NCBI GenBank assembly: GCA_045615065.1
Contig: JAZLEB010000043.1
Location: 1 to 56,918 of the forward strand
Direction of reading: 5' to 3'
Origin: Candidatus Pelethomonas sp.
Lineage (GTDB): Bacteria > Bacillota > Clostridia > Oscillospirales > Oscillospiraceae
DNA: 56,918 nucleotides
Part shown: positions 1-56,918 of the stretch, one piece after another
Layout: every line of letters starts with the position of its first letter
How positions within the stretch are numbered: the first letter of the stretch is position 1
Notes under the pieces: generated by a model
The model's input: only the letters and a program-made list of their open reading frames with translations
What the model was told of the DNA's origin: nothing
The model's database searches: none
Position numbers and translations under genes: made by a program

Positions 1-1181
1 CCGTTCAGACCAACGATGGCCAGCTTCTCGCCGGGGCGAATGGTCAAATTCAGATTTTCAAAGAGGTTCTTTTCGGTTTCGGGATAGCGGAAGGTCACAT
101 TCTCCAGCGTCAGCTCATAGCTGTCGGAAACAGGGATGGGACGACCACCCTCGAAGCGGAACAGCTCGGGATACTCGATATACTCCAGCACAGTGCTGAT
201 CCCCTGACATTCCTTATGAAGCTGTGTCATCTGGGACAGGATACCCGTCACCCAGCTGGTAAAACCGCTGATAGCGGCGAAGTAGAGCAGAAAATCCGAA
301 GCAGGCAGACCGTTGCGCAGGGTATAGGAGATCAGGTAGAGATAGGCGATGCCGTTCCTGAGGAAGCTCAGCACCAGATCCAGAAGATCTGCCCATAGGT
401 AGATCTTCTCCCGCTTGGCAACAAAATCGTCATACAGCCGTGCCGTACCGTCATAAAGCTCATCCATCCAGTTTTTCAGTCCGAAGATGCGGATATCCTT
501 GGCGAAAGCAAGATCCTCCGCTTCGCTGGCGACATACCAGATTTTATTGCGGTAGCCGTTGTTCTCCTCGCGATGACGCCATCCCCAACTGCGGATATGC
601 TTGCCCACAAAGAAACCCAGCACCGTGGTTGCCACAACAATGGCAGCGAGAATTAGATTCAGCTCGGAGAGCAGTACCAGATAGATGATGAAACCCAGCA
701 TATTGGTCAGAAGATCCGTCAGCGTCGTCCAGACATGCTCAGTGGCCTCGCTGTTTCCACCGATAGCAGCGTTTGCTCCATGCAGCAGCTTTTGAACCTC
801 GGGATTCTGCTGATTGGGGTAGGATGTTTTGCAGGACTTGTGGACAATGTTTTTTATGATTTTGGTGCGAACAAAGGTGCGGCTGACCATGGTGTTATTG
901 TTGATGTAGCTGCGTGCAGTCATCAACAGGAAGATCGCCGCCGAGAATACCGCGATCGTTCCCAGAAGCTCACCCATGGATGCCTGCTGTTCCACTCGCT
1001 CCAGAATTTCAGGGGCTACATAGAGCTGCACCAGATTCAGCGCCACCGACACAACTGCGAGAAGGACAGAAACGCCGATCACGCTTTTCATGTGCTTCCA
1101 TGCAAGAGAGAGCATATACCTGATGCATCTCGCCATGGAATATTTTGCTTTTTTCTTTTGTTCTTCTTTCTTGGATTCCAT
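1..1181 (-). CDS. ABC exporter, fused permease/ATP-binding protein (type I exporter, MsbA-like); the 3' end runs off the left edge
   Basis: Absent from the ORF track because it has no stop in the window. My reverse-strand translation from ATG 1181-1179 (AGGTG RBS 8 nt upstream) gives MESKKEEQKKKAKYSMARCIRYMLSLAWKH..., then several hydrophobic segments. At the window edge it reads ...LTLENVTFRYPETEKNLFENLNLTIRPGEKLAIVGLNG, the start of a Walker A loop. Confidence 0.8.
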   Translation of the reverse strand, partial: MESKKEEQKKKAKYSMARCIRYMLSLAWKHMKSVIGVSVLLAVVSVALNLVQLYVAPEILERVEQQASMGELLGTIAVFSAAIFLLMTARSYINNNTMVSRTFVRTKIIKNIVHKSCKTSYPNQQNPEVQKLLHGANAAIGGNSEATEHVWTTLTDLLTNMLGFIIYLVLLSELNLILAAIVVATTVLGFFVGKHIRSWGWRHREENNGYRNKIWYVASEAEDLAFAKDIRIFGLKNWMDELYDGTARLYDDFVAKREKIYLWADLLDLVLSFLRNGIAYLYLISYTLRNGLPASDFLLYFAAISGFTSWVTGILSQMTQLHKECQGISTVLEYIEYPELFRFEGGRPIPVSDSYELTLENVTFRYPETEKNLFENLNLTIRPGEKLAIVGLN

Positions 1182-1221
1182 TGTTGTTTCACCTCGTGTT
1201 TGATGTGACCTTACCATAGCA

Positions 1222-1257
1222 CAAAAATTCGTCCCCGTGTCATTTCGGGGACGAATC
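1222..1257 (-). terminator. Rho-independent terminator-like hairpin
   Basis: An 11-bp perfect stem (attcgtccccg at 1227-1237, cggggacgaat at 1247-1257). On the minus strand it is followed by a T-run (A-run 1223-1227 on plus). It lies downstream of the kinase operon and only ~40 nt upstream of the ABC exporter start. Confidence 0.5.
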
Positions 1258-1289
1258 GTTAAAATTGGGTGACGAATTGCAGCGGCGAG

Positions 1290-1462
1290 CCGCCGCGGGC
1301 ACTTTTTTGCCCTCTTTGGCGGCAATTTCAAAGCCTCCCTCTGACGAGGGAGGTGGATTTTGCGAAGCAAAAGACGAAGGGAGAGATACACCGGAAGTTC
1401 TTTCTTTATCAGGCTCTCCCTCAGTCAGCCTGTCGGCTGACAGCTCCCTCGTCAGAGGGGGC
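1290..1462. repeat. REP/MITE-like intergenic block of short GC-rich hairpins
   Basis: cctccctc-tgac-gagggagg hairpin at 1334-1353. A near-identical copy in inverse orientation (ctccctcgtcagaggggg) lies at about 1444-1461. Two more small hairpins are ttttgc-gaa-gcaaaa and gtcagcc-tgtc-ggctgac. The two overlapping plus-strand ORFs here (1265.., 1269..) look like translation artefacts of this block. Confidence 0.4.
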
Positions 1463-1465
1463 CTT

Positions 1466-2128
1466 TTATACCTGCGGAATCAAGATTTCCGTAGTAAACG
1501 CACCGTCCTCGCTGTTGCGGCTGAGGTAGCCATCCAGTCGCTCCACGATAGCGTCAATACGCACCAGACCAAAGCCATGCCCATCGCCCTTGGATGTGGC
1601 AAAGAGCTTGCCAACCTTCTGGAGCTTGCCTGCGGCGGTGAAGTTGGTGAAGGAGATGTAGAGCTGGGTGTTTTTCATATCCATATAGACACGGATAAGC
1701 CGCTGATCCAGAGGAAGCTTCTGACTGGCTTCGATGGCGTTATCAAAAAGATTGCCGATAATACAGCACAGGTCGATCTCCGAGGTCTTGAGCTGCACAG
1801 GAATGTGGGCATCGCAATGAACGGTGATGCCGCGGGACTGGGCAAGGGATATCTTGCTGTTGAGAATCGCGTCCGCCATGGCGTTGCCGGTCTTGACCAC
1901 GGTATCCACGGTGTTGAGATCGGTGTCCAGCTCATCCAAATAGGCCTTGACGCCGTCCATATCTCCGTTTGCCGCCAGCACTTTCATGAGCTGGATGTGG
2001 TTGCGGTAGTCATGCCGCCAGCCACGGATCTGGCGGTACATATTCTCAACTTCTTTATAATGTGTCTCGATCAGCTCCCGCTGGTAGGCAGCGATGCGCT
2101 TGTCGATTTGTTTTGAAAACAAGGACAT
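1466..2128 (-). CDS. Cytoplasmic GHKL histidine kinase (AgrC/LytS-type HPK10 catalytic core, no transmembrane sensor)
   Basis: Start trimmed to MSLFSKQIDK (ATG 2128), 3 nt after the upstream gene's stop. H-box is GWRHDYRNHIQ, N-box is IIGNLFDNAIEA and G-box is SKGDGHGFGLVRI. No hydrophobic helices occur in the 220 aa. Confidence 0.8.
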   Translation of the reverse strand: MSLFSKQIDKRIAAYQRELIETHYKEVENMYRQIRGWRHDYRNHIQLMKVLAANGDMDGVKAYLDELDTDLNTVDTVVKTGNAMADAILNSKISLAQSRGITVHCDAHIPVQLKTSEIDLCCIIGNLFDNAIEASQKLPLDQRLIRVYMDMKNTQLYISFTNFTAAGKLQKVGKLFATSKGDGHGFGLVRIDAIVERLDGYLSRNSEDGAFTTEILIPQV

Positions 2129-2130
2129 AT

Positions 2131-2574
2131 CTATTCTCCCAAAGTTTTTAGAATACCGGCCATCAATTCCTGCGTCATGCATCTGCTGCCGGGGATATGG
2201 ATAAAGATCGCTTTGCCATCTGTCTTTTGCAGCATTCTGAAATAGGCATCGTTGCACAGGTATTGTGTCGGGGTATCTGAAATGTCGCATGGGATTCCGT
2301 TTTCACGAAACCCTCTTGCCAGTTGGTCGGCATAAAGCTTTGTTTCCAGTAGTTCTCCGTCTATCCGGGCGCACCGCTCGACCCGCAGGGACGTGGAAAG
2401 CGATTTATTGATGCCAAACATGATAACTGCGTCATATTCGTTTTCCAGTGCGTCAATATCGCGAGTCAAACCCGCAAAAGAATTGGTCAAATACAAATGC
2501 TCTCCGGGGAACGATGATACCAGTTGATAAGACGTGTTGTGCGCTCCCTTGAAACCGACATATAGAATCTTCAT
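2131..2574 (-). CDS. Peptidase C15 (pyroglutamyl-peptidase I)-like protein
   Basis: Start trimmed to MKILYVGFKG (ATG 2574), 5 nt after the LytTR gene's stop. Candidate Glu-Cys-His triad motifs are LRVERCARI, TQYLCNDAYF and AIFIHIPG, in the order and spacing expected for C15. Confidence 0.6.
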   Translation of the reverse strand: MKILYVGFKGAHNTSYQLVSSFPGEHLYLTNSFAGLTRDIDALENEYDAVIMFGINKSLSTSLRVERCARIDGELLETKLYADQLARGFRENGIPCDISDTPTQYLCNDAYFRMLQKTDGKAIFIHIPGSRCMTQELMAGILKTLGE

Positions 2575-2578
2575 AGGC

Positions 2579-3277
2579 TTATGTACGCTCAATAATCGCC
2601 CGGTTGAGGGGTTCGTACGCACCTCTGGGCAGGGGCAGCACCGTGCCGTCCGAGAGGTGGACTTCCGTTTTAGTCACACGCTGAACATACTTGAGGTTCA
2701 GGATCATCGCCCGTCCCACGCGGCAGAAGCGTTCGTCCAGTTCTTTTTCAAAATCGCCCAGCGTACGCTTGACAGTGTACTCCCGTTTGGCGTGAATGGT
2801 AACATAGTTCTGCCGCACATCCAGATAGCGGATCTCATAGAACGGCAGGCGCACCATCTCGCCGGACAGCTCCAGATTCAAGCACCGCTCATTCTGCTTG
2901 TGCTTCTCCAGCGCGCGGTCAAGGACAGCGCACAGCTTGTCCTCCTTGACAGGCTTCATCAGATAGTGGAGCGCGGCGACTTCGTAGCCCTCGGCGATGT
3001 AGTCGGAGTATCCGGTGATGAATACGATCTGCACCGTTTCGTTGCTGCGGCGCACCTCTTTTGCCATGGACACGCCATCCATCTCGCCCATTTCGATGTC
3101 AAGGAGCAGAATGTCCCACGTCTTGTCCTCTTCATAGCGAAACAGGAAACTCTCCGCCGACGGAAAATGCTCCACGCGAAGCTCCGCTCCGCGCTCAGCT
3201 GCCCAACGGTCTAAAATACTTTGTACAAACTGTGCGTCCTGCGGACTGTCGTCGCAGATTGCAATTGTATATTTCAT
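2579..3277 (-). CDS. LytTR-family response regulator (REC + LytTR DNA-binding domain)
   Basis: MKYTIAICDDSPQD...ILLLDIEMGEMDG...FITGY is the receiver domain. The C-terminal part, ...RLPFYEIRYLDVRQNYVTIHAKREYTVKRTLGDFEKEL...FCRVGRAMILNL, is a LytTR domain. Start trimmed to the ATG preceded by GGGCGGTGAG. Confidence 0.9.
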   Translation of the reverse strand: MKYTIAICDDSPQDAQFVQSILDRWAAERGAELRVEHFPSAESFLFRYEEDKTWDILLLDIEMGEMDGVSMAKEVRRSNETVQIVFITGYSDYIAEGYEVAALHYLMKPVKEDKLCAVLDRALEKHKQNERCLNLELSGEMVRLPFYEIRYLDVRQNYVTIHAKREYTVKRTLGDFEKELDERFCRVGRAMILNLKYVQRVTKTEVHLSDGTVLPLPRGAYEPLNRAIIERT

Positions 3278-3543
3278 GCGCTCACCGCCCTTCAATTGCA
3301 ACATATTATATCCTCAATTCGTTGTGAACGCAAGAACCAGATAAAAGCTAGACAGCGCAAATGCACTGTCTGCCTGATTCAGAGGACACCGCTCGAAGAT
3401 ACCCCATCAGGTGTATTCGAAGGCACTCTGCTTTTTGTTACTTTTGTAATTAACTTTTCCGTATTATGACAATTTTATCGCATATATTATTTTTGTTTTC
3501 TCTTGCTTTTTATCACAGTTATGTTACAAATGTGTTGCAAAGG

Positions 3544-3572
3544 TTGACATTGCGAGGCAAATTCTGTATAAT
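3544..3572 (+). promoter_or_regulatory. Consensus sigma-A-type promoter (TTGACA, 17 nt, TATAAT)
   Basis: TTGACA at 3544-3549, exactly 17 nt of spacer, TATAAT at 3567-3572. It lies about 145 nt upstream of the 3717 start codon. Confidence 0.6.
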
Positions 3573-3716
3573 ACGCACTGTTCGTAAAAAAGTAACAAAA
3601 GTTACAAATCCATTGCATACCATGTTTAGGAAAGGTGATTTTGGAAATCCTTTCCGCAGACTGGCGGCATCACCACTCCCTTCGCCGCCGAACAAACCAA
3701 AGGAGGTTCCCCTGCT

Positions 3717-4745
3717 ATGCTCAGATGGATCAAAGCTGCTGTAGTAAGCAACAGACATCCGCTCTTCATCGCTGCGGTTTGCGTCCTGTGTCTTGCTGCC
3801 ACCGCTCTCTTCCCCGCTTCTGTAAAGCTGGAAGCAAGTGCCATGTATCTCATTACCAATGACACTTATGTATCTGTGGATCACCCCGATGTGGATGTGT
3901 TTCTCACAGATGCCAATGCCGAACTCATCTCCCACAAGGATGGCAAGGATCTTCTGCTGAATGCAGGTCTTAACATCTCCATCCTGTATAACGGCGAGAC
4001 GATCACTACTGTTTCCAGCGTGGAATCTGTCCGCGAGCTTCTGCAGCGTATGCGGATCTACCCCAGTCCTCTGGAAATGGTTGCTCTTTCTTTTGTGGAC
4101 AATACGCTGACCATTGAGATCGCATCTGAATTTGTGTTCTTTGAGCACATCAGCACTCCGATCGTTCCCGAGGTCATCTATAACTATATCGATGACAAGC
4201 CCGACTGGTACGAGGAAGTGATCCAGCCCGGCAGTGAGGGTGTGTATACCGAAACCTACGAGATCATTTTCCAGGACGGTGTAGAGACCGGACGTCAGCT
4301 CATCGAAGTCACTGATATCGCGCCCGTGCCTACGATCATTGCCAAGGGCACACTCGAAAACTTCGCCAATAACGATGATGTAGTCACTGACATTATCACC
4401 AACGAGGATGGCAGCGGTGTTTTGGTTCTTGAAAACGGCAGAACCGTTACCTTCCGCGAGGCACGCACCATGAAGGGTACCGCATACAACTGCAACGAAC
4501 CCGGACTTGGAACCATTACCTACTCCGGTACTACTGTTCATTGGGGTGTCGTGGCCGTTGATAAGAAGGTTATCCCCCTTGGTACCAAGATGTATATCGT
4601 GTCCAACGACGGTTATCTGGTGTACGGCTTCGCTATCGCAGAGGACACCGGTGTGCGCGGCGAGCATGTTGACCTTTATATGGATTCCTGGGACGATATG
4701 ATCAACTTTGGTATCCGAAACTGCACTGTCTATATCCTCGATTGA
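3717..4745 (+). CDS. Secreted/membrane-anchored cell-wall protein with DUF348-like, G5 and C-terminal 3D domains (YabE/RpfB-like)
   Basis: N-terminal hydrophobic anchor is LFIAAVCVLCLAATALF. G5-like segment is WYEEVIQPGSEGVYTETYEIIFQDGVETGRQLIEVTDIAPVPTIIAKGT. 3D-domain segment is TMKGTAYNCNEPGLGTITYSGTTVHWGVVAVDKKVIPLGTKMYI...AEDTGVRGEHVDLYMDS. Confidence 0.8.
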   Translation: MLRWIKAAVVSNRHPLFIAAVCVLCLAATALFPASVKLEASAMYLITNDTYVSVDHPDVDVFLTDANAELISHKDGKDLLLNAGLNISILYNGETITTVSSVESVRELLQRMRIYPSPLEMVALSFVDNTLTIEIASEFVFFEHISTPIVPEVIYNYIDDKPDWYEEVIQPGSEGVYTETYEIIFQDGVETGRQLIEVTDIAPVPTIIAKGTLENFANNDDVVTDIITNEDGSGVLVLENGRTVTFREARTMKGTAYNCNEPGLGTITYSGTTVHWGVVAVDKKVIPLGTKMYIVSNDGYLVYGFAIAEDTGVRGEHVDLYMDSWDDMINFGIRNCTVYILD

Positions 4746-4757
4746 TGTATATCAAAA

Positions 4758-4789
4758 AGCTCTTTGGGCAATGCCCAAAGAGCTTTTTA
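4758..4789 (+). terminator. Rho-independent terminator
   Basis: 12-bp stem (agctctttgggc / gcccaaagagct), 3-nt loop, then TTTTT at 4785-4789, just after the 3717..4745 stop. Confidence 0.75.
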
Positions 4790-4795
4790 TGATGC

Positions 4796-4834
4796 AAAAA
4801 CCGGAGCGTACCTTACGGTACGCTCCGGTTTTTT
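4796..4834 (-). terminator. Rho-independent terminator (bidirectional shape) for the convergent minus-strand operon
   Basis: 12-bp stem (ccggagcgtacc / ggtacgctccgg) flanked by an A-run at 4796-4800 and a T-run at 4829-4834. It sits directly downstream of the 4841 stop on the minus strand. Confidence 0.75.
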
Positions 4835-4840
4835 AATGAA

Positions 4841-7336
4841 TTACTTCTTGGTGACAGCATCCAGGGTGCAGCCGGAATCAAACTCAACGGTACCGTTGTA
4901 GTTCTTAATGATACCGGTAACGGTGATGATATCACCGACCTTCAGCATATCAGCACCGTCGCCCTTCAGGCGGTAGCACATGATAGGCATGCTCTCATAA
5001 CCCTCGACCACGATAGTAACAGTGATGTTGCCATACTGATCGCTATAGGGAGTATCGATGTAAGTGATCTTGCCGGTCAGAGTGCAGGGCTCGGTCATGG
5101 AGGTGTTGTACTCCAGAGCATAAGCAGCCTTCAGAACAGCCTCAACATTGGTCATGTCGATCTTGTTGGGATCACCTTCACCCTTAACAACAGCATCCAG
5201 AGTGCAGCCCTGTGCGAACTGGATATTACCATTGTAGTTGGTCAGAGTACCGGTAACGGTAATGGTATCACCAATAGTGATATCCTTTGCGCCGTTGCCT
5301 GCCAGGCGGTAGCACTTGATGGGCTTATCCTTCAGGTCACCGATCTGAATGGTAACAGTGATGTTCTGATAACCCTCGTTCCAAGCAGTATTGACAGAAA
5401 CGATGATACCGGTCAGAGTGCAGGGAGAGCTCATGGACTCGTCCTTCTGCAGCTTATAAGCAGCCTCAACGATCTTCTTCATCTCGTCGTTGTTGCCGGG
5501 CTCAACTGCGGGCTCGTCAGCGGGCTTCTCAGCCTTCTCAACCTTGTCCAGAGTGCAGCCGGAATTGAACTCGATGGTACCTGCATAGTTCATCAGGGTA
5601 CCGGTAACGGTGATGGTATCACCAACTGCCAGAGTCTCAGCGCCGTCACCCTTCACACGGAAGACAACGATGGGCTTGTCAGTCATTTCTGCGACCACGA
5701 TGGTAACAGTAATGTTCTTGTACTGCTCGCTGTAGGGGGTGTCGATCTTGGTGATCACACCGGTCAGGGTAGCGCTCTTGGTGATGGTCTCGCCATCCTT
5801 CAGGGTATAAGCAGCGTTGACAACTGCAACGGGATTGCTCATATCCAGGTTAGCAAAGGGATCCTGAGTGGGCTCATCCTTAGGCTCATCAGTGGGCTCG
5901 TCCTTGGGCTCGTCCTTAGGCTCGTCCTTAGGCTCATCGGTAGGCTCCTGAGTGGTACCGCCCTCGCCCTTCTGAACAGCATCCAGCTTGCAGCCGGAAC
6001 CAAACTCAACAACGCCGCCATAGTTCATCAGGGTACCGGTAACGGTGATGGTATCACCAACTGCCAGAGTGTTGGCACCCTCGCCCTTCAGGCGGAAGAC
6101 AACGATGGGCATATCGTCCATGCCGTCCACAACGATGGTAACGGTGATGTTGCCATAAGCCTCATCCCAGGGAGTATCGATCTTGGTGATGACACCGGTC
6201 AGGGTTGCAGCCTTGGAGATAGAAGTGCCTGCCTCCAGAGCATAAGCAGCGTTGACAACTGCAGCAGCATCGGTCATATCCAGGTTAGCATGGGGATCTG
6301 CGCCGGGATCAGCCTTGGTAACAGCATCCAGATTGCAGCCTGCATCAAACTCGATGGTGCCGTTGTAGTTCTTGATGATACCGGTAACGGTGATGATATC
6401 ACCGATGCCCAGCTCCTTGGCGCCCTCACCCTTCAGGCGATAGCACATGATGGGACGCTCATTGTCACCATCGCAGATGATGGTAACGGTGATGTTCTGA
6501 TAGTCCTCGCTCCAAACGGTGTTGATCTGAGAGATCACACCGGTCAGAGTGCAGGGATCGGTCATAGCAATGCCCTGCTCCAGAGAATAAGCGGCATCCA
6601 GGATAGCGGACTGATCCTTGACCTCGCCCATACCCACGAGGACGCAGCCTGCGTCGAACTCGATGGTGCCGTTGTAGTTCTTCAGAGTACCCTCAACGGT
6701 GATCTGATCGCCAACAGCCAGATCCTTGGCGCCCTCACCCTTCAGGCGATAGCACATGATCAGCTTGTCAGCCATGTCGCCGATCTGAATGGTAACAGTG
6801 ATGTTCTGATAGTCCTCGCTCCAAGCGGTGTCGATCTTGGTGATGGTACCGAACAGACGATAGGTACCCTCCATTGCAAGGCCGGCCTCCAGCTGGTAAG
6901 CAGCGTTCACGATCTCCTCATAGCTCATACCGCCATCAAGAATGATAGCAGCGGGAACTCTGTGAGTAAAGGAAACAGACTCGGTAGCACCGGTCTCGTC
7001 GGACACAGTAGCAGTCAGCGTGTAAGTAACTTCCTCGGGATTCTTCTCATCAACGTCAATGGTGACCATCTTGTCATCACCGACAACAATGTTGACGGTC
7101 TCGGAATCAGCGGTCCAGGTAACGGTGTAGCTGACACCGTTGATCATAACGACACCAACACGGGTGAAGTCGGAGGGAGTGACCTCGTTGGCATCCTTAT
7201 ACATAGCCTGCAGGTAATTTCTTGCGTTGGTCAGGCCGTTGACTTCGCCGCCATCGTTGGAGTCGGTGGAAGAGCAGGCGGTAAAGGCAGTCAGGCTCAT
7301 TGCCAGTGCAAGCAGGCAAACAAGAAACTTTTTCAT
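4841..7336 (-). CDS. Large lipoprotein built from six tandem ~105-120-aa OB-fold-like repeats plus a D/E/P/K-rich linker
   Basis: Lipobox signal peptide is MKKFLVCLLALAMSLTAFTAC. Six repeats share AAYxLE...TLTGxIxxIDTxWSExYxNITVTI....PIxCYRLKGEGAxxLxVGDxITVTGxxKNYNGTIEFxxGCxLD. The central linker is QEPTDEPKDEPKDEPKDEPTDEPKDEPTQDP. Confidence 0.8.
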   Translation of the reverse strand: MKKFLVCLLALAMSLTAFTACSSTDSNDGGEVNGLTNARNYLQAMYKDANEVTPSDFTRVGVVMINGVSYTVTWTADSETVNIVVGDDKMVTIDVDEKNPEEVTYTLTATVSDETGATESVSFTHRVPAAIILDGGMSYEEIVNAAYQLEAGLAMEGTYRLFGTITKIDTAWSEDYQNITVTIQIGDMADKLIMCYRLKGEGAKDLAVGDQITVEGTLKNYNGTIEFDAGCVLVGMGEVKDQSAILDAAYSLEQGIAMTDPCTLTGVISQINTVWSEDYQNITVTIICDGDNERPIMCYRLKGEGAKELGIGDIITVTGIIKNYNGTIEFDAGCNLDAVTKADPGADPHANLDMTDAAAVVNAAYALEAGTSISKAATLTGVITKIDTPWDEAYGNITVTIVVDGMDDMPIVVFRLKGEGANTLAVGDTITVTGTLMNYGGVVEFGSGCKLDAVQKGEGGTTQEPTDEPKDEPKDEPKDEPTDEPKDEPTQDPFANLDMSNPVAVVNAAYTLKDGETITKSATLTGVITKIDTPYSEQYKNITVTIVVAEMTDKPIVVFRVKGDGAETLAVGDTITVTGTLMNYAGTIEFNSGCTLDKVEKAEKPADEPAVEPGNNDEMKKIVEAAYKLQKDESMSSPCTLTGIIVSVNTAWNEGYQNITVTIQIGDLKDKPIKCYRLAGNGAKDITIGDTITVTGTLTNYNGNIQFAQGCTLDAVVKGEGDPNKIDMTNVEAVLKAAYALEYNTSMTEPCTLTGKITYIDTPYSDQYGNITVTIVVEGYESMPIMCYRLKGDGADMLKVGDIITVTGIIKNYNGTVEFDSGCTLDAVTKK
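4844..6928 (-). repeat. Six imperfect tandem coding repeats (about 310-350 bp each) inside the lipoprotein gene
   Basis: Repeat boundaries read from the translated protein (aa ~137-831). The 12-nt periodic ggctcgtcctta-type tract at ~5866-5955 encodes the (D/E)PK linker. Confidence 0.7.
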
Positions 7337-7359
7337 TGTTGACTCCTTATTTCATTCAA

Positions 7360-8700
7360 TTAGTCGTGGACAGTAATGCCCGATGCGGAGAACACCTTGA
7401 TCTGATAGTTGCCGTTGAAGAAGTCCACGATGCCTTTGACATCGATGGTCTTTCCCATATAGGCATCTGCAGTGATGATCTCGCCGTTTTCGTCACGCAG
7501 AACTGCGGTACGAACGGAGACCGTGACACCGTTCACCGTGCAGGTAAGAGTCATAGCACCGTTGTTGGAGCTGTCCTCATTGGTGGTGGTGTACACATTA
7601 GTAACGGTCAGGCCCTGCATCTCCACAGAAGTGTTCATAGCAAGCTGTGCATAAGGGAAGGTCTTCTCTTCCTCTTCTCCGCTGATAGTGACGCTGCCGT
7701 TCACAAAAGTGTCGGCATCGGTCAGACGGAAAGCAGGCAGGTTGCCATCGCTCAGCTTCTGCAGGTTGTTGGGGTCATCGGGCTTCATAGCGCGGTAGGA
7801 AACATCGGAGATCTGATAGGTGCCGCCTGCTTCGTAGTACTGAACAGAACCAACGATGCGGACTTCATTGCCTACCGTGAGGATCTCCATGCCTTCACCG
7901 GATAGAACGAAACCGTAGTACACACTGATACCGTAATACATATCCGTCTCTGCGTCATATGCTTCCACATAGGCGGTATTGTTGGAATTCAGGGTAACTA
8001 CACCGTTAAAGGCCACTTTCATGCCGTTGTATTCCTCAATGTTGGTTCTCAGCTCAACAAGAGTCAGCTCAACGGCGTCGCCATAGAAATAATCGGGATC
8101 CTTCTGACCGGAATAAAGATTCAGCTTCTCGGTCTTGGACTGGTTCAGCGCTGCCATGCAGGTCTCACCGTAACGGTTGTTGGCGGTGGAACTTGCGATA
8201 GCCAGACCGTTCTGCAGGATCTCGAGGTTCAGGTTGCGGTACTCCTCGGAGTCCGCGGTCTTATACCACACCCACACCAGGTAGCGGTCGCCGGTGGAAT
8301 CGGGATTCCACAGGGAATCATCCGACTCGATGATGATGGAAGTTGCCTGAGACAGCTTCTCGCGGGTAAAGTTGGAGGCCTTCTTACCGTACTCCTCGAT
8401 CTTTCCCGTGGACTCGGGGGTGTTGACAGCAAGGAATCTTGCCTTCAACACACCCGAGTTATTCACAGAGGAAGGAACAAAGAAGTGGACAGTGTCACCG
8501 TCAATAAAAGCCTTGACGGTAACCTCCTGCTTCACGGTATCCGAGTTCATATCCAGCTTCAGAGAAGCCACATAGTCCACGGATTCGGTCTGCACATCAG
8601 CATTCGGGTCGGTATCATCGCCGCCGTTGCAGCCGCAAAGAAAAGCCGCTGCCAGGCACAGGATGAGGCCAAGAGAAAGAATGCGTTTAAATGCGTTCAT
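7360..8700 (-). CDS. Secreted lipoprotein: staphylococcal-nuclease (SNase/thermonuclease) domain followed by OB-like domains
   Basis: Start trimmed to MNAFKRILSLGLILCLAAAFLCGC (lipobox), because the longer GTG ORF overlaps the upstream gene. It aligns by eye to S. aureus nuclease A: IDGDTV, ARFLAVNTPE (versus FRLLLVDTPE), EEYGKKASNFTREKL (versus EKYGPEASAFTKKMV), GDRYLVWVWY, LEILQNGLA, KTEKLNLYS. Confidence 0.8.
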   Translation of the reverse strand: MNAFKRILSLGLILCLAAAFLCGCNGGDDTDPNADVQTESVDYVASLKLDMNSDTVKQEVTVKAFIDGDTVHFFVPSSVNNSGVLKARFLAVNTPESTGKIEEYGKKASNFTREKLSQATSIIIESDDSLWNPDSTGDRYLVWVWYKTADSEEYRNLNLEILQNGLAIASSTANNRYGETCMAALNQSKTEKLNLYSGQKDPDYFYGDAVELTLVELRTNIEEYNGMKVAFNGVVTLNSNNTAYVEAYDAETDMYYGISVYYGFVLSGEGMEILTVGNEVRIVGSVQYYEAGGTYQISDVSYRAMKPDDPNNLQKLSDGNLPAFRLTDADTFVNGSVTISGEEEEKTFPYAQLAMNTSVEMQGLTVTNVYTTTNEDSSNNGAMTLTCTVNGVTVSVRTAVLRDENGEIITADAYMGKTIDVKGIVDFFNGNYQIKVFSASGITVHD

Positions 8701-8717
8701 AGACAGTAATGCTGAAA

Positions 8718-10136
8718 TCAGCTGTTGTACTCGCACTCAGCGACAGCATCCTCGAATGCCTCAAGGATCATTGCATCGACATCGGTAGCTTCTGCAGCCA
8801 GGCACTTGGACAGCAGAGCGCCGACCTGCTCACGAGCCTCGGAAGAACCGTTGAATGCGGGAGAGGTGTAGTAAGCATCAGCCTGCTCCATGCAGACCTT
8901 TGCACTCAGAGCAGCAATGTAGTTGCCGCCGTCAGCCTTGTTCAGGAACTCAGCGTAGACAGGGTTCTCAGCAACGGACTTCAGGACGGGAACGTAACCG
9001 GAAGCCATAGCGAACTCAGCCTGGAAGTTGACGTTGGTGGTCAGGAACTTGACAAACAGCCAGGAAGCAACGACCTCCTGAGCATTCTCCTTCTGGAAGA
9101 TGCACAGGCTGGGGCCCTGGGAGATAACCTTCTTGTTCTCTGCGTTCACCTGGGGAATGGTAGCGATACCCACATCGAAGGGATACTCGCCGTCCACAGC
9201 AGCGGGACGCTGATAGGTAGCACCTGCGGAAGAACCGATGGACATGTAGCTGCGGGTACCGTCCAGAGTAACGAACAGGTTGGAGGTGTATGCGCCGTAC
9301 AGGGTCTGAGTGGTCAGATAACCCTTCTGATACCACTCACGGAACTCCTTGATGAAGCCGCGGTTGGTCTCGTTGTTAAAGATGAAGTGATCACCGGTAG
9401 CGCTGGTGTAACCGCTCTGGTACTGCTCGCACATGGTGATGAACCAGTTGGCCTCACTGTCGTAGCCCAGAGGAATGGACATGGGATCGATCTCCTTGAT
9501 CTTGGCGCAGACCTCTTCCATCTCCTCCCAGGTGGTAGGAACGGTCAGGTTGTGCTCCTCGAAGAAGGTTCTGTTGTAGTACAGGACCTCGGTGGACTTG
9601 GACATGGGCAGGGTGTACATGAGGCCGTCACCGAACTGCTTGCCCTCGTTGTAGTAACCGGGGATGAAGTCATTGACCTGCTCCTCAGTCAGACCCAGGA
9701 TCTCAGTGGTACCGTCAGCGCGGGTCACGGTGATCTCGCTGGAGATCAGGTTGTCCAGAGTAGCCACTGCGCCTGCCATGTTGTACAGAGCAACGTGGTC
9801 GGGATAGCAGTAAGCGATGTTGGGCTGGTTACCAACGGAAATCTCGGTGCTGATCTGATCGCGGACATCATCATAGTTACCAACGGTGGAGTGAACGATG
9901 GTGATGTTGGGATAGATCTCGTTGAACTCAGCAATGTAAGCATCGAGAACTGCGGTCAGCTTTGCGCCCATGGTGTGATAGAAAGTGATGGTAACAGCAC
10001 TTCCGTCATAGCCACCCTCGGGAACGACAAAGTTGGGGTCAGCGGCGCTGCCGCCGTTGTTGCCGCAAGCGGGCATAGCCACGAGGCTGAATGCCATAAC
10101 CAGCAGCAGGATGAAAGATACGACTCTCTTTTTCAT
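8718..10136 (-). CDS. ABC transporter extracellular solute-binding lipoprotein (family 1, carbohydrate/CUT1 type)
   Basis: Lipoprotein signal is MKKRVVSFILLLVMAFSLVAMPACG. Its 472-aa length and its position after two MalF/MalG-type permeases are typical of CUT1 binding proteins. Confidence 0.8.
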   Translation of the reverse strand: MKKRVVSFILLLVMAFSLVAMPACGNNGGSAADPNFVVPEGGYDGSAVTITFYHTMGAKLTAVLDAYIAEFNEIYPNITIVHSTVGNYDDVRDQISTEISVGNQPNIAYCYPDHVALYNMAGAVATLDNLISSEITVTRADGTTEILGLTEEQVNDFIPGYYNEGKQFGDGLMYTLPMSKSTEVLYYNRTFFEEHNLTVPTTWEEMEEVCAKIKEIDPMSIPLGYDSEANWFITMCEQYQSGYTSATGDHFIFNNETNRGFIKEFREWYQKGYLTTQTLYGAYTSNLFVTLDGTRSYMSIGSSAGATYQRPAAVDGEYPFDVGIATIPQVNAENKKVISQGPSLCIFQKENAQEVVASWLFVKFLTTNVNFQAEFAMASGYVPVLKSVAENPVYAEFLNKADGGNYIAALSAKVCMEQADAYYTSPAFNGSSEAREQVGALLSKCLAAEATDVDAMILEAFEDAVAECEYNS

Positions 10137-10196
10137 TGGGGTTTGCTTCCTTCCTTAAATATATGGTTTCGTATATGTAACAGACGCGCTCGTCTA

Positions 10197-11093
10197 TTAA
10201 CCCTTGATACCGCTGCGGCTGACACCAGCCATGATGTACTTTCTCAGGAACAGGAACACCAGGAACAGCGGGGCGGAAACGATGGCAACTGCTGCCATCT
10301 GCACGGGATAGTCCACCTGACCGGTGGTATCGGTAAATGCGTTGCGCAGACCGTTGGTGATCATGGCGTGAGCATCGTCATTTGCAACCAGGCGGGGCCA
10401 CACATAGGAGTTCCATGCACCCATCATCTTCAGAATGGTGATGGAGATCAGAGTGGGCATTGCCAGAGGAACCATGACTTTCCACAGATACTTCAGGTCA
10501 CTGGTACCGTCCACCTTAGCAGCCAGATACAACTCATTGGGGATCTGCATGAAGTTCTGGCGCAGCAGATAAATGTAGAACACACTGACCAGGAACGGCA
10601 CGATCAGAACCACGAAAGTGTTCATCCAGCCAAAGGTTGCAACCGTTGCGTAGTTGGTGATAGTGAACAGCTCGCCGGGGATCATCATAGTGGCAAGCAG
10701 CAGAGCGAACATGGCATTCTTTCCCTTGAACTCCAGGCGGGCAAAGGCAAAAGCGGACAGAACGGTGATCACCAGAGACAGCAGAGTGGACACCACACCG
10801 ACATACAGGGTATTCATAAAGAGGTTACCCAGCTTGGCGGTGGTAAAGGCGGTGATATAGTTACTGAACTGCCATGCGTGGGGAATGAAGGTAGGAACGC
10901 TCAGGCGGTACTCATCCAGGCTCTTGAGAGAGGAGGAGAGCATCCAGTAGAAGGGGAACAGCACGATCAATGCCATCAGAAGCAGGAAGCCGTACAGCAG
11001 GATCTTCACAAGGATGTTCATCACGCGCTGAGAGGCAGATACCTGCTGCATATCGCGGCTCTGCATAACTGCATTTTTCTTATTCTCAGACAT
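10197..11093 (-). CDS. ABC transporter permease (MalG/UgpE-like)
   Basis: Start trimmed to MSENKKNAV (ATG 11093, preceded by AAGGGGGTG). Six hydrophobic segments. EAA-loop-like stretch is LYLAAKVDGTSDLKYLWKVMVPLAMP. Confidence 0.85.
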   Translation of the reverse strand: MSENKKNAVMQSRDMQQVSASQRVMNILVKILLYGFLLLMALIVLFPFYWMLSSSLKSLDEYRLSVPTFIPHAWQFSNYITAFTTAKLGNLFMNTLYVGVVSTLLSLVITVLSAFAFARLEFKGKNAMFALLLATMMIPGELFTITNYATVATFGWMNTFVVLIVPFLVSVFYIYLLRQNFMQIPNELYLAAKVDGTSDLKYLWKVMVPLAMPTLISITILKMMGAWNSYVWPRLVANDDAHAMITNGLRNAFTDTTGQVDYPVQMAAVAIVSAPLFLVFLFLRKYIMAGVSRSGIKG

Positions 11094-11106
11094 ACTGCAC
11101 ACCCCC

Positions 11107-12165
11107 TTAGTAATGGACACGCTTTTTGCTGACCTGCATATTGATCATGGTGACCACAAAGATAATGGCGAACAGGATCAGTGCGGCAGCGCTGGCTCGG
11201 CCGTACTTCTGACCGGGCAGAGCATCGTAGATATAACCAACCATGGTATTGAGGCGGCCTGCATCGTCAGCAGGACCCATATTCACACCGAAGATACCGA
11301 CGATACTGCTGTACTCCTTGAAGCCGCCGATGAAACCGGTGATGATAACATAGGCCAGCATGGGAGAGAGCAGAGGAACCGTGATCTTAGTGAACACGCG
11401 GCGGCGGGGTGTACCGTCAACCTTGGCAGCATCATAGTACTGCTTGTTGATGCTCTGCAGACCACCCAGCAGAACCAGGATTTTGAAAGGCAGAGCATTC
11501 CAGACGATGTACACAGTCATAACGGTGATATTTGCCCAGTAGCTGGAACCGGCGTTGATCCAGTTGACGGGAAGATCCAGAACGAACTTCTCCGCAAAGC
11601 CGGCAAGGCCGCCCAGAATACCCTGCATAAAGGATGCATCCGCGCTGTTATAGAGCTCAACCAGACCGGAGTGAATCGCGGTGGGAATATTATTGTAGAG
11701 CTCAAGCACATTATTGATGATACCTGCGGTGACCACGATCTCATTGGGAGTACCCAGCGCGTTGCCGACGATGTTGAACATAGCGGCGAACACCATGCCG
11801 ATGGCGATGGAGTTGGTCACATAGGGCAGGAAGAAGATGGTCTGCAGAGTCTTCTGGAAAGGCTTGATGGAGTTGAGGCACACTGCGATCAGCAGAGCCA
11901 AAATGGTGGAGATAGGAACTGTGAGAACGCACAGGAGCATGGTGTTCTTCAGACAGTCGAGGAATCCCTTGTAGCTGATAACCTTAACAAAGTTATCAAT
12001 GCCAAGAGAAAAACTCATACCTCTGACAGCTTCCATGCCGTTGTAACCGTCCAGAAATGCCATTCTGACGGTGTTGATGATCGGCCAGCCCGTAAACACG
12101 AGCAGCAGCACGATCGCAGGGGCCAGATACAGCCACGCTTTCCATTGCTGTTTGCTGTCTACCAT
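11107..12165 (-). CDS. ABC transporter permease (MalF/UgpA-like)
   Basis: Multi-pass membrane protein. EAA loop is YYDAAKVDGTPRRRVFTKITVPLLSP. It starts 1 nt after the ATPase gene's stop. Confidence 0.85.
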   Translation of the reverse strand: MVDSKQQWKAWLYLAPAIVLLLVFTGWPIINTVRMAFLDGYNGMEAVRGMSFSLGIDNFVKVISYKGFLDCLKNTMLLCVLTVPISTILALLIAVCLNSIKPFQKTLQTIFFLPYVTNSIAIGMVFAAMFNIVGNALGTPNEIVVTAGIINNVLELYNNIPTAIHSGLVELYNSADASFMQGILGGLAGFAEKFVLDLPVNWINAGSSYWANITVMTVYIVWNALPFKILVLLGGLQSINKQYYDAAKVDGTPRRRVFTKITVPLLSPMLAYVIITGFIGGFKEYSSIVGIFGVNMGPADDAGRLNTMVGYIYDALPGQKYGRASAAALILFAIIFVVTMINMQVSKKRVHY

Positions 12166-12166
12166 A

Positions 12167-13270
12167 TTACTTCACCTCAAAATGGACACGCTCTTCGGTC
12201 TCGGCGTTGAAGATGAAGACCTTGTGTGCTTTCAGGCTGAAAGCGACCTCTTCTCTGGAGGAATCCACCTTGTTGTCGGCATTGATGATAGCGCGGACCA
12301 GAGGATTGGCGGATGCATCGCTGGTGCAGACAACGCTCACGTCACGACCCATGACCTCAACATTGCTCAGGCGGCAGTGCAGAGGACCGGCCTCATCCAG
12401 CACGAAGCCTTCGGGGCGGATACCGATGTAGACCTTCTGGTCTGCCACATCGCCAACAGACATCACGACTTCCTCGCCGATGTAGAGCTTACCTTCCTTG
12501 ACCTCACCGTTGAACACGTTGATGGGAGGAGTACCAAGGAACTTGGCAACGAACAGGTTTGCGGGATTATCATAAACATCCTGAGGCTCACCGATCTGCT
12601 GCACAACACCCAGCTTCATAACAACGATCAGGTCGGAGATGCTCATTGCCTCCTCCTGGTCGTGGGTAACGAACACGGTGGTAATGCCGGTCTCCTTCTG
12701 AATGCGCTTGATCTCCTCACGGGTCTGCAGGCGCAGGCGGGCATCCAGGTTGGAGAGGGGCTCATCCAGCAGCAGAACGCGGGGCATCTTCACCAGTGCG
12801 CGGGCGATAGCAACACGCTGCTGCTGACCGCCGGACAGCTCGCTGGGCTTTCTGTCCATCAGATCGTCGATCTGCACCAGACGGGCAGCCTCGGTAGCGC
12901 GCTCCAGCATCTGCTCCTTAGTGAGCTTGTCGGCACCCTTCAGATTCTGCAGGGGGAAGAGGATGTTCTGGCGAACGGTCATATGAGGATACAGCGCATA
13001 GTTCTGGAACACCAGACCGATGCCGCGGTTCTCGGTAGACAGTTCGGTAACATCGTCGTCACCAAAGAAGATCTGACCGCCGGTGGGCTTCTGCAGACCG
13101 CTGATCATGTACAGCGTGGTGCTCTTGCCGCAGCCGGAGGGGCCAAGCAGGCCGATCAGCTTACCGTCGGGAATGGTGAAGGTGAAGTTGTTGACAGCAA
13201 CCACCTCTTCGCCGGACTTCTTGTTGCGGCTGGGGAAGATTTTTGTGAGATTTCTCAGTTCAACTTTCAT
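12167..13270 (-). CDS. ABC transporter ATP-binding protein (MalK/UgpC/MsmX-like)
   Basis: Walker A is GPSGCGKST, Q-loop is VFQNYALYPH, signature is LSGGQQQRVAIARAL and Walker B is LLLDEPLSNLD. It also has a C-terminal MalK-type regulatory/OB domain. Confidence 0.9.
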   Translation of the reverse strand: MKVELRNLTKIFPSRNKKSGEEVVAVNNFTFTIPDGKLIGLLGPSGCGKSTTLYMISGLQKPTGGQIFFGDDDVTELSTENRGIGLVFQNYALYPHMTVRQNILFPLQNLKGADKLTKEQMLERATEAARLVQIDDLMDRKPSELSGGQQQRVAIARALVKMPRVLLLDEPLSNLDARLRLQTREEIKRIQKETGITTVFVTHDQEEAMSISDLIVVMKLGVVQQIGEPQDVYDNPANLFVAKFLGTPPINVFNGEVKEGKLYIGEEVVMSVGDVADQKVYIGIRPEGFVLDEAGPLHCRLSNVEVMGRDVSVVCTSDASANPLVRAIINADNKVDSSREEVAFSLKAHKVFIFNAETEERVHFEVK

Positions 13271-13312
13271 ACGTTTCCCTTTCCTCTACATATAATAACT
13301 TTTATTGATTTA

Positions 13313-14074
13313 TCAGTAGTCCTGCCGGGCAGAGCGCTCGGCGTGGATTTTCTTCTTATACTCCAGCAGTGCTTCCTCATCGGGGAAGATACGCTGACTG
13401 GCATAATCAACCACAACAGTCTTAGCAAGAACATCGTGGATCATGGAGTTGGTGCGGGTAGCGATCATAAGGATCAGCTGAAGCAGCAGGATAAGTCCGA
13501 TAACGATCACCGCCTCCAGCCCGACCATATTGAAAAAGAGCATGACCAGAAGCAGCAGCGGAACCATGGTTTCCAGCGTATACTTACCCAGCACCGTGCG
13601 GATAAAGAGCAGCGGTCCATTGATCCGAATCTCATCGGTACGCATTACCGCAAGTCCGAAGATCCTCTTGCCGACCGTGCGGCCATCGCCCAGCATCAGC
13701 GGGATGGCAAACTCCATCACAAGATATCCCATCAGGATACTGAGGCTGCTGATCAGCATGGTGAGATTTACGACCATATTGTAGGCATACATCGCCTCAT
13801 CGTCCTCACAAAGCCGGTCGTATGCTTCGTGGTAACGGGCCAGTTCCTCTTCGCTGAGGGCTTCAAATTCCGCTCTGGACAGTTCGAATGTCACACCGTA
13901 CTGCTGCTCGTAGCGGTCATAGGCCTCTGTGACAGTATTGTTATAACCGTCATATCCTGTGATCAGGGACAGAAGGCACGCTGCCGCGACTACCACAACC
14001 GACAACAGGATCACATCGAACAGCGCCGCGGAGGCTCGTTTCCATATGCTTGCTTTCTGCAGATCTGTGATCAT
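13313..14074 (-). CDS. RDD-family membrane protein
   Basis: N-terminal WKRASAALFDVILLSVVVV and later GDGRTVGKRIFGLAVMRTDE are typical RDD-domain motifs. Several transmembrane segments. Confidence 0.65.
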   Translation of the reverse strand: MITDLQKASIWKRASAALFDVILLSVVVVAAACLLSLITGYDGYNNTVTEAYDRYEQQYGVTFELSRAEFEALSEEELARYHEAYDRLCEDDEAMYAYNMVVNLTMLISSLSILMGYLVMEFAIPLMLGDGRTVGKRIFGLAVMRTDEIRINGPLLFIRTVLGKYTLETMVPLLLLVMLFFNMVGLEAVIVIGLILLLQLILMIATRTNSMIHDVLAKTVVVDYASQRIFPDEEALLEYKKKIHAERSARQDY

Positions 14075-14171
14075 GAAACGGATCCTTTCCTTAATTTTTC
14101 TTCAAAAATGTGCACTCATTTTTTTGGTGGGCATTTATTATACCATATAGAAACCAATATTTCTACACACA

Positions 14172-15032
14172 TCAACAAATTTTATCGCGTTTTTTTCGCT
14201 CTTTTACGGCCTCCAGGAAGCTCAACGGCACAAACAGGTCTCCCCTGCCCCGCCCAATCGCGATGTCGGGCTTGTTAGCCCCGTGAAAATCACTACCCCC
14301 GGAAGGAACCAGTGCGTATTTATCCGCAATGCGCCGCGCGATCTCACGCTCGCTTTCGCTGAAGGTGGAGTAGAGGACCTCCATACCGTCCAGCCCGCAG
14401 GGCAGTGCCTGACGAAGAAACTCCTCCAATTCCTGCTCATTCAGGTCAAAAAAGGGATGTGCCAGCAATGCCACAGCGCCGATGGATTTCAAATAGCGGA
14501 TCGCATCCAACGCGCTGATGCGCTGAGGAACGCGGTAATAGCCGCTTTTCTCAGACAGAAGCGTATCGAACGCCTCGGAAATAGAAGCAACATAGCCCTT
14601 CGCGGTCAATGCCGCAGCCAGATGCGCGCGGTTGATGTGTCCGCCGGGGGTCTGCGCGCAGATCTCATCATAGTCAATTGCATAGCCGTCCGCGGCAAGT
14701 CGTTCCACAGTGTCCCGGTTGGCCTGCGCCTTTCGGCGGTTGACTTCCTCCAGCATCTCAGTGATCTCCCCATAGAACGAAGGGTCCACATAAAGTCCCA
14801 AAATGTGAAGATCCTGTCCATGATACTCTGTGGACAATTCCACGCCGCCAACAGCTTCAATTTCTCTTCCCTCAGCCGCCGACAGGAATTCATCAAGGCC
14901 CGCGACCGTATTATGATCGCACAGGGCAACTGCGGCAAGCCCTGCTTCCTCCGCCAGTTGGATCAGCTGTGAGGGGGTGCAGGTTCCGTCAGAAAAGACA
15001 GAATGTGTATGAAGATCGCAATATCTTTTCAT
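14172..15032 (-). CDS. PHP-domain metal-dependent phosphoesterase (TrpH/YciV-like)
   Basis: MKRYCDLHTHSVFSDGT...ALCDHNTV...LLAHP...GGSDFHG. Start trimmed to the ATG best spaced from the GGGGGGA RBS. Confidence 0.8.
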   Translation of the reverse strand: MKRYCDLHTHSVFSDGTCTPSQLIQLAEEAGLAAVALCDHNTVAGLDEFLSAAEGREIEAVGGVELSTEYHGQDLHILGLYVDPSFYGEITEMLEEVNRRKAQANRDTVERLAADGYAIDYDEICAQTPGGHINRAHLAAALTAKGYVASISEAFDTLLSEKSGYYRVPQRISALDAIRYLKSIGAVALLAHPFFDLNEQELEEFLRQALPCGLDGMEVLYSTFSESEREIARRIADKYALVPSGGSDFHGANKPDIAIGRGRGDLFVPLSFLEAVKERKKRDKIC

Positions 15033-15202
15033 CGTCATATCCCCCCAATTTCGCAATTTTATATGCTATCACAAATCTTCCGCATTATCAAGACTGTTTC
15101 TTCCAAAATCCAACACTGAATCTGTCATTTTATGATAAAAATGCACACACCCGTTCCTTAGTTGGAAAGGGTGTGTGCGTTTTTAATATCACACAACGTC
15201 AC

Positions 15203-17581
15203 TCAGCCGCGGCGGATATAGCGGTCCAGTACTCGCTTCAGCGTATCCAGGTCAAGCGGTTTTGCCAGGTGCGCCGTCATACCGGCATCCAGCGCATCCT
15301 GCACGTCGTCGGCAAAGGCATTGGCTGTCATAGCAAAGATGGGCAGTTCCTGAATATCCTGCCGTGTTCCGGCACGGAGCTCGCGGGTAGCATCATAACC
15401 GTTTTTCACCGGCATCTGCACATCCATGAACACCGCGTCATACTGTCCCTCAGGCGTGTGGTACAGAATATCAATGGCCTCCTGACCGTTGGTGGCAAGA
15501 TCCACCTTCGCGCCGAACATCTGCAGGAGCTCCTGACCAATCTCACGGTTGAGTTCGTTATCATCCACCAAAAGGAAGTGAAGTCCGGCGAATCTATCCT
15601 CAGAAATACGGTTATCCCCGCTGCTTTCATAACGAATCTCCACAGCGCCGCCCGCAGCAGCGCCGCCGGGCACCTTGATCGGAACATTGACAGAGAAGCA
15701 GGTACCCATGCCCAGCGCGCTTTCCACGCGGATCGTACCGTTCATGCGGTCAACAATGTTCTTGACAATAGGCAATCCCAGACCGGTACCCTGTTCATTC
15801 GCGGTTTCCGGCTGGATCTCACGCTCAAAGGGCTCAAACAGGCGGGTCACAAATTCCTCGCTCATACCCACACCGTTATCCTCCACGCAAATCGTCAGGT
15901 TAGCGACATTCTCGTGCTGGCTGGGGGTATCACACAGAGAGAGCATAACAAAGCCCTCTCTTCCGGTGTATTTCACCGCGTTGGAAAGAATATTGAGCAG
16001 GATCTGCTCCAAACGGAAGCGATCACCCAGGAACCAGCCATGAGACAGCTCCTGCGTATCCACCACAAGCATCTGCTCCTTATCTTTGGCTTGGGTGCGG
16101 ATACTTGTCATCACGCTCTCCAGCATTTCGGAGATGCTGAATTGTTCCTCCTCCAGTGTGATCTTTCCGCTTTCGATGCGGCTCATATCCAGCACCTCAT
16201 TGATGAGGCGAAGCAAATGCTGAGAGGAGGTCTGGATCTTTTCCAGCGCGTCGGCGACCTTCTCATCATCACCGATCTTAGCCTGCGCGATGGTGGTAAG
16301 GCCAACAATGGCATTCATAGGTGTACGCATATCGTGGGACATACGGGAAAGGAAGTCTCTCTTCGCCGCATTGGCCTGCTCGGCGCCTGCCAGCGCCTCG
16401 AAAAGCAGTTCGCGCTCCTTTTCCTCACGCAGCTTCACCTCATGGATATCCTTAGAGAAGATCATGATCTCATCAGGATTATCCAGACCGCGGATGATCT
16501 GGATGCGCTCCCACCGGTAAAGACCGCTGCTTTGGCGCAGATACCAGTCATCCTCATAGATTTTCATTCCGGACTCAGCATCGATATCACCTCTCAGAAG
16601 CTTCATCCAGGGAAGTTCATCACCAAACGAATCACGCTTGGAAGGGTGCATTCGATCCAGGATCAGCTTGGTGTTCATATCGCAGATACTGCCCAGCTCG
16701 GCACGATCCACAATACCGTTATTCAGTTTGATCTCATACACACAGTCCCGATTGACATCTACCTCGTAGATGTGATCATAGGTCATGGTAATGGCGTTGC
16801 GGTAGCGGTTAGCTTCGGAGCGAATACGCTCCACTTCGTCCTCCAGTTCTCTCTGATCATCAATCGGACGGATCAGGATAAACTGCAAAACATCGTCATT
16901 ATAGGGATTATTGACGCGGATGGCATGGGTGGAAGACCAGTGGTAGCGCCTGTCAGGTCCCATCTGCCGCGCTTCAAGATACTCCTCTTCCTCACCGGCA
17001 GCATAACGCGCAAGAAGATTTTCCCGGGAAAACTTTCCTGCAAAAGCCTCCCGATAGTCGGGATGTGTACTGGCAAGTCCCTTCAGATGGAGCGTGGAAT
17101 ACCGTCCTGCCGACGCACCGTAATCCATCTGATTGCCCGTTGTTTCTATCACAGAATAAGTGTCTTTTGTGAGATTAACGGACATGATCATGGGATAAAC
17201 TCGCTTCAGGGCATCGATCATTTGCCGATCCCAAAGCATGATCTCTTCCTCATCCAGACGGACATGGGGTTTAATGGTGAGAACGTAGGCGCTTCTGTCG
17301 CCCTCCCACACCGTTAGATTACAGGTGATATCCAGGTTTTCGTCAGATTTCGGATCCCGAAAGACAGTGGAAAAACCGTTTTCCGCTTCCGCAGCTTTCA
17401 AAAGTCGTTGGCTACCCTCAGTTCTCAAAGATGTGAAATTTTCAGTAGGCCACAGGCGATTCTTGATATGCTTGAATGTGTCATTGCTGTACAGTGGTTC
17501 AAAATTGTCCTGTGCCACAACACACACACCAATCCCCGCAATACAGTTTAGGATATCCGGTTTATTCATATCAAAACTCAT
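15203..17581 (-). CDS. Hybrid sensor histidine kinase/response regulator (cytoplasmic PAS-like N-terminal region, HisKA, HATPase_c, REC)
   Basis: H-box is FLSRMSHDMRTPMNAIVG. ATP-binding motifs are NILSNAVKYT, EDNGVGMSEEF and GTGLGLPIVKNIV. C-terminal receiver is LLVDDNELNREI...DAVFMDVQMPVKNG...AMTANAF. Confidence 0.85.
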   Translation of the reverse strand: MSFDMNKPDILNCIAGIGVCVVAQDNFEPLYSNDTFKHIKNRLWPTENFTSLRTEGSQRLLKAAEAENGFSTVFRDPKSDENLDITCNLTVWEGDRSAYVLTIKPHVRLDEEEIMLWDRQMIDALKRVYPMIMSVNLTKDTYSVIETTGNQMDYGASAGRYSTLHLKGLASTHPDYREAFAGKFSRENLLARYAAGEEEEYLEARQMGPDRRYHWSSTHAIRVNNPYNDDVLQFILIRPIDDQRELEDEVERIRSEANRYRNAITMTYDHIYEVDVNRDCVYEIKLNNGIVDRAELGSICDMNTKLILDRMHPSKRDSFGDELPWMKLLRGDIDAESGMKIYEDDWYLRQSSGLYRWERIQIIRGLDNPDEIMIFSKDIHEVKLREEKERELLFEALAGAEQANAAKRDFLSRMSHDMRTPMNAIVGLTTIAQAKIGDDEKVADALEKIQTSSQHLLRLINEVLDMSRIESGKITLEEEQFSISEMLESVMTSIRTQAKDKEQMLVVDTQELSHGWFLGDRFRLEQILLNILSNAVKYTGREGFVMLSLCDTPSQHENVANLTICVEDNGVGMSEEFVTRLFEPFEREIQPETANEQGTGLGLPIVKNIVDRMNGTIRVESALGMGTCFSVNVPIKVPGGAAAGGAVEIRYESSGDNRISEDRFAGLHFLLVDDNELNREIGQELLQMFGAKVDLATNGQEAIDILYHTPEGQYDAVFMDVQMPVKNGYDATRELRAGTRQDIQELPIFAMTANAFADDVQDALDAGMTAHLAKPLDLDTLKRVLDRYIRRG

Positions 17582-17780
17582 ATCAGGACCTCCTTACTTC
17601 AGCCGATCATGCACAAAATGCGGTTTGGTCACATGGTACACGACCCCATTTTAATAATTTTATGGTATCAAAACTTTCACAAAAAAGCAATCGAATTTTC
17701 CTTTTTCTTCTTATTTATTGCCGGGCAACTGTCGATACAAAGGTAGAAAAGGCAAAGTTTGGCGAATCTCGTCAAACCTG

Positions 17781-17809
17781 TTGAAATCACAGGGAAAATC
17801 ATGTATGAT
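17781..17809 (+). promoter_or_regulatory. Sigma-A-type promoter with extended -10
   Basis: TTGAAA at 17781-17786, 17-nt spacer ending in TG, TATGAT at 17804-17809. It lies ~28 nt upstream of the start codon region, which has an AGGAGGTG RBS. Confidence 0.55.
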
Positions 17810-17836
17810 GGTAAAATAAGGAGGTGACTCTGCGCG

Positions 17837-19720
17837 ATGAACGGTCTTTATCAAAAATATCTGGACAATCTAGCCGAGGGTCACGACCTCGCCAAAAAGA
17901 ATGTTTTTGCCGCCGCAGAGGACAAAGAAACCCTTCTGCTGACGATTCAGGAAAACTCCCGCCGCACCTACGAGCTGCGCCGCGAAAATGACGAGATCCT
18001 GAAAACACTCATTTATTCCCGCAAGGCGGAGGATCTGACCGAGAGCGATGTATCCGATCTCATCGAGTTTGCGAACAGACTTCACACCTTTTTGGCGCAG
18101 AATGATATCGGCGCATCCTATCGCGTCCATCAGCTGCTCTATGAGTATGCCCTTCTGAAGAACGATGTTGACCTGTGCATCCGCCAGCGTTACCACCTGG
18201 GCAGCAACCTATTCTACCTGAATCTGCAGATGCCGGAGCTTGGTCTTAACCTGTTCGGCAAGCAGATCACCGAATATTTCCGCCAGAACGCCGTGTATGT
18301 GGACCGCTGCGCCGAGTTTGAGAACAATCAGACCCGCGACTTTATTTTCCGCAGCACCTCAAACATGTGGCTGTCGGATGAATCCATTGCCTGTAAGCAC
18401 CAGCCCTGTGTGCCCTTTGACAACATGTCAAACTATCCGGCATTCAAGCAATACTATAAGGACATGATGGAGTTGTACACCTCCCCGCACAATCAGACGC
18501 TCCTCACCGATTTTCCCTGGGAGCAGGGTATTTTCAACCTGAACTTCAACCATTGCCAGTACTGCCAGGATATGAAAGTGCATCATCCCAAGGAGATCCG
18601 CGAGGCTGTGCTGGAGTCCGCGAAATATATTTACGACCATCGCCACGAATTCTCGGCAGCAAACAGCCCCGTGCAGAACGCGCAGATCAAGTATTTCTAT
18701 TATTCCGCGCAGTACAAAATGGGGCTGATCTCCGCCTCCGAGCTGATGGACTTCCTGATCGATCTGGCAAACACCGCCGATCCGGAAGATTACACCATGG
18801 AGGGTATTTCCCTCAATCTTCATATGCCCCAGCATTTGGAGTACATCTACCATCTCCTCAGCGACAAGGTGCGCGCCGCTTACACCGAGAAGCTGGAACA
18901 TTTTACCCAGGCTTCCCGGGAGTATCTGCGCAAAGCGCCTCACAACGAGTTCAGCAATGTGGTTACTCACGCCGTTGCGGAGAGTATCCGCTTCCGCGTA
19001 TACCACGATCAAAATCTCCAGCAGGAAATGTTCAACGCGCTGCTGTTCTGCCATCCTCCTACGTATATTCATGTGCAGATGACCGCTACACTCAGCCGCA
19101 TTCTGATGATCCGCATGGCGAAAACCATGCCGGAAAAGCTAGTCGGTGTTTACGGTTTGTACGATCCTGACACGATCCGCAATATTGCTGAAGAGCTCGG
19201 CGACCGCATTTGGATGTGCGCCCTGTATCACGATGTGGGCAAGCTGATGCTTTTGGATTTCATCAGTATTTACGGCCGCCAGCTGTTGGACGAGGAATTC
19301 ACCGCCATCAAGCTGCACCCTCAGATCGGTTCAGCTATACTGGATCACATCAACGCGCCGGACTTCTCCGCCGTTTCGCTTCATCACCACCGATTCTACA
19401 ACGGTCAGGGCGGCTATCCCGGGCAATGTCCCCCCTGCTCCTCCCGCTACAAGGCGCTGGTGGATATCGTTACCATCTGCGACTCCATCGATGCCGCGAC
19501 AGATGACATTGGCCGCTGTTACTCCACCGCGAAAAACTTCCGACAGATCATTGACGAGCTGCGCCAGCAGAGCGGCACACGCTACTCCCCCGATGTGGTG
19601 GCACTCTTCGATGACGAGAACTTCTACAAAACCGTTGAAGAGACTCTTGAGCGCACCCGCAGGGATATCTACTTTGAGGTTTACGGAAACGGTAAATTCT
19701 CCGCATCTATTCATGATTGA
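17837..19720 (+). CDS. HD-GYP domain protein (putative cyclic-di-GMP phosphodiesterase) with a ~420-aa N-terminal region I do not recognise
   Basis: C-terminal YHDVGKLML...IKLHPQIGSAIL...LHHHRFYNGQGGYPG matches the HD ... HHExxDGxGYP pattern. Confidence 0.75.
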   Translation: MNGLYQKYLDNLAEGHDLAKKNVFAAAEDKETLLLTIQENSRRTYELRRENDEILKTLIYSRKAEDLTESDVSDLIEFANRLHTFLAQNDIGASYRVHQLLYEYALLKNDVDLCIRQRYHLGSNLFYLNLQMPELGLNLFGKQITEYFRQNAVYVDRCAEFENNQTRDFIFRSTSNMWLSDESIACKHQPCVPFDNMSNYPAFKQYYKDMMELYTSPHNQTLLTDFPWEQGIFNLNFNHCQYCQDMKVHHPKEIREAVLESAKYIYDHRHEFSAANSPVQNAQIKYFYYSAQYKMGLISASELMDFLIDLANTADPEDYTMEGISLNLHMPQHLEYIYHLLSDKVRAAYTEKLEHFTQASREYLRKAPHNEFSNVVTHAVAESIRFRVYHDQNLQQEMFNALLFCHPPTYIHVQMTATLSRILMIRMAKTMPEKLVGVYGLYDPDTIRNIAEELGDRIWMCALYHDVGKLMLLDFISIYGRQLLDEEFTAIKLHPQIGSAILDHINAPDFSAVSLHHHRFYNGQGGYPGQCPPCSSRYKALVDIVTICDSIDAATDDIGRCYSTAKNFRQIIDELRQQSGTRYSPDVVALFDDENFYKTVEETLERTRRDIYFEVYGNGKFSASIHD

Positions 19721-19728
19721 TCAGAAAA

Positions 19729-19769
19729 ACAGGAGCATTGCAAAGTATTTGCAATGCTCCTGTTTTTTA
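19729..19769. terminator. Bidirectional rho-independent terminator between convergent genes
   Basis: 16-bp perfect stem (acaggagcattgcaaa / tttgcaatgctcctgt), 3-nt loop, A-run upstream and T-run 19764-19769 downstream. It overlaps the stop codon of the minus-strand acyltransferase gene. Confidence 0.8.
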
Positions 19770-21071
19770 TTGTTCGGTTTTTGCGGCACGGGCAGCCTTT
19801 TTCTTTTCCACACGCTCCGCCATTTTGATCTTATACAGTTCCTCAGTGGCAAAGCTCAGCTTTGTAACCACATTCTGCTTTACGGGATAACAATAGAGAC
19901 TATCATTCTCTGTGGAGATATCGATACAATCGTCGGGGCGGACATAGCAGTAGTCATACTCCACGTGTACGCCGTACATACCCAGCGGCGGGCGGTGAAT
20001 GAGATAGGGTTTTCCGTTGTATTCACCCTCCACCACAAAACCGTCCTCCACGCTGTGGGTCAGCTTGCCCTTGCCAAGCTTTTGGAACCGCCAGGCATTG
20101 GGCAGCGAGAAGATCTCCACCTCGTCCTCAAAGTGGTATGTCCCCTCCTCCAGCTGTTTGCGAACCTGAGCGCGTTCCCACTCAAACCAATCGGGAATAT
20201 GAGAAAACTCCGTTTCGCCCTCCACCGCGTGAAGCTGCCCCAGCGTATCCATCTCCCACTCCTTGCCGCACGATTCGCACTTCAAGCGGGCACCGGAGCT
20301 GGTCATACGGCTCTCAGTCATGCAATGGGGACACTGGTATAGAACTTTATGTAAACCTTCCGCGCGGAACGGTTCATCGATATGGATGTTGTTCTCTTTC
20401 TGCCAGCGGTATTCGTCATACTCCATGGCCTTGCGGATGATCTCACCGATCTCCTCCGCCGATTTCTCCCGCACTTCATCAGCTGTGAGGATCTGGGTCA
20501 TGGTGGAATACAGGGGAACCTTGCGGGGCTTGCGGTAGTTCCAGAACGGGGTGTGAAGATAGTTTCCGTGGTGCAGCAGCACGACCACAGGCACATTCTG
20601 CATCTTCACCATTTTACCAAGGGAATCCGGCAAAATGGCGGTGGTACCGATGGGAGAATAGCGAGCTTCCGGATACATACACATAATGTCGCCGTACTCA
20701 TGCAGTACCTTCTTGACTGAGCGCAGCAGTGTCATATCAGTGGTGAACTTGCGCTTACACATACATCCGATCCACTCCATCAGGAAAGGCCGGCGGTAGT
20801 AGCCGTCCACCGTGGCAATATTATTGAGCCGGTGAGGGAATGTGGCAATAAAACTCAGATGGAAATCCACAAAGTACATATGGTTGCACAGGAGGATATA
20901 GGGCGGCTTGAGTCCTTCCATATTGATCTTATCGATCTTGTACTTCTGCCCGATCATGCTGAATCCGCACAGCGCGCGCAGAAGACCGGTGAACAAAAAG
21001 CTCTGCCGCAGCGGGGGCCGCGTGGTGTCATAACGGCGCAGTTTGCCGTAATCAACATCAATGGTTTGCAT
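19767..21071 (-). CDS. PlsC-family acyltransferase (1-acyl-sn-glycerol-3-phosphate acyltransferase-like) with an internal zinc-ribbon motif
   Basis: HX4D motif in LLCNHMYFVDF. CPHC...CESCG pair at YQCPHCMTESRMTSSGARLKCESCGKEW. Start trimmed to MQTIDVDYGKL (GGAAGGAGA RBS). Confidence 0.75.
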   Translation of the reverse strand: MQTIDVDYGKLRRYDTTRPPLRQSFLFTGLLRALCGFSMIGQKYKIDKINMEGLKPPYILLCNHMYFVDFHLSFIATFPHRLNNIATVDGYYRRPFLMEWIGCMCKRKFTTDMTLLRSVKKVLHEYGDIMCMYPEARYSPIGTTAILPDSLGKMVKMQNVPVVVLLHHGNYLHTPFWNYRKPRKVPLYSTMTQILTADEVREKSAEEIGEIIRKAMEYDEYRWQKENNIHIDEPFRAEGLHKVLYQCPHCMTESRMTSSGARLKCESCGKEWEMDTLGQLHAVEGETEFSHIPDWFEWERAQVRKQLEEGTYHFEDEVEIFSLPNAWRFQKLGKGKLTHSVEDGFVVEGEYNGKPYLIHRPPLGMYGVHVEYDYCYVRPDDCIDISTENDSLYCYPVKQNVVTKLSFATEELYKIKMAERVEKKKAARAAKTEQ

Positions 21072-21118
21072 AGCATCTCCTTCCGGGCAGTCCAGCCCAT
21101 TTACACACAATTACACTG

Positions 21119-22510
21119 TTACTCCGCTTTAGGGAGTTTTTTCCGCCGCTTGAAGCCGCCATGGTTGATGTAATATCTCACGATAAAGAAGAATATCACA
21201 TGAGCCAGCGCGGTGATCGCCCAGCTGATGGGATAGGAAATATAGAGACAGGCCGGCGTGGGGTATGCCTGAAACACCGTTGCGATCCACAGCAGACGGA
21301 AAGCGCAGGAGCCTGCCAGCGACACGATCATAGGCACCACAGACTGACCCAAACCGCGAAGGATACCGACCATGATATCCATAAAGGCACACAGAAAATG
21401 GAATGCCGCCACATAACCGAGTCTGATCACGGCCTGCTCAATGACCTCCGTTTCTCCCGGAGCATACAGGGATGTGAGAGGCGCGCCGAAGTAGTAGATG
21501 AGATTGCCCACGATCACACTAACGACCGTGCCGTACACAAGGCACAGCACTGAGATCTTATCCACACGCTTGCGCTGCCCGGCACCGTGGTTCTGACTGA
21601 CAAAGGTCAGCGCCGCCTGATGGAAGGCATTGGTGCAGACATAGATGAAGCCCTCGATATTGCCCGCAGCAGAGGAACCGGCCACCACAGAGGAACCGAA
21701 GCTGTTGATGGAGGACTGGATCACAACGTTGGAAATGGAGAACAGGGTGCTCTGCAGACCGGCGGGCAGACCTACGCGCATAATGCGCTTTACGGTGCGC
21801 CAATCCAGTGTGAGTGCTTTCAGGTCGAGGTGCATAACACCATCTTCACGCATCAGTGTCAGCAGAACAAGCACCGCGGAGACATACTGGGAGATGATGG
21901 TAGCCAGCGCAACACCCGCAACACTCATCTTCAGCGGGATCACAAAAATCAGGTTCAGCACTACATTCATTACGCCCGCGATCGTAAGGTAGTAGAGCGG
22001 ACGGCGGGTATCACCCTTCGCGCGCAGGATCGCCGCGCCGAAGTTGTAGAGCAGATTGCCCGGCATACCCAAAAAGTAAATCTTCAGGTACAGTGCGGCA
22101 AGGTCAATAACATCCTCAGGTGAGGACATCAGCTCCAGCATTTGGCGGGACAGGCAAAAACCTGCCACAGCAAGGATCACACCGCCGAGAAGCGCAAGTG
22201 TGATGGAGGTATGTACACTGCGGCGGACATGATCTTCCTTTCCCGCGCCCAGATCACGGGCGATGACCACATTGGAACCCACGGAAAGGCCGATAAAGAG
22301 GTTGATAAAGAGATTGATCAGGGAACCATTGGAACCGACAGCCGCCAGCGCCTCTTTGCCCGCGAACTGACCGACCACTACCACGTCTGCTGCGTTAAAC
22401 AGCAGCTGCAGGAGGCCGGAAAGCATCAGCGGCAGGGCAAACACAAGGAGCTTACCCGTCAGAGGGCCATTGAGCATATCGATCTCATAACCGGTTTTCT
22501 TTTTCTGCAT
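21119..22510 (-). CDS. MATE-family efflux transporter
   Basis: 463 aa with ~12 hydrophobic segments. The N-terminus, GPLTGKLLVFALPLMLSGLLQLLFNAADVVVVGQF, is typical of MATE (NorM/DinF) proteins. Confidence 0.85.
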   Translation of the reverse strand: MQKKKTGYEIDMLNGPLTGKLLVFALPLMLSGLLQLLFNAADVVVVGQFAGKEALAAVGSNGSLINLFINLFIGLSVGSNVVIARDLGAGKEDHVRRSVHTSITLALLGGVILAVAGFCLSRQMLELMSSPEDVIDLAALYLKIYFLGMPGNLLYNFGAAILRAKGDTRRPLYYLTIAGVMNVVLNLIFVIPLKMSVAGVALATIISQYVSAVLVLLTLMREDGVMHLDLKALTLDWRTVKRIMRVGLPAGLQSTLFSISNVVIQSSINSFGSSVVAGSSAAGNIEGFIYVCTNAFHQAALTFVSQNHGAGQRKRVDKISVLCLVYGTVVSVIVGNLIYYFGAPLTSLYAPGETEVIEQAVIRLGYVAAFHFLCAFMDIMVGILRGLGQSVVPMIVSLAGSCAFRLLWIATVFQAYPTPACLYISYPISWAITALAHVIFFFIVRYYINHGGFKRRKKLPKAE

Positions 22511-22604
22511 CGTAAACTGTCACCTTCTGTTCTGTTGATCCGCGGTTATTACACTCTCTAATCTATTATTTTATCATATTTTTACCCAAAGAACAACATC
22601 TTTT

Positions 22605-22638
22605 CAAAAAACCACCACCGAACAAAATCGGTGGTGGT
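22605..22638 (-). terminator. Rho-independent terminator downstream of the sigma-factor fragment
   Basis: 10-bp stem (accaccaccg / cggtggtggt). The A-run at 22605-22610 is a T-run on the minus strand. It lies 12 nt after the 22650 stop. Confidence 0.7.
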
Positions 22639-22649
22639 TCATCATTTCT

Positions 22650-23141
22650 TTACAGGTTTTTCCGAATAGATTTCAGAGCGTTTTTCTCCAGACGGCTCAC
22701 CTGCGCCTGCGAGATACCCACCTCATTGGACACCTCCATCTGTGTCTTCCCTTCATAAAACCGCAGGGCAAGGATCCTTTGTTCCCGCTCCCCCAGGCGG
22801 TCCATCGCTTCCTTCAGCGCCATACGTTCCAGCCATTGCTCGTCTGTATTCTTATTGTCACGCACCTGATCCATGACACACACCGCGTCGCCGCTGTCGG
22901 AATAGACAGGCTCGAAAAGACTCACAGGATCAACGATCGCGTCCATGGCAAACACCACCTCTTCCCGCGGTATCCCCAACTCCTTTGCGATCTGCTCCAC
23001 GGTAGGCTCCCGCTGATCAATGTTCATCAGCTTTTCCCGCGCCTGCATCACCCGGTAGGCTGTATCCCGCATACTGCGGCTGACGCGAATGGCACTGTTG
23101 TCTCTGAGATAGCGGCGAATCTCACCAACGATCATCGGGAC
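22650..23141 (-). pseudogene. sigG: 3' fragment (regions 2.4-4) of a forespore-type sporulation sigma factor, SigG-like, truncated by the ICE insertion
   Basis: VPMIVGEIRRYLRDNSAIRVSRSMRDTAY...DAIVDPVSLFEPVYSDSGDAVCVMDQVRDNKNTDEQW...GKTQMEVSNEVGISQAQVSRLEKNAL tracks my memory of B. subtilis SigG (VPMIIGEIRRYLRDNNPIRVSRSLRD...DPVSLFEPIYNDGGD...ISQAQVSRLEKAA). The universal FSTYA before VPMI is missing, replaced by ...SFGLRKF. The frame hits TAA about 20 codons upstream, so regions 1.2-2.3 are absent here. Confidence 0.7.
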
Positions 23142-23177
23142 GAATTTCCGAAGTCCAAATGAAAGGACTACAATAAT

Positions 23178-23780
23178 ATGACTCGGAAATTAGCCCTTCA
23201 GGAAGCCATTCAAATCATTGAAAACACAGGGATTGAGCCGCAAAAGAAAGCAGAGATCATCAAGGGGTTACAGCTTTGCGTTGTGGAACTTCCTTTCGCG
23301 CTTTGGTCAGAGAATGCCATCTTTGATGCTTGCGAACAGTTTGTTATGGAGCATGGTCATATCAGACTTTGCGATTTTAACTATGCCGGACTTCCCTCGC
23401 ATCCTACGATCAAGAACCGCTTTGGTATGACCGCCAAAGAGTTTCGGGATAAGTATTTCCCCCTCCCCGATACCCCGGAATTTCAGCCGAAGTATCGCCT
23501 TGAGGATAAGGAACAATGGAACGCACTGTTTATCAGCGAGTTCCATCGTATCCGATGTACCAGTGAACAGCAATACAATGAAAAACGCTCTAAGGATGCT
23601 CCGGTCTGGCAGACGGTGGTTCGCCTTAACGGACTCAAAACATGGAGAGAGCTGTTGGCCGTATTGGAACTGGATACATATAAGCCGGAACGCCCCGTGT
23701 TATCCGTATCAATTCAACTACCGGATGCTATTCCAAGTAAGAAGAAAGACGGCGTCATGTCGTATCATAAGAACAAGTAA
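23178..23780 (+). CDS. Hypothetical protein (first ICE gene)
   Basis: 200-aa ORF with coding-like composition and no motif I recognise. Confidence 0.55.
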   Translation: MTRKLALQEAIQIIENTGIEPQKKAEIIKGLQLCVVELPFALWSENAIFDACEQFVMEHGHIRLCDFNYAGLPSHPTIKNRFGMTAKEFRDKYFPLPDTPEFQPKYRLEDKEQWNALFISEFHRIRCTSEQQYNEKRSKDAPVWQTVVRLNGLKTWRELLAVLELDTYKPERPVLSVSIQLPDAIPSKKKDGVMSYHKNK

Positions 23781-23854
23781 ATAAGGAATCAGGGGCGTTT
23801 CATCCTTTCGTTGAAACGCCCTTTTTTCATACCAAAAAATGGAGGTGATTATAA

Positions 23855-24727
23855 ATGAGCAGTACCGAACAGGAAGTTGTGCAGCAGATCCCGCTGACCG
23901 AGTTGCACCCATTCCCCGACCATCCATTCAAGATTCGGGATGATGAATCGATGCGTGAGACTGCTGAAAGTATCAAGGAGTATGGCGTGCTTGTTCCGGC
24001 GCTTGCGAGACCCCGTAAGAAGGGCGGCTATGAGTTGATTGCAGGACACCGCCGCAAACACGGCTGCGAGCTTGCCGGTCTGGAAACCATGCCCGTCATT
24101 GTCCGTGATATAGACAAGGACACGGCGACGATCATCATGGTAGACAGCAACCTTCAGCGAGAAAATATCCTGCCGTCAGAGCGGGCGCAGGCTTACAAGA
24201 TGAAGCTGGATGCAATCAAACGCCGAGCCGGCAGACCCGCAAAAGGCGAAAAACGAAATTCGCCGAAAATTTCGGCGAATTTCCGAAGCGATGATGAGAT
24301 TGGCACGGACGCAGGAGTCAGTGGCGATACCATACGCAACTACATTTCACTGACCCAGCTTGTTCCGGAACTTCAGCAAATGGTGGACGATAAGAAAATT
24401 GCCCTTACCCCTGCATATCAGCTTTCATCGTTGACACCGGAGGAACAGCAGCTTCTTCTCATTACAATCGACAGCGAACAGGCTACCCCCTCGCTTTCCC
24501 AAGCACAACGCATGAAGAAGCTGAGCCAGGACGGAAAACTGAACGAGGACACCATGTTGGAGATTATGATAGAGCCGAAGAGGACTGAAAAAGAGGATGT
24601 TACCCTCTCCGGAAGTAAACTCCGCAAATACTTTCCGCGCTCTTATACCCCTCTGCAAATAGAAACTACGATCTTCAAACTGCTGGATGCATGGCTGAGA
24701 AAGCGGCAGCGGGATCAGAGCAGATAA
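23855..24727 (+). CDS. ParB/Spo0J-like N-terminal-domain protein
   Basis: IPLTELHPFPDHPFKIRDDESMRETAESIKEYGVLVPALARPRKKGGYELIAGHRRKHGCELAGLETMPVIV is the ParB-box/GxxRxxA region. AGGTGA RBS. Confidence 0.85.
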   Translation: MSSTEQEVVQQIPLTELHPFPDHPFKIRDDESMRETAESIKEYGVLVPALARPRKKGGYELIAGHRRKHGCELAGLETMPVIVRDIDKDTATIIMVDSNLQRENILPSERAQAYKMKLDAIKRRAGRPAKGEKRNSPKISANFRSDDEIGTDAGVSGDTIRNYISLTQLVPELQQMVDDKKIALTPAYQLSSLTPEEQQLLLITIDSEQATPSLSQAQRMKKLSQDGKLNEDTMLEIMIEPKRTEKEDVTLSGSKLRKYFPRSYTPLQIETTIFKLLDAWLRKRQRDQSR

Positions 24728-24797
24728 CCAAATACTACGGGTACCGGACAGAGATTTCTTTGTCCGGATTTTTTATGCCCAAAATCAGGAGGAACCC

Positions 24798-25088
24798 ATG
24801 TATATCAACGGAAACGATGTGTCGAAAACGGGCATTGATTGCAACGGCATCGGTGGTCACAGTGAGCTTGATGTCAAGCGTTACCACAACGACACCCGGC
24901 ACATGATTATCTACGATACCCACAGCAATTCCCCTATGGGGGAACAGTGTGCGCGTCTGCGGCAGTTTCTCACCGAGGAGGAATATGCCGCTGCAAAAGA
25001 GGCCGAACAACTCGGCAATATCAGAATCGCAAAACACGCCGCTATCGTCGAAGGACACATCCTTTGGGACAGAAAGCGGCGTAGATAA
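24798..25088 (+). CDS. Small hypothetical protein
   Basis: 96-aa ORF preceded by a strong AGGAGG RBS (aatcaggaggaacccATG). Confidence 0.5.
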   Translation: MYINGNDVSKTGIDCNGIGGHSELDVKRYHNDTRHMIIYDTHSNSPMGEQCARLRQFLTEEEYAAAKEAEQLGNIRIAKHAAIVEGHILWDRKRRR

Positions 25089-25115
25089 ATAACAAATTGG
25101 AAAGGAATGATGTAT

Positions 25116-25967
25116 ATGGCTGTATTTCGTGTGGAGAGGACACGGGATTATACAGTGATGTGTAATTGCCATTTAAGGGACAGTGATCTGTCTCTCAAAG
25201 CAAAGGGATTGTTGTCCATGATGCTGTCTTTGCCGGAGGAGTGGAACTATACAACCCGAGGTTTGGCGACCATCTGCAAGGAGGGGGTGGACGCCATCGG
25301 TAAAGCACTCAAAGAACTGGAGCTGGCAGGCTATATTGTCCGCCGTCAGCTTCGCGGTAAGGATGGGCGGATCTCCGACACGGAGTACACCATCTTTGAG
25401 CGTCCTCAGACAGAAAAACCGGATACGCCTTCACCGGATACGGAAAAGCCGTATATGGTAAAACCGGATATGGATTCGCCAGATACGGAAAACCACGCGC
25501 AATTAAATAAAGATATATTAAATACTCAAAAATCAAATACTGATCAATCAAATACTCATTCATTCTTTCCTTCGGAAAGTACATACACGCCTGCGGCGGA
25601 GGGACTGACGGACGGAATTTTTGAGAGAGAAGAAATCAGAGATCAGATTGATTACTTTGCCATCAGCAGTCGGTATGACCAAGCACAGCTTGACGAGTTG
25701 GTGGAGATCATGTTGGAAGTTAAGTTGAATCGCAGTCCCACCATCAAAATCGGTCGGGACGCTGAATATCCTACCAACTATGTGCAGCAGCGGTTTGAGC
25801 AGGTCAGCTCCATGCATATCGAAAAGGTCATGGACGGTATCCGGGAGAACACGCCCCGCGTTCGGAATACCAGAGCGTATCTTCTCGCGGCGTTGTTCAA
25901 TTCTGTTTCCACCATCGACAACCACTACGCCATGCTGGTCAATCATGATTTCAAGTGCAGTCCGTAA
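25116..25967 (+). CDS. Winged-helix/HTH protein, putative ICE replication initiator (RepA_N- or DnaD-like N-terminus)
   Basis: MAVFRVERTRDYTVMCNCHLRDSDLSLKAKGLLSMMLSLPEEWNYTTRGLATICKEGVDAIGKALKELELAGYIVRRQL... The central part is low-complexity and encoded by short direct DNA repeats (see finding). Start trimmed to the third ATG. Confidence 0.55.
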   Translation: MAVFRVERTRDYTVMCNCHLRDSDLSLKAKGLLSMMLSLPEEWNYTTRGLATICKEGVDAIGKALKELELAGYIVRRQLRGKDGRISDTEYTIFERPQTEKPDTPSPDTEKPYMVKPDMDSPDTENHAQLNKDILNTQKSNTDQSNTHSFFPSESTYTPAAEGLTDGIFEREEIRDQIDYFAISSRYDQAQLDELVEIMLEVKLNRSPTIKIGRDAEYPTNYVQQRFEQVSSMHIEKVMDGIRENTPRVRNTRAYLLAALFNSVSTIDNHYAMLVNHDFKCSP

Positions 25968-26015
25968 GGGCTGCTTTTTTTGTGCCCGTACACTGGGAGA
26001 AAGGACAACAATGCT

Positions 26016-26360
26016 ATGAAACGACCTCTTGCATACATCACCGCTCCGTGGAGCGACAACGAGTTTGAGAATACCGAGAAAGCGGCTAAGTATTGCCGCG
26101 CGGTCTATGATGCCGGATTCTCTCCCATCTGCCCAATCCTGTTTCTGCCCCTGTTTCTCAGTGATGCTGTTCCGCAGGAGCATAAGGACGGCATCGACAT
26201 GGCGCGGGATTATCTGCGTCGCTCTCATGTGCTAGTCGTTTGCGGTGATACCGTGAATGAAGCCATGAAGAACGACATTGCGGTTGCCGAGCGGCTGCGC
26301 ATTACAGCCACTACGCTCGGCGGCATTCTGACCGTGAAAGGACAGGGCAGAAAACAGTGA
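26016..26360 (+). CDS. Small alpha/beta protein, possibly DUF4406 / nucleoside 2-deoxyribosyltransferase-like
   Basis: MKRPLAYITAPWSDNEFENTEKAAKYCRAVYDAGFSPICPILFLP...VLVVCGD. The family assignment is a weak recollection. Confidence 0.4.
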   Translation: MKRPLAYITAPWSDNEFENTEKAAKYCRAVYDAGFSPICPILFLPLFLSDAVPQEHKDGIDMARDYLRRSHVLVVCGDTVNEAMKNDIAVAERLRITATTLGGILTVKGQGRKQ

Positions 26361-26477
26361 TACATAGAAAACTGCTTCGTCGGCTGGTGGTTCCACCCTA
26401 GCGGAACTGCTGTTGCCCGACCCGACGAACAACAATGACCGCATCTGCGGAGAAAACGAAAACTGGAGGTATGCCTT

Positions 26478-27041
26478 ATGGCTCACTACAACACTAACGA
26501 AAAGAAACCCGATTCCAAAAAGTTCCTCAAGACCGCAGGCGTGGTCATTCTGATTCTGCTCATCACCATCCTTGTTGCACTTTCTCTGCGAGGTTGCTCC
26601 ACGGATGCTGAAGCAAAAGGTGATTCCTTTACCAGCGGTCTGGTCTATGACGACAGCGCAATTGTCGGAGGTTGGATCGAAGCCGATGAAGATGCTATCA
26701 TCGCCGGTCTGAACGAGAAGGTGGAGGAAGGCATGATCAACATCAGCATGAACACCTCTCCTGTTTTTGCGGATGGCACTTCCGAGGGCAATCTGATGAT
26801 CGTCAACGAGGAGATCAACAACTATCCTCAGATCGTTGAGATCACCCGCAACGACACTGGCGAGGTCATCTACAGATCCGGCGGTATCCCCGTGGGCAGC
26901 AAGATTGAAACCGCAAAGCTGGCTGTCGATCTGCCTTCCGGTACTTACGAGTGTACTGCCATGTTCCACAGCGTTGATCCCGAAACCGGTGCATCCCTTG
27001 GCTGCGCCGGTGCGGTTATCACCATCACTATCCAGCAGTAA
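26478..27041 (+). CDS. N-terminally membrane-anchored extracytoplasmic protein, function unknown
   Basis: KKFLKTAGVVILILLITILVALSL is a transmembrane segment followed by a ~140-aa beta-rich domain. GGAGGT RBS. Confidence 0.6.
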   Translation: MAHYNTNEKKPDSKKFLKTAGVVILILLITILVALSLRGCSTDAEAKGDSFTSGLVYDDSAIVGGWIEADEDAIIAGLNEKVEEGMINISMNTSPVFADGTSEGNLMIVNEEINNYPQIVEITRNDTGEVIYRSGGIPVGSKIETAKLAVDLPSGTYECTAMFHSVDPETGASLGCAGAVITITIQQ

Positions 27042-27108
27042 GAAACTGCTATCCAACAACACAACAAATTTCTGAATGCCTTACAAGGCGGAAAAGGAGA
27101 ACTACAAC

Positions 27109-27723
27109 GTGAAGAAGAATTTTAAGAAGATCATGTCCCTCGCATTGGCTCTGGTCATGAGCCTGAGTTTTGCTGTCTGTGCCAGTGCTGCGGAAGTTGA
27201 TTCCAACGGCGGCTCCGGTTCTACCCCCGTCAGCCTGACCACCACCAACGACGGCATCGGCGGTAGTCCCACCACCACGCCCACCAAGATGTCCGTTATC
27301 GTCCCCACCGCTCTGCCTATGGCGATGGCTGACGACGGTACCGTTGTCACTGCCACCGACTGCAAAATCATCAACAACTCCTACGGTGCTGTACGTGTCA
27401 AAAGCGTAACCATCAGTGCGGCAAGAAACTGGAATCTGACTGCCTTCGGTGCCAAGGAGACCCTGGCATCCGCGAAGGTAGACAGTAATCAGCTGGGCTT
27501 CGCCATTCGAATCGGCGGCGGTATGCAGGTGCAGACCACAACGAATAACGCTACCCAGCAGCTCATCAGTGCTCCCATTGCCGGTTGCTACATGACTGGC
27601 GTCGGCGACCTGACCGGTAATACTGTTGCCATTGAGTACGCAGCTATCGTTACCCCCATGTCTTCTGCTGTGTCCAATGCAACGGTTGCCAATATCGTTT
27701 TTGTCATCGAGTGGGATACCTGA
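27109..27723 (+). CDS. Secreted protein, paralog 1 of a shared ~130-aa surface domain
   Basis: GTG start after an AAAGGAGAA RBS. Signal peptide is VKKNFKKIMSLALALVMSLSFAVCASA. The domain ...SVIVPTALP...CKIINNSYGAVRVKSVTISAARNWNLTAF...AKVDSNQLGFAI...IEYAAIV...ANIVFVIEWDT is shared with 27815.. and the C-terminus of 28331.. Confidence 0.6.
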   Translation: MKKNFKKIMSLALALVMSLSFAVCASAAEVDSNGGSGSTPVSLTTTNDGIGGSPTTTPTKMSVIVPTALPMAMADDGTVVTATDCKIINNSYGAVRVKSVTISAARNWNLTAFGAKETLASAKVDSNQLGFAIRIGGGMQVQTTTNNATQQLISAPIAGCYMTGVGDLTGNTVAIEYAAIVTPMSSAVSNATVANIVFVIEWDT

Positions 27724-27814
27724 TCTGACGCAACGAGGATAAACAACACAATACATGAAACGAGGAGGGCGGCTTTTCGGAGCCGCCTTCTTCCTGAAAC
27801 GGAGGAAATATTTC

Positions 27815-28321
27815 ATGAAAGCGAAACGCTTTTCTGCGCTGTTTCTTGCCTTTGCCATGATTCTGGCTTTCGGCACGGTGGCCCTTGCCGCTGATTCAAC
27901 AACGGCATCTGTCCCCGTTACGCTGACTGTCAGCAATGAGTACCGTGCGGTCAATGTTACGGTCCCTGCGTCTCTGCCCGTTGAGGTTATCAACGGCGTG
28001 GTCATCACAGCAGACAATGCAAAGATTACCAACAACGCCAAGAACGGTGCGGTACAAATCACGAACATCTCCGTCACGGATGGTGCGTACAAAGTCGGTG
28101 ATTACGAGAATTTCAGCGGCAGCAAGACGATTGCTCTGAAAATCAACGGATGCCCCACTATTGGCGTGGGTGCTTTGGCACTGAATGATGCCGCGTTCCC
28201 CATCATCAACGCTGGAGAGAGTCAGGCGCTGACATACTTTGCCAAGGTGTCCGGTGATGCACCTAATGCAGAGAATGTGCAGGCTGCAAATGTGATCATT
28301 ACGATTTCCATCGTAGGATAA
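27815..28321 (+). CDS. Secreted protein, paralog 2 of the shared surface domain
   Basis: Signal peptide is MKAKRFSALFLAFAMILAFGTVALA (start trimmed; GGAGGA RBS). The domain is NVTVPASLP...AKITNNAKNGAVQITNISVT...LTYFAKV...ANVIITISIVG. Confidence 0.6.
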   Translation: MKAKRFSALFLAFAMILAFGTVALAADSTTASVPVTLTVSNEYRAVNVTVPASLPVEVINGVVITADNAKITNNAKNGAVQITNISVTDGAYKVGDYENFSGSKTIALKINGCPTIGVGALALNDAAFPIINAGESQALTYFAKVSGDAPNAENVQAANVIITISIVG

Positions 28322-28330
28322 GGAGGGCCA

Positions 28331-30655
28331 ATGAAAAAGAAAAACAGTTTTACCCAGCGTGTTCTCTCCCTGCTGTTGGTATTCCTGATGGTGGTGACGC
28401 TGTTCCCAACCTCGGCATGTGCAGCAGAAAGCTGCACGGGTGACGGACACATGGAGTCGGTATATGAGATCGGCAATGATACAGAAATCGTGGAGATTGC
28501 GACCAGCGGCACAGTTGGCGAAAGTGAGGTCTATTGGGCATTTGATGCGGAAACCGGTCGGCTGACGATCAGCGGCAACGGTGGCTGTGATACCTTTACC
28601 AGCGTGGACGATCAGCCCTGGGCACATCTGCGAGCCGAAATTCGTGAGGTGTGGTTCGATGGTATGGATAAACTGTCAATCGAGAGTCTGGCATACTGGT
28701 TTGACGGTTGCACGGCATTGACAACCGCTGAGATTCCCTACACCACTCCCTTGATTGGCGAGAACGCATTTGCAGATTGTGACGCACTGGAAGGCTTGAT
28801 GCTCTACTACGATGGCGAGGGATTCACCATTACTCCGGGTGCATTCGCTACCGATGATTGGAGCGCTCTTGAGGTTGCGTTTATTGCATTCTCGGAAAGC
28901 ACCATGCAAACGATCTATACATTCGATTGGGCAAGCGAGAATCGCTTTACGCGATTTGTAGATGTATACGGACTTGTCCATCTTGAAACAGGATACTGCC
29001 CTTACTGTAAGGACACTTATAGCTATACGCTCGAGTATGAGTACTGGTCGGAATTCAGTCATACATTGCGTTTCTGGTGTTCCAACTGTGGACAGGATCA
29101 AAGTATGGGGTTCAGTAACGAAAACCATACTTTCAGTAACAGCGGAACCTGTACGCTGTGCCAATATTACGACGAATCAAAAGATAACACGATTTGCGAA
29201 CACGATTCTACCAGCACCACATGGTCGGGATGCGATTGGTCCGAATATTGTGACAACTGTGATGAGTTGATCGATTACGGCACAACCCACGGCACCTATA
29301 CCTACGGCGATTGGGAATACTACACGACCTCTCAGCATCGTCGTACCTATACCTGTGACGACTGTGGAGAGGGCTCCTATTCCTACGGTTACCACTCCAC
29401 GACTACAGAATACAGTAAATACAGCGCTACCCAGCATACCGAGGGATCTTACTGCTCTGGCTGCGAAAGCTACATTGGCTCCACTACCAAGGTAAGCCAC
29501 AGTTTTACCTATGGTTCCTGGGCTTCCTATGACGATTCTCAGCATCGCAGGACAAAGACCTGTTCCGACTGCGGGTACAGCACCTATGAGTACGCAGATC
29601 ATTCTCTGACCTACGGTAGCTATACTTCCTACAATACCACCCAGCATCGCAGAAAGGTGTCCTGCTCCTGCGGCTACTTTACCTACGAGTATGTAAACCA
29701 CACGATTACCACCGGCTCTTGGATCAGTGCTTCGGATACCCAGCACTCTCGTACCAAGTCTTGTTCTGTGTGCAGTTACAGCACCACGGAAACAAAATCC
29801 CATTCCATCACTAATGGAACTTGGACAAATATATCAGCGACACAACACCAGCGCACCAACAAGTGCTCTTCCTGTAATTACAGCAAGACGGAGAAAGCCT
29901 CCCATACGATCTCCAGTACTGCATGGACGAGCATTTCTTCTACACAACACCAGAGAACAAATTCCTGTGCTACCTGTTCGTACAGCGCCACCGAGAAAAC
30001 AAGCCACAGCATCAGCAGCACAGCGTGGAAGAGCATATCAGATACGCAGCACTCCAGAACCAATAGCTGCTCCTGTGGTTACTCTGCCGTCGAGGTGGTT
30101 TCCCATACCATCACACATTCCGCTTGGGTCAGCATTTCAGCGAAGCAACATCAGCGTACCAATAGTTGTTCTTGCGGATATTCCGTGAAGGAGACTGTTG
30201 CCCATGCAGACGGTAACGCAGATGATTGCTGCGATAGCTGTAATTATCTGATGACCAGGTTCTCCGTTACCGTTCCTGCCAATCTCAGTCTGATGATGGC
30301 ATCTAACGGTGAGATTAGCTCTGCTACCACGGCAGCGATCATCAACAACTCCACTGATGCTGTAGAGGTGACAGCTATTACCATCACTGCCGCAGGCGAT
30401 TGGACGCTGGTTCCGTTCAACCACAATATGGCGGCAGCAAAGGTAGACTCCAAGCTCATCGGCTTCTCTATCAACGGTGCTGTGACAGCGAGAACCGGCA
30501 GGAGCGAGCAGTTGTCTCTTCCCGGTGACTGGACGATTGCCAAGGGCGCATCCCTGCCTCTGACCTATGATGCGGTGGCGTCCGCAACCTCTGTGGCGAT
30601 CAATAACGAACAGGTGCTGACACTGGTGTTCGTGATTGATTGGGTGGACAGATGA
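28331..30655 (+). CDS. 774-aa secreted surface protein: BspA-type leucine-rich-repeat region, Cys-rich region, nine H..W..QH.RT..C.(1-2)C.Y repeats and the shared C-terminal surface domain
   Basis: Signal peptide is MKKKNSFTQRVLSLLLVFLMVVTLFPTSACA. LRR_5-like segment is EVWFDGMDKLSIESLAYWFDGCTALTTAEIPYTTPLIGENAFADCDALEGLML. The repeats are listed in the findings. The C-terminus is RFSVTVPANL...AIINNSTDAVEVTAITITAAGDWTLVPF...AKVDSKLIGFSI...LTYDAVA...LTLVFVIDWVDR. There is no LPXTG motif. Confidence 0.75.
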   Translation: MKKKNSFTQRVLSLLLVFLMVVTLFPTSACAAESCTGDGHMESVYEIGNDTEIVEIATSGTVGESEVYWAFDAETGRLTISGNGGCDTFTSVDDQPWAHLRAEIREVWFDGMDKLSIESLAYWFDGCTALTTAEIPYTTPLIGENAFADCDALEGLMLYYDGEGFTITPGAFATDDWSALEVAFIAFSESTMQTIYTFDWASENRFTRFVDVYGLVHLETGYCPYCKDTYSYTLEYEYWSEFSHTLRFWCSNCGQDQSMGFSNENHTFSNSGTCTLCQYYDESKDNTICEHDSTSTTWSGCDWSEYCDNCDELIDYGTTHGTYTYGDWEYYTTSQHRRTYTCDDCGEGSYSYGYHSTTTEYSKYSATQHTEGSYCSGCESYIGSTTKVSHSFTYGSWASYDDSQHRRTKTCSDCGYSTYEYADHSLTYGSYTSYNTTQHRRKVSCSCGYFTYEYVNHTITTGSWISASDTQHSRTKSCSVCSYSTTETKSHSITNGTWTNISATQHQRTNKCSSCNYSKTEKASHTISSTAWTSISSTQHQRTNSCATCSYSATEKTSHSISSTAWKSISDTQHSRTNSCSCGYSAVEVVSHTITHSAWVSISAKQHQRTNSCSCGYSVKETVAHADGNADDCCDSCNYLMTRFSVTVPANLSLMMASNGEISSATTAAIINNSTDAVEVTAITITAAGDWTLVPFNHNMAAAKVDSKLIGFSINGAVTARTGRSEQLSLPGDWTIAKGASLPLTYDAVASATSVAINNEQVLTLVFVIDWVDR
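29288..30247 (+). repeat. Nine-plus tandem ~33-34-codon repeats (His2-Cys2 pattern) within the surface protein gene
   Basis: Example units: HSFTYGSWASYDDSQHRRTKTCSDCGYSTYEYAD, HTITTGSWISASDTQHSRTKSCSVCSYSTTETKS, HSITNGTWTNISATQHQRTNKCSSCNYSKTEKAS, HTISSTAWTSISSTQHQRTNSCATCSYSATEKTS, HTITHSAWVSISAKQHQRTNSCSCGYSVKETVA. Confidence 0.8.
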
Positions 30656-30689
30656 TCTGTCCGCCTAACCCGGAAGGGGGTGACACATC

Positions 30690-31154
30690 ATGCAGGAGGA
30701 AGTGGAGAGCAAAGTTGCTGTCCTGATCGTTAATACGGGTAAGCTCACCGAGCAGGAGCTTCACAAAGCGCTGGCGGCAATGCTACGGGAACTGAAGGGT
30801 AAAATGGACGATGCGAAACACCCCCACGGAAAAATGACAGTGAAACAACTTGCCGCACAGAATCACGGAATGCAGAGTATCGAGGTGTCGGATAAAAACA
30901 TCGGCTCGTTCAATCGGATCGCGCGAAAATACGGCATCGACTTTGCTCCATTTAAGGTCAAGGGCGAGAATAAGTATCTGATCTTTTTCAAAGCACCGGA
31001 TAAGGATGCGATGACAGCAGCGTTCAAGGAGTACACCGCCAAGCAGATCGGAAAATCGCAGCGCCCCTCCGTACTGCAAAAGCTTCAGCATTTCAAATCC
31101 CTCATCAAAACAGCAGTGGTGGATCGAACGAAAAAGAAGGAGTGGGAGCGATGA
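30690..31154 (+). CDS. PcfB-family (DUF3801) conjugation accessory protein
   Basis: Its position immediately upstream of, and overlapping, the coupling-protein gene, plus ...MTVKQLAAQNHGMQSIEVSDKNIGSFNRIARKYGIDFAPFKVKGENKYLIFFKAPDKDAMTAAF, is typical of PcfB. Confidence 0.65.
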   Translation: MQEEVESKVAVLIVNTGKLTEQELHKALAAMLRELKGKMDDAKHPHGKMTVKQLAAQNHGMQSIEVSDKNIGSFNRIARKYGIDFAPFKVKGENKYLIFFKAPDKDAMTAAFKEYTAKQIGKSQRPSVLQKLQHFKSLIKTAVVDRTKKKEWER

Positions 31155-32200
31155 AGCGTACAAACTTCAAAAAGCTCCTGCTCCTCAATTCACCCTATCT
31201 GCTTTTTGTTTACATGGGAATGAAACTGAGTGAAGCTGTGCGGCTCACACCGGGGATGGACTTTTCTGAAAAGTTTCTGTATCTCCCGGACGGATTTTCT
31301 GCAGCGTTTTCTTCTGCACTTCCAAGTGTTCATCCGGCAGACCTCTGTGTAGGCATTGCCTGTGCGTTGCTTGTTCGCTTGGTAGTTTATGTCAAGGGAA
31401 AAAACGCCAAGAAGTTTCGCAAAAACAAAGAGTACGGTAGTGCCAGATGGGGCAGTCCGGAGGACATCGCACCATACATGGATGCTGATTTTTCCAATAA
31501 CATCATCCTCACGCAGACGGAACAGCTGACCATGAACAACCGTCCGAAAGATCCGCTTACATCACGCAATAAGAATGTGCTTGTGATCGGAGGAAGTGGT
31601 TCCGGTAAAACCCATTTCTGGCTCAAGCCTAATCTGCTCCAATGTACATCTGAGCAGTACCCCGTCAGCTTTGTGGTCATAGATCCCAAAGGCTCCGTTG
31701 TGATAGAGTGCGGAAACGCACTCCTAAAACACGGATATCGGCTGAAAATCCTCAACACCATCAATTTCAAAAAGTCCATGCACTACAATCCCTTTGCCTA
31801 CATCCATAGCGAAAAGGATATTTTGAAGCTGGTTACCTGCTTAATTGCCAATACCAAGGGCGAAGGAAAAGCCGGTGATGATTTCTGGGTGAAGGCAGAA
31901 ACGCTGCTTTACACGGCACTTATCGGCTATATTCACTATGAAGCACCGGTGGAGGAACAGAATTTTTCCACGCTGATCGAGTTCATCAATGCTATGGAGG
32001 TTCGAGAAGACGATGAGGAGTTCAAGAACAGCGTAGATCTCATGTTTGAGGAACTGGAAAAAGAAAAGCCCAATCACTTTGCAGTACGTCAATATGCCAA
32101 ATATAAATTAGCCGCGGGAGTTGTATGCTTTAAGAGACTTCTTAATCACACGATTAGGAAGTCCCTTAAAACATATAACGAAGGAAGGAGATACACTTGA
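31151..32200 (+). pseudogene. VirD4/TraG-type type IV coupling protein, N-terminal fragment (interrupted after codon 322; 27 foreign codons, then stop)
   Basis: Two N-terminal transmembrane segments. Walker A is NVLVIGGSGSGKTHFWLKPNL. Homology ends at ...AVRQYAKYKLAAG (GGA at 32117-32119), after which the frame reads element sequence VVCFKRLLNHTIRKSLKTYNEGRRYT*. Confidence 0.85.
32132..32148. repeat. Left terminal inverted repeat of the nested element
   Basis: AAGAGACTTCTTAATCA. It matches the reverse complement of 42185-42200 (AAGGACTTTTTAATCA) at 15 positions with one gap. Confidence 0.6.
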
Positions 32201-34086
32201 GCAAGAAACAAATCACTGCTCTTTACGAGCGTCTAAGCCGTGATGACGACTTGGAGGGCGAATCCAACAGTATATCCAATCAAAAGAAGCAGTTGGAAGA
32301 TTATGCCCGTCAGCATGGTTTTCCCAACCCTGTCCACTTCACGGACGATGGTATCAGCGGCACTTGCTTTGATCGCCCCGGCTTTCTGGCAATGATGAGA
32401 GAAGTTGAAGCCGGGAATGTCGAGTATTTGTGCATCAAGGACATGAGCCGTCTGGGGCGTGATTATCTGAAGGTCGGTCAGATCATGGAGATCCTCCGAC
32501 AGAAAGGTGTCCGTCTTATTGCCATCAACGATGGTGTGGACAGTGCCAGAGGGGACGATGACTTCACTCCCTTCCGCAACATCATGAACGAGTATTACGC
32601 CAGAGACACAAGCCGTAAAATTCGTTCCACTTTCCAATCCAAAGGCAAGACGGGCAAGCACCTCACAGGCTTAGTCATTTATGGCTACCTCTGGAACGAG
32701 AAGCGAGACCAGTGGCTCATAGATGAAGAAGCCGCAGCAGTGGTAAAACGCATCTTCTCCATGACGATTGATGGATTGGGACCATATCAGATTGCCCAGA
32801 AGCTGACAGACGAACAGGTTCTCATTCCGGCTGCTCACCTTGCCCAGCATGGTGAGGGAGTGAACAAGAGCAAATCCTTCAAGAATATCTACGGATGGGG
32901 TTCATCTACCATCGTCAACATCCTGCAAAAGCGTGAGTATCTGGGTCACACCATCAACTTCAAGACACGAAAACACTTCAAGGACAAGAAAAGCCATTAT
33001 GTCCCAGAGGATGAATGGACGATTTTTGAGAATACCCACGAACCAATCATTGACCAAGAGACATTTGATCTGGTTCAAAAAGTCCGCAGCAATGTGAGGC
33101 GGTATCCAAACGGTTGGGGCGAGACAGCACCTCTGACGGGATTGCTTTTCTGCGCCGATTGTGGTGGCAAGATGTATGTCCATCGGACAAACAACGGCAA
33201 GCGGATTTCTCAATACACTTGTTCCCAGTACAGCAAAATCCCTGTAGGTGAACTTTGTTCCACCCAACATCGTATCAACGAGGATGTTGTTCTGGAGTTG
33301 ATCTCCGACCTCTTGAAGGCGATTGCCGACTACGCCAAACACGATAGAGCGGACTTTATTCGCGTCGTACAGCAAGCGCAGGACAATCAGCAGTCCTACG
33401 AAGTCAAACGGCAAAAGACCCGTCTTGCAGCCGCGAAAAACAGGAAGGATGAGCTGGAAACGCTCCTCTGCAAGATTTACGAGGACAATATCTTGGGCAA
33501 GCTGTCAGATGACAGATATACCACTCTGGATGCTAAATATGCCAAGGAACAATCTGACCTTGCAGAGGAGATTGCTGCCATTGAAAACAGTCTCGCGTCA
33601 TACGAGAAAAACAAGAAGTCCGCAGAACGCTTTATCTCTCTGATCGAGAAATATGAGAACTTCGATCATCTGTCCATTGCAATGCTCAATGAACTTGTTG
33701 ACAAGATTCTTGTTCACGAGCGTGACCGCAAAGGCAGCAAACAGACCACACAGGAGATCGAGGTGTTCTTCAACTTTGTTGGGCGGTTTGTCCCTCCCTC
33801 TTTTGGCGAGGAGCTTACGCCGGAGGAAATGGAAGCGATCCGCAAGCGTGAAGCACGAAAGGACAGGCTGCATCAAAACTACTTGAAGCGAAAAGCAAGC
33901 GGCAAGCAAAAAGAGTATGAAGAACGGATACGAGCCAAGAAAAAAGCGGAGCTTGACGTAAAGAAAGATGCTCTCCGGGCAGAGGATATTGCCCATGGCG
34001 TATTTGTTCCGGTGAGCAATCTTCCTGTGCTTGAGCCGAGAAAGAATACGGATCATCCAATTCATACATCTACCCAGTACGCATAA
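32197..34086 (+). CDS. Large serine recombinase (TnpX/TndX class)
   Basis: TTG start after a GAAGGAAGGAGA RBS. The resolvase catalytic domain is ALYERLSRDDDLEGESNSISNQK...LCIKDMSRLGRDY...IAINDGVDS. It continues with a recombinase domain, a zinc ribbon (CADCGGKMYV...YTCSQY) and a long coiled-coil C-terminus. Confidence 0.9.
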   Translation: MSKKQITALYERLSRDDDLEGESNSISNQKKQLEDYARQHGFPNPVHFTDDGISGTCFDRPGFLAMMREVEAGNVEYLCIKDMSRLGRDYLKVGQIMEILRQKGVRLIAINDGVDSARGDDDFTPFRNIMNEYYARDTSRKIRSTFQSKGKTGKHLTGLVIYGYLWNEKRDQWLIDEEAAAVVKRIFSMTIDGLGPYQIAQKLTDEQVLIPAAHLAQHGEGVNKSKSFKNIYGWGSSTIVNILQKREYLGHTINFKTRKHFKDKKSHYVPEDEWTIFENTHEPIIDQETFDLVQKVRSNVRRYPNGWGETAPLTGLLFCADCGGKMYVHRTNNGKRISQYTCSQYSKIPVGELCSTQHRINEDVVLELISDLLKAIADYAKHDRADFIRVVQQAQDNQQSYEVKRQKTRLAAAKNRKDELETLLCKIYEDNILGKLSDDRYTTLDAKYAKEQSDLAEEIAAIENSLASYEKNKKSAERFISLIEKYENFDHLSIAMLNELVDKILVHERDRKGSKQTTQEIEVFFNFVGRFVPPSFGEELTPEEMEAIRKREARKDRLHQNYLKRKASGKQKEYEERIRAKKKAELDVKKDALRAEDIAHGVFVPVSNLPVLEPRKNTDHPIHTSTQYA

Positions 34087-34103
34087 ATAGGAGGTTGCCA
34101 GTT

Positions 34104-34391
34104 ATGATCTTAGATGCACTTTATGAAGGACAGGTCTATCCTGCGGAAACCGTGATTCCACAATGCAAGGAGTTCCGTGAAGCAGAAAGGCAGATATCTA
34201 ACCTCTTGAATCTCTTGGAACAGCGTTTAGAGAAAGACGACTGTGATAGGCTTGAAAACCTCAAGGAGCTGTTCTTCGATAATCATCGTCTTGACTGTAA
34301 GGAGAATTTCAAACACGGCTTTGCGATGGGGGTTCTGCTGATGAAGGAAGTGTATGAACTGTCCTCTGGATATACCAGAGAAACACCATAA
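34104..34391 (+). CDS. Small hypothetical protein (MGE-associated)
   Basis: AGGAGG RBS 9 nt upstream of ATG 34104. The 95-aa helical protein begins MILDALYEGQVYPAETVIPQCKEFREAERQ... Confidence 0.5.
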   Translation: MILDALYEGQVYPAETVIPQCKEFREAERQISNLLNLLEQRLEKDDCDRLENLKELFFDNHRLDCKENFKHGFAMGVLLMKEVYELSSGYTRETP

Positions 34392-34485
34392 GATGTGCAG
34401 CAAAAAGCGGCAGAGATTTGTCAGGATCTCTGCTGCTTTTGCTTTTTATGCTACAAAAAATGAACTACCTAACTGGAGGAGCAAC

Positions 34486-34776
34486 ATGGAAAAACTGACG
34501 AAGTACGAGAAGGAAACGATCATCCTTTTCAATGAAGGCGAGGACACGGCGAGTATCTACACCTACAATGCCGGACTACGAAAGCGGCTTGCAGCATTCA
34601 GTAAGCAGTATCCAGATCACTGTCGTCTGGAACAGTCACACGAGCAAGGCGGGGTGTCTTATGTTCTTGATAAGTCCCGACTGTCCGTCCGTCTGCAACC
34701 GCCGTACAGCGAGGAGCGCAGGCAAAAAGCCAGCGAGAACGCCAAGAAAAACGGTTTCAGCAGTCAATCGGAATAA
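34486..34776 (+). CDS. Small hypothetical protein (MGE-associated)
   Basis: Start trimmed to MEKLTKYEKETIILFNEGEDTASIYTYNAGLRKRL (CTGGAGGAG RBS). 96 aa. Confidence 0.5.
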   Translation: MEKLTKYEKETIILFNEGEDTASIYTYNAGLRKRLAAFSKQYPDHCRLEQSHEQGGVSYVLDKSRLSVRLQPPYSEERRQKASENAKKNGFSSQSE

Positions 34777-35109
34777 TGTGGCGTTTGGAGCTGGCATGCG
34801 GTCAAAATGTCAGAACTGCATCCGATGTTTGGACCGCAGTATTGCATAGAGTATCAACTATGTCAGTTATGAAAAACACAGTTTCTGCAACCTATATTTC
34901 AAATTCAGTCATTTCCATTAGGTTGAAGAGTTTGTACTTTTATGGTAAAATATGATCCGAAATATGAATTTGCAGAGTTCGACAAACTTGAATTTGTCTA
35001 ACAGAGCAGGGACAAAAATTCCTGCTCTTTATTAAACTATTTTGTTATATTTTCCCGTAGAAGTTGTGTATATAGGTGAAAAGGTAATTTTGAAAGTGAG
35101 GTGAAGCAA

Positions 35110-35670
35110 ATGGATGATGCAAAAATCGTGCAGATGTATTTTGACAGAGATGAGCAGGCTATTCCAGCAACCGCAGACAAGTATGGTAACTACTGTACTT
35201 CTATTGCAAACAATATCTTAGGCAATCACGAAGATGCAGAAGAATGTGTCAATGATACATATCTAAACACCTGGAATTCCATCCCACCCCATAGGCCTAA
35301 AATGCTATCTACATTCCTGGGCAAGATTGTTCGCAATCTGGCATTTAACAGATACAAACGCAACACCGCAGATAAACGGGGAGGTGGTGAAATAACGGCG
35401 GTACTTGACGAATTGGCAAACTGCGTATCTGGAAATGATGATGTTGAGCAAGCCTATGAATACAAAGAACTGACTGCAGGCATCAATGACTTTTTAGCTA
35501 CTCTGCCAGCAGAGAAGCGGAATATCTTTGTATGCCGATACTGGTACACAGATAGCATTGCCGACATTGCCGCTCGGTTTGATATGACCTATTCTGCCGT
35601 GTCCATGATGCTGAACCGACTAAGAACCAAATTACACAACTATCTAATAGAACGGGGGTATGAACTATGA
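35110..35670 (+). CDS. Sigma-70-family (ECF-like) RNA polymerase sigma factor
   Basis: Region 2 is AIPATADKYGNYCTSIANNILGNHEDAEECVNDTYLNTWNSIPP. Region 4 is LPAEKRNIFVCRYWYTDSIADIAARFDMTYSAVSMMLNRLRTKL. Confidence 0.85.
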   Translation: MDDAKIVQMYFDRDEQAIPATADKYGNYCTSIANNILGNHEDAEECVNDTYLNTWNSIPPHRPKMLSTFLGKIVRNLAFNRYKRNTADKRGGGEITAVLDELANCVSGNDDVEQAYEYKELTAGINDFLATLPAEKRNIFVCRYWYTDSIADIAARFDMTYSAVSMMLNRLRTKLHNYLIERGYEL

Positions 35671-36338
35671 AAAAAGAAAATCTTTATGAAGCCATTGGCG
35701 AAATTAACGAAGACTATATCAATGAAGCTCATAAGACCGTAAAAAAGAAATCCCGCCCTGTTTGGGTAAAATGGGTGTCTATGGCAGCCTGTCTATCCCT
35801 CATAGTAATGCTCGGGATTTTCGGCAACCTGTTTCGTTTGCTCGACACACCCGACATCTCCGATAACAGCATCTTATCGTATTTTGTAATCACTGCACAA
35901 GCAGCGAATGGGGAACCAACGGAATTGAACTTTACCAGTAGTTGTATTAATTCGGGAAAATCAAACTGCAATCTTTTTGGACATGATAGGCCACTGTTTC
36001 ATTTTGATGTTAAGCCATCAGAACTCGAAAACAATGAAGCTGTATACCAACGATTTGATATATCTATCTCCTACGACGGAACTACTGTTACTGTTGCGGA
36101 TGAACACATCTCAGTAGCTTATCTCGCTTCTGCTCACTCTTCCCAAACGTATGGGTACTCAATCTTTGGTTGGTTTACAGAACCAACAGATGTTATTGTA
36201 ACAATTACCGATAAAGAAAGCCGTGAAATCGTGGAAATGTTAACGGTAAACGTAAAATATATGGCAGATACGCAAGAGTATGAACTTGAATTGACTAACT
36301 TAACCACAAAGTTCTCTGAGCTATCTACGGCTGATTAA
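35667..36338 (+). CDS. Putative anti-sigma factor (single-pass membrane protein)
   Basis: Its start overlaps the sigma gene's stop (ATGA). It has a short cytoplasmic N-terminus (MKKENLYEAIGEINEDYINEAHK), one transmembrane segment (WVSMAACLSLIVMLGIFG) and a ~150-aa external domain. Confidence 0.55.
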   Translation: MKKENLYEAIGEINEDYINEAHKTVKKKSRPVWVKWVSMAACLSLIVMLGIFGNLFRLLDTPDISDNSILSYFVITAQAANGEPTELNFTSSCINSGKSNCNLFGHDRPLFHFDVKPSELENNEAVYQRFDISISYDGTTVTVADEHISVAYLASAHSSQTYGYSIFGWFTEPTDVIVTITDKESREIVEMLTVNVKYMADTQEYELELTNLTTKFSELSTAD

Positions 36339-36343
36339 GCTGA

Positions 36344-36375
36344 CCAATTCCAATTTGACAAAGGAGTGTGAGATT
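36344..36375 (+). repeat. Junction motif copy A (CCAATTCCAATTTGACAAAGGAGTGTGAGATT)
   Basis: It lies immediately between the anti-sigma stop and ATG 36376. Confidence 0.8.
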
Positions 36376-36624
36376 ATGAAGCAATTACACAAGTTTCTCA
36401 AGATATTCATTTTTTTGCAATTAGGCTCTTGTTGTGGTCGTGTGCTTCAAAGGTATCTTGATTTCGTAAATCATCCCGAAATATATGCCTATTACTCTGC
36501 TCCTTGGTATACAGGAATTACCATCACAGTTATTCTTACGGCAATAACTGTTTTGATTACAACGATTGCCTATTTTGTGGTTGGACACTTAATCAAGAAG
36601 AGAGAGCAAAATAAGACAGAATAA
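36376..36624 (+). CDS. 82-aa two-transmembrane-segment membrane protein
   Basis: MKQLHKFLKIFIFLQLGSCC...TGITITVILTAITVLITTIAYFVVGHLI. The TTG-extended form in the ORF track (MTKECEIM...) merely reads through the conserved motif. Confidence 0.55.
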   Translation: MKQLHKFLKIFIFLQLGSCCGRVLQRYLDFVNHPEIYAYYSAPWYTGITITVILTAITVLITTIAYFVVGHLIKKREQNKTE

Positions 36625-36656
36625 CCAATTCCAATTTGACAAAGGAGTGTGATTGT
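36625..36656 (+). repeat. Junction motif copy B (CCAATTCCAATTTGACAAAGGAGTGTGATTGT)
   Basis: It starts 1 nt after the preceding TAA and ends at ATG 36657. Confidence 0.8.
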
Positions 36657-36956
36657 ATGAAAAGATTGATGGCTGTTGCTCTTGTAATGGCTCTGCTCCT
36701 TAGTTTGGTTGCTTGTAGTGGTAAGACTATCGGCAAAATAAGTGGTGCTGAAAATGAATATATCACCATTGATGATGTGAAATATGGCTTAGACGCAGAT
36801 AACGATTTCAGTCAAGCAGACAAAGGAACTTATTTAGGGAAAGTATCAAACGCTAAAATCACGATGAAAGTCTATTCTGTCAAAGGTGATGCCGAAGCAG
36901 AATATATCTATGCTGTTTGGGATTGGGAGGGTGCTTTCTACAAGAAAGAGCAATAA
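36657..36956 (+). CDS. 99-aa lipoprotein
   Basis: MKRLMAVALVMALLLSLVAC lipobox. Confidence 0.6.
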   Translation: MKRLMAVALVMALLLSLVACSGKTIGKISGAENEYITIDDVKYGLDADNDFSQADKGTYLGKVSNAKITMKVYSVKGDAEAEYIYAVWDWEGAFYKKEQ

Positions 36957-36957
36957 A

Positions 36958-36989
36958 CAAATTCCAATTTGACAAAGGAGTGTGATTGT
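36958..36989 (+). repeat. Junction motif copy C (CAAATTCCAATTTGACAAAGGAGTGTGATTGT)
   Basis: It lies directly after the preceding TAA and ends at ATG 36990. It is identical to copy B over 30 nt. Confidence 0.8.
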
Positions 36990-37334
36990 ATGAAAAAGTT
37001 GATAGCATTAGTTTTGGCATTAGTTTGTGTGCTTGGCTTGGTTGCTTGTGGTGCAAAGGAGCAGACAACACCTAACACACCCAATGCAACGATACCTTCG
37101 ATTATGTATGAGGGCAATCTATACAAGACAACAGGCAAACAAATCCCAGCAGAGGTTGATGAAACTGCTATTGTAGGAAACATAAGTTCAGTTGTTCCGT
37201 TATCTCAGTTTCCTACTAATGACGGCGAAGCAAACTTTGGTCAAGTGGGTGACCCGTACGCACTCACAGCAGATGGCTTAGTGGTATTGCTCAATAACGA
37301 ATGGACTTTGTTTGAGCTGTTGGAAGTAGAATAA
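36990..37334 (+). CDS. 114-aa lipoprotein
   Basis: MKKLIALVLALVCVLGLVAC lipobox. The mature part is unrelated to the 99-aa lipoprotein by eye. Confidence 0.6.
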   Translation: MKKLIALVLALVCVLGLVACGAKEQTTPNTPNATIPSIMYEGNLYKTTGKQIPAEVDETAIVGNISSVVPLSQFPTNDGEANFGQVGDPYALTADGLVVLLNNEWTLFELLEVE

Positions 37335-37343
37335 TCTATTAAG

Positions 37344-37361
37344 CCAATTCCAATTGGTCGG
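37344..37361 (+). repeat. Junction motif copy D, closing variant (CCAATTCCAATTGGTCGG)
   Basis: The first 11 nt match copies A-C. It then diverges to TGGTCGG instead of TTGAC-RBS. Confidence 0.65.
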
Positions 37362-37479
37362 GCAGATACGGCGTTCGACCTGCTTTTAGAATACTTCATA
37401 ATGACTAAAACAAAGGCGATCAACTCTATGTGGTTGGTCGCTTTTGCTTTGCCCATTATTGTGAAAGGAGCTGACCCGG

Positions 37480-37797
37480 ATGACAAACGAAAAACTTGAA
37501 AAGCTGAAGCACGACAAGTATGTTGCGAAAAAGAAGTTGACCGCAGCCAAACACAGAGAGAAACAGATAGAAAGTGAGCTGAAGCGGCTGACCAGAAGCG
37601 AGCGTACGCACCGCCTTTGTACTCGTGCCGGAATGTTGGAAGCGTTCTTGCGAGAACCAACCCTGCTGACTGACGATGATGTAATGGAGCTGCTGACCTT
37701 CATATTCCAGAGTAAAGCGGTTCACGAGAAGCTGAATATGCTGATCGAGAACCGAAAAGAAACGGCGACAACGGGAGCTGATGAGCCCTTAGCGTAA
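37480..37797 (+). CDS. DUF3847-like coiled-coil protein (usually the partner of MobA/MobL relaxases)
   Basis: MTNEKLEKLKHDKYVAKKKLTAAKHREKQIESELKRLTRSERTHRLCTRAGMLEAFL... Confidence 0.65.
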   Translation: MTNEKLEKLKHDKYVAKKKLTAAKHREKQIESELKRLTRSERTHRLCTRAGMLEAFLREPTLLTDDDVMELLTFIFQSKAVHEKLNMLIENRKETATTGADEPLA

Positions 37798-37947
37798 GAT
37801 AAGGGCGCAACTATACACCGCCCAAGGCGGTGCGTTGCGTTCTGCCGAAAGCCCCTTGCAGGGAGCAGATGATTTCCGCTGATCCGCTTCAATCATCCAG
37901 GGGAATGAATTCCCCTGCGCTGGCGTTGCCAGCTACCCCTTTGTAGA

Positions 37948-37990
37948 CTCGCTACCTGAAAACGATTATAAATTGTTTTCAGGTAGCGAG
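37948..37990. repeat. Perfect 16-bp inverted repeat with an 11-nt loop (terminator or oriT-associated hairpin)
   Basis: ctcgctacctgaaaac at 37948-37963 and gttttcaggtagcgag at 37975-37990. The trailing T-run is weak (ttctc). Confidence 0.5.
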
Positions 37991-38158
37991 TTCTCAGAAT
38001 AGCTATTTCGTTTTCAACTCGGCTATGTTATACTAAAGTAAACTATAACAGTTAGATAACTTGAATTTGGCTTTGTAAAATTCTAATGTTATCGTTACCC
38101 TTCCTACAAGCAGCCAACTATTTTCCTTTAAGTTTACATTTCTGAAGGAGATTGCACC

Positions 38159-39136
38159 ATGAAGATTTCTCATATCGAAAACGAAGAACTCAGTATGCGC
38201 ATCTATCGGGCTTGTATGGACGCAGGCTTTGATGATTGTGGGATTATTTCCATCGAGGATATGGATACATATATTGCCAATACCCGAAAGCGGATCGAAG
38301 CAGTTCCCGCCAGTGCCGGTTTTTACAAGAACGCGATTTCCGGTACTGAAGAAATCAGAACCCGCTTTCCCTGGTCGAAATCCATTGTAATCTGCCTGTC
38401 CTGGATCGGCAAGTACAAATATCCCGAGGATTTGCAGGGACTGTATGCCAAAGGTTTTTTCATTTCTCGTGACAGCGATAAGAACGGTCCAGAGCATTTG
38501 CGAAAGCACAATCTGGGACGGTGGTTCGATGAAAATCAAATCGAATGGACAGGAACCATCAAGGAGAACGGCTTTGGCATTTGGGGTCTCCGTCATGCTG
38601 CGGAAATAGCGGGCATTGGCATGATCCGCCGGAATAACTTTCTGTACAATGAAGACGGTTCGTGGATAGAGCTGGATAGCTTTTTGATTGGAGAGCATTG
38701 CAGACTTTATCAGGACAAAAAGTTTCCTCCCTGCCCTGCAGGCTGTACCATTTGTCAGAAAGCTTGTCCATCAAGCGCCCTCGGTGCGCCCTACACGCTG
38801 AATCCTTTTCATTGCTTATCCTTTATCAATACATTTGGAAGAGGTATTATACCGGAAGGATTGCGGGAGGAACAGCTTGGAATGTGGATTGTGGGCTGTG
38901 ACGCGTGTCAGGATGCCTGTCCCTTCAATCGCAAGCACGATTGGTCTCAGGGAGAGGACTTCCCCGGTCTTAACGATCTTGTTGAACGAATGCAAGCGCA
39001 AAATGTACTGACTGCCAGCGATGAAGAATTGGTGCAAATCTGCCGCCGAACAGCGGATCATCTTTCTGAAAAAGATGTGGATGTACTGAGAGCAAGTGCC
39101 GGACGAGCTCTGCGCATGAAGGCAAAAGCTGATTAA
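38159..39136 (+). CDS. Epoxyqueuosine-reductase (QueG)-like / reductive-dehalogenase-related 4Fe-4S protein
   Basis: Two ferredoxin-type cluster motifs are CPAGCTICQKACP and CDACQDACP. The N-terminal part has the DUF1730-like layout. The exact function is not assignable from sequence alone. Confidence 0.6.
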   Translation: MKISHIENEELSMRIYRACMDAGFDDCGIISIEDMDTYIANTRKRIEAVPASAGFYKNAISGTEEIRTRFPWSKSIVICLSWIGKYKYPEDLQGLYAKGFFISRDSDKNGPEHLRKHNLGRWFDENQIEWTGTIKENGFGIWGLRHAAEIAGIGMIRRNNFLYNEDGSWIELDSFLIGEHCRLYQDKKFPPCPAGCTICQKACPSSALGAPYTLNPFHCLSFINTFGRGIIPEGLREEQLGMWIVGCDACQDACPFNRKHDWSQGEDFPGLNDLVERMQAQNVLTASDEELVQICRRTADHLSEKDVDVLRASAGRALRMKAKAD

Positions 39137-39166
39137 GGCGAATAACAACTCAACCATAACAGCGTG

Positions 39167-39193
39167 ACAATTCCATTTGACGGAGGTGCTATC
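39167..39193 (+). repeat. Junction motif copy E (ACAATTCCATTTGACGGAGGTGCTATC)
   Basis: A degenerate copy of the A-C motif, immediately upstream of ATG 39194. Confidence 0.6.
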
Positions 39194-39577
39194 ATGCGTA
39201 TAGAACATATAGCAATGTATGTAAACGACTTAGAAAAGGCACGGACTTTCTTTATGAAATACTTTGGTGCCACTTCGAATGAAGGATATCACAATGCAAA
39301 AACAGACTTTCGTTCTTATTTTTTGAGTTTCGACCAGGGAGCACGGTTGGAAATTATGAACAAGCCCCAGATGTCTGACACAGAAAAAGGACCGACTCGC
39401 ACAGGCTACATCCATATCGCTTTCAGCCTTGGAAACAAAGCCGCCGTTGATGAACTCACGGAAAAGCTGAGAGTTGATGGCTACGAAGTAATCAGCGGCC
39501 CAAGAACAACAGGTGATGGCTACTATGAAAGCTGCATTGTGGGAATTGAGGGAAACCAGATTGAGATAACCGTATAA
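39194..39577 (+). CDS. VOC/glyoxalase-bleomycin-resistance-family protein
   Basis: MRIEHIAMYVNDLEKARTFF...GYIHIAFSL...GPRTTGDGYYESCIVGIEGNQIEIT is a typical paired beta-alpha-beta-beta-beta module. Confidence 0.8.
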   Translation: MRIEHIAMYVNDLEKARTFFMKYFGATSNEGYHNAKTDFRSYFLSFDQGARLEIMNKPQMSDTEKGPTRTGYIHIAFSLGNKAAVDELTEKLRVDGYEVISGPRTTGDGYYESCIVGIEGNQIEITV

Positions 39578-39594
39578 CAAATGCCAATGGTCGG
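39578..39594 (+). repeat. Junction motif copy F, closing variant (CAAATGCCAATGGTCGG)
   Basis: It lies directly after the TAA of the VOC gene. It shares the CCAAT(T)GGTCGG ending with copy D. Confidence 0.55.
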
Positions 39595-39648
39595 CCTGAT
39601 TGCCCATGCGACAACTCAATAACCACAGTATTCTAAGCGGTACAGCAA

Positions 39649-39681
39649 GCAGGAAATCTGAAAAGGTTTCCTGCTTTTTTT
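39649..39681 (+). terminator. Rho-independent terminator
   Basis: gcaggaaa / tttcctgc stem with a 10-nt loop, followed by TTTTTTT at 39675-39681. Confidence 0.7.
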
Positions 39682-39714
39682 GCGCCCAAATTAGATAAGA
39701 AGGAGATGATAATT

Positions 39715-41304
39715 ATGCCCAATCCGCACTTTGATATTTCAATCACACAGCGAAGCAAGGGCAAGTCTGCTGTTGCCGGAGCAGCATATCAGAGTGGCGA
39801 TAAACTGTTTTCCGAGTACGATCAAAAATACAAAAACTACACGAGGAAGCAAGGCATCGTTTACACGGAAATCATGCTTCCTGCGAATGCACCACCCGAA
39901 TATGCCGATAGAGAAACGTTGTGGAACTCAGCCGAGGAAATTGAGAAGCAGTGGAACTCTCAGCTTGCCAGACGCTTTGTTCTTACATTCCCACGAGAGA
40001 TTCCGAGTGAGCACTATCCGCAGATGGTCAGAGACTACTGCATGGAGCATTTTGTGTCCAAGGGAATGTGTTGCGACTTCGCAATTCACGATCCCAGTCC
40101 GCCGGGACACAACCCTCATTGTCATGTGATGCTCACAATGAGGGCAATGGACGAGCATGGAAAATGGCTGCCCAAGAGCCGAAAGGTTTATGACCTTGAC
40201 GAGAACGGTGAGCGCATCAGACTTCCCTCCGGCAACTGGAAATGCCACAAGGAAAACACCGTGGACTGGAACGAGCAGTACCACGGAGAGGAGTGGAGAC
40301 ATGGCTGGGAAGTTGTTCAGAATCGCTATCTTGAAATGATCGGCAGTGCCGAGAGAGTGGATCTTCGTTCCTATGAACGGCAAGGACTGGACACAATCCC
40401 GACCGTTCATATGGGGCCTGCGGTCACGCAAATGGAGCGGCGAGGTGTAAAGACCAACATTGGAAATCTGAACCGCGACATCCGAGCTGCCAACAGAATG
40501 ATGAGAGCAATTCGGAACACGATCAGCAGTTTGCGAGATTGGATAGCTGCAATCCTCGAAGCAAGAAAAGAACTTCTTGCCGAACTGGACGCTGCAAATC
40601 AATCTCCCTCGCTCTCTGCTCTGCTCAATGATTATATGGATCTGCGCAAGGCAGAACGTAGCGAGTGGTCTGAATACGGACAGCGGAAAGGTTCTCTTGC
40701 TGACTTGCAGGCTGTGTCAAAGGCCGTCAGTTACCTCAGCGACCACGACCTTACTACGCTGGAAAACCTCGATGAAAGTCTGGAAGCTCTGAATACAAAA
40801 GTCAGTACTGTCCGTGCGGAAATGAGGAAAGCCGAGAAGAGACTGAAAACGATTGACAACATCCAACGAGCGGTTGCTACTTGCCAAACGCACAAGGTCA
40901 TCCATGACAAGTATGTAAAGATTGGCTGGAAAACAGCGCAGAACGCTTTTGCAGAGAAGCATGAATCAGAGCTGGAGGCATACAACAAGGCGTTCCGCTA
41001 TTTGAAAAAGCAAGGTGTCGATCTGTCTGTTGATTTGAAAAAGCTTCGAGCAGAAAGCGATGATCTGACACGAAACATCAAACTAAAAGAAACGGAGTTG
41101 AGAACAATTCAAAACGAACTGAAACCGATGGAAGAAATTCGTCACTGGGTCGGCAAGGTTCTCAGTGCCAACATTGACACGGTTGAAAAGAAAGCTGAGC
41201 CCAGACATTCGATCAGAGAAATGCTGGCGGATCTTCAGCCGCAATCTCGCAAATCCCACACCACGCATCAGCAACAAAAAGATTCTATCAATAAGGAGCA
41301 TTAA
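39715..41304 (+). CDS. MobA/MobL-family (MOBQ-type) relaxase
   Basis: N-terminal SAVAGAAYQSG holds the catalytic Tyr region. The histidine triad is AIHDPSPPGHNPHCHVML. It has a long coiled-coil C-terminus. Start trimmed to the ATG 9 nt after AAGGAG. Confidence 0.85.
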   Translation: MPNPHFDISITQRSKGKSAVAGAAYQSGDKLFSEYDQKYKNYTRKQGIVYTEIMLPANAPPEYADRETLWNSAEEIEKQWNSQLARRFVLTFPREIPSEHYPQMVRDYCMEHFVSKGMCCDFAIHDPSPPGHNPHCHVMLTMRAMDEHGKWLPKSRKVYDLDENGERIRLPSGNWKCHKENTVDWNEQYHGEEWRHGWEVVQNRYLEMIGSAERVDLRSYERQGLDTIPTVHMGPAVTQMERRGVKTNIGNLNRDIRAANRMMRAIRNTISSLRDWIAAILEARKELLAELDAANQSPSLSALLNDYMDLRKAERSEWSEYGQRKGSLADLQAVSKAVSYLSDHDLTTLENLDESLEALNTKVSTVRAEMRKAEKRLKTIDNIQRAVATCQTHKVIHDKYVKIGWKTAQNAFAEKHESELEAYNKAFRYLKKQGVDLSVDLKKLRAESDDLTRNIKLKETELRTIQNELKPMEEIRHWVGKVLSANIDTVEKKAEPRHSIREMLADLQPQSRKSHTTHQQQKDSINKEH

Positions 41305-41366
41305 GCACCTGCCGTTTTCTTCTGGAAAATGTCAGGTGCTTTTTTGTTTCCCGAAAGGAGCCGCAA

Positions 41367-42005
41367 ATGAGTGTATTTGATTCCCTCAAACAAAATGTGA
41401 CTGCCAGACAGGCAGCAGAACTTTATGGCATCCCCGTCAACCGCTACGGCATGGCTGTCTGTCCTTTTCACGATGACAAGAATCCAAGCATGAAAGTGGA
41501 TAGTCGCTTCCATTGCTTTGGGTGTCAGGCAGATGGCGATGCCGTTGATTTCGTCTCCCGGCTGTTCGGTTTGTCGAGCAAGGATGCTGCGATGAAGTTA
41601 GCTGCCGATGTCGGCATCAGCTATGAGAACCACCGCAAGCCGATAGCCAAGCCGCACATTCGGGAACCCACTCCCGAACAGAAGTATCAGCAGGAAGAGA
41701 TCCATTGTCATAGGGTGTTGTCCGATTATTACCACCTACTTCAAGGATGGAAAAAGGAATACGCGCCCAAGCAGGCAGATGAAGAATGGCATCCACTATT
41801 CATTGAAGCTGTGCAGCAAGAAAGCTACATTGAACATCTTCTCGATGTCCTGTTGTGCGGCTCGTTGGAGAAGCGGAAAGAACTCGTAACCGGACAGCGG
41901 AAAGAGGTGATGAAACTGGAACAGCGTGTCCGGGAATTGTCTGTCAAATCATCTGCACACCGTAGAGTCGGTAAAAGAAAAACCAGAAGCACACCAGAAC
42001 GGTAA
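41367..42005 (+). CDS. CHC2 zinc-finger (DnaG/TraC primase N-terminal-like) protein
   Basis: CPFHDDKNPSMKVDSRFHCFGCQADGDAVDF. Confidence 0.75.
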   Translation: MSVFDSLKQNVTARQAAELYGIPVNRYGMAVCPFHDDKNPSMKVDSRFHCFGCQADGDAVDFVSRLFGLSSKDAAMKLAADVGISYENHRKPIAKPHIREPTPEQKYQQEEIHCHRVLSDYYHLLQGWKKEYAPKQADEEWHPLFIEAVQQESYIEHLLDVLLCGSLEKRKELVTGQRKEVMKLEQRVRELSVKSSAHRRVGKRKTRSTPER

Positions 42006-42019
42006 GGAGGAAATATTTG

Positions 42020-42172
42020 ATGAATGCTATTTCAGCTAATGCCCCGACCACCTACAAGAAGATGATCGGGCAGACCACCTATGTAGTCAGAGTTCACTTC
42101 AGCGAGAAGAGCAAGGACACACTGGCAGATAAAATCAAGCGTCTGCTGACGGAGGAGGTGGCAAAGATGTGA
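42020..42172 (+). CDS. 50-aa TnpW-like small protein
   Basis: Below the ORF-track cutoff; read by hand. It translates as MNAISANAPTTYKKMIGQTTYVVRVHFSEKSKDTLADKIKRLLTEEVAKM with a GGTAAGGAGG RBS. It resembles the transposon-encoded TnpW family as I remember it. Confidence 0.5.
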   Translation: MNAISANAPTTYKKMIGQTTYVVRVHFSEKSKDTLADKIKRLLTEEVAKM

Positions 42173-42184
42173 TTCTTTGAAAAA

Positions 42185-42200
42185 TGATTAAAAAGTCCTT
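42185..42200. repeat. Right terminal inverted repeat of the nested element
   Basis: TGATTAAAAAGTCCTT, the partner of 32132-32148. Confidence 0.6.
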
Positions 42201-42214
42201 GACATTTCGTTTCA

Positions 42215-43036
42215 GGCAAGACAGCTAAGTCTATCCTCATTTCCTGCGGTGCGCGTCTTGCGCCCTTTGATATTCAGGAACTGCGGGAGCTGACGGCGTA
42301 TGACGAACTGGAGCTGGACACTCTTGGCGACCAAAAGACAGCCCTCTTTCTCATCATGAGCGATACGGACTCAACATTCAATTTTCTGCTCTCCATGTGC
42401 TATACCCAACTGTTCAATCTGCTGTGCGAAAAGGCAGACGATGTTTACGGTGGTCGATTGCCTGTCCATGTGCGCTGTCTGATCGACGAGGCGGCGAATA
42501 TCGGGCAGATCCCGAACCTTGAAAAGCTGGTGGCGACGATCCGCAGCCGTGAGATCTCAGCTTGTCTGATCCTACAGGCACAAAGTCAACTCAAAGCGTT
42601 GTATAAGGATAATGCTGATACGATTATCGGCAATATGGACTGCTCCATTTTCCTCGGCGGTCGTGAGCCGGGTACGCTGAAGGAACTTTCTGCGGCACTC
42701 GGCAAGGAAACTGTGGATACCTACAACACCGGTGAAAGCCGTGGTCGTGAGGTTTCCCACTCGCTCAACTACCAGAAGCTCGGTCGAGAGCTGATGTCAC
42801 AGGACGAATTGGCGGTGCTGGATGGAAGAAAGTGTATCCTCCAGCTTCGCGGCGTCAGGCCGTTCCTGTCGGACAAATATGATCTGACCAAACATCCCCT
42901 ATACCGTTACACAGCCAACTACGACAAGAGAAACGCATTGGACATTGAACGTTTCCTGTCCCATAACCTCAAGCTCCGACCGGAGGATGCTTTTGAGGTG
43001 TACTGCGCAGACCTCTCCGGTGTAGCCGTTGGCTGA
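42215..43036 (+). pseudogene. VirD4/TraG-type coupling protein, C-terminal fragment
   Basis: It is in phase with the N-terminal fragment. It reads GKTAKSILISCGARLAPFDIQELRELTAYDELELDTLGDQKTALFLIMSDTDSTFNF...VHVRCLIDEAANIGQIP (Walker B/DEA)...ISACLILQAQSQL. Confidence 0.85.
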
Positions 43037-43115
43037 TCCCAGCGGCAAATGACAATCTCAGTGATAATCGTGAAATGCGTATCTTCCAAATTTTTGTATT
43101 TTTCGGAGGTACACT

Positions 43116-43340
43116 ATGGATTTTTTCAACTCTGCTATCAATGTTCTTCAGACGCTGGTCATTGCGCTCGGTGCCGGTCTGGGTGTCTGGGGTCTTATCA
43201 ACCTTATGGAAGGTTACGGCAACGATAACCCCGGCGCAAAGAGCCAGGGCATGAAGCAGCTCATGGCTGGTGCCGGTGTTGCTGTGATCGGTGTCGTTCT
43301 CGTCCCTCTGCTGTCCGGTCTGTTCGCGGTCGGCGGCTAA
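43116..43340 (+). CDS. Maff2-family small membrane protein (possible VirB2 analogue)
   Basis: 74 aa with two transmembrane segments: MDFFNSAINVLQTLVIALGAGLGVWGLINLMEGYGNDNPGAKSQGMKQLMAGAGVAVIGVVLVPLL. Confidence 0.65.
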   Translation: MDFFNSAINVLQTLVIALGAGLGVWGLINLMEGYGNDNPGAKSQGMKQLMAGAGVAVIGVVLVPLLSGLFAVGG

Positions 43341-43409
43341 TAGCGGCTTTCTCAAATCTGCCGGGATGTCGCATGATTGCGGCATCCCGGTGAAAGGAGG
43401 GACAACCAA

Positions 43410-44279
43410 ATGGAATACTTGTGGAACAAGATTACAGAGTGGCTCAAGGAATTGCTTGTAGGTGGTATCACCAGTAATCTCTCCGGTATGTTTGAGGCGA
43501 CAAATCAGAAAGTTGCGGAGATCTCCGGCGAGGTCGGGCTGACACCGCAGGCGTGGAACGCCAGCATCTTCAACATGATCCAAAATCTGTCTGAAACCGT
43601 GATTGTTCCCATTGCCGGTGCAATACTGGCTTTCGTGATGACTCTTGAATTGATCCAGCTCATCACAGACAGAAATAATCTTCATGATGTGGATACTTGG
43701 ATGTTCTTCAAATGGGTGTTCAAATCTGCCTGCGCCGTTCTCATTGTTACAAACACATGGACTATCGTGATGGGCGTGTTCGATGCGGCGCAAAGCGTGG
43801 TTTCCCACGCATCCGGCGTCATCATTGGTGATACAAGTATTGACATATCATCCGTCATATCTGACATGGAGACGCGGCTTATGGAAATGGATATTGGCCC
43901 GTTGTTTGGTCTCTGGTTTCAGTCAATGTTTGTCGGTATCACCATGTGGGCGCTGACCATCTGCATCTTCATCGTCATCTACGGTCGTATGATTGAGATA
44001 TATCTTGTCACATCCATCGCGCCCATCCCTATGGCGACGATGCTCGGCAAGGAATGGGGCGGCATGGGGCAGAACTATCTTCGTTCTTTGTTCGCCCTCG
44101 GCTTCCAAGCCTTTCTTATCATTGTGTGCGTAGCGATCTACTCTGTACTGGTGCAGAATATCGCTGTGGGTTCGGACATCAGCGGTGCGATCTGGACTTG
44201 CATGGGATATACGGTGCTGCTGTGTTTCTGCCTGTTTAAGACAAGCAGTCTTGCAAAATCTGTATTCAACGCCCATTAA
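43410..44279 (+). CDS. VirB6/TrbL-like polytopic membrane protein (CD0415/CD1112 family)
   Basis: Start trimmed to MEYLWNKITEWLK (AAAGGAGGG RBS). Five to six transmembrane segments, in the conserved position before PrgI/VirB4. Confidence 0.7.
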   Translation: MEYLWNKITEWLKELLVGGITSNLSGMFEATNQKVAEISGEVGLTPQAWNASIFNMIQNLSETVIVPIAGAILAFVMTLELIQLITDRNNLHDVDTWMFFKWVFKSACAVLIVTNTWTIVMGVFDAAQSVVSHASGVIIGDTSIDISSVISDMETRLMEMDIGPLFGLWFQSMFVGITMWALTICIFIVIYGRMIEIYLVTSIAPIPMATMLGKEWGGMGQNYLRSLFALGFQAFLIIVCVAIYSVLVQNIAVGSDISGAIWTCMGYTVLLCFCLFKTSSLAKSVFNAH

Positions 44280-44293
44280 CGGAGGTGAATATC

Positions 44294-44725
44294 GTGGCGT
44301 ATGTCAATGTTCCCAAGGACTTGACCAAAGTCAAGACCAAGGTGCTTTTCAATCTCACAAAACGACAGCTCATTTGCTTTAGCGGCGGACTCCTCATGGG
44401 AGTACCGCTTTTCTTTTTGCTCAAAGGCGTAACCGGAGCCAGCGTGGCAGCGATGGTGATGATCCTTGTTATGCTGCCTGCGTTTCTGCTTGCCATGTAT
44501 GAGAAAAACGGTCAACCGCTGGAGGTCATTCTTCGCAATCTTCTTCGCGTCTGTTTTCTGAGGCCGAAACAGCGCCCTTATAAGACAAATAACTATTATG
44601 TCGTGCTTGAACGGCAGGCACGGCTTGAACAGGAGGTGTATCAAATTGTCCACAGAAAAAAGACTGGATCGCGCGCAGCGGCAGCAGATCAATGCCGCCA
44701 TTGCCAAAGCCAGAAGGATGAATAA
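44294..44725 (+). CDS. PrgI-family (VirB3-like) membrane protein
   Basis: GTG start after GGAGGTG. (M)AYVNVPKDLTKVKTKVLFNLTKRQLICFSGGLLMGVPLFFLL. The 3' ~80 nt overlap the VirB4 start in another frame, so the true end is uncertain. Confidence 0.6.
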   Translation: MAYVNVPKDLTKVKTKVLFNLTKRQLICFSGGLLMGVPLFFLLKGVTGASVAAMVMILVMLPAFLLAMYEKNGQPLEVILRNLLRVCFLRPKQRPYKTNNYYVVLERQARLEQEVYQIVHRKKTGSRAAAADQCRHCQSQKDE

Positions 44726-47462
44726 AAAAGAGCTGTCCGCACAGGACAGCATTGCGTATCAGCGTATGTGGCCTGACGGTATCTGCCGTGTTACTGATAC
44801 GCACTATTCCAAAACAATTCAGTTCCAGGACATCAACTACCAGCTCTCTCAGAATGAGGACAAGACTGCAATCTTTGAAGCGTGGAGCGATTTTCTCAAC
44901 TACTTCGACAGCTCTGTGCAGTTCCAACTTTCCTTCGTAAACCTGTCCGCATCCGAGGAGACTTTTGCCAAAAGCATCGACATCCCCCTTCAGGGTGATG
45001 CGTTTGATAGCATTCGCACAGAGTACGCTGCCATGCTGCGCCGTCAGCTCGCCCGTGGCAACAATGGTCTCATCAAGACCAAGTATCTGACCTTTGGTGT
45101 AGATGCAGAGAACCTTCGTACCGCCAAGCCGCGCCTTGAGCGAATCGAAACGGATCTGCTCAACAACTTCAAGAGGTTGGGTGTCAGTGCGGAGCCGCTG
45201 GACGGACATGGTCGGCTGCGTGTTCTCCATGACATTCTGCGTATGGATGAAATGGAGCCGTTCCGATTCTCGTGGGACTGGTTGGTGCCGTCCGGTCTGT
45301 CCACCAAGGATTTTATTGCTCCCAGTTCCTTTGAGTTCAAGACCGGAAAGCAGTTCACCATGGGACGAAAGCTCGGCGCAATAAGTTTTGTGCAGATACT
45401 CGCACCGGAACTGAATGACCGAATGCTGGCTGACTTCCTTGATATGGAGAGCAGCGTTGTAGTCAATCTCCATGTGCAGTCGCTGGATCAGGTCAATGCC
45501 ATCAAGATGGTCAAGCACAAGATTACTGACCTCGACAAGAGCAAGATTGAGGAGCAGAAGAAAGCAGTCCGTGCCGGTTACGATATGGACATCATTCCCA
45601 GTGACCTCGCCACCTACGGTACAGAAGCCAAAAAGCTTTTGCAGGATCTCCAGTCCCGCAATGAGCGTATGTTTCTGCTGACTTTCCTTATTCTGAACAC
45701 AGCAGATACCCAGCGTCAGCTCGACAATAATATCTTTCAGGCATCCAGCATCGCCCAGAAGTATAACTGTCAGCTTACGCGGCTGGACTTCCAGCAGGAG
45801 GAAGGACTGATGAGCAGTTTGCCCCTCGGTGTAAATCAGATCGAGATTCAGCGCGGACTCACTACCTCCAGCGTTGCAATCTTCGTGCCATTTACCACGC
45901 AGGAACTGTTCCAGACCGGAAAGGAAGCGTTGTACTACGGCATCAATGCTCTGTCCAACAACCTCATCATGGTTGATCGCAAACTGCTGAAGAACCCCAA
46001 TGGACTGATTCTTGGTACACCCGGCTGTCTCGCCGGTGATACCCGTGTGCGTTTGGCGGACGGCAGCACAGCAACCCTTGCCAATATGGTGGAGTGGGGT
46101 GTGGAGACGATGTTAGTGAAGGCATATAACGAGGAATCCAGGGAAATCGTGAATGCGGTTGCCCGTGATATCCGCATTGAAAAATATGTGGATCGGCTTT
46201 GGACATGCCACTTTGCAGACGGCTCAAAGCTTTGCTGTACCGGCACGCACCTCATCATGGATGATCAAGGCGACTACATCGAAGCGGAGAAGATCCGCGA
46301 GGGTCAGCTGCTCAGCGGCGGTCAAATCGTCAGCCGGGTGTCAGTACAGACGCTTCCGGAGAAAGTCCCTGTCTATGACATGAGCGTTCCGCACCATCTC
46401 AATTTCTTGTTGGAAAACGGTCTGGTCGTTCATAACAGCGGCAAGTCCTTCAGCGCAAAGCGTGAGATCACCAACGCATTCCTGCTCTGCCCCGAGGACG
46501 ACATTCTCATCTGCGACCCGGAGGGCGAGTACACGCCGCTGGTGGAGCGGTTGGACGGACAGATCATCAAGCTGTCGCCTACGGGTAAGGGCTATGACGG
46601 TGAGCCGTGCTACATCAATCCGTTGGATCTGACTCTTGATTACAGCGATGATGAAAACCCTCTGTCGCTGAAATCGGACTTCATTCTCAGTCTGTGTGAG
46701 TTGATCGTCGGCAGCAAGGATGGACTTGCACCCGTTGAGAAAACCGTCATCGACCGATGTGTGCGGCTGATCTACCGCGACTACCTCAACGATCCGCGAC
46801 CGGAGAACATGCCGATTCTGGAGGATCTGTACAATGCGCTCCGTGCACAAGATGAAAAGGAAGCGCAGTTTGTGGCAACGGCTCTGGAAATCTATGTCAG
46901 CGGTTCTCTGAATGTGTTCAACCACCGCACCAATGTCAACATTAACAATCGCATCGTCTGCTATGACATTAAGGAGCTGGGTAAGCAGCTCAAGAAGATC
47001 GGTATGCTCATTGTGCAGGATGCGGTGTGGAATCGAGTCACCATCAACCGCGCCCTGCACAAGACTACGAGATACTATATGGATGAGTTTCATCTGCTCT
47101 TGAAGGAGGAGCAGACTGCTTCGTACAGTGTCGAGATCTGGAAAAGATACCGTAAATGGGGCGGCATCCCGACCGGAATAACGCAGAATGTCAAGGATTT
47201 GCTGGCCTCTCGCGAGGTGGAGAATATCTTTGAAAACTCCGACTTCGTGTATATGCTCAATCAGGCATCCGGCGACCGCCAGATCCTCGCCAAACAACTG
47301 AATATTTCTCCTCATCAGCTCTCGTATGTCACCCACAGCGGTGAAGGTGAAGGGCTGCTTTTTTATGGCAACACGATCCTGCCCTTCATCGACCGTTTTC
47401 CCAAGGACACGGAGCTGTATAAGGTCATGACCACCAAGCCCCAAGAGGTGGCTCAGGAATGA
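44646..47462 (+). CDS. VirB4-like conjugative ATPase (CD1110 family) containing a mini-intein
   Basis: TTG start 7 nt after GGAGGTG gives (M)STEKRLDRAQRQQINAAIAKARR...SAQDSIAYQRMWPDGICRVTDTHYSKTIQFQDINYQL. Walker A is split as GTPG/intein/SGKS. Walker B is RYYMDEFHLLL. Confidence 0.9.
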   Translation: MSTEKRLDRAQRQQINAAIAKARRMNKKELSAQDSIAYQRMWPDGICRVTDTHYSKTIQFQDINYQLSQNEDKTAIFEAWSDFLNYFDSSVQFQLSFVNLSASEETFAKSIDIPLQGDAFDSIRTEYAAMLRRQLARGNNGLIKTKYLTFGVDAENLRTAKPRLERIETDLLNNFKRLGVSAEPLDGHGRLRVLHDILRMDEMEPFRFSWDWLVPSGLSTKDFIAPSSFEFKTGKQFTMGRKLGAISFVQILAPELNDRMLADFLDMESSVVVNLHVQSLDQVNAIKMVKHKITDLDKSKIEEQKKAVRAGYDMDIIPSDLATYGTEAKKLLQDLQSRNERMFLLTFLILNTADTQRQLDNNIFQASSIAQKYNCQLTRLDFQQEEGLMSSLPLGVNQIEIQRGLTTSSVAIFVPFTTQELFQTGKEALYYGINALSNNLIMVDRKLLKNPNGLILGTPGCLAGDTRVRLADGSTATLANMVEWGVETMLVKAYNEESREIVNAVARDIRIEKYVDRLWTCHFADGSKLCCTGTHLIMDDQGDYIEAEKIREGQLLSGGQIVSRVSVQTLPEKVPVYDMSVPHHLNFLLENGLVVHNSGKSFSAKREITNAFLLCPEDDILICDPEGEYTPLVERLDGQIIKLSPTGKGYDGEPCYINPLDLTLDYSDDENPLSLKSDFILSLCELIVGSKDGLAPVEKTVIDRCVRLIYRDYLNDPRPENMPILEDLYNALRAQDEKEAQFVATALEIYVSGSLNVFNHRTNVNINNRIVCYDIKELGKQLKKIGMLIVQDAVWNRVTINRALHKTTRYYMDEFHLLLKEEQTASYSVEIWKRYRKWGGIPTGITQNVKDLLASREVENIFENSDFVYMLNQASGDRQILAKQLNISPHQLSYVTHSGEGEGLLFYGNTILPFIDRFPKDTELYKVMTTKPQEVAQE
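46026..46436 (+). other. Mini-intein (137 codons) inside the VirB4 Walker A motif
   Basis: CLAGDTRV is block A, CCTGTHLIM is block B, VPVYDMSVPHHLNFLLENG is block F and LVVHN|S is block G with the +1 Ser. The flanks GTPG and SGKSF join to form a P-loop. Confidence 0.85.
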
Positions 47463-49180
47463 AACGGGAGCCGCGTTTACAGTTTACCGATGAGGAACGA
47501 GCATCCCCAGAGCTAAAGAAAGCAGTACAGAAAGCGGACAAAGCTGCGGCGAAAGCTGACAAGGCGCAGAGCAGGATGCCGACGAAAAAGGTGCTTACCA
47601 AGGAGCGCAGTACCGATCCCGCTACCGGAAAAGTCAAGTCCCGGCTTCGCTTTGAGGAGATTGAGAAGAAACCGCCATCCAAGCTGACTCATATCGCCGC
47701 AGATGCGCCTGTCAATGCTCTTTCCGTGCACCTCCACCGTGAGGTGCGGCAGAGCGAGGAAGATAATGTGGGCGTGGAGTCCGCGCACAAAATCGAAGAA
47801 GCTGCAGAGAGCGGCGGACGGTTGATACAATCCGCACACCGTGCCCATCAGCTGAAGCCTTACCGTGCATCTACCCGTGCCGAGCGACAGCTGGAAAAGG
47901 CAAATATTTCTGCCTTGCAGAAGAAAGCTCAGATGGAGCATCCGGCCAGCAATCCCTATTCCAAATGGCAGCAAAAGCAAACGATCAAAAAGCAGTATGC
48001 TGCTGCCAAGTCCGGTAAAACAGCCGACCGCGCGAAAGCAGGCGCGGAAGCGGCCAAGAAAGCAGTGGAACAGGCGAAAAAGGCTGGGCAGTTTGTGTGG
48101 CAGCATAGAAAAGGATTCGCCATTGCTGCCGCTATATTCCTCATGCTGGCGTTTTTGCTGAATGGTCTGTCCTCCTGTTCTGTCATCATAGAGGGCGTTG
48201 GTTCCGGTATCACTGCCAGCACCTACGCTTCCCGGGATGAGGACATACTGGGCGCGGAAGAAGCTTACTGCTCCATGGAGCAAGCTTTACAGGAGTATCT
48301 GGACAACTATGAGAGTAACCACGACTACGATGAGTACATCTTTGATCTGGACAGCATTGATCATGATCCCTATGTTCTGATCTCTATTCTCTCTGCGCTC
48401 CATCCCGGTGAGTGGACGCTGGATGAGGTGCAGGGTACACTCCAGATGATCTTTGATAAGCAGTATATTCTCACTGAGGAAGTAACAAGCGAAATACGGT
48501 ATCGTACGGAGACTCGCGTCGGATACCGGGTGGTGACAGACCCGGACACCGGGCAAAGCCGCCTTGTCCCATATCTGTATGAGGTTGAAGTTCCGTATCT
48601 CTACTACATCTGCACGATCACGCTGGAAAACTTCGATCTCAGCCATGTGCCGGTCTACATTATGAGCGAAGAACAGCTTGGAATGTACGCCACCTATATG
48701 GCTTCGCTGGGCAATCGCCCCGACCTGTTCCCGGACTCCGAGTACATTGATCGCTACATCGAGGGCGGTTATCTGGAGTATGACATCCCGGAAGAAGCGC
48801 TGGAAGATGAGGTGTTTGCCGCAATGATCGCGGAAGCGGAGAAGTATCTGGGCTACCCCTATGTCTGGGGCGGCAGCAGTCCGTCCACTTCATTCGACTG
48901 CTCCGGGTTTGTGAGCTGGGTCATCAACCATTCCGGTTGGAATGTGGGCAGGTTGGGGGCGCAGGGACTGTACGGTATCTGTACGCCGGTGTCGGCATCC
49001 ACTGCCAGACCGGGCGATCTCGTATTCTTCGTTGGGACGGACGATGTGGAGGGCATTTCCCATGTAGGCATCTATGTTGGAAATGGGATGTTTATCCATT
49101 GCGGAAACCCCATCTCTTACGCAAATCTGAATTTAAGTTATTGGCAGGAGCACCTGTATTGCTATGGTCGCCTGCCCTAA
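47459..49180 (+). CDS. Membrane-anchored NlpC/P60 cell-wall hydrolase (VirB1 analogue, CD1108 family)
   Basis: ATGA start/stop overlap with VirB4. Central transmembrane segment is FAIAAAIFLMLAFLLNGL. The C-terminal part is YLGYPYVWGGSSPSTSFDCSGFVSWV...ISHVGIYVGNGMFIHCG. Confidence 0.85.
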   Translation: MKREPRLQFTDEERASPELKKAVQKADKAAAKADKAQSRMPTKKVLTKERSTDPATGKVKSRLRFEEIEKKPPSKLTHIAADAPVNALSVHLHREVRQSEEDNVGVESAHKIEEAAESGGRLIQSAHRAHQLKPYRASTRAERQLEKANISALQKKAQMEHPASNPYSKWQQKQTIKKQYAAAKSGKTADRAKAGAEAAKKAVEQAKKAGQFVWQHRKGFAIAAAIFLMLAFLLNGLSSCSVIIEGVGSGITASTYASRDEDILGAEEAYCSMEQALQEYLDNYESNHDYDEYIFDLDSIDHDPYVLISILSALHPGEWTLDEVQGTLQMIFDKQYILTEEVTSEIRYRTETRVGYRVVTDPDTGQSRLVPYLYEVEVPYLYYICTITLENFDLSHVPVYIMSEEQLGMYATYMASLGNRPDLFPDSEYIDRYIEGGYLEYDIPEEALEDEVFAAMIAEAEKYLGYPYVWGGSSPSTSFDCSGFVSWVINHSGWNVGRLGAQGLYGICTPVSASTARPGDLVFFVGTDDVEGISHVGIYVGNGMFIHCGNPISYANLNLSYWQEHLYCYGRLP

Positions 49181-49196
49181 AGGAGAGTGAAACGAT

Positions 49197-49436
49197 ATGA
49201 ATCCCAAGATCCCTAAGCTCCGTGAGGAGCTGAATAAAAACAGAAGCAAGATTACCGAGTTGCAGGCAAAGAATCGAGAGCTGGAGAAAAAGCTTCGTGA
49301 ACTGGAAGATACCGACATCATCGGCATGGTGCGTGAGCACGGCATGAGTATGGAGGAGTTCATTGAGCTGTTCCACAGGATGCATGGCGCACAGTCTACC
49401 ACCAGCAAGGAGGTGATTCGTCATGAAGCTGTTTAA
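49197..49436 (+). CDS. DUF4315-like coiled-coil protein
   Basis: MNPKIPKLREELNKNRSKITELQAKNRELEKKLRELEDTDIIGMVRE... Confidence 0.6.
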   Translation: MNPKIPKLREELNKNRSKITELQAKNRELEKKLRELEDTDIIGMVREHGMSMEEFIELFHRMHGAQSTTSKEVIRHEAV

Positions 49437-50304
49437 GCTGCGCGTTCTGCCCGGACTGCTGATTGCTGTGCTGTGCGTTGCAACATTTTCCATCACCGCA
49501 TTTGCCAGCGATGGTGGTTACTATGCCTCCAATGAGAATGAAGCCGAAACGCCCCCGGATGCCATCGAGGATATTACGATTTCTACCGAAAATGTGGGGC
49601 TGGAAAGCGATGGCAGCAACGCTACCACAGAGGTTGATGGCGAGGAGGTCGATCTGGACTCTTTCTTCAACAACCTTTTTGATATTTTCGGTGGCACGGC
49701 CGCGCTGACCCCTGTGGGCAATCTGACACTGATCGACGACATCTTGCAAAATGAGAATACAACCAATGTGGAGAGCGTGGAGAACGAACTGAAAAGCAAA
49801 CAGTTCATCACCGTCCAGAGCAAGAACGGTAATTACTTCTACATCATCATCGACCGCAGCGGCGATACAGAAAATGTCTACTTCCTCAACCTTGTGGATG
49901 AAGCTGATCTGTTGGCACTGATGGAGGATGGAGAACAGCCGCCTGCCGTTTGTTCCTGCAAGGACAAATGCTTTGCAGGTTCTGTCAATACTGCTTGTGA
50001 TATCTGCGCTGTCAATATGACTGAGTGTGTCGGTAAGGAACCGGAGCCTGTGGAGCAGGAAAAGCCTATTGAGGAACCCAAGGAAGAACCTGCCAAGGAG
50101 AACAACATGGGCGGCGTGGTTATTGCTATTCTGATCCTCGCTGCAGGCGGAGGCGCGGCCTATTACTATTTTGTTGTGAAGAATGGCACGAAGTCCAACG
50201 GAAAGAACCGCGATGACGATGAGTACGACAAAGACGGCGAGGAATACGCCGAGTTTGAGCGGTACGAACCGGAGGACGAGGATACGGAGGATGATGGGGT
50301 ATGA
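49423..50304 (+). CDS. DUF4366-like (CD1107 family) secreted, C-terminally anchored protein
   Basis: Signal peptide is MKLFKLRVLPGLLIAVLCVATFSITAFA. It also has KQFITVQSKNGNYFYIIIDRSGDTENVYFLNLVDEADLLAL, a Cys cluster, the transmembrane segment VVIAILILAAGGGAAYYYFVV and an acidic tail. Confidence 0.65.
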   Translation: MKLFKLRVLPGLLIAVLCVATFSITAFASDGGYYASNENEAETPPDAIEDITISTENVGLESDGSNATTEVDGEEVDLDSFFNNLFDIFGGTAALTPVGNLTLIDDILQNENTTNVESVENELKSKQFITVQSKNGNYFYIIIDRSGDTENVYFLNLVDEADLLALMEDGEQPPAVCSCKDKCFAGSVNTACDICAVNMTECVGKEPEPVEQEKPIEEPKEEPAKENNMGGVVIAILILAAGGGAAYYYFVVKNGTKSNGKNRDDDEYDKDGEEYAEFERYEPEDEDTEDDGV

Positions 50305-50492
50305 CCTACTTCACCGACAGTCCTTTTGAACGGATGATGCAGCAGCGTCCAAGCGGCAGAAAAGTCCATATCCCTGTCCGATATGCCGCAGATCATCCGT
50401 GCAATGTAAAACTTCCCCAGGCACGGCGCGAAAAGCGCCGTGCCGCTCCTCCTGAGAAACCGGCAAAGGAGGGTGATGAATCATGCGACTGA
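50301..50492 (+). CDS. Small hypothetical protein (63 aa)
   Basis: Its start overlaps the upstream stop (ATGA) and its stop overlaps the topoisomerase start, which suggests translational coupling. No motif assignment. Confidence 0.45.
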   Translation: MTYFTDSPFERMMQQRPSGRKVHIPVRYAADHPCNVKLPQARREKRRAAPPEKPAKEGDESCD

Positions 50493-52535
50493 TCATTGCC
50501 GAGAAACCGTCCGTGGCGCAGAGTATTGCCGCAGTTCTTGGTGCGACAAAGCGATGTGACGGCTATCTGGAGGGCGGCGGCAACATCGTGTCATGGTGCT
50601 ATGGACATCTGGCAGAGCTGTCTAACGCCGCTGCTTACAATCCCGCCTATGCCAAATGGTCAATGAAAGATTTGCCCATCGTACCCGACATGTTCCAGCA
50701 CACAATTCGCAAGGACAAGCGAAAACAGTTCGACATTCTGAAATCTCTGATGCACCGCAAAGATGTGACCGAAGTGGTCAATGCCTGCGACAGTGGGCGC
50801 GAGGGCGAAGCGATTTTTCGTACCGTCTATAACTTATCCGGGTGCAGGAAAACTATGAGCCGTCTGTGGATCTCGTCTATGGAAGATGATGCGATCCGCA
50901 ACGGCTTTTCTACGCTCCGACCGGGTAAGGACTATGACGGCCTGTACCTTGCGGCAAAGTGCCGCAGTGAAGCGGATTGGCTGGTGGGCATCAATGCCAC
51001 ACAGTACTTCTCGTTGCTTTACGGGCCGAAGCTGAATATCGGGCGTGTTGTATCGCCTACGCTGGCGTTGCTCGTACAGCGGGAAGCAGAGATCGCGGCG
51101 TTTGTACCCGAACCGTTCTATACCATCCAACTCGACTGCGGCTTTACCGCTGTATCGGACAGAAAGAAAGAAAGAAAAAAGCGAAGCGGAAAGCATCAAG
51201 GCAATGTGTGCCGGTAAGACGGCGATGGTCAAGAGCGTGGAACACAAGGAGAAAAGCGAAAAGGCACCAGCGCTGTACGATTTGACCACTCTGCAGCGTG
51301 ATGCCAATCGTATCCTCGGTTACACGGCGCAGCAGACCCTCGACTATCTCCAGAATCTCTATGAAAAGAAGCTCTGCACCTATCCCCGTACCGACAGTCG
51401 GTTCCTCACCAATGATATGGAAGCATCTGTGCCGGAGTTTGTTGCCGCCGCAACTGCCGTCTGCGGCGTGTTGCCTGTATCTGAAAATGCAACACAGGTG
51501 TGCAACAGCAAAAAAGTCAGCGACCACCATGCCATCGTCCCTACGATCAGCGCGAAAACCGCTGATCTTGCTGCGCTCCCTCTCGGTGAGCGGGAACTTT
51601 TGAAATTGGTGGCGGTGGAACTGCTCCGTGCAGTGAGCGAAGCATACCGCTACACGGAAACCGTCATTGCGGCAGAGTGCTGTGGTCACAGTTTTACCGC
51701 AAAGGGCAGAACTGTCCTTGACCTCGGCTGGCACGGCATTGGACAGGATACAGAGGAAAAGACGGACAGTCTTCCTAGTGTAGTGGAGGGACAGGAACTG
51801 GCAGTGGTATCCACTGCTGTGAAAAATGGAAAGACCGCACCACCCAAACATTACACCGAGGATACGCTCTTGTCCGCTATGGAAACTGTTGGGGCGAAAG
51901 ATATGCCTGCGGATGCCGAGCGCAAGGGGCTGGGTACACCGGCGACCCGTGCCGGGATATTGGAAAAGTTGGTGACTTCCGGTTTCGTGGAACGGAAAAA
52001 GCAGAAGAAAAGTGTACATTTGATTCCTACTGCCCTCGGTACAGCTATTATCACCGTGCTGCCCGAACAGCTCCAGTCTCCGCTGCTGACTGCCGAATGG
52101 GAGCACAAGCTGAATCTCGTGGAACACGGCGAGATGGATGCCGAAGCTTTCATGCGGGAAATTGCGCTGATGGTCAACGATCTGGTCAAGACCTACGCTC
52201 CGATCCGTGGTGCGGAGGTGCTGTTCCCCACGGGCAGAACCTCGCTGGGCAACTGCCCCCGCTGTGGGAGCGCTGTGACGGAGAGCAAAAAGGGTTTCTT
52301 CTGTGAATGCAACGATTGCCGCTTTGGTCTGTGGCATGACAACAAGTATCTCACGAGTAAGAAGATCTCTCTTTCCACAAAGATGGTGGAAAAGCTTCTG
52401 AAGGAGCGCAAGGTGCTGGTCCGTAATATCTTCTCCGAGCGCACTGGTTCTTCCTATGATGCTTATCTTGTGCTGAACGATGACGGTGTGAGAACTAGTT
52501 TTGCTCTCGACTTTGGTAAGGATACGGCTGAGTAA
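50483..52535 (+). pseudogene. topB: DNA topoisomerase III, disrupted by a frameshift in an (AGAA)4A4 tract
   Basis: The frame-1 ORF 50483..51217 holds the Toprim domain (MRLIIAEKPSVAQSIA...WCYGHL...VNACDSGREGEAIF). The remainder continues in the +1 frame of ORF 51045..52535 (...KSEAESIKAMCAGKTA...APALYDLTTLQRDANR...LCTYPRTDSRFL with the catalytic Tyr, and a C-terminal CPRCGS...C zinc ribbon). Confidence 0.8.
51161..51180 (+). repeat. Simple-sequence tract agaaagaaagaaagaaaaaa at the topoisomerase frameshift
   Basis: Read directly from the sequence. The switch from the frame-1 reading (FTAVSDRKKERKKRSGKHQ...*) to the homologous +1 reading (ERKKEKSEAESIKAM...) must occur in or next to this tract. 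Confidence 0.75.
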
Positions 52536-52543
52536 GCGCAACG

Positions 52544-52573
52544 CCACCGCATGGTGTGAAAACCATGCGGTGG
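52544..52573 (+). terminator. Hairpin after the topoisomerase gene (terminator-like, weak T-run)
   Basis: ccaccgcatggt / accatgcggtgg 12-bp stem with a 6-nt loop. Confidence 0.45.
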
Positions 52574-52668
52574 TAAAGTTCTACGGTTGTTGATGTTATG
52601 GTCAAAATTTGATACAATGCTGCTAACAGAAAAACCTGGAATCTGTGAACATTTTGAGGTGCATTATA

Positions 52669-53595
52669 GTGAGAGATTATTTGAATTACATCAATGATAA
52701 ATATCCAATCAGAAGAGATGATTTGGAGAAAAAATCCTTTAGAGAATTTGCGCTGCAAGAAGTGAGCAGTTCCAATTATGAAGCAAGCATAGAAATACAC
52801 AAAAAACAAAATAACATCATCATTGGTAATGTAAACAGCGCAGAAGTGATTTTTACTGCGCATTATGATACGCCAGCATCTTCGATTATTTCAAATGTGA
52901 TTCTACCTAAAAATCCAGTGTTGAGGGTAATTTGTCAGCTTTGGTTACCCCTCGGTATATTCGCATTGTCATCATTAATTGGATTATTCGTTGTTGTTCT
53001 AGTTATAAAAGAGCTGCTCTTACGATGCTTAATGTGGATAGCTCTTTCCTTCGGATTGTACTTCTTATCCTCTTGTTTACTAACCAGATGCTTTAAGAAT
53101 AAACATAACAAAAATGATAATACCTCTGGTGTTGCAACGGTACTGTCTTTGGTAAAAAGATGTACCTCAAAAAAGATAGCTTTCGTTTTATTTGATAATG
53201 AAGAAAGAGGATTATTGGGTTCAAAATCATTCCTCAAAAAAAACAAAAAACTGCCAAAAGATACACTTGTTATCAATTTTGACTGTGTCGGAGCAGGAAA
53301 CAATGTTTTGTTTGCTGCAAAAAAAGCTGCTAGAAATCACAAACTATATAGCAAATTAAAAGAACACAACCAGTCTAATAACGGCTTTGACGCTTTATTC
53401 TATCCTGCATGGAGAGTAACCTCTAATTCGGATCATAAGACTTTTAAGTGCAGCATCGGCGTTGTAACGTGCAAGAAGAAAATGGGCATTTATTATACCG
53501 GTAAGATTCATACGAATCGCGATACAGAAGCATACGCTGAAAACATTGATTTTTTAGTTGGAAATATGGCTCGATTTGTTGATGAGCTCTCATAA
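52669..53595 (+). CDS. M28-family metallopeptidase-like protein with an inserted membrane segment, in an AT-rich island
   Basis: M28 ligand motifs occur in order: TAHYDT, NDNTSGVA, FDNEERGLLGS, NFDCVG, IHTNRD. About 80 aa with 2-3 hydrophobic helices (LWLPLGIFALSSLIGLFVVVLVI...WIALSFGLYFLSSCLL) sit between the first two motifs. GTG start after GAGGTG; the alternative start at 52645 is also possible. Confidence 0.65.
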   Translation: MRDYLNYINDKYPIRRDDLEKKSFREFALQEVSSSNYEASIEIHKKQNNIIIGNVNSAEVIFTAHYDTPASSIISNVILPKNPVLRVICQLWLPLGIFALSSLIGLFVVVLVIKELLLRCLMWIALSFGLYFLSSCLLTRCFKNKHNKNDNTSGVATVLSLVKRCTSKKIAFVLFDNEERGLLGSKSFLKKNKKLPKDTLVINFDCVGAGNNVLFAAKKAARNHKLYSKLKEHNQSNNGFDALFYPAWRVTSNSDHKTFKCSIGVVTCKKKMGIYYTGKIHTNRDTEAYAENIDFLVGNMARFVDELS

Positions 53596-53715
53596 GTAAG
53601 ACGATTCCGAATGATTGAGTTGTCAGCTTTTTATTTCAAACTCCCTTCGTTACAACGATGGGAGTTTTTCTACGCCCAAACACGAACCAAAACCATCGAA
53701 GAAAGGAGAATCTCA

Positions 53716-55893
53716 ATGTCAGAAAACCAGACCAACAAGGAACGACTGAAAGAAATCACAGACAGCATCGAAGCAGGTATCAAAGAGTTGTTTGCCAGCG
53801 ACAAGTATGCCCAGTACCTTCAAGTGATGAGCCGCTTTCACCGATACAGTGTCAACAACCAGATGCTCATCTACTTACAGAGGCCGGATGCTACCCTTGT
53901 TGCCGGGTTCAACAAGTGGAAAGACCAGTTTCAGCGCAATGTGATGAAGGGCGAAAAGGGCATCAAGATCATTGCGCCTACGCCGTTCAAAAAGAAGATC
54001 GAGGAGCAGAAGATGGACCCGGATACCATGCTCCCTCTGCTGGATGCGGAGGGCAATCCTATCATGGAGGAAAAGGAGATCAAAATCCCTATGTTCAAAC
54101 CAGTCACCGTCTTTGATGTGTCCCAGACAGACGGTAAACCTCTGCCGGAGCTGGCATCAGACCTCACCGGCAGTGTCCAGAACTACGATATCTTCATGGA
54201 GGCGCTGCGAAGATCCTCGCCCGTGCCCATCGACATCAAACCCATTCGCGATAGTGCGGATGGGTTTTTCTCTTTGAATGCCCAGCGCATCACCATTCGC
54301 GAGGGTATGAGCGAGGTGCAGACGATCTCTGCTGCCATCCATGAGATTGCTCATGCCCTACTCCACAATGTCAGAAATACAGAACAGGCCAAAGATCGCA
54401 ATACCGAGGAGGTTGAAGCAGAGAGCATTTCCTTTGCAGTCTGCGCCTATTACGGCATCGCCACCGGTGAGAATAGCTTCGGTTATATCGCCACATGGTC
54501 GAAAGACAAGGAACTGAAGGAACTGCGCTCCAGTCTGGAGACTATCAACAAGACTGCATCCCAGCTTATTGAGGACATTGACCGCAACTACGCTGCCATC
54601 GTGAAGGAACGAGAAGCGGAGCTGCCCGACCCAGAAAAGCCAGAGAAGCCGCTGTCTGAAATGAATGTGCTGGAGATGGTGGAGCACTTCATGGCGCAGG
54701 GTATGACCGAGGAGCAGGCCAATAACCTTGCCAACTCCGAGTGGCAGGCACGGCAGACAGAACAGACTATCCCCGATGCGGAACTGGAGGTCGAAGAAGC
54801 GCTGTATATTCTGGACGAGGAACAGTATCTTCATATCCAGCGCAGCGAGGCAGGAACTTGGGACTGCACCTTCTATGACAAGAAAACCAACGAACTGAAA
54901 GACGGCGGTTTTCTGGATGAACCGGATCTCACCATTGAGGAAGCACGGGACATCATTCTCATGGAGCTGGGTTTTGAGCCGGAGAATATTGAAGCTATTC
55001 CGCAAGAGTTTCTTGCCGATACGCTGGAGGTGATCCAGAACTCCGTACTGGCAGAAACGGAAAAGGCGGTGGCGAAGATCCGCGAGATGGAAACGGCAGT
55101 GAAAAGCACCGTGTATCTTCCCGACCCCACGCTGACCATCGAGATGATGAACCGTTACGGCTATATGGATACCACCATGCTGCCCCTCTCCAAAGACCGA
55201 GCCAGAGAACTCATGGAGCGGGATGTGACAGTCTATGCGCTTCATGTGGACACTACTGAGGCGATGGTCTTTGACGAGAGCGATCTGGACAACCATGACG
55301 GACTGTTTGGCGTTGCTGTGGATGACTGGGAGGAAGTCAGAGGGGATATTCCCGTGAGAGATATAGAGCAGCGTTTCTTGACCTCTCCAACGGATTCCAT
55401 GATGATCTACCAACTGCGGGAAGATGCACCTGTGGAGCTGCATTTCCGTGGTCTTGACCGTCTGAAATCTCCACCCAACCCTGTCAACTATGATACCATC
55501 TATACCAGCGAGGTTGTTCCGGATAGCAGTATCAATAAAACGCTGGAAAACATCTACTACACCTTCAACGTCGAGCGCCCCGGCGATTTCGTCGGTCACA
55601 GCCTGTCCGTCAGCGACATCGTTGCCTTAAAGCTGGATGGTAAGGTATCCTATCACTACTGTGACAGCATTGGCTTCAAGGAACTGCCCAATTTCAAACC
55701 GGATAATCCTCTGCGTAATGCAGAAATGTCCACAGAGGATGACTACGGCATGATCGACGACCTCATCAACAACGGTCGTCGGGAGGATTCGGTGGAAAAA
55801 AGCACACGCCCCTCTATCCTTGCCCAGCTGCGGGATCTGAAACCGGAAACCAAGACCAGTACGAAAACTAAGAAAATCGAAAAGGAGCGATAA
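53716..55893 (+). CDS. ArdC-like antirestriction/polyvalent protein (ssDNA-binding N-domain + HExxH metalloprotease + C-terminal YodL-like region)
   Basis: Start trimmed to MSENQTNKERL. FHRYSVNNQMLIYLQRPDATLVAGFNKWKDQFQRNVMKGEKGIKIIAP is the ArdC N-domain. AIHEIAHALLH is the zinc protease motif. Confidence 0.8.
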   Translation: MSENQTNKERLKEITDSIEAGIKELFASDKYAQYLQVMSRFHRYSVNNQMLIYLQRPDATLVAGFNKWKDQFQRNVMKGEKGIKIIAPTPFKKKIEEQKMDPDTMLPLLDAEGNPIMEEKEIKIPMFKPVTVFDVSQTDGKPLPELASDLTGSVQNYDIFMEALRRSSPVPIDIKPIRDSADGFFSLNAQRITIREGMSEVQTISAAIHEIAHALLHNVRNTEQAKDRNTEEVEAESISFAVCAYYGIATGENSFGYIATWSKDKELKELRSSLETINKTASQLIEDIDRNYAAIVKEREAELPDPEKPEKPLSEMNVLEMVEHFMAQGMTEEQANNLANSEWQARQTEQTIPDAELEVEEALYILDEEQYLHIQRSEAGTWDCTFYDKKTNELKDGGFLDEPDLTIEEARDIILMELGFEPENIEAIPQEFLADTLEVIQNSVLAETEKAVAKIREMETAVKSTVYLPDPTLTIEMMNRYGYMDTTMLPLSKDRARELMERDVTVYALHVDTTEAMVFDESDLDNHDGLFGVAVDDWEEVRGDIPVRDIEQRFLTSPTDSMMIYQLREDAPVELHFRGLDRLKSPPNPVNYDTIYTSEVVPDSSINKTLENIYYTFNVERPGDFVGHSLSVSDIVALKLDGKVSYHYCDSIGFKELPNFKPDNPLRNAEMSTEDDYGMIDDLINNGRREDSVEKSTRPSILAQLRDLKPETKTSTKTKKIEKER

Positions 55894-55896
55894 ACT

Positions 55897-56127
55897 ATGA
55901 CCTTCACCAACGACGAACTGAACATCATGTGCATCTACGATACCGGCACCAGAACAGGACTTCTGGAAGCCCTCGCCACCATGAAAGAGGTGCTGGAACC
56001 GGAGGAAACGGAACTCCGGGAAATGACGGATTCCGTGATCGGCAAGCTGAACGCTATGACCGATGCGGAATATGCGGAGCTTGAACTGTTCCCCGATTTC
56101 GATAAGGAGGATGCGGATGGCAAGTAA
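55897..56127 (+). CDS. Transposon-transfer assisting protein (TTRAP family)
   Basis: MTFTNDELNIMCIYDTGTRTGLLEALATMKEVLEPEETELREMTDSVIGKLNAMTDAEYAELELF. Confidence 0.65.
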   Translation: MTFTNDELNIMCIYDTGTRTGLLEALATMKEVLEPEETELREMTDSVIGKLNAMTDAEYAELELFPDFDKEDADGK

Positions 56128-56133
56128 GCGGAT

Positions 56134-56736
56134 ATGAAAACACTCTCCGAGCACCCGCATCCTGTTGACGGCTTTGCCGGGATGACGGTGCGTGGCGATG
56201 TGCTCACCGACAAGGAGAATGCCGGTGCTGCACTGGTGGATGCGTTCAAGGAAGTCAAGGGACTGGAGCCTGTGGAGGTTGGCAGCTACCGTGGCTTCAA
56301 GTTGTTCCTCACGCTGGAGGATTTCGGACGGGAGTATGTGCTGACCATCCGTGGTCAAATGCCCCATCGTGTGACGCTGGGCAAAGATCCTCGCGGTAAT
56401 CTCACCCGCTTTGAGAATGCGCTGAATGCCATGCCGGAGCGGTTGGCTGCGGCACAGGCCAGAGTGGACAGTCTGCATGACCAGATGGAGAACGCAAAGA
56501 CGGAGCTGGGCAAACCGTTCCCGCAGGAAGAGGAACTGCGAGTGAAGTCCGCCAGACTGACGGAACTGAACATCGAGCTGAACATTGATGACAAGACCCC
56601 AATGGAGCAGTTGGTGGAGGAAGCGACGGAGGATAAGATTGCAAAAGCTTCCAGACCATCTATCCTCGATCAGCTCAAAACAATTCAGCCGGTGCGTGGG
56701 AAGGCACACCAAAAACAAAAGGAGGAGGTTCGATAA
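56134..56736 (+). CDS. 200-aa ORF resembling only the extreme C-terminus of the giant ICE helicase/methyltransferase proteins (possible remnant)
   Basis: ...VEVGSYRGFKLFLTLEDFGREYVLTIRGQMPHRVTLGKDPRGNLTRFENALNAMPERLAAAQARVDSLHDQMENAKTELGKPFPQEEELRVKSARLTELN matches my memory of the tail of ~2000-3000-aa SNF2/methylase proteins found at this position in related ICEs. Confidence 0.5.
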   Translation: MKTLSEHPHPVDGFAGMTVRGDVLTDKENAGAALVDAFKEVKGLEPVEVGSYRGFKLFLTLEDFGREYVLTIRGQMPHRVTLGKDPRGNLTRFENALNAMPERLAAAQARVDSLHDQMENAKTELGKPFPQEEELRVKSARLTELNIELNIDDKTPMEQLVEEATEDKIAKASRPSILDQLKTIQPVRGKAHQKQKEEVR

Positions 56737-56738
56737 TT

Positions 56739-56918
56739 ATGGATGGTGAAAAGATTACGGTGCTCGTTGTGGAACCGGAGCAGAAGCCCTATGTGAAAGA
56801 AATCGGCGCTGACCTTGCTGCATTGCAGGCAGAGGTTGGTGGCTACATTCAAGCCGTGTACCCCTATGAGGAATCTGTGGCATTGGTAATGGACGAGGAG
56901 GCAAAGCTGACCGGCAAG
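56739..56918 (+). CDS. DUF3846-like protein, 5' part (runs off the right edge)
   Basis: Read by hand: ATG 56739 after AAGGAGGAGG gives MDGEKITVLVVEPEQKPYVKEIGADLAALQAEVGGYIQAVYPYEESVALVMDEEAKLTGK... Confidence 0.6.
   Translation, partial: MDGEKITVLVVEPEQKPYVKEIGADLAALQAEVGGYIQAVYPYEESVALVMDEEAKLTGK

Follow-up and report, generated by a model that had tools for sequence, protein, structure and literature searches.

We found that the DNA analysed here, a 56,918-nucleotide metagenomic contig from Candidatus Pelethomonas sp. taken at its full length (hereafter the window), holds one junction of a Tn1549/CTn-like ICE that a large serine recombinase, judging by the junction and by sister insertions, has inserted into the chromosomal sigG gene. 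The recombinase gene and the first 96 sigG codons must, by analogy with sister insertions, lie beyond the right end of the contig. We interpret the insertion as a recent, precise, tolerated and in principle reversible (there are no excision data) knock-out of sigma-G rather than as a developmental switch, and would give this interpretation a probability of about 0.6. The window being the whole contig, its own distal junction, its recombinase and the rest of the genome are outside our data, and a second intact sigG in the same genome cannot be excluded.

The interrupted gene is represented in the window by a minus-strand ORF of 161 aa that corresponds to SigG residues 97-256 (Table 1). The NCBIfam SigG equivalog TIGR02850 matches it over model positions 94-253/254 with an E-value of 5.7e-78, the SigF model being far weaker (1e-53); in bit scores SigG (261.9) ranks first, ahead of SigF (182.4), SigB and others. 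Its whole-protein scores of 261.9 and 261.4 remain below the cut-offs of TIGR02850 (457) and NF006071 (372), respectively, because regions 1.2-2.3 are absent. Pfam recovers Sigma70_r3 and Sigma70_r4 and no Sigma70_r2, and tblastn with B. subtilis SigG and SigF found no SigG region 1.2-2.3 part anywhere in the 56.9-kb window. The fragment is 64% identical to residues 96-258 of B. subtilis SigG. Upstream of Met97 its frame reads ...*FPSHIIVVLSFGLRKF-VP-MIVGE, that is FGLRKF-VP where intact orthologues have RFSTYG-VP-MIVGE, and an in-frame stop stands 18 codons ahead of Met97. No promoter-like site was found upstream of the fragment. The initial annotation had read the ORF in the same way, as SigG regions 2.4-4 (here TIGR02850 94-253 and Pfam r3/r4) lacking region 1.2-2.3, with the FSTY(A/G) before VPMI replaced, the frame closing about 20 codons upstream, and the ICE gene array, whose first plus-strand gene starts at 23178, beginning where the frame ends; all of this is borne out.

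The fragment bears no mark of decay at conserved positions. Two intact proteins, the closest orthologue P0002 (256 aa) and P0003, are each 97% identical to it across its length, and P0002 clears the NF006071 SigG cut-off (433.6 vs 372) while its SigF score stays under the cut-off. At the 106 columns that are at least 97% conserved among intact relatives the window fragment has no change, and split and full-length proteins both average 0.29 changes per protein at these columns. In two truncated proteins the match to the C-terminus of an intact one is even perfect (100%), and split alleles compared with each other show few non-synonymous differences (pN 0.06-0.09) and synonymous sites near saturation (pS 0.65-0.83). 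By sequence, this lack of decay fits a recent insertion, and also continued use of the gene.

Concerning the junction, an alignment of the intact locus L007, the window, the 5'-half contigs L008/L009, L001 and L172/L178 identified a core, GTCCCGATGA, common to attB, to the window junction and to the 5'-half junctions. The attB of L007 reads ...ACATACGGG / GTCCCGATGA / TCGTTGGTGAG, the window GGACTTCGGAAATTC / GTCCCGATGA / TCGTTGGTGAG, and L008/L009 TACGGT / GTCCCGATGA / CTTTCCGATGTCC. Host-derived sequence extends to 23141, so that the Val95 and Pro96 codons are also of host origin, a refinement of the initial annotation. The arms that flank the core, GGACTTCGGAAA and TTTCCGATGTCC, form an imperfect inverted repeat, and the element-side arm is nearly identical in L172 and L001. 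In the reconstructed attP, GGACTTCGGAAATTCGTC-CC-GATGACTTTCCGATGTCC, the symmetry centre is the CC of the Pro96 codon, the same position as in L121, L124 and L127, whose attP sites are intact; by analogy with characterised serine integrases, cleavage is inferred at this CC, between regions 2.3 and 2.4. In silico, attB (L007-like) is ...TACGG(G/T)GTCCCGATGATCGT... and attP is GGACTTCGGAAATTCGTCCCGATGACTTTCCGATGTCC.

Empty sites place the boundary at the same core. L007, the locus of P0002, can be aligned with 842 bp of the window at 88.6% identity, beginning exactly at 23141 and passing the stop codon into the downstream flank; it is the sole empty site available for the window itself. In a related species L178, with an intact sigG, is an empty site: its match to the occupied alleles L172-L174 sets in precisely at the core, at 98.8-99.2% identity, and the presence of the ICE is hence polymorphic within that species. 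In the comparison of attB with an uninterrupted sigG, proposed in the initial annotation, both L007 and L178 break exactly at the core.

We considered whether the fragment is not a split host gene at all, being instead sigF/sigG-like cargo of the element, the remnant of an old paralogue or an assembly chimera. Phages of spore-formers do encode sigF/sigG homologues (PMC13492144), and the window is indeed a metagenomic contig, yet the fragment is cut at the element boundary and not inside the element, L007 remains homologous beyond the stop codon into the host flank, and the breakpoint has a canonical att structure and is found again in assemblies that are independent of each other and represent different samples and species. 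We find this alternative hardly credible, and rejected decayed paralogue, cargo and chimera on host-flank homology, att structure and recurrence of the breakpoint. The insertion is in a true sigG, as had been claimed: of the cases that were to refute it, that of a decayed paralogue is contradicted by the identity of P0002 (97%), the L007 alignment and the 0/106 changes.

Table 1. Features of the window and of the related contigs discussed in the text.
Feature	Contig	Position	Strand	Basis or remark
Terminator hairpin just past sigG stop codon	window	22610..22639	-	seen in sequence
sigG 3' fragment ORF, Met97-stop, regions 2.4, 3 and 4	window	22650..23135	-	TIGR02850, Pfam, P0002/P0003 identity
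10-bp core GTCCCGATGA, codons 95-98 (Val95-Pro96-Met97), last host-derived sequence	window	23132..23141	-	junction alignment
Inferred crossover dinucleotide CC in Pro96 codon	window	23137..23138	-	attP symmetry centre
Element-side att arm GGACTTCGGAAATTC	window	23142..23156	-	imperfect inverted repeat of arm after 5' halves (TTTCCGATGTCC)
ICE body, runs off contig right end	window	23142..56918	+	gene content; order repeated beside sigG in L170, L172
Gene X, 200 aa, terminal element gene, 37 bp from core	window	23178..23780	+	
ParB	window	23855-24727	+	
DUF6017	window	25107-25967	+	
DUF7768	window	25980-26360	+	
DUF3801	window	30690-31154	+	
T4CP (type IV coupling protein), in two pieces	window	31142-32119 and 42218-43036	+	
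Nested element, ~10.1 kb, in ICE coupling-protein gene	window	32120..42217	+	own recombinase and relaxase
Nested DUF4368-type serine recombinase	window	32197-34086	+	
Nested MobA/MobL relaxase	window	39706-41304	+	
TrbL_2	window	43377-44279	+	
VirB4-like, 954 aa	window	44598-47462	+	
NlpC/P60	window	47459-49180	+	
CD1107-like	window	49423-50304	+	
Topoisomerase	window	50483-52535	+	
ArdC/YodL	window	53611-55893	+	
X coupled to sigG 5' half	L180	1805-2736		opposite-orientation insertion
Small ORF	L095	11777-11926		
Small ORF	L001	8304-8474		
Small ORF	L121, L123	upstream of recombinase		
sigG 5' stub	L090	10001-10517		
sigG 5' stub	L175	10001-10900		
sigG 5' stub	L177	1879-2700		

The ICE, whose left end adjoins the core, accounts for more than 33.8 kb of the window, and all genes to the right of 23142 are on the plus strand. 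As the right end of the contig falls within the ICE, the integrase of the ICE is not in the window. A coupling protein, a VirB6-like protein, a cell-wall hydrolase and a CD1107-like protein are all present, an M28 peptidase gene lies between those for the topoisomerase and ArdC/YodL, and the gene set is one which we take to be that of the Tn1549/CTn-type ICEs of Clostridia. The adjacent element had already been called an ICE, and on the strength of ParB, DUF6017, DUF3801, T4CP, TrbL_2, NlpC/P60, CD1107-like, topoisomerase and ArdC/YodL we agree. The P-loop match of the VirB4-like protein stays under the cut-off (23.5 vs 25.8); the same protein has a sub-threshold match to an intein splicing domain at residues 581-613 (34.8 vs 35.8 bits), just before the P-loop region. 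The coupling-protein gene is divided by the nested mobilisable element, and its rejoined halves give a single Pfam match (profile positions 45-442, 187 bits). Apart from its recombinase and its relaxase, the only relaxase seen in the window, the nested element encodes an ECF sigma factor, a Fer4_16 protein, a glyoxalase and a CHC2 zinc-finger protein; the GC content drops to 0.39-0.46 across 34-39 kb, in the region of this element. The topoisomerase gene is in two overlapping frames, 50483-51217 and 51045-52535, either through a frameshift or through an assembly error. With its coupling-protein gene split and its topoisomerase gene in two frames, the copy of the ICE in the window looks crippled. 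An exact-protein look-up of the ICE genes at 23178-23780 and 56134-56736 returned no match. The left flank (1-22649) consists of ordinary chromosomal genes, among them two-component systems, an ABC transporter and a MATE pump; no sporulation gene other than the sigG fragment occurs in the window, so the flank is uninformative on the sporulation capacity of the host.

Two further species (L170/L171 and L172-L174), in which the downstream neighbours of sigG differ, have the same left end of the ICE beside their sigG 3' half, with the orientation unchanged. Between the window and L170 the ICE DNA is 94.4% identical and the sigG DNA 80.1%, which indicates that the element moved between hosts after these had diverged, i.e. 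that it spread horizontally. The other end can be seen in L008 and L009, where the sigG 5' half is followed by the C-terminus of a convergent serine recombinase. Since L008 was recovered from the same metagenome as L171, and L009 from the same metagenome as L170, and each pair consists of complementary halves, they look like the two ends of one insertion in each case. The distal end that the initial annotation had predicted, with a recombinase and the sigG 5' half, is present in these relatives, that of the window itself being off the contig; its further expectation, that sigG would most likely lie downstream of spoIIGA-sigE, was not met, the upstream neighbours in relatives being hutD-like and other genes.

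Splitting at this codon is frequent. The best 120 matches to the 3' fragment include 17 distinct proteins of exactly 161 aa and 95 of full length (at least 253 aa), meaning that about 15% (17/112) of these close SigG relatives are split at the Pro96 codon; among the best 120 matches to the 5' part, ~95 diverge directly after G-V-P, with many different tails and hence many arm classes. Both figures come from similarity-ranked lists and are rough. A scan of genome contigs with SigG retrieved full-length genes only, with no split genes and no second copies, its best match being 86% identical (Oscillospiraceae/Oscillibacter MAGs). The arm plus core gave 25 matches in metagenome contigs, all of them by chance and none beside sigG, the same pattern had no match in viral contigs, and SigG rejoined in silico (P0121 + P0010) is absent from the protein collection. 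The Pro96 codon is a site at which mobile DNA widely inserts in gut Oscillospiraceae, one that is apparently undescribed, and we infer that a near-invariant coding sequence would offer a recombinase a reliable site across many hosts. The high split frequency (17/112 and ~95/120) counts against a plain knock-out.

The site is also used by prophage-like and other elements that have related recombinases. The island in L001 is a different one, with a peptidase C2, an acetyltransferase and a response regulator, and its 475-aa serine recombinase lies 37 bp from the sigG 3' half, on the upstream side. In L095, the complete 470-aa recombinase of a prophage-like element with a tape-measure gene adjoins the sigG 5' half, and an intact spoIIIA operon lies 10 kb from the split gene. 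A gene with Resolvase, Recombinase and Zn-ribbon domains occupies the equivalent junction in L123, the same being true of L001 and L095 and, partially, of L008. The recombinase of L001 shares 51% identity with that of L095 and only 23% with the nested recombinase of the window. The nearest cultured-phage integrases, those of phiFC1/EFC-1 and BL3, are 36-37% identical over their full length, and no deposited phage has an integrase more than 45% identical to the sigG-targeting recombinases. Further relatives are found in IMG/VR, where most contigs of one family have an intact attP, CAACAC(C/T)AT-GCCG-ATGGTGTTG, and two contigs of the same family are integrated copies in which the arm is joined to ...GCCGATGATCGTGGGGGAGATCCGGCGCTATCTGCGGGAC, the sigG 3' half; a PHROG scan of the genes around the IMG/VR recombinase (L127) did not confirm a phage nature. 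Intact palindromic attP sites around the same core are present in L121, L124, L125 and L127-L143. The central dinucleotide is CC in L121 and GG in L124 and L125, which explains why elements are found in both orientations. Apart from one isolated motif match, a search for sporulation-type promoters upstream of the examined recombinase genes returned sigma-A-like promoters only.

In every element lineage examined, the gene directly across attP from the recombinase is a homologue of X, the terminal gene of the window ICE; identity is 38% in L121 and 35% in L124, and in L125-L143 the homologue is a 363-aa protein with two repeats. A further X homologue is annotated in a cultured strain, Oscillibacter sp. 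GMB15532. X has no Pfam match and no PHROG match, and its AlphaFold model, all-helical and confident (pLDDT 83.5), found nothing better than E = 0.85 in PDB and BFVD with Foldseek. We regard X as a candidate accessory or directionality factor, no more than that, with its function unassigned. In several lineages a small ORF of 45-60 aa (M-x-V-S-x-x-I-N-G...) is located directly upstream of the sigG-targeting recombinase; it has no PHROG match and is a second candidate accessory gene.

Insertions of the opposite orientation have X on the strand of sigG, directly behind the 5' half. The stop of the 5' half and the start of X overlap as ATGA in L180-L184, and in five protein clusters (P0264, P0267, P0270, P0274, P0277) X continues the reading frame of SigG residues 1-96 by way of a linker that the arm encodes, predicting sigma-region-2-X fusion proteins of 288-292 aa. 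These fusions could be incidental, a 13-codon stop-free linker having a probability of ~0.5. About 60 nt upstream of the sigG start, 9/11 related loci, intact and split ones both included, carry the motif G[CT]AT[AG]-N15-GGnnAnAnT, which fits the sigma-F consensus and would be expected by chance in ~0.0015 per sequence by our own estimate; the window, without a sigG 5' end, could not contribute. The motif supports forespore expression of sigG, as in model organisms, and its conservation implies that X, where it lies behind the 5' half, would be driven by a sigma-F-type promoter. In the orientation found in the window, X and all ICE genes are directed away from the promoter of sigG, and nothing couples sigG transcription to element genes.

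This difference in orientation bears directly on an alternative that we think unlikely but cannot exclude, a programmed excision as with skin or SP-beta but in the germ-line compartment, the forespore, whereby sporulation would trigger the recombinase and sigG would be rebuilt, the circle then being lost from the spore or being kept in the non-dividing forespore and re-integrating at germination. X directly behind the sigG 5' half (as an ATGA overlap or a fusion) under a sigma-F-type promoter is what such a programme might look like, but the window's X and ICE genes face away from that promoter, and the in-frame fusions may mean nothing. Likewise, a recombinase-attP-X module carried by ICE, prophage-like and other elements speaks for it, whereas the examined recombinase genes have ordinary sigma-A-like promoters, and X, lacking any Pfam, PHROG or fold match, has no assigned function. 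The split is widespread with both halves intact, occupied and empty alleles coexist within a species, and L095 keeps its spoIIIA operon intact beside the split sigG; against these stand the absence of expression or excision data and the defective look of the window ICE.

A related proposal, for us no more than a doubtful conjecture, is that sigG-targeting elements are a germ-line counterpart of skin with a portable recombinase-attP-X module, the first transcription of sigG in the forespore triggering excision and so rebuilding the gene. One orientation would place X, sometimes as a fusion with SigG 1-96, under the sigma-F-dependent sigG promoter; the excised circle would remain confined to the non-dividing spore and could re-integrate; the window ICE would be a 'locked' member in the opposite orientation; and the constrained 5' stubs of distant hosts described below could be remnants or variants of the same programme. 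The dichotomy stated in the initial annotation, by which the element either abolishes sporulation or is lost from spores, is not exhaustive, because an excised circle would not be diluted in a non-dividing forespore and could re-integrate.

We favour the knock-out because the element's genes point away from the sigG promoter and the element looks damaged. While it is integrated, we infer that no sigma-G would be made: the 5' third of sigG would still be transcribed from the sigma-F-type promoter, its translation would enter the element arm and stop, and the 3' part would be without a promoter of its own. The lineage would as a consequence be blocked after engulfment and form no mature spores, unless the recombinase excised the element precisely and restored sigG. 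In C. difficile, where sigma-G is forespore-specific, sigG mutants do not form heat-resistant spores (PMC3738446).

A third group of loci retains the 5' half only. In L090-L094 and L175-L177 a sigG stub of 99-100 aa ends at the same codon; after it come a short arm, a promoter and tRNA-Arg(CCT), and next chromosomal genes. In the L090-L094 clade there is no sigG 3' half within 10 kb of the stub. This clade is very abundant, the stub fragment P0183 being found on 255 contigs. Two stub hosts are very distant from each other, their birA, bioY and M20 peptidase genes being 46-55% identical (pN 0.31-0.35), and between the same two hosts the stub is 86% identical (pN 0.094), far more constrained than its neighbours. 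Two strains that are 99.5% identical differ in a base cluster exactly at the stub junction. No intact-sigG locus from GTDB was found to share the birA-bioY synteny of the stub clade. The tRNA-Arg beside the stub is itself an insertion site, with tandem partial tRNA copies and a different element in L093 (10480-11100) and, in L175 (10871-16592), a Tn916-like element that encodes a tyrosine integrase and a Tet(M)-like GTPase.

The constraint on the stub is not accounted for by a plain knock-out, and the constrained distant stubs, together with the undecayed split fragments, count against such a model. That the L090-L094 clade keeps a 5' stub only would agree with a neutral insertion in an already asporogenous lineage, where sigG was dispensable and merely provided the element with a still-conserved sequence, and sporulation genes are known to have been lost over short evolutionary distances in Oscillospiraceae (bioRxiv 10.1101/2022.02.25.481979). 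This explanation appears improbable to us given a window fragment unchanged at all 106 conserved positions, the low pN relative to pS of split alleles and the existence of near-identical intact alleles; the window has no other sporulation gene to inspect in this respect.

Intervening elements have been described in sigK, spsM, spoVFB, spoVR and gerE, all of them mother-cell genes (PMC4191935, PMC5595907). A survey of 180 Firmicutes genomes reported split sigK in 15 genomes and sigG in every spore-former, without mention of a split sigG (bioRxiv 10.1101/2022.02.25.481979). We found no publication on an element in sigG, and 'undescribed' is provisional, most subscription journals being outside the literature searched. 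Within that literature, which has intervening elements in mother-cell genes only, the initial judgement that the insertion site is unusual is supported.

A recurrent and precise interruption of a forespore sigma factor breaks this mother-cell-only rule, excision in the mother cell being harmless to inheritance. It could mean that spore formation, which underlies host-to-host transmission and survival of ethanol or antibiotics, is routinely shut down by mobile elements in gut commensals that are abundant; or else that DNA is rearranged in the very cell that becomes the next generation. Surveys that infer sporulation potential from gene presence will mis-call genomes with a split sigG, and the sigG-targeting recombinase family, with its 40-bp site, constitutes a new set of site-specific integrases. 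With defined att sites, examples of both orientations and a candidate accessory gene, both readings are open to experiment.

Compared with the described skin, SP-beta and gin cases, the element in sigG stands apart by interrupting a forespore gene, which in relatives has a sigma-F-type promoter. It resembles skin in sigK (SpoIVCA in B. subtilis, skinCd in C. difficile) as a large serine recombinase element inside a sporulation sigma-factor gene, with precise junctions, a short shared core and unrelated cargo around a conserved recombination unit. However, sigK acts in the terminal mother cell and leaves the germ line untouched, whereas sigG acts in the forespore; skin is a defective prophage and the sigG element an ICE; and excision at sporulation has been shown experimentally for skin, with nothing shown for the sigG element. 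With SP-beta in spsM (SprA/SprB) and the portable 'site-specific recombination units' (PMC4191935; PMC6957869) it has in common an integrase/att unit shared between phage-like and conjugative elements, a sporulation gene as target and symmetric attP arms, while target gene and compartment differ; the directionality factor of SP-beta is known (SprB, with a mother-cell promoter), and the sigG elements have only the candidate X, unlike any described family. The gin element in gerE of B. cereus ATCC 10987 (PMC5595907) is likewise a non-phage serine recombinase element that splits a small sporulation regulator gene, but gerE is a mother-cell gene, gin is not conjugative and its rearrangement has been shown experimentally.

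Among conjugative elements, the Tn1549/CTn-type ICEs have the same gene set as the window ICE, which differs in targeting sigG, in the integrase (seen in relatives), a serine recombinase of 470-475 aa from another clade, and in the element nested in the T4CP gene of the window copy. The phages with the closest cultured-phage integrases, phiFC1/EFC-1 and BL3, have different attachment sites besides their low identity (36-37%). Finally, the comK prophage of Listeria ('active lysogeny') is also located in a developmental regulator gene, from which it excises without lysis and into which it can re-integrate (PMC13492144); the host process is a different one, and for the sigG element such reversibility is only a hypothesis.

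Follow-up and report, generated by a model that had tools for sequence, protein, structure and literature searches.

A mobilisable element with a serine recombinase inserted site-specifically in the VirD4-type coupling protein gene of a Tn1549-family ICE

The window analysed here, a stretch of 56,918 nucleotides from Candidatus Pelethomonas sp. (contig JAZLEB010000043.1 of assembly GCA_045615065.1), raises the question of why the VirD4-type coupling protein (T4CP) gene of an ICE lies in two distant parts, and whether their separation is reversible. The 5′ part (31151–32118; like all features below on the + strand unless stated otherwise) runs from the ATG at 31151 to the GG at 32117–32118 and comprises codons 1–322 and the GG of codon 323. 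It matches positions 45–205 of the Pfam T4SS-DNA_transf profile and carries the Walker A motif (GGSGSGKT). The 3′ part, from 42217 to the stop at 43036, matches positions 222–442 of this profile and contains Walker B (LIDEAANIG) and the TraG-D_C domain. The gene is interrupted by an element of 10,098 bp including one GG copy (32119–42216), which has a GC content of 45.4% compared with about 51% in the flanks. GG stands at both junctions, as the crossover dinucleotide of attL (32117–32118) and of attR (42215–42216). As integrated, the truncated T4CP frame reads into the element and ends at the TGA at 32198–32200. When the element is deleted in silico and the halves are fused with one copy of GG, a 595-aa T4CP results, with the predicted repaired joint ...GCCGCGGGCAAGACA....

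Uninterrupted genes of this kind exist. The best uninterrupted homologue (P0001) also has 595 aa and is 98% identical to the rebuilt T4CP over 100% of its length, and the junction peptide ...KLAAGKTAKSI... is unbroken, by pattern search, in 69 of the 120 homologues listed. The empty site is found in a contig (L001) that aligns to window positions 29634–32118 and 42215–43230, and the two alignments overlap solely in the GG, at L001 2484–2485. The first-pass annotation had placed a serine-recombinase element inside the T4CP gene, with GG at both junctions and a joined product of about 595 aa bearing Walker A on the left and Walker B on the right, and had proposed a comparison with intact T4CP genes of related ICEs. 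This description is correct to the base. That the halves are naturally separate genes, or that the junctions are an assembly chimera, a reading with nothing found in its favour, is refuted to near certainty by the intact homologues, by the collinearity of the empty-site contig with both flanks, and by the same junctions in 65 independent genome assemblies that include several complete chromosomes, a recurrence that argues against chance as well. The site-specific insertion of a mobilisable element with a serine recombinase in the T4CP gene is supported.

A search for the same element in other T4CP genes, also proposed in the first pass, shows that, among the 71 related elements whose left flank could be read, 66 lie at the same T4CP codon (65 scored automatically and one, L057, read by eye), in ICEs of many Clostridia genera. 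Insertion in the T4CP gene is confirmed as a real feature and not a one-off; excision is a prediction from the sequence. All 66 T4CP junctions compared have GG on the left side. The other five elements lie at other sites, and family members at non-T4CP sites include Campylobacter coli plasmids; the 80 related loci include some from Faecalibacterium genomes. The host T4CPs of related elements share only 34–92% identity with the window T4CP, and attB encodes a conserved peptide, K-L-A-A-G/K-T-A-K-S. Target specificity in the family is high, with one dominant T4CP site. In 21 of 21 in-silico excisions, the T4CP frame is open again over 585 codons or more. The closest relatives, with a 95% identical recombinase, sit in at least four different T4CP genes and have a 4-nt stop/start overlap in all of them, and recombinases of 95–96% identity are found in a number of different ICEs, a sign of recent mobility. 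Across the whole family, the T4CP frame either is fused in frame to the recombinase, overlaps its start with the stop codon, or stops earlier. The only general feature is the co-orientation of the two genes, which follows automatically from the asymmetric crossover site.

The domain content of the insert fits an IME, with its own recombinase and relaxase and no VirB4 or T4CP domain in any ORF of 32119–42216. At the left end, a TnpX-like large serine recombinase of 629 aa (32197–34086) combines Resolvase, Recombinase, Zn_ribbon_recom and DUF4368 domains. Its TTG start has GGAAGGAGA upstream and shares bases with the stop codon of the truncated T4CP frame (cTTGAg). A DUF6809 protein (34095–34391) directly follows the recombinase, a position in which it is conserved in the closest relatives. 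No match to TnpV (PF14198) was found in any ORF scanned. A terminator-like hairpin with a 17-bp stem (34403–34440), the first strong terminator downstream of the T4CP fragment, closes the recombination module. Two small conserved backbone ORFs of 96 and 59 aa (34486–34955), without family match, precede cargo slot 1 (34998–37343). This slot contains an ECF-type sigma factor (35101–35670), a 223-aa membrane protein (35667–36338) and three small genes for putative lipoproteins or membrane proteins, with a 38-nt repeat ahead of each; in close relatives this slot holds an acetyltransferase instead.

The mobilisation genes occupy the right part of the element. A conserved non-coding stretch (37399–37462) with the inverted repeat GCGATCAAC/GTTGGTCGC is a candidate oriT and lies just upstream of the gene for a DUF3847 protein (PF12958; 37480–37797), an accessory partner of MOBQ2 relaxases (PMC12084326). 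Another oriT candidate, based on a TTGCGCCC motif, was rejected because the motif is not conserved in relatives. The relaxase (MobA_MobL, PF03389, E = 3e-88; 39706–41304) belongs to the MobQ family (above the NCBIfam MobQ cut-off) and is followed by a CHC2 zinc-finger (DnaG-type) primase-like protein (41367–42005) and a TnpW-family small protein (42017–42172). A distance of 1.9 kb separates the DUF3847 gene from the relaxase gene downstream of it, whereas the two are adjacent in most related loci. Between them, cargo slot 2 (38035–39576) encodes a 4Fe-4S protein (38159–39136), whose similarity to QueG is weak and sub-threshold, and a glyoxalase/VOC-family protein (39164–39577), with a terminator-like hairpin (39647–39676) after it; close relatives carry PNP_UDP_1 and Adenyl_transf genes there instead. 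All backbone ORFs of the IME are intact, with full-length domain matches.

The ends of the IME carry two subterminal inverted-repeat arms, GACTTCTTAATCA on the left (32136–32148), a presumed recombinase-binding half-site, and GACTTTTTAATCA on the − strand on the right (42185–42197). The left arm and the reverse complement of 42185–42197 pair at 12 of 13 bases, and both arms lie symmetrically 19–31 nt from the crossover. The imperfect, symmetric terminal repeats reported in the first-pass annotation are thereby recovered, as are the 629-aa recombinase at the left end and, by Pfam and NCBIfam, the mobilisation set of DUF3847, MobA/MobL, CHC2 and TnpW. The ends also contain the halves of a promoter, which would be assembled solely at the circle joint, with TATGCT (−10) at 32124–32129 and TTGACA (−35) at 42199–42204, 17 nt apart once the ends are joined; the predicted joint reads ...TTGACATTTCGTTTCAGGAGTTGTATGCT.... 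Family-wide, TTGAC[AT]-17-TA[TA]GCT precedes the recombinase in silico in 41 of 41 reconstructable circle joints. A recombinase promoter would form at the circle joint, as published for Tn4451. The stretch from the T4CP fragment to the recombinase gene contains no promoter-like or terminator-like site.

It is highly probable that the IME was integrated by its recombinase and is excisable, and that its joint promoter is split by integration. The recombinase joined the attP of the IME to a specific attB in the T4CP gene of a Tn1549-family ICE, with strand exchange at the GG dinucleotide, as the sequence shows. The reverse reaction would yield an intact 595-codon T4CP gene and a 10.1-kb circle; the earlier claim that precise excision would restore the T4CP and release a circle holds as a structural statement in silico. 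Joined in the circle, the TTGACA of the right end and the TATGCT of the left end would act as the recombinase promoter. The IME relaxase would then process the circle, which would leave the cell through a conjugation pore encoded elsewhere. With somewhat less certainty, the integrated recombinase gene would be without a −35 element. This gene is co-oriented with the truncated T4CP frame and lies directly behind it, with overlapping stop and start codons and no terminator between. Together, these features suggest that transcription of the ICE conjugation operon probably drives recombinase expression, and hence excision, so that excision of the IME would be coupled to ICE induction.

The host ICE has the conjugation gene order of the Tn1549 family, pcfB(DUF3801)-virD4-maff2-virB6(TrbL_2)-virB3(PrgI)-virB4-NlpC/P60 hydrolase-...-topB, as judged against Table 3 of PMC12084326. 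Pfam did not detect Maff2 in the window; contigs L001–L003 carry it at the corresponding position. No MOBP7 relaxase (PF03432) or ICE integrase was found in the ORFs scanned, from about position 22.6 kb to the right end of the window, and both probably lie beyond that end. A frameshift at an A-run near 51165–51185 breaks the topoisomerase gene (topB) in two. Thus, excision alone might not restore ICE transfer, and the host ICE may be defective for reasons besides the insertion. As for the dependency of ICE on IME excision proposed in the first pass, the interruption of the T4CP gene stands, and the window shows no further T4CP. The dependence itself is presumptive: no excision product was found, and a co-resident intact ICE could mobilise the IME in trans.

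An immobile remnant, in which a one-time integration lost its ability to excise and became a fossil insertion, is improbable. It is consistent with the lack of an attP joint in metagenome or viral contig collections, where matches to looser patterns are chance only, and with one related locus (L013) that has GT rather than GG at attR. However, intact backbone ORFs, the preservation of both GG copies, inverted-repeat arms and promoter halves, and the recent mobility of relatives with 95–96% identical recombinases all argue against it.

A possible explanation, though one that falls well short of even chances, is that the IME is a parasite in a safe harbour without functional coupling to its host. 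The only reason for targeting the T4CP gene would be that it is conserved and widespread and that the bacterium can do without it; the insertion would kill this ICE, another intact conjugative element in the cell would move the IME in trans, and recombinase expression would be independent of the host ICE. Several Tn1549-family ICEs and many IMEs do occur per genome in these taxa (PMC12084326), and transfer of Tn6103, with three such insertions, was not detected (PMC3158075). The frameshifted topB, the non-conserved frame relationship at attL and the non-T4CP sites in the family, as in C. coli, point the same way. However, the split promoter leaves the integrated recombinase without a −35 element of its own, and nothing promoter-like was found to replace it. 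In the sub-lineage of the window element, the T4CP fragment and the recombinase gene show the stop/start overlap repeatedly, in different host ICEs. Additionally, all 21 testable interrupted T4CP genes are open on both sides, which recent spread could explain too.

Expression of the recombinase from the ICE operon, the favoured reading, leads to a tentative further proposal, that the IME is a genetic switch controlled by the ICE. The integrated recombinase would be made only with transcription of the ICE operon, by read-through and translational coupling to the T4CP frame, and in most family members it would be made as an in-frame T4CP(1–322)-recombinase fusion protein. Such a membrane-anchored fusion could have a role of its own. 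ICE induction would lead to precise excision, and the coupling protein would be rebuilt just in time; after excision, the joint promoter would take over recombinase expression for reintegration in the recipient. If true, the switch would explain in concrete molecular terms a model that has so far only been proposed.

The parasite-within-parasite arrangement is already known from gut and streptococcal Firmicutes: Tn6104 lies within Tn6103, streptococci carry IME_..._traG elements, and Faecalibacterium has MOBQ2 IMEs in its Tn1549-family ICEs. Restoration of the ICE by excision is not a new idea either; Coluzzi et al. (2017) proposed that ICE induction triggers IME excision, restoring the conjugation module (PMC5357655; PMC5704250 section 3.5). 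Tn6103, a conjugative transposon of Clostridioides difficile R20291, contains Tn6104 as well as Tn6105 and Tn6106. Tn6104 excises from it and leaves a 2-bp repeat, and both the circle and the regenerated target have been demonstrated by experiment (PMC3158075). Table 1 of PMC5704250 gives its target as an internal site of traG (VirD4 coupling protein). Compared by description, this mobilisable transposon resembles the window element in its TnpX-related recombinase at one end, mobA/mobL-type gene near the other, sigma-factor cargo, 2-bp direct repeat and insertion in the traG/VirD4 gene of an ICE. However, it measures 15.6 kb, encodes a TnpV homologue, and carries a two-component system, an ABC transporter, a toxin-antitoxin system and replisome-organiser/DnaC cargo.

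IME_Sco1050_traG_site1, _site2 and other streptococcal IMEs of the Ser_1 family likewise have a serine integrase and are integrated site-specifically at internal traG sites, more than one per gene, in ICEs of the Tn5252 superfamily. Unlike the window IME, they reside in Streptococcus hosts and carry different maintenance genes, including a replisome organiser (PMC5704250 Table 1), and the passages describing them do not mention a split joint promoter. The MOBQ2 IMEs of Faecalibacterium, such as IME_Fpr918_traG_2, share PF03389 and PF12958 (DUF3847) with the window IME (Guédon et al., 2025; PMC12084326). They are named by the traG-targeting convention and are nested, matryoshka-like, in ICEs with the same order, pcfB(DUF3801)-virD4-maff2-virB6-virB3-virB4 (PMC12084326). 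The window IME differs in the 1.5-kb cargo slot that splits DUF3847 from the relaxase, in having no PF14198 (TnpV), and in its cargo of an ECF sigma cluster, a 4Fe-4S protein and a glyoxalase.

The first-pass description of the element as Tn4451-like applies to its recombination module. Tn4451 and Tn4453 (Clostridium perfringens and C. difficile) share with it a TnpX-type recombinase with DUF4368 on the left, TnpW on the right and a 2-bp crossover. The circle joint of Tn4451 forms the tnpX promoter, as stated in the title of Lyras and Rood (2000; cited in PMC13023037), and this promoter is reproduced in silico for the window element as TTGACA-17-TATGCT. TnpX needs no directionality factor (PMC5704250). 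The likeness does not extend to the mobilisation genes or the target. Tn4451 is described with a GA crossover, many targets, the MOBV relaxase TnpZ, TnpV and catP (PMC5704250; PMC12084326), whereas the window element has GG, one strongly preferred target and a MOBQ relaxase, and lacks TnpV. The analogy with gene-restoring excision has been used in a passage of PMC5357655. In prophage "regulatory switches" and sporulation-gene elements, a large serine recombinase element likewise interrupts a gene that precise excision rebuilds on need. Unlike in those systems, the interrupted gene here belongs to another mobile element, and the insert, neither a prophage nor a domesticated remnant, is itself mobilisable.

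The VirD4-type coupling-protein (T4CP) gene of the Tn1549-family host ICE (ATG 31151, stop 43036) is interrupted by an IME at 32119-42216, and the window is a clean, intact example of this arrangement with a matching empty site. The left half (ORF 31142/31151-32200) corresponds to positions 45-205 of the Pfam T4SS-DNA_transf profile and contains GGSGSGKT; the right half (frame 42217-43036) corresponds to positions 222-442 plus TraG-D_C and contains LIDEAANIG. GG stands at both junctions, as the first-pass annotation had stated, with the left part ending in ...GCC GCG GG at 32118 and the right part resuming at C 42217 after GG 42215-42216. Joining the halves in silico through a single GG yields a 595-aa protein, in agreement with the length of about 595 aa proposed earlier. 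Among 5.8 billion proteins searched, a 595-aa homologue matched the rejoined T4CP over its full length at 98% identity, and many others reached 81-93%. In the comparison with intact T4CP genes, which had been suggested as a check, a pattern search found K-L-A-A-G-K-T-A-K-S unbroken in 69 of the 120 homologues listed. The empty site is represented by L001, the contig encoding the 98% homologue, which aligns to 29634-32118 and 42215-43230; the alignments to the two flanks share GG alone. The insertion measures 10,098 bp with a 2-bp crossover, and its GC content is 45% compared with 51% in the flanks. The terminal inverted repeats that had been noticed are real and subterminal, matching at 12 of 13 bases and lying 19-31 nt from the crossover on either side. 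The predicted joint of the repaired gene (attB) is ...AAATTAGCCGCGGG/CAAGACAGCTAAG.... The earlier observation of an IME-split T4CP is confirmed, and its interpretation, that precise excision would rebuild the gene and release a mobilisable circle, is supported.

The first ~22 kb of the window are chromosomal-looking (ABC transporter, hybrid histidine kinase, MatE transporter). From ~23 kb onward follow ParB, DUF6017, DUF3801, the split T4CP, TrbL_2, PrgI and a VirB4-like ATPase, and beyond these an NlpC/P60 hydrolase, a CD1107-like protein, a topoisomerase and an ArdC-type polyvalent protein. The gene order of this conjugation module is the one published for Tn1549-family ICEs (PMC12084326). 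The topB-like topoisomerase (50483-52535) is divided into two overlapping ORFs, with a shift near 51165-51185 at a GAAAGAAAGAAAGAAAAAAG run that is either a real frameshift in a decaying ICE or a sequencing error. The VirB4-type ATPase (ORF 44598-47462) appears, from its sequence, to carry a 137-aa mini-intein at 46026-46436, inside the Walker A motif. Its borders read ...GTPG/CLAGDTRV...LVVHN/SGKS..., splicing would yield GTPGSGKS, and the Pfam Intein_splicing match (E = 1.7e-8) falls just under the curated cut-off.

From left to right, the IME encodes a large serine recombinase with a DUF4368 region and a DUF6809 protein, followed by a strong terminator-like hairpin and two small ORFs; an ECF sigma factor, a membrane protein, three small putative lipoproteins and DUF3847; and then a 4Fe-4S protein, a glyoxalase-family protein, a second hairpin, a MobQ relaxase, a CHC2 primase-like protein and TnpW. 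Every member of the mobilisation set recognised earlier (DUF3847, MobA/MobL-type relaxase, CHC2 primase-like protein and TnpW) was found, the relaxase being MobQ. Neither VirB4 nor T4CP is encoded by the ORFs of the insert, and the IME is thus mobilisable, not conjugative. The oriT is only a candidate. The sequence TTGCGCCC, after the hairpin at 39647-39676, resembles the MOBQ nick sequence; the motif is not conserved in relatives, this pair was rejected as the oriT, and the hairpin is taken as a terminator.

An exact-sequence look-up of the recombinase returned no record with either the L or the M start, its nearest matches being 95-96% identical. Elements with a 95%-identical recombinase allow a backbone (31340-34997, 37344-38034 and 39577 onward) to be distinguished from cargo slots 1 (34998-37343) and 2 (38035-39576), which in these relatives are filled by an acetyltransferase and a PNP_UDP_1/nucleotidyltransferase pair. 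In slot 1, downstream of the ECF sigma factor, a 38-nt repeat (ACCAATTCCAATTTGACAAAGGAGTGTGA...ATGAA) at 36343-36380, 36624-36661 and 36957-36994, with a partial fourth copy at 37340-37355, precedes each of the three small putative lipoprotein/membrane genes. Each copy may act as a promoter plus ribosome-binding unit.

One recombinase scan of species-representative genomes gave 80 related loci (72-82% identity) in many Clostridia genera, with a few contigs assigned to other taxa. The search for the element in other T4CP genes, proposed earlier as a probe of target specificity, placed 66 loci directly after T4CP codon 322, out of 71 whose left flank could be read. The junction there is always ...GC[N] GC[N] GG, though the host T4CPs are only 34-92% identical to that of the window; the remaining five loci lie elsewhere, for instance in a glycosyltransferase gene or a tyrosine-integrase gene. 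Related elements are 6.9-11.5 kb in size, their ends are strongly conserved, and in-silico excision leaves an open T4CP frame of at least 585 codons in all 21 loci with both gene halves complete. The copy in Faecalibacterium prausnitzii UT1 (locus L013) has GT, not GG, at the right crossover position, which could lock it in place.

The window element is a mosaic, with its recombinase and ends belonging to this 80%-identity family. Its relaxase (39706-41304) is only 35-37% identical to relaxases of the family and 67-78% identical to those of elements in loci L012, L052 and L067, the last two of which occupy a different T4CP site. The T4CP genes upstream of a family recombinase in L011, L028, L055, L060, L047, L029, L030, L049, L052, L067 and L077 often hold extra elements near residues 100 and 180, whose distinct serine recombinases are 40-44% identical, and L028 seems to contain three IMEs in one T4CP gene. 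Multiple sites per gene fit the published "traG_site1/site2" idea. Extra insertions of ~2.5-2.7 kb also lie in the T4CP N-terminal halves of L024, L039 and L052, near residues 165, 238-249 and 296, and a group II intron reverse transcriptase lies nearby in L003. Recombinases with 80% identity occur on Campylobacter coli plasmids; the element in L096 (NZ_CP066028.1, 31198-42179) carries TnpV, aminoglycoside phosphotransferase genes including aph(3')-VIIa, DUF3847-MobQ and TnpW, apparently outside a T4CP gene. On Kurthia plasmids, a 71%-identical relative stands behind a T4CP fragment (L097, Kurthia gibsonii pND2a). The family thus appears to extend beyond a single phylum and to include carriers of resistance genes.

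When the ends of the window element are joined in silico, TTGACA (42199-42204) and TATGCT (32124-32129) stand 17 nt apart ahead of the recombinase gene, and this split promoter is repeated in 41 of 41 family members with both ends. Such an arrangement is named for Tn4451/TnpX in the title of Lyras and Rood (2000; cited in PMC13023037). Once integrated, the IME has its -35 element 10 kb away from the recombinase gene, and the stretch from the T4CP fragment to that gene contains no promoter-like or terminator-like site. The truncated T4CP frame ends at a TGA overlapping the recombinase TTG start (cTTGAg), a 4-nt overlap that recurs in the nearest relatives, which sit in different ICEs, and on one Kurthia plasmid. 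While the IME is integrated, its recombinase gene would be driven by ICE transcription.

Among 66 T4CP-inserted copies (65 loci and the window), the T4CP and recombinase frames form an in-frame fusion in 45. Of the others, four have an overlapping stop, two stop 1-12 nt before the recombinase start and 11 stop more than 12 nt before it, and in four the stop falls within the 5' end of the recombinase, in another frame. Co-orientation of the two genes is the sole universal feature. In the commonest sub-lineage (e.g., L011, L013 and L015), the T4CP N-terminal frame continues without a stop into the recombinase ORF, and gene callers therefore predict fusions of ~795-1013 aa (database proteins P0129-P0240) with PF02534 and recombinase domains. 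In-frame fusion was rejected as a selected feature and is not regarded as a general requirement: the copies that show it come mostly from one near-clonal sub-lineage, and other sub-lineages, including that of the window, have a stop codon. An ICE-driven excision switch is regarded as possible rather than probable.

The predicted joint of the excised circle (attP) is ...AAAAAGTCCTTGACATTTCGTTTCAGG/AGTTGTATGCTTTAAGAGAC.... A family-level pattern of this joint had no match in metagenome_contigs, and a looser pattern had none in viral_contigs. A still looser pattern gave 12 metagenome matches, all lacking element end sequences or genes and attributable to chance. Missing attP joints carry little weight, since rare circles seldom make it into an assembly.

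In gut Clostridia the family is very common, and a search with the recombinase scored at least 8,000 proteins (all E <= 1e-30). Its members move cargo genes, with aminoglycoside-resistance genes among relatives, and occupy the one gene deciding host-ICE transfer. PMC5357655 and PMC5704250 put forward a model in which induction of the ICE triggers excision of the IME, which restores the conjugation module. The window makes this "excision restores conjugation" model testable through its split promoter, the lack of an internal promoter while integrated, and the stop/start overlap with the T4CP fragment. Among the IMEs in Table 1 of PMC5704250, Tn6104 (C. difficile) and two from Streptococcus constellatus have a serine recombinase and lie at internal sites of traG (VirD4 CP) in Tn5252-related ICEs. 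For Tn6104, PMC3158075 showed excision, a 2-bp repeat and a recombinase related to TnpX, and did not detect transfer of the host element Tn6103. MOBQ2 IMEs (PF03389 and PF12958), such as IME_Fpr918_traG_2, are nested in Tn1549-family ICEs of Faecalibacterium (PMC12084326). The Tn4451-like architecture assigned by the first-pass annotation holds for the recombination module: the TnpX-type recombinase, TnpW and the joint promoter. However, unlike the Tn4451/3 family, the window IME has a MOBQ relaxase, lacks TnpV and targets GG site-specifically, and it therefore falls outside strict membership. It belongs to an already described kind of element, not to a new kind of system.

Follow-up and report, generated by a model that had tools for sequence, protein, structure and literature searches.

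A predicted class-1 mini-intein in the Walker A motif of a VirB4-like conjugation ATPase from a gut Clostridia element

The VirB4-like gene and its insert

The window (the whole stretch of DNA analyzed, 56,918 nucleotides) carries a gene for a VirB4-like conjugal transfer ATPase whose P-loop is split by 137 codons, which raises the question of what this insert is and how a working ATPase could be made from the gene. Based on the list of open reading frames and the NCBIfam model NF045971, the precursor gene of the CD1110 family, insert included, was placed at 44718..47462 on the + strand. The reading frame ends at 47462 and has several candidate starts: ATG 44598 (954 aa), 44646 (938 aa), and the ATG at 44718 computed for the 914-aa protein P0001, which overlaps the PrgI reading frame by 8 nt. 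Position 1 of the NCBIfam profile falls at ~44739. An earlier note on this DNA had described a 938-aa VirB4/CD1110-type protein; the family identity held, while the length is one of these three. The ambiguity does not affect the intein finding. The frame is open through all 914–954 codons. NF045971 (VirB4-like ATPase, CD1110 family; equivalog cut-off of 325 bits) matched the unspliced reading frame with 1105 bits in two stretches separated by the insert. When the insert was removed in silico, the score rose to 1131 bits and the match became a single stretch covering the full profile (1–752/752). The Pfam model PF19044 (P-loop_TraG) covered residues 633–890 of the 954-aa reading frame.

The insert occupies 46026..46436 (+) and translates in frame into 137 stop-free residues (CLAGDTRVRL...ENGLVVHN), exactly those quoted in the earlier note. 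The upstream coding part, or N-extein (44718..46025, +), ends in NPNGLILGTPG, and its last four residues, GTPG (46014-46025), supply the first half of Walker A. The C-extein (46437..47462, +) opens with a Ser at the +1 position (46437-46439) and the second half of the motif, SGKS (46437-46448), reads on as SGKSFSAKREI and contains the rest of the ATPase domain. The Walker A signature GxxGxGK[ST] is complete only without the insert, as GTPGSGKS, which is the same as in the intein-less homologues. P-loops are a known hot spot for inteins.

All the class-1 hallmarks named earlier were present in the insert. Block A (C1-L-A-G-D-T6, CLAGDT) lies at 46026..46043 (+), and its Cys1 acts as nucleophile in the N-S acyl shift. 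Block B (T72-G-T-H75, of the TxxH type) lies at 46239..46250 (+) and is preceded by C71 (46236-46238). Block F (P115-V-Y117-D118-M-S-V-P122, PVYDMSVP) lies at 46368..46391 (+) and aligned with the corresponding block of the Spl DnaX mini-intein (7cfv). Block G (N131-G-L-V-V-H136-N137, NGLVVHN) lies at 46416..46436 (+); the penultimate His and terminal Asn of this block serve succinimide formation. Profile searches, one of the checks named in the earlier note, agreed with the motifs. PF14890 (Intein_splicing) matched with E=5.6e-11 and 42.9 bits (gathering cut-off 35.8), TIGR01445 with 28.8 bits (cut-off 24.5), and TIGR01443 (intein_Cterm) matched residues 115–137 with 23.4 bits (cut-off 15.6). 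The Pfam search of the insert returned no domain besides Intein_splicing. The above-cut-off scores of the three models exclude a chance resemblance, and the best sequence match in the PDB was the Spl DnaX mini-intein (7cfv, E=1.8e-4).

An AF2 model of the exact window sequence formed a single all-beta domain with a pLDDT of 92.9 and a pTM of 0.87. The top Foldseek matches in the PDB were inteins (Npu/Ssp DnaB, Npu DnaE, Mtu RecA) with TM scores of 0.75–0.85 and E-values down to 7e-10. Among the matches listed, all belonged to the HINT superfamily, mostly inteins together with bacterial intein-like (BIL) and Hedgehog autoprocessing domains. The model thus predicts a HINT fold with confidence. 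Mini-inteins consist of the splicing domain only, about 130–160 aa; the 137 residues here form a single domain with no LAGLIDADG or HNH insert between blocks B and F, which leaves no room for a homing endonuclease, as the earlier note had proposed. Spl DnaX (7cfv), Npu DnaB (4o1r), Ssp DnaB (1mi8, 6frh) and Mtu RecA (2in0) have the same size (137–150 aa) and the same HINT horseshoe, with TM scores of 0.75–0.85. The Spl DnaX intein further shares a C-T-G-x-H block B and a VYD...NF..NGL.VHN C-terminus with the VirB4 intein. Identity to these mini-inteins of known structure was 17–26%, so the VirB4 intein has no close relative among characterized inteins. It is minimal by nature, whereas the mini-inteins of Ssp DnaB and Mtu RecA were engineered by deletion.

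Two other assignments were rejected. Class-3 inteins carry a WCT triad, begin splicing with a Cys of block F as nucleophile and usually lack Cys1 or Ser1; the VirB4 inteins, by contrast, have an invariant Cys1, and the window intein has no Cys in its block F (PVYDMSVP). A tolerated structural insert does not fit a sequence that combines Cys1, TxxH, blocks F and G with HN, Ser+1, intein profiles, a HINT fold and homologues that lack it seamlessly.

The conjugative element around the gene

The VirB4-like gene belongs to an ICE-type secretion gene set (VirB4, coupling protein, VirB6-like protein, PrgI and a cell-wall hydrolase) that was present in conserved order. Upstream in the same operon are a TrbL_2/VirB6-like gene (43377..44279, +; Pfam PF19478) and a PrgI gene (44285..44725, +; Pfam PF12666), an order kept in the relatives L001–L004. 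Downstream are a CD1108 family gene with an NlpC/P60 hydrolase domain (47459..49180, +), whose start overlaps the VirB4 stop, and a CD1107-like gene (49423..50304, +), the pair being assigned by NCBIfam NF045974/Pfam PF14283. Synteny with L001 and L004 spans ~23.9 to 54.6 kb. The left flank looked chromosomal, with MatE, an HD-domain protein and a sigma-factor fragment. Within the window, there was no backbone integrase, right element end or tRNA, and the sole recombinase belongs to a second, nested element. Consequently, the element is a probable rather than a proven ICE.

The nested element interrupts the gene for the VirD4-like coupling protein (T4CP). An N-terminal T4CP fragment lies at 31142..32200 (+), supported by Pfam T4SS-DNA_transf (45–205) and by tblastn and blastn against L001; compared with the intact 595-aa T4CP of L001, its backbone homology stops near 32118. 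The C-terminal part lies at 42217..43036 (+; reading frame called at 42356-43036), matched the NCBIfam CD1115 profile (255–441/442) and corresponded in tblastn to aa 322–595 of the L001 protein with 88% identity. Between them are ~10.1 kb (32119..42216, +) that are absent from L001 and L004, in which T4CP is intact. This element encodes a large serine recombinase (32197-34086), a MobQ relaxase (39706-41304), a CHC2 zinc-ribbon protein (41367-42005), an ECF sigma factor and a 4Fe-4S protein. An extension of the N-terminal tblastn match to aa 367 would imply that 46 aa are duplicated on the two sides of the 10-kb insertion. The junctions show a break at ~32118/42217 with GG on both sides, and the extension was therefore read as a probable low-similarity tail. 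Selfish elements are clearly nested at this locus: one conjugation gene of the element houses an intein, and a serine-recombinase element divides its T4CP gene.

The topoisomerase gene of the window copy is also frameshifted, in an A-rich tract; frameshifts in homopolymer-rich tracts are typical of assembly errors. Intact counterparts occur among the intein-bearing elements, for T4CP in L001 and for the topoisomerase in L002 and L003. With the T4CP gene split and the topoisomerase gene frameshifted, splicing alone would not make the window copy transfer-competent.

Intein-bearing and intein-less relatives

The earlier note had predicted a clean gap of 137 aa at the P-loop when the protein is aligned with intein-less homologues. 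This gap was found in 117 of the 124 alignable CD1110-homologue representatives (clustered at 50% identity), which align to residues 1–460 and 598–938 of the query. All 112 close intein-less clusters (82–90% identity) read straight through from GLILGTPG into SGKSFSAKREI. The same held at the DNA level, where the intein-less locus L004 aligned to 44295-46025 and then to 46436-49390, an exact 411-nt indel. Two proteins were set aside. P0122 looked like a member of the intein clade that lacks the intein, but is a chimera of a VirD4 N-terminus and a VirB4 C-terminus (deletion or misassembly) and was kept solely as an illustration of the intein-less junction. The 128-aa "insert" of P0135 is apparently a duplication, both borders of which read GLILGTPG followed by SGKSFSAK.

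Inteins at this VirB4 site were found in at least 120 database clusters (120/120 of the top clusters, all at the common site). Cys1 was invariant across these 120 intein-bearing homologues and Ser occupied the +1 position in every one of them, as it did at 18 of 19 loci in species genomes. Of those 19 gut Clostridia loci, 18 were intact. The scan behind them was built from five closer inteins and used two peptide patterns. The count of 19 species is therefore a minimum, and the scan may have passed over related inteins located in other host genes. The intein-bearing VirB4 protein is abundant in public collections, where it is already annotated with PF14890, and one such protein (P0003) occurred identically on 6 contigs. 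Intein-less alleles at ~90% extein identity were at least as abundant (P0285 with 6,463 members; P0316 on 271 contigs).

The survey of related elements suggested earlier revealed a presence/absence polymorphism. Intein-bearing and intein-less states were interleaved among close VirB4 alleles: a simple NJ tree of 206 such alleles gave at least 12 changes between the two states, a count that recombination in the extein gene could inflate. The most likely source of these changes is repeated gain and loss of the intein by homologous recombination between co-resident related elements, and not an endonuclease of its own.

Inteins were ~60% identical to one another, compared with ~84% for the exteins, and the window intein is a divergent allele, at most 66–68% identical to any other found. 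Among nine inteins from three lineages (35–66% identity), C1, G4, T6, C71, T72, H75, Y117, D118, N131, G132, H136, N137 and S+1 were invariant, as was V121 in block F; the block A residues C1, G4 and T6 were likewise invariant in 33 unique close alleles. The dN/dS was 0.31 for the intein and 0.05 for the exteins, values that are rough because dS was near saturation (1.2–1.5). The invariant catalytic residues and an intein dN/dS of ~0.3 suggest that splicing competence has been maintained, although selection on the window allele may already be relaxed given the split T4CP and frameshifted topoisomerase genes. It would seem that the intein has long been carried as a passenger by the element family, and it evolves faster than its host gene.

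Proposed splicing, other readings and a second insert

Taken from sequence and fold together, 46026-46436 is very likely a class-1 mini-intein in the VirB4 Walker A motif, and a single precursor would splice to give the mature ATPase. One precursor would be translated which, with its P-loop split by 137 residues, should be unable to bind ATP. Splicing would begin with an N-S acyl shift at Cys1, aided by Thr72 and His75 of block B, followed by transesterification onto the hydroxyl of the +1 Ser, cyclization of Asn137 aided by His136, and an O-N shift that would restore a native peptide bond. The product would be an ATPase of 777–801 aa with an intact GTPGSGKS. We infer both that splicing occurs and that the precursor is inactive, and it is a sound inference, already drawn in the earlier note, that transfer of the element depends on splicing.

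Inteins in this host family are already on record. Table 3 of the survey of Novikova et al. (2016, Mol Biol Evol 33:783; PMC4760082) lists five VirB4 (COG3451) inteins from Firmicutes and Proteobacteria, and the survey treats them as inteins of the mobilome and of secretion systems, which may point to the paths by which inteins spread horizontally. These inteins share the host family (T4SS VirB4 ATPase) and the phylum Firmicutes with the window intein, a comparison that the table allows by count and not by site. The possible novelty raised in the earlier note therefore did not survive. Neither a splicing study nor a population analysis of VirB4 inteins, nor a dedicated description of the window intein, turned up in the searchable literature. 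Among the classic P-loop inteins, those in DnaB-b, MCM-a, RFC-S-a, Pho RadA and the mycobacteriophage TerL1-a/b are described in three papers (PMC4760082; PMC5050341; PMC4513877), and the classic site is between the invariant Lys and the Thr/Ser (GK/T; Kelley et al. 2016, PMC5050341). Like these, the VirB4 intein is of class 1 and interrupts Walker A in an oligomeric nucleic-acid-motor NTPase whose ATP binding would need splicing, and the TerL1 and VirB4 hosts are both carried by mobile elements. In contrast to the classic site, it is inserted three residues upstream (GxxG/SGKS), with that Ser as the +1 nucleophile, and its host is a conjugation ATPase instead of a replication, recombination or packaging enzyme. 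Since inteins of this type abound in public data and are of a well-known kind, the finding is solid and fairly ordinary; with the P-loop hot spot known and VirB4 inteins already listed, the current understanding of inteins is unchanged. Where the intein is present, splicing would have to precede formation of the mature conjugation motor in this very common family of gut Clostridia elements. The VirB4 intein offers a simple handle on the question of whether an intein in the ATPase of a mobile element is carried along neutrally or has a regulatory role. Compact, naturally minimal and available in many variants with a Ser +1 junction, it is also a possible source of new splicing tools.

It is conceivable, though we consider it unlikely, that the intein is a conditional post-translational switch through which redox state, temperature, substrate or partner proteins gate ATPase maturation and transfer. 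Because it interrupts the catalytic P-loop of an ATPase that is essential for transfer, splicing necessarily comes before function, and the intein persists under purifying selection. C71 is invariant and C70 is common, which together with Cys1 might permit a disulfide trap in strict anaerobes. Environmentally regulated P-loop inteins have a precedent in the RadA intein reported from Pyrococcus horikoshii (Topilina et al. 2015, PMC4513877), and the survey also touches on such regulation in its discussion (PMC4760082). However, C71 precedes the inward-pointing block B Thr and probably points away from the active site. The abundance of intein-less alleles, interleaved with intein-bearing ones, indicates that the element family works without an intein, and a dN/dS of 0.3 with conservation centered on the splicing blocks is what would be expected of a selfish intein that spares its host gene. 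Slightly more doubtful still are two specific roles: a conjugation switch such as a redox trap of Cys1 and the neighboring block B cysteines, by which oxygen would halt ATPase maturation, or, as an alternative to a switch, a barrier (incompatibility device) between competing related elements. A switch or barrier role, if true, would explain the high frequency and repeated regain of an endonuclease-free mini-intein among near-identical elements.

An improbable reading is that the element is degenerating, its VirB4 gene being in effect a pseudogene and the insert the remnant of an intein that has decayed and no longer splices. The other lesions of the window copy, the divergence of its allele and a truncated intein/VirB4 remnant in Pseudoflavonifractor phocaeensis (L021) would be consistent with decay. 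However, the window allele retains an open frame and all the residues that class-1 splicing is known to require, its exact sequence gave the confident AF2 model, and the extein dN/dS is about 0.05. As for the lesions, the serine-recombinase element could excise from T4CP, and the topoisomerase gene is frameshifted in the kind of homopolymer-rich tract where assembly errors typically arise. BIL domains are typically found in variable regions of non-conserved proteins, lack a +1 nucleophile and favor cleavage over ligation. Such a domain, or another HINT domain that cleaves or rearranges its host without ligating the flanks, is a very improbable reading here: BIL structures were good matches (Clostridium thermocellum 2lwy, TM 0.82–0.87; Tetrahymena BIL2), but the fold is common to all HINT domains, whereas the insert interrupts the protein's most conserved motif, ends in HN before Ser+1, scores above cut-off with N- and C-terminal intein models, and has flanks that rejoin to a perfect Walker A.

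Besides the mini-intein, larger inserts of 251–339 aa were present at the same GTPG/SGKS point in four distant relatives (P0208, P0223, P0226 and P0247). They share the insertion point, Cys1, the terminal Asn and the +1 Ser with the mini-intein, and follow the pattern CVDxxTEF at the start and TGN or TRN immediately before SGKS. Unlike the mini-intein, they have a penultimate Gly or Arg instead of His, an SPxH block B and an additional middle region of ~150–200 aa. Similarity between the two inserts was undetected by phmmer and not significant by hhalign, the Pfam and NCBIfam intein models did not match the larger insert, and single-sequence AlphaFold (pLDDT 35) gave no usable model. A profile of the larger insert did match the AceL NrdHF-1-1 intein (6zgq) across block B with E=2.9e-6, and it is on this one PDB profile match that we regard the larger insert as probably a second intein.

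An intein in the Walker A motif of the VirB4-like ATPase

The insert proposed in the earlier note was borne out by translation. Window positions 46026–46436 on the plus strand encode 137 stop-free residues (CLAGDTRVRLADGS...KLCCTGTHLIMDD...VPVYDMSVPHHLNFLLENGLVVHN), in frame within a long plus-strand ORF ending at 47462, with ...NPNGLILGTPG directly upstream and SGKSFSAKREI... directly downstream. Where the VirB4 ORF begins is ambiguous. From the first ATG (44598) it would encode 954 aa and from 44646, the start used in the earlier note, 938 aa; the called protein (P0001, 914 aa) has a computed start at ATG 44718, where it overlaps the end of the PrgI ORF by 8 nt. The choice among these starts does not matter to the intein finding. 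The profile for the CD1110 family of VirB4-like conjugal transfer ATPases (NCBIfam NF045971) matched the ORF with the insert in place in two separate stretches (1105 bits); after in silico removal of the 137 residues the match rose to 1131 bits and formed a single stretch covering profile positions 1–752 of 752.

Using the insert alone as query, three independent intein models, each judged by its curated threshold, gave significant matches: Pfam PF14890 Intein_splicing (E = 5.6e-11, 42.9 bits, cut-off 35.8), NCBIfam TIGR01445 for the intein N-terminal region (28.8 bits, cut-off 24.5) and NCBIfam TIGR01443 for the C-terminal region (23.4 bits, cut-off 15.6). The closest solved structure by sequence was the Spirulina platensis DnaX mini-intein (7cfv, E = 1.8e-4), which aligned over block B (CTGNH vs. 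CTGTH) and blocks F/G (VYD...NF..NGL.VHN). An AlphaFold2 model of the insert with five flanking residues on each side, built from an alignment of 32 homologues, was confident and consisted of a single all-beta domain (mean pLDDT 92.9, pTM 0.87). Among the matches listed, Foldseek against the PDB returned only HINT-superfamily structures, mostly inteins together with BIL and Hedgehog autoprocessing domains. These included Npu DnaB, the Ssp DnaB mini-intein, Npu DnaE, NrdJ-1 and Mtu RecA, with E-values down to 7e-10 and TM-scores of 0.75–0.85 among the top matches. An insert of 137 residues with one modelled domain is too small to hold a homing endonuclease, as the earlier note had supposed. With Cys1 present and no Cys in block F, the intein belongs to class 1, and class 3 was rejected.

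Nine inteins from three lineages sharing only 35–66% identity were compared, and C1, G4, T6, G13, C71, T72, H75, Y117, D118, N131, G132, H136 and N137 were invariant, with Ser always at the +1 position. Profiles, fold, Cys1 and these splicing residues uphold the class 1 hallmarks read from the sequence, and the anatomy lies at a site where the flanks rejoin as a canonical Walker A motif. Both the observation and the interpretation in the earlier note are correct.

Intein-less relatives, distribution and constraint

When 1.84 billion 50%-identity representatives were searched exhaustively with HMMER, 2,894 relatives reached E ≤ 1e-30. Among the best 150 of these, most alignments fell into two stretches, with breaks at the intein borders (query residues 460 and 598). 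Of the 124 representatives alignable on both flanks of the junction, 117 had no insert and an uninterrupted GxxGSGKS, two carried a homologous 136-aa mini-intein, four carried an unrelated larger insert of 251–339 aa, and one (P0135) had an apparent duplication. A second search, with the spliced sequence as query, found 112 intein-less clusters at 82–90% identity, all reading GLILGTPG/SGKSFSAKREI across the junction. DNA of the intein-less locus L004 aligned to window positions 44295–46025 and then 46436–49390, a difference of exactly 411 nt. The predicted gap at the P-loop of the homologues is therefore clean in 117/124 representatives, in all 112 close clusters and in the L004 DNA. One 840-aa protein from the representative search (P0122) is a chimera, in which a VirD4-like N-terminus of ~290 aa (TM segments and GGSGSGKT) is joined to an intein-less VirB4 part from about residue 245; it represents either a large deletion between the coupling protein (T4CP) and VirB4 genes or a misassembly.

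The intein is widespread. In the first search, all 120 top matches carried a 136–137-aa insert at the identical site, and a scan of one genome per GTDB species, using two peptide patterns, found at least 19 loci with the intein. Carriers were Oscillibacter, Intestinimonas, Faecousia, Subdoligranulum, Ruminococcus, Pseudoflavonifractor, Lachnoclostridium sp. An138, an Anaerovibrio MAG and unclassified Clostridia or Oscillospiraceae MAGs; roe-deer caecum and water-deer colon were named in the record titles of scanned loci. Eighteen of the 19 loci were intact at GTPG/C...HN/SGKS, and one was a truncated remnant. This remnant (L021:2600-3400, Pseudoflavonifractor phocaeensis An858) is a decayed copy that lacks the VirB4 N-extein and roughly the first 45 intein residues; unrelated stop-containing sequence precedes the remaining C-terminal part of the intein and the C-extein. 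No intein was found in other host genes by the two-pattern scan of species genomes.

Intein-less alleles were at least as abundant, among them the P0285 cluster, with 6,463 sequences, and P0316, which occurred on 271 contigs. The survey of related elements suggested in the earlier note found both states; in a neighbour-joining tree built from 206 distinct close exteins they are interleaved, with at least 12 changes by Fitch parsimony. The nearest neighbours of the window allele, at ~90% extein identity, included both. The mini-intein also occurred in two deep lineages (P0121 and P0142) lying among intein-less ones, with exteins ~37–61% and inteins 35–39% identical to those of the window. Given that the intein lacks an endonuclease, the simplest explanation is repeated gain and loss via homologous recombination between related elements meeting in one cell, and the conjugative element itself would supply the horizontal mobility of the intein.

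Compared with the window protein, the inteins of the 120 top matches averaged 60% identity and the exteins 84–85%. Between the window and the intein-bearing locus L001, dN/dS was 0.31 for the intein and 0.045–0.057 for the exteins, rough values because dS was close to saturation. The GC content of the intein (53.5%) matched that of the host gene. Such figures would be expected from a long-resident intein, which may drift freely as long as it still splices.

Predicted splicing and the condition of the element

Class 1 splicing proceeds by an N-S acyl shift at Cys1, transesterification to the +1 Ser, Asn cyclisation and an O-N shift. Ligation of the exteins would place the junction within the predicted tryptic peptide ...NPNGLILGTPGSGK. 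Walker A integrity is required for VirB4-family function in studied T4SSs; the unspliced precursor would be inactive as an ATPase, and the T4SS would therefore depend on splicing. That the intein acts as a conditional switch on conjugation is very improbable, because intein-less sister alleles are abundant.

The VirB4 gene lies within a conserved T4SS module ordered DUF3801, T4CP, TrbL_2/VirB6-like (43377–44279), PrgI (44285–44725), VirB4, CD1108 with an NlpC/P60 domain (47459–49180), CD1107-like (49423–50304) and topoisomerase III, followed downstream by a 760-aa polyvalent ArdC-N/LPD16/YodL protein (53611–55893) with ArdC-N (anti-restriction), Peptidase_M78/zincin, LPD16, YodL and DUF4316 domains. 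Such polyvalent proteins are typical of those transferred along with DNA in such elements. Synteny of the backbone with L001 and L004 extends from ~23.9 to 54.6 kb, and the left flank is chromosomal-looking (MatE transporter, HD-domain protein, sigma-70 region 3-4 fragment). The sigma-70 fragment is a 161-aa ORF (22650–23135, minus strand) with regions 3 and 4 and without region 2; its missing N-terminal part would face the conjugative backbone, which starts just to the right at ~23.2–23.9 kb. The element may be integrated into a sigma-factor gene, and no tRNA was present in the window. It is probably an ICE, though not proven to be one, since neither a backbone integrase nor a right end lies inside the window.

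Two further genes of this copy are interrupted. The VirD4-like T4CP gene (CD1115 family, 31142–43036), intact at 595 aa in L001 and L004, is interrupted near codon 323, where a 10.1-kb element (~32119–42216) with GG at both junctions is inserted. This element encodes a large serine recombinase (32197–34086; Resolvase, Recombinase, Zn_ribbon_recom and DUF4368 domains), an ECF sigma factor (35101–35670), a 4Fe-4S/QueG-like protein (38159–39136), a MobQ relaxase (39706–41304) and a CHC2 zinc-ribbon protein (41367–42005); it resembles mobilisable elements of the Tn4451/Tn5397 type. The topoisomerase III gene (50483–52535) consists of two overlapping ORFs, in frame 2 to 51214 and in frame 3 from 51159, with the frameshift near 51159–51214 in an A-rich tract of lysine codons. 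The frameshift may be genuine or may be an artefact of assembly; the L001 gene is split at about the same place, and the near-identical intein-bearing loci L002 and L003 have an intact 680-aa gene. Because of the split T4CP and this frameshift, splicing would be necessary yet insufficient for transfer of the window's copy. Otherwise intact intein-bearing elements exist, such as L001 with its full T4CP and L002 and L003 with their topoisomerase, and six contigs encode one and the same intein-bearing protein (P0003). At L004:15912-19644, another serine-recombinase element is nested in a backbone gene of the same element family: the topoisomerase is truncated to 477 aa, and a large serine recombinase (Resolvase/Recombinase/DUF4368) and TnpV come immediately after it.

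Known P-loop inteins and a second insert at the same site

The P-loop is a recognised intein hot spot, as the earlier note stated, with DnaB-b, MCM-a, RFC-S-a, RadA and TerL1-a/b among the examples (PMC4760082; PMC5050341). The 'classic' insertion lies between the invariant Lys and the nucleophilic Thr (Kelley et al., PMC5050341), whereas the window intein lies three residues upstream, at GxxG/SGKS, a small positional variant. Inteins of the VirB4 host family and phylum are already catalogued, since Table 3 of Novikova et al. 2016 (PMC4760082) lists five VirB4 inteins (COG3451, T4SS) in Firmicutes and Proteobacteria; the correspondence covers host family and phylum. The RefSeq entry for the intein-bearing protein (P0059) bears only the name 'VirB4-like conjugal transfer ATPase, CD1110 family [Lachnoclostridium sp. 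An138]', and the protein has a precomputed PF14890 match in the protein collection. Our literature search found no paper analysing or testing this VirB4 intein. In the window, a widespread but uncharacterised VirB4 P-loop mini-intein is represented by a new and fairly divergent allele. Modestly new are its prevalence in elements of gut Clostridia, the way intein-bearing and intein-less forms interleave among near-identical alleles, its non-classic position inside the P-loop, and a second, profile-invisible probable intein at the same VirB4 site in distant relatives.

This second insert, 251–339 aa long and unrelated to the first, was observed outside the window in four distant CD1110 relatives (P0208, P0223, P0226 and P0247), exactly at GTPG/SGKS. 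Its layout is Cys1-VDxxTEF ... SPxH ... CFTVP(T/S)H ... TGN/TRN, then Ser+1. The Pfam and NCBIfam intein models missed it, and a profile built from it matched the AceL NrdHF-1-1 intein (6zgq, E = 2.9e-6). This makes a divergent intein probable, one whose penultimate residue is not His and which has an additional middle domain, possibly an endonuclease or what is left of one.
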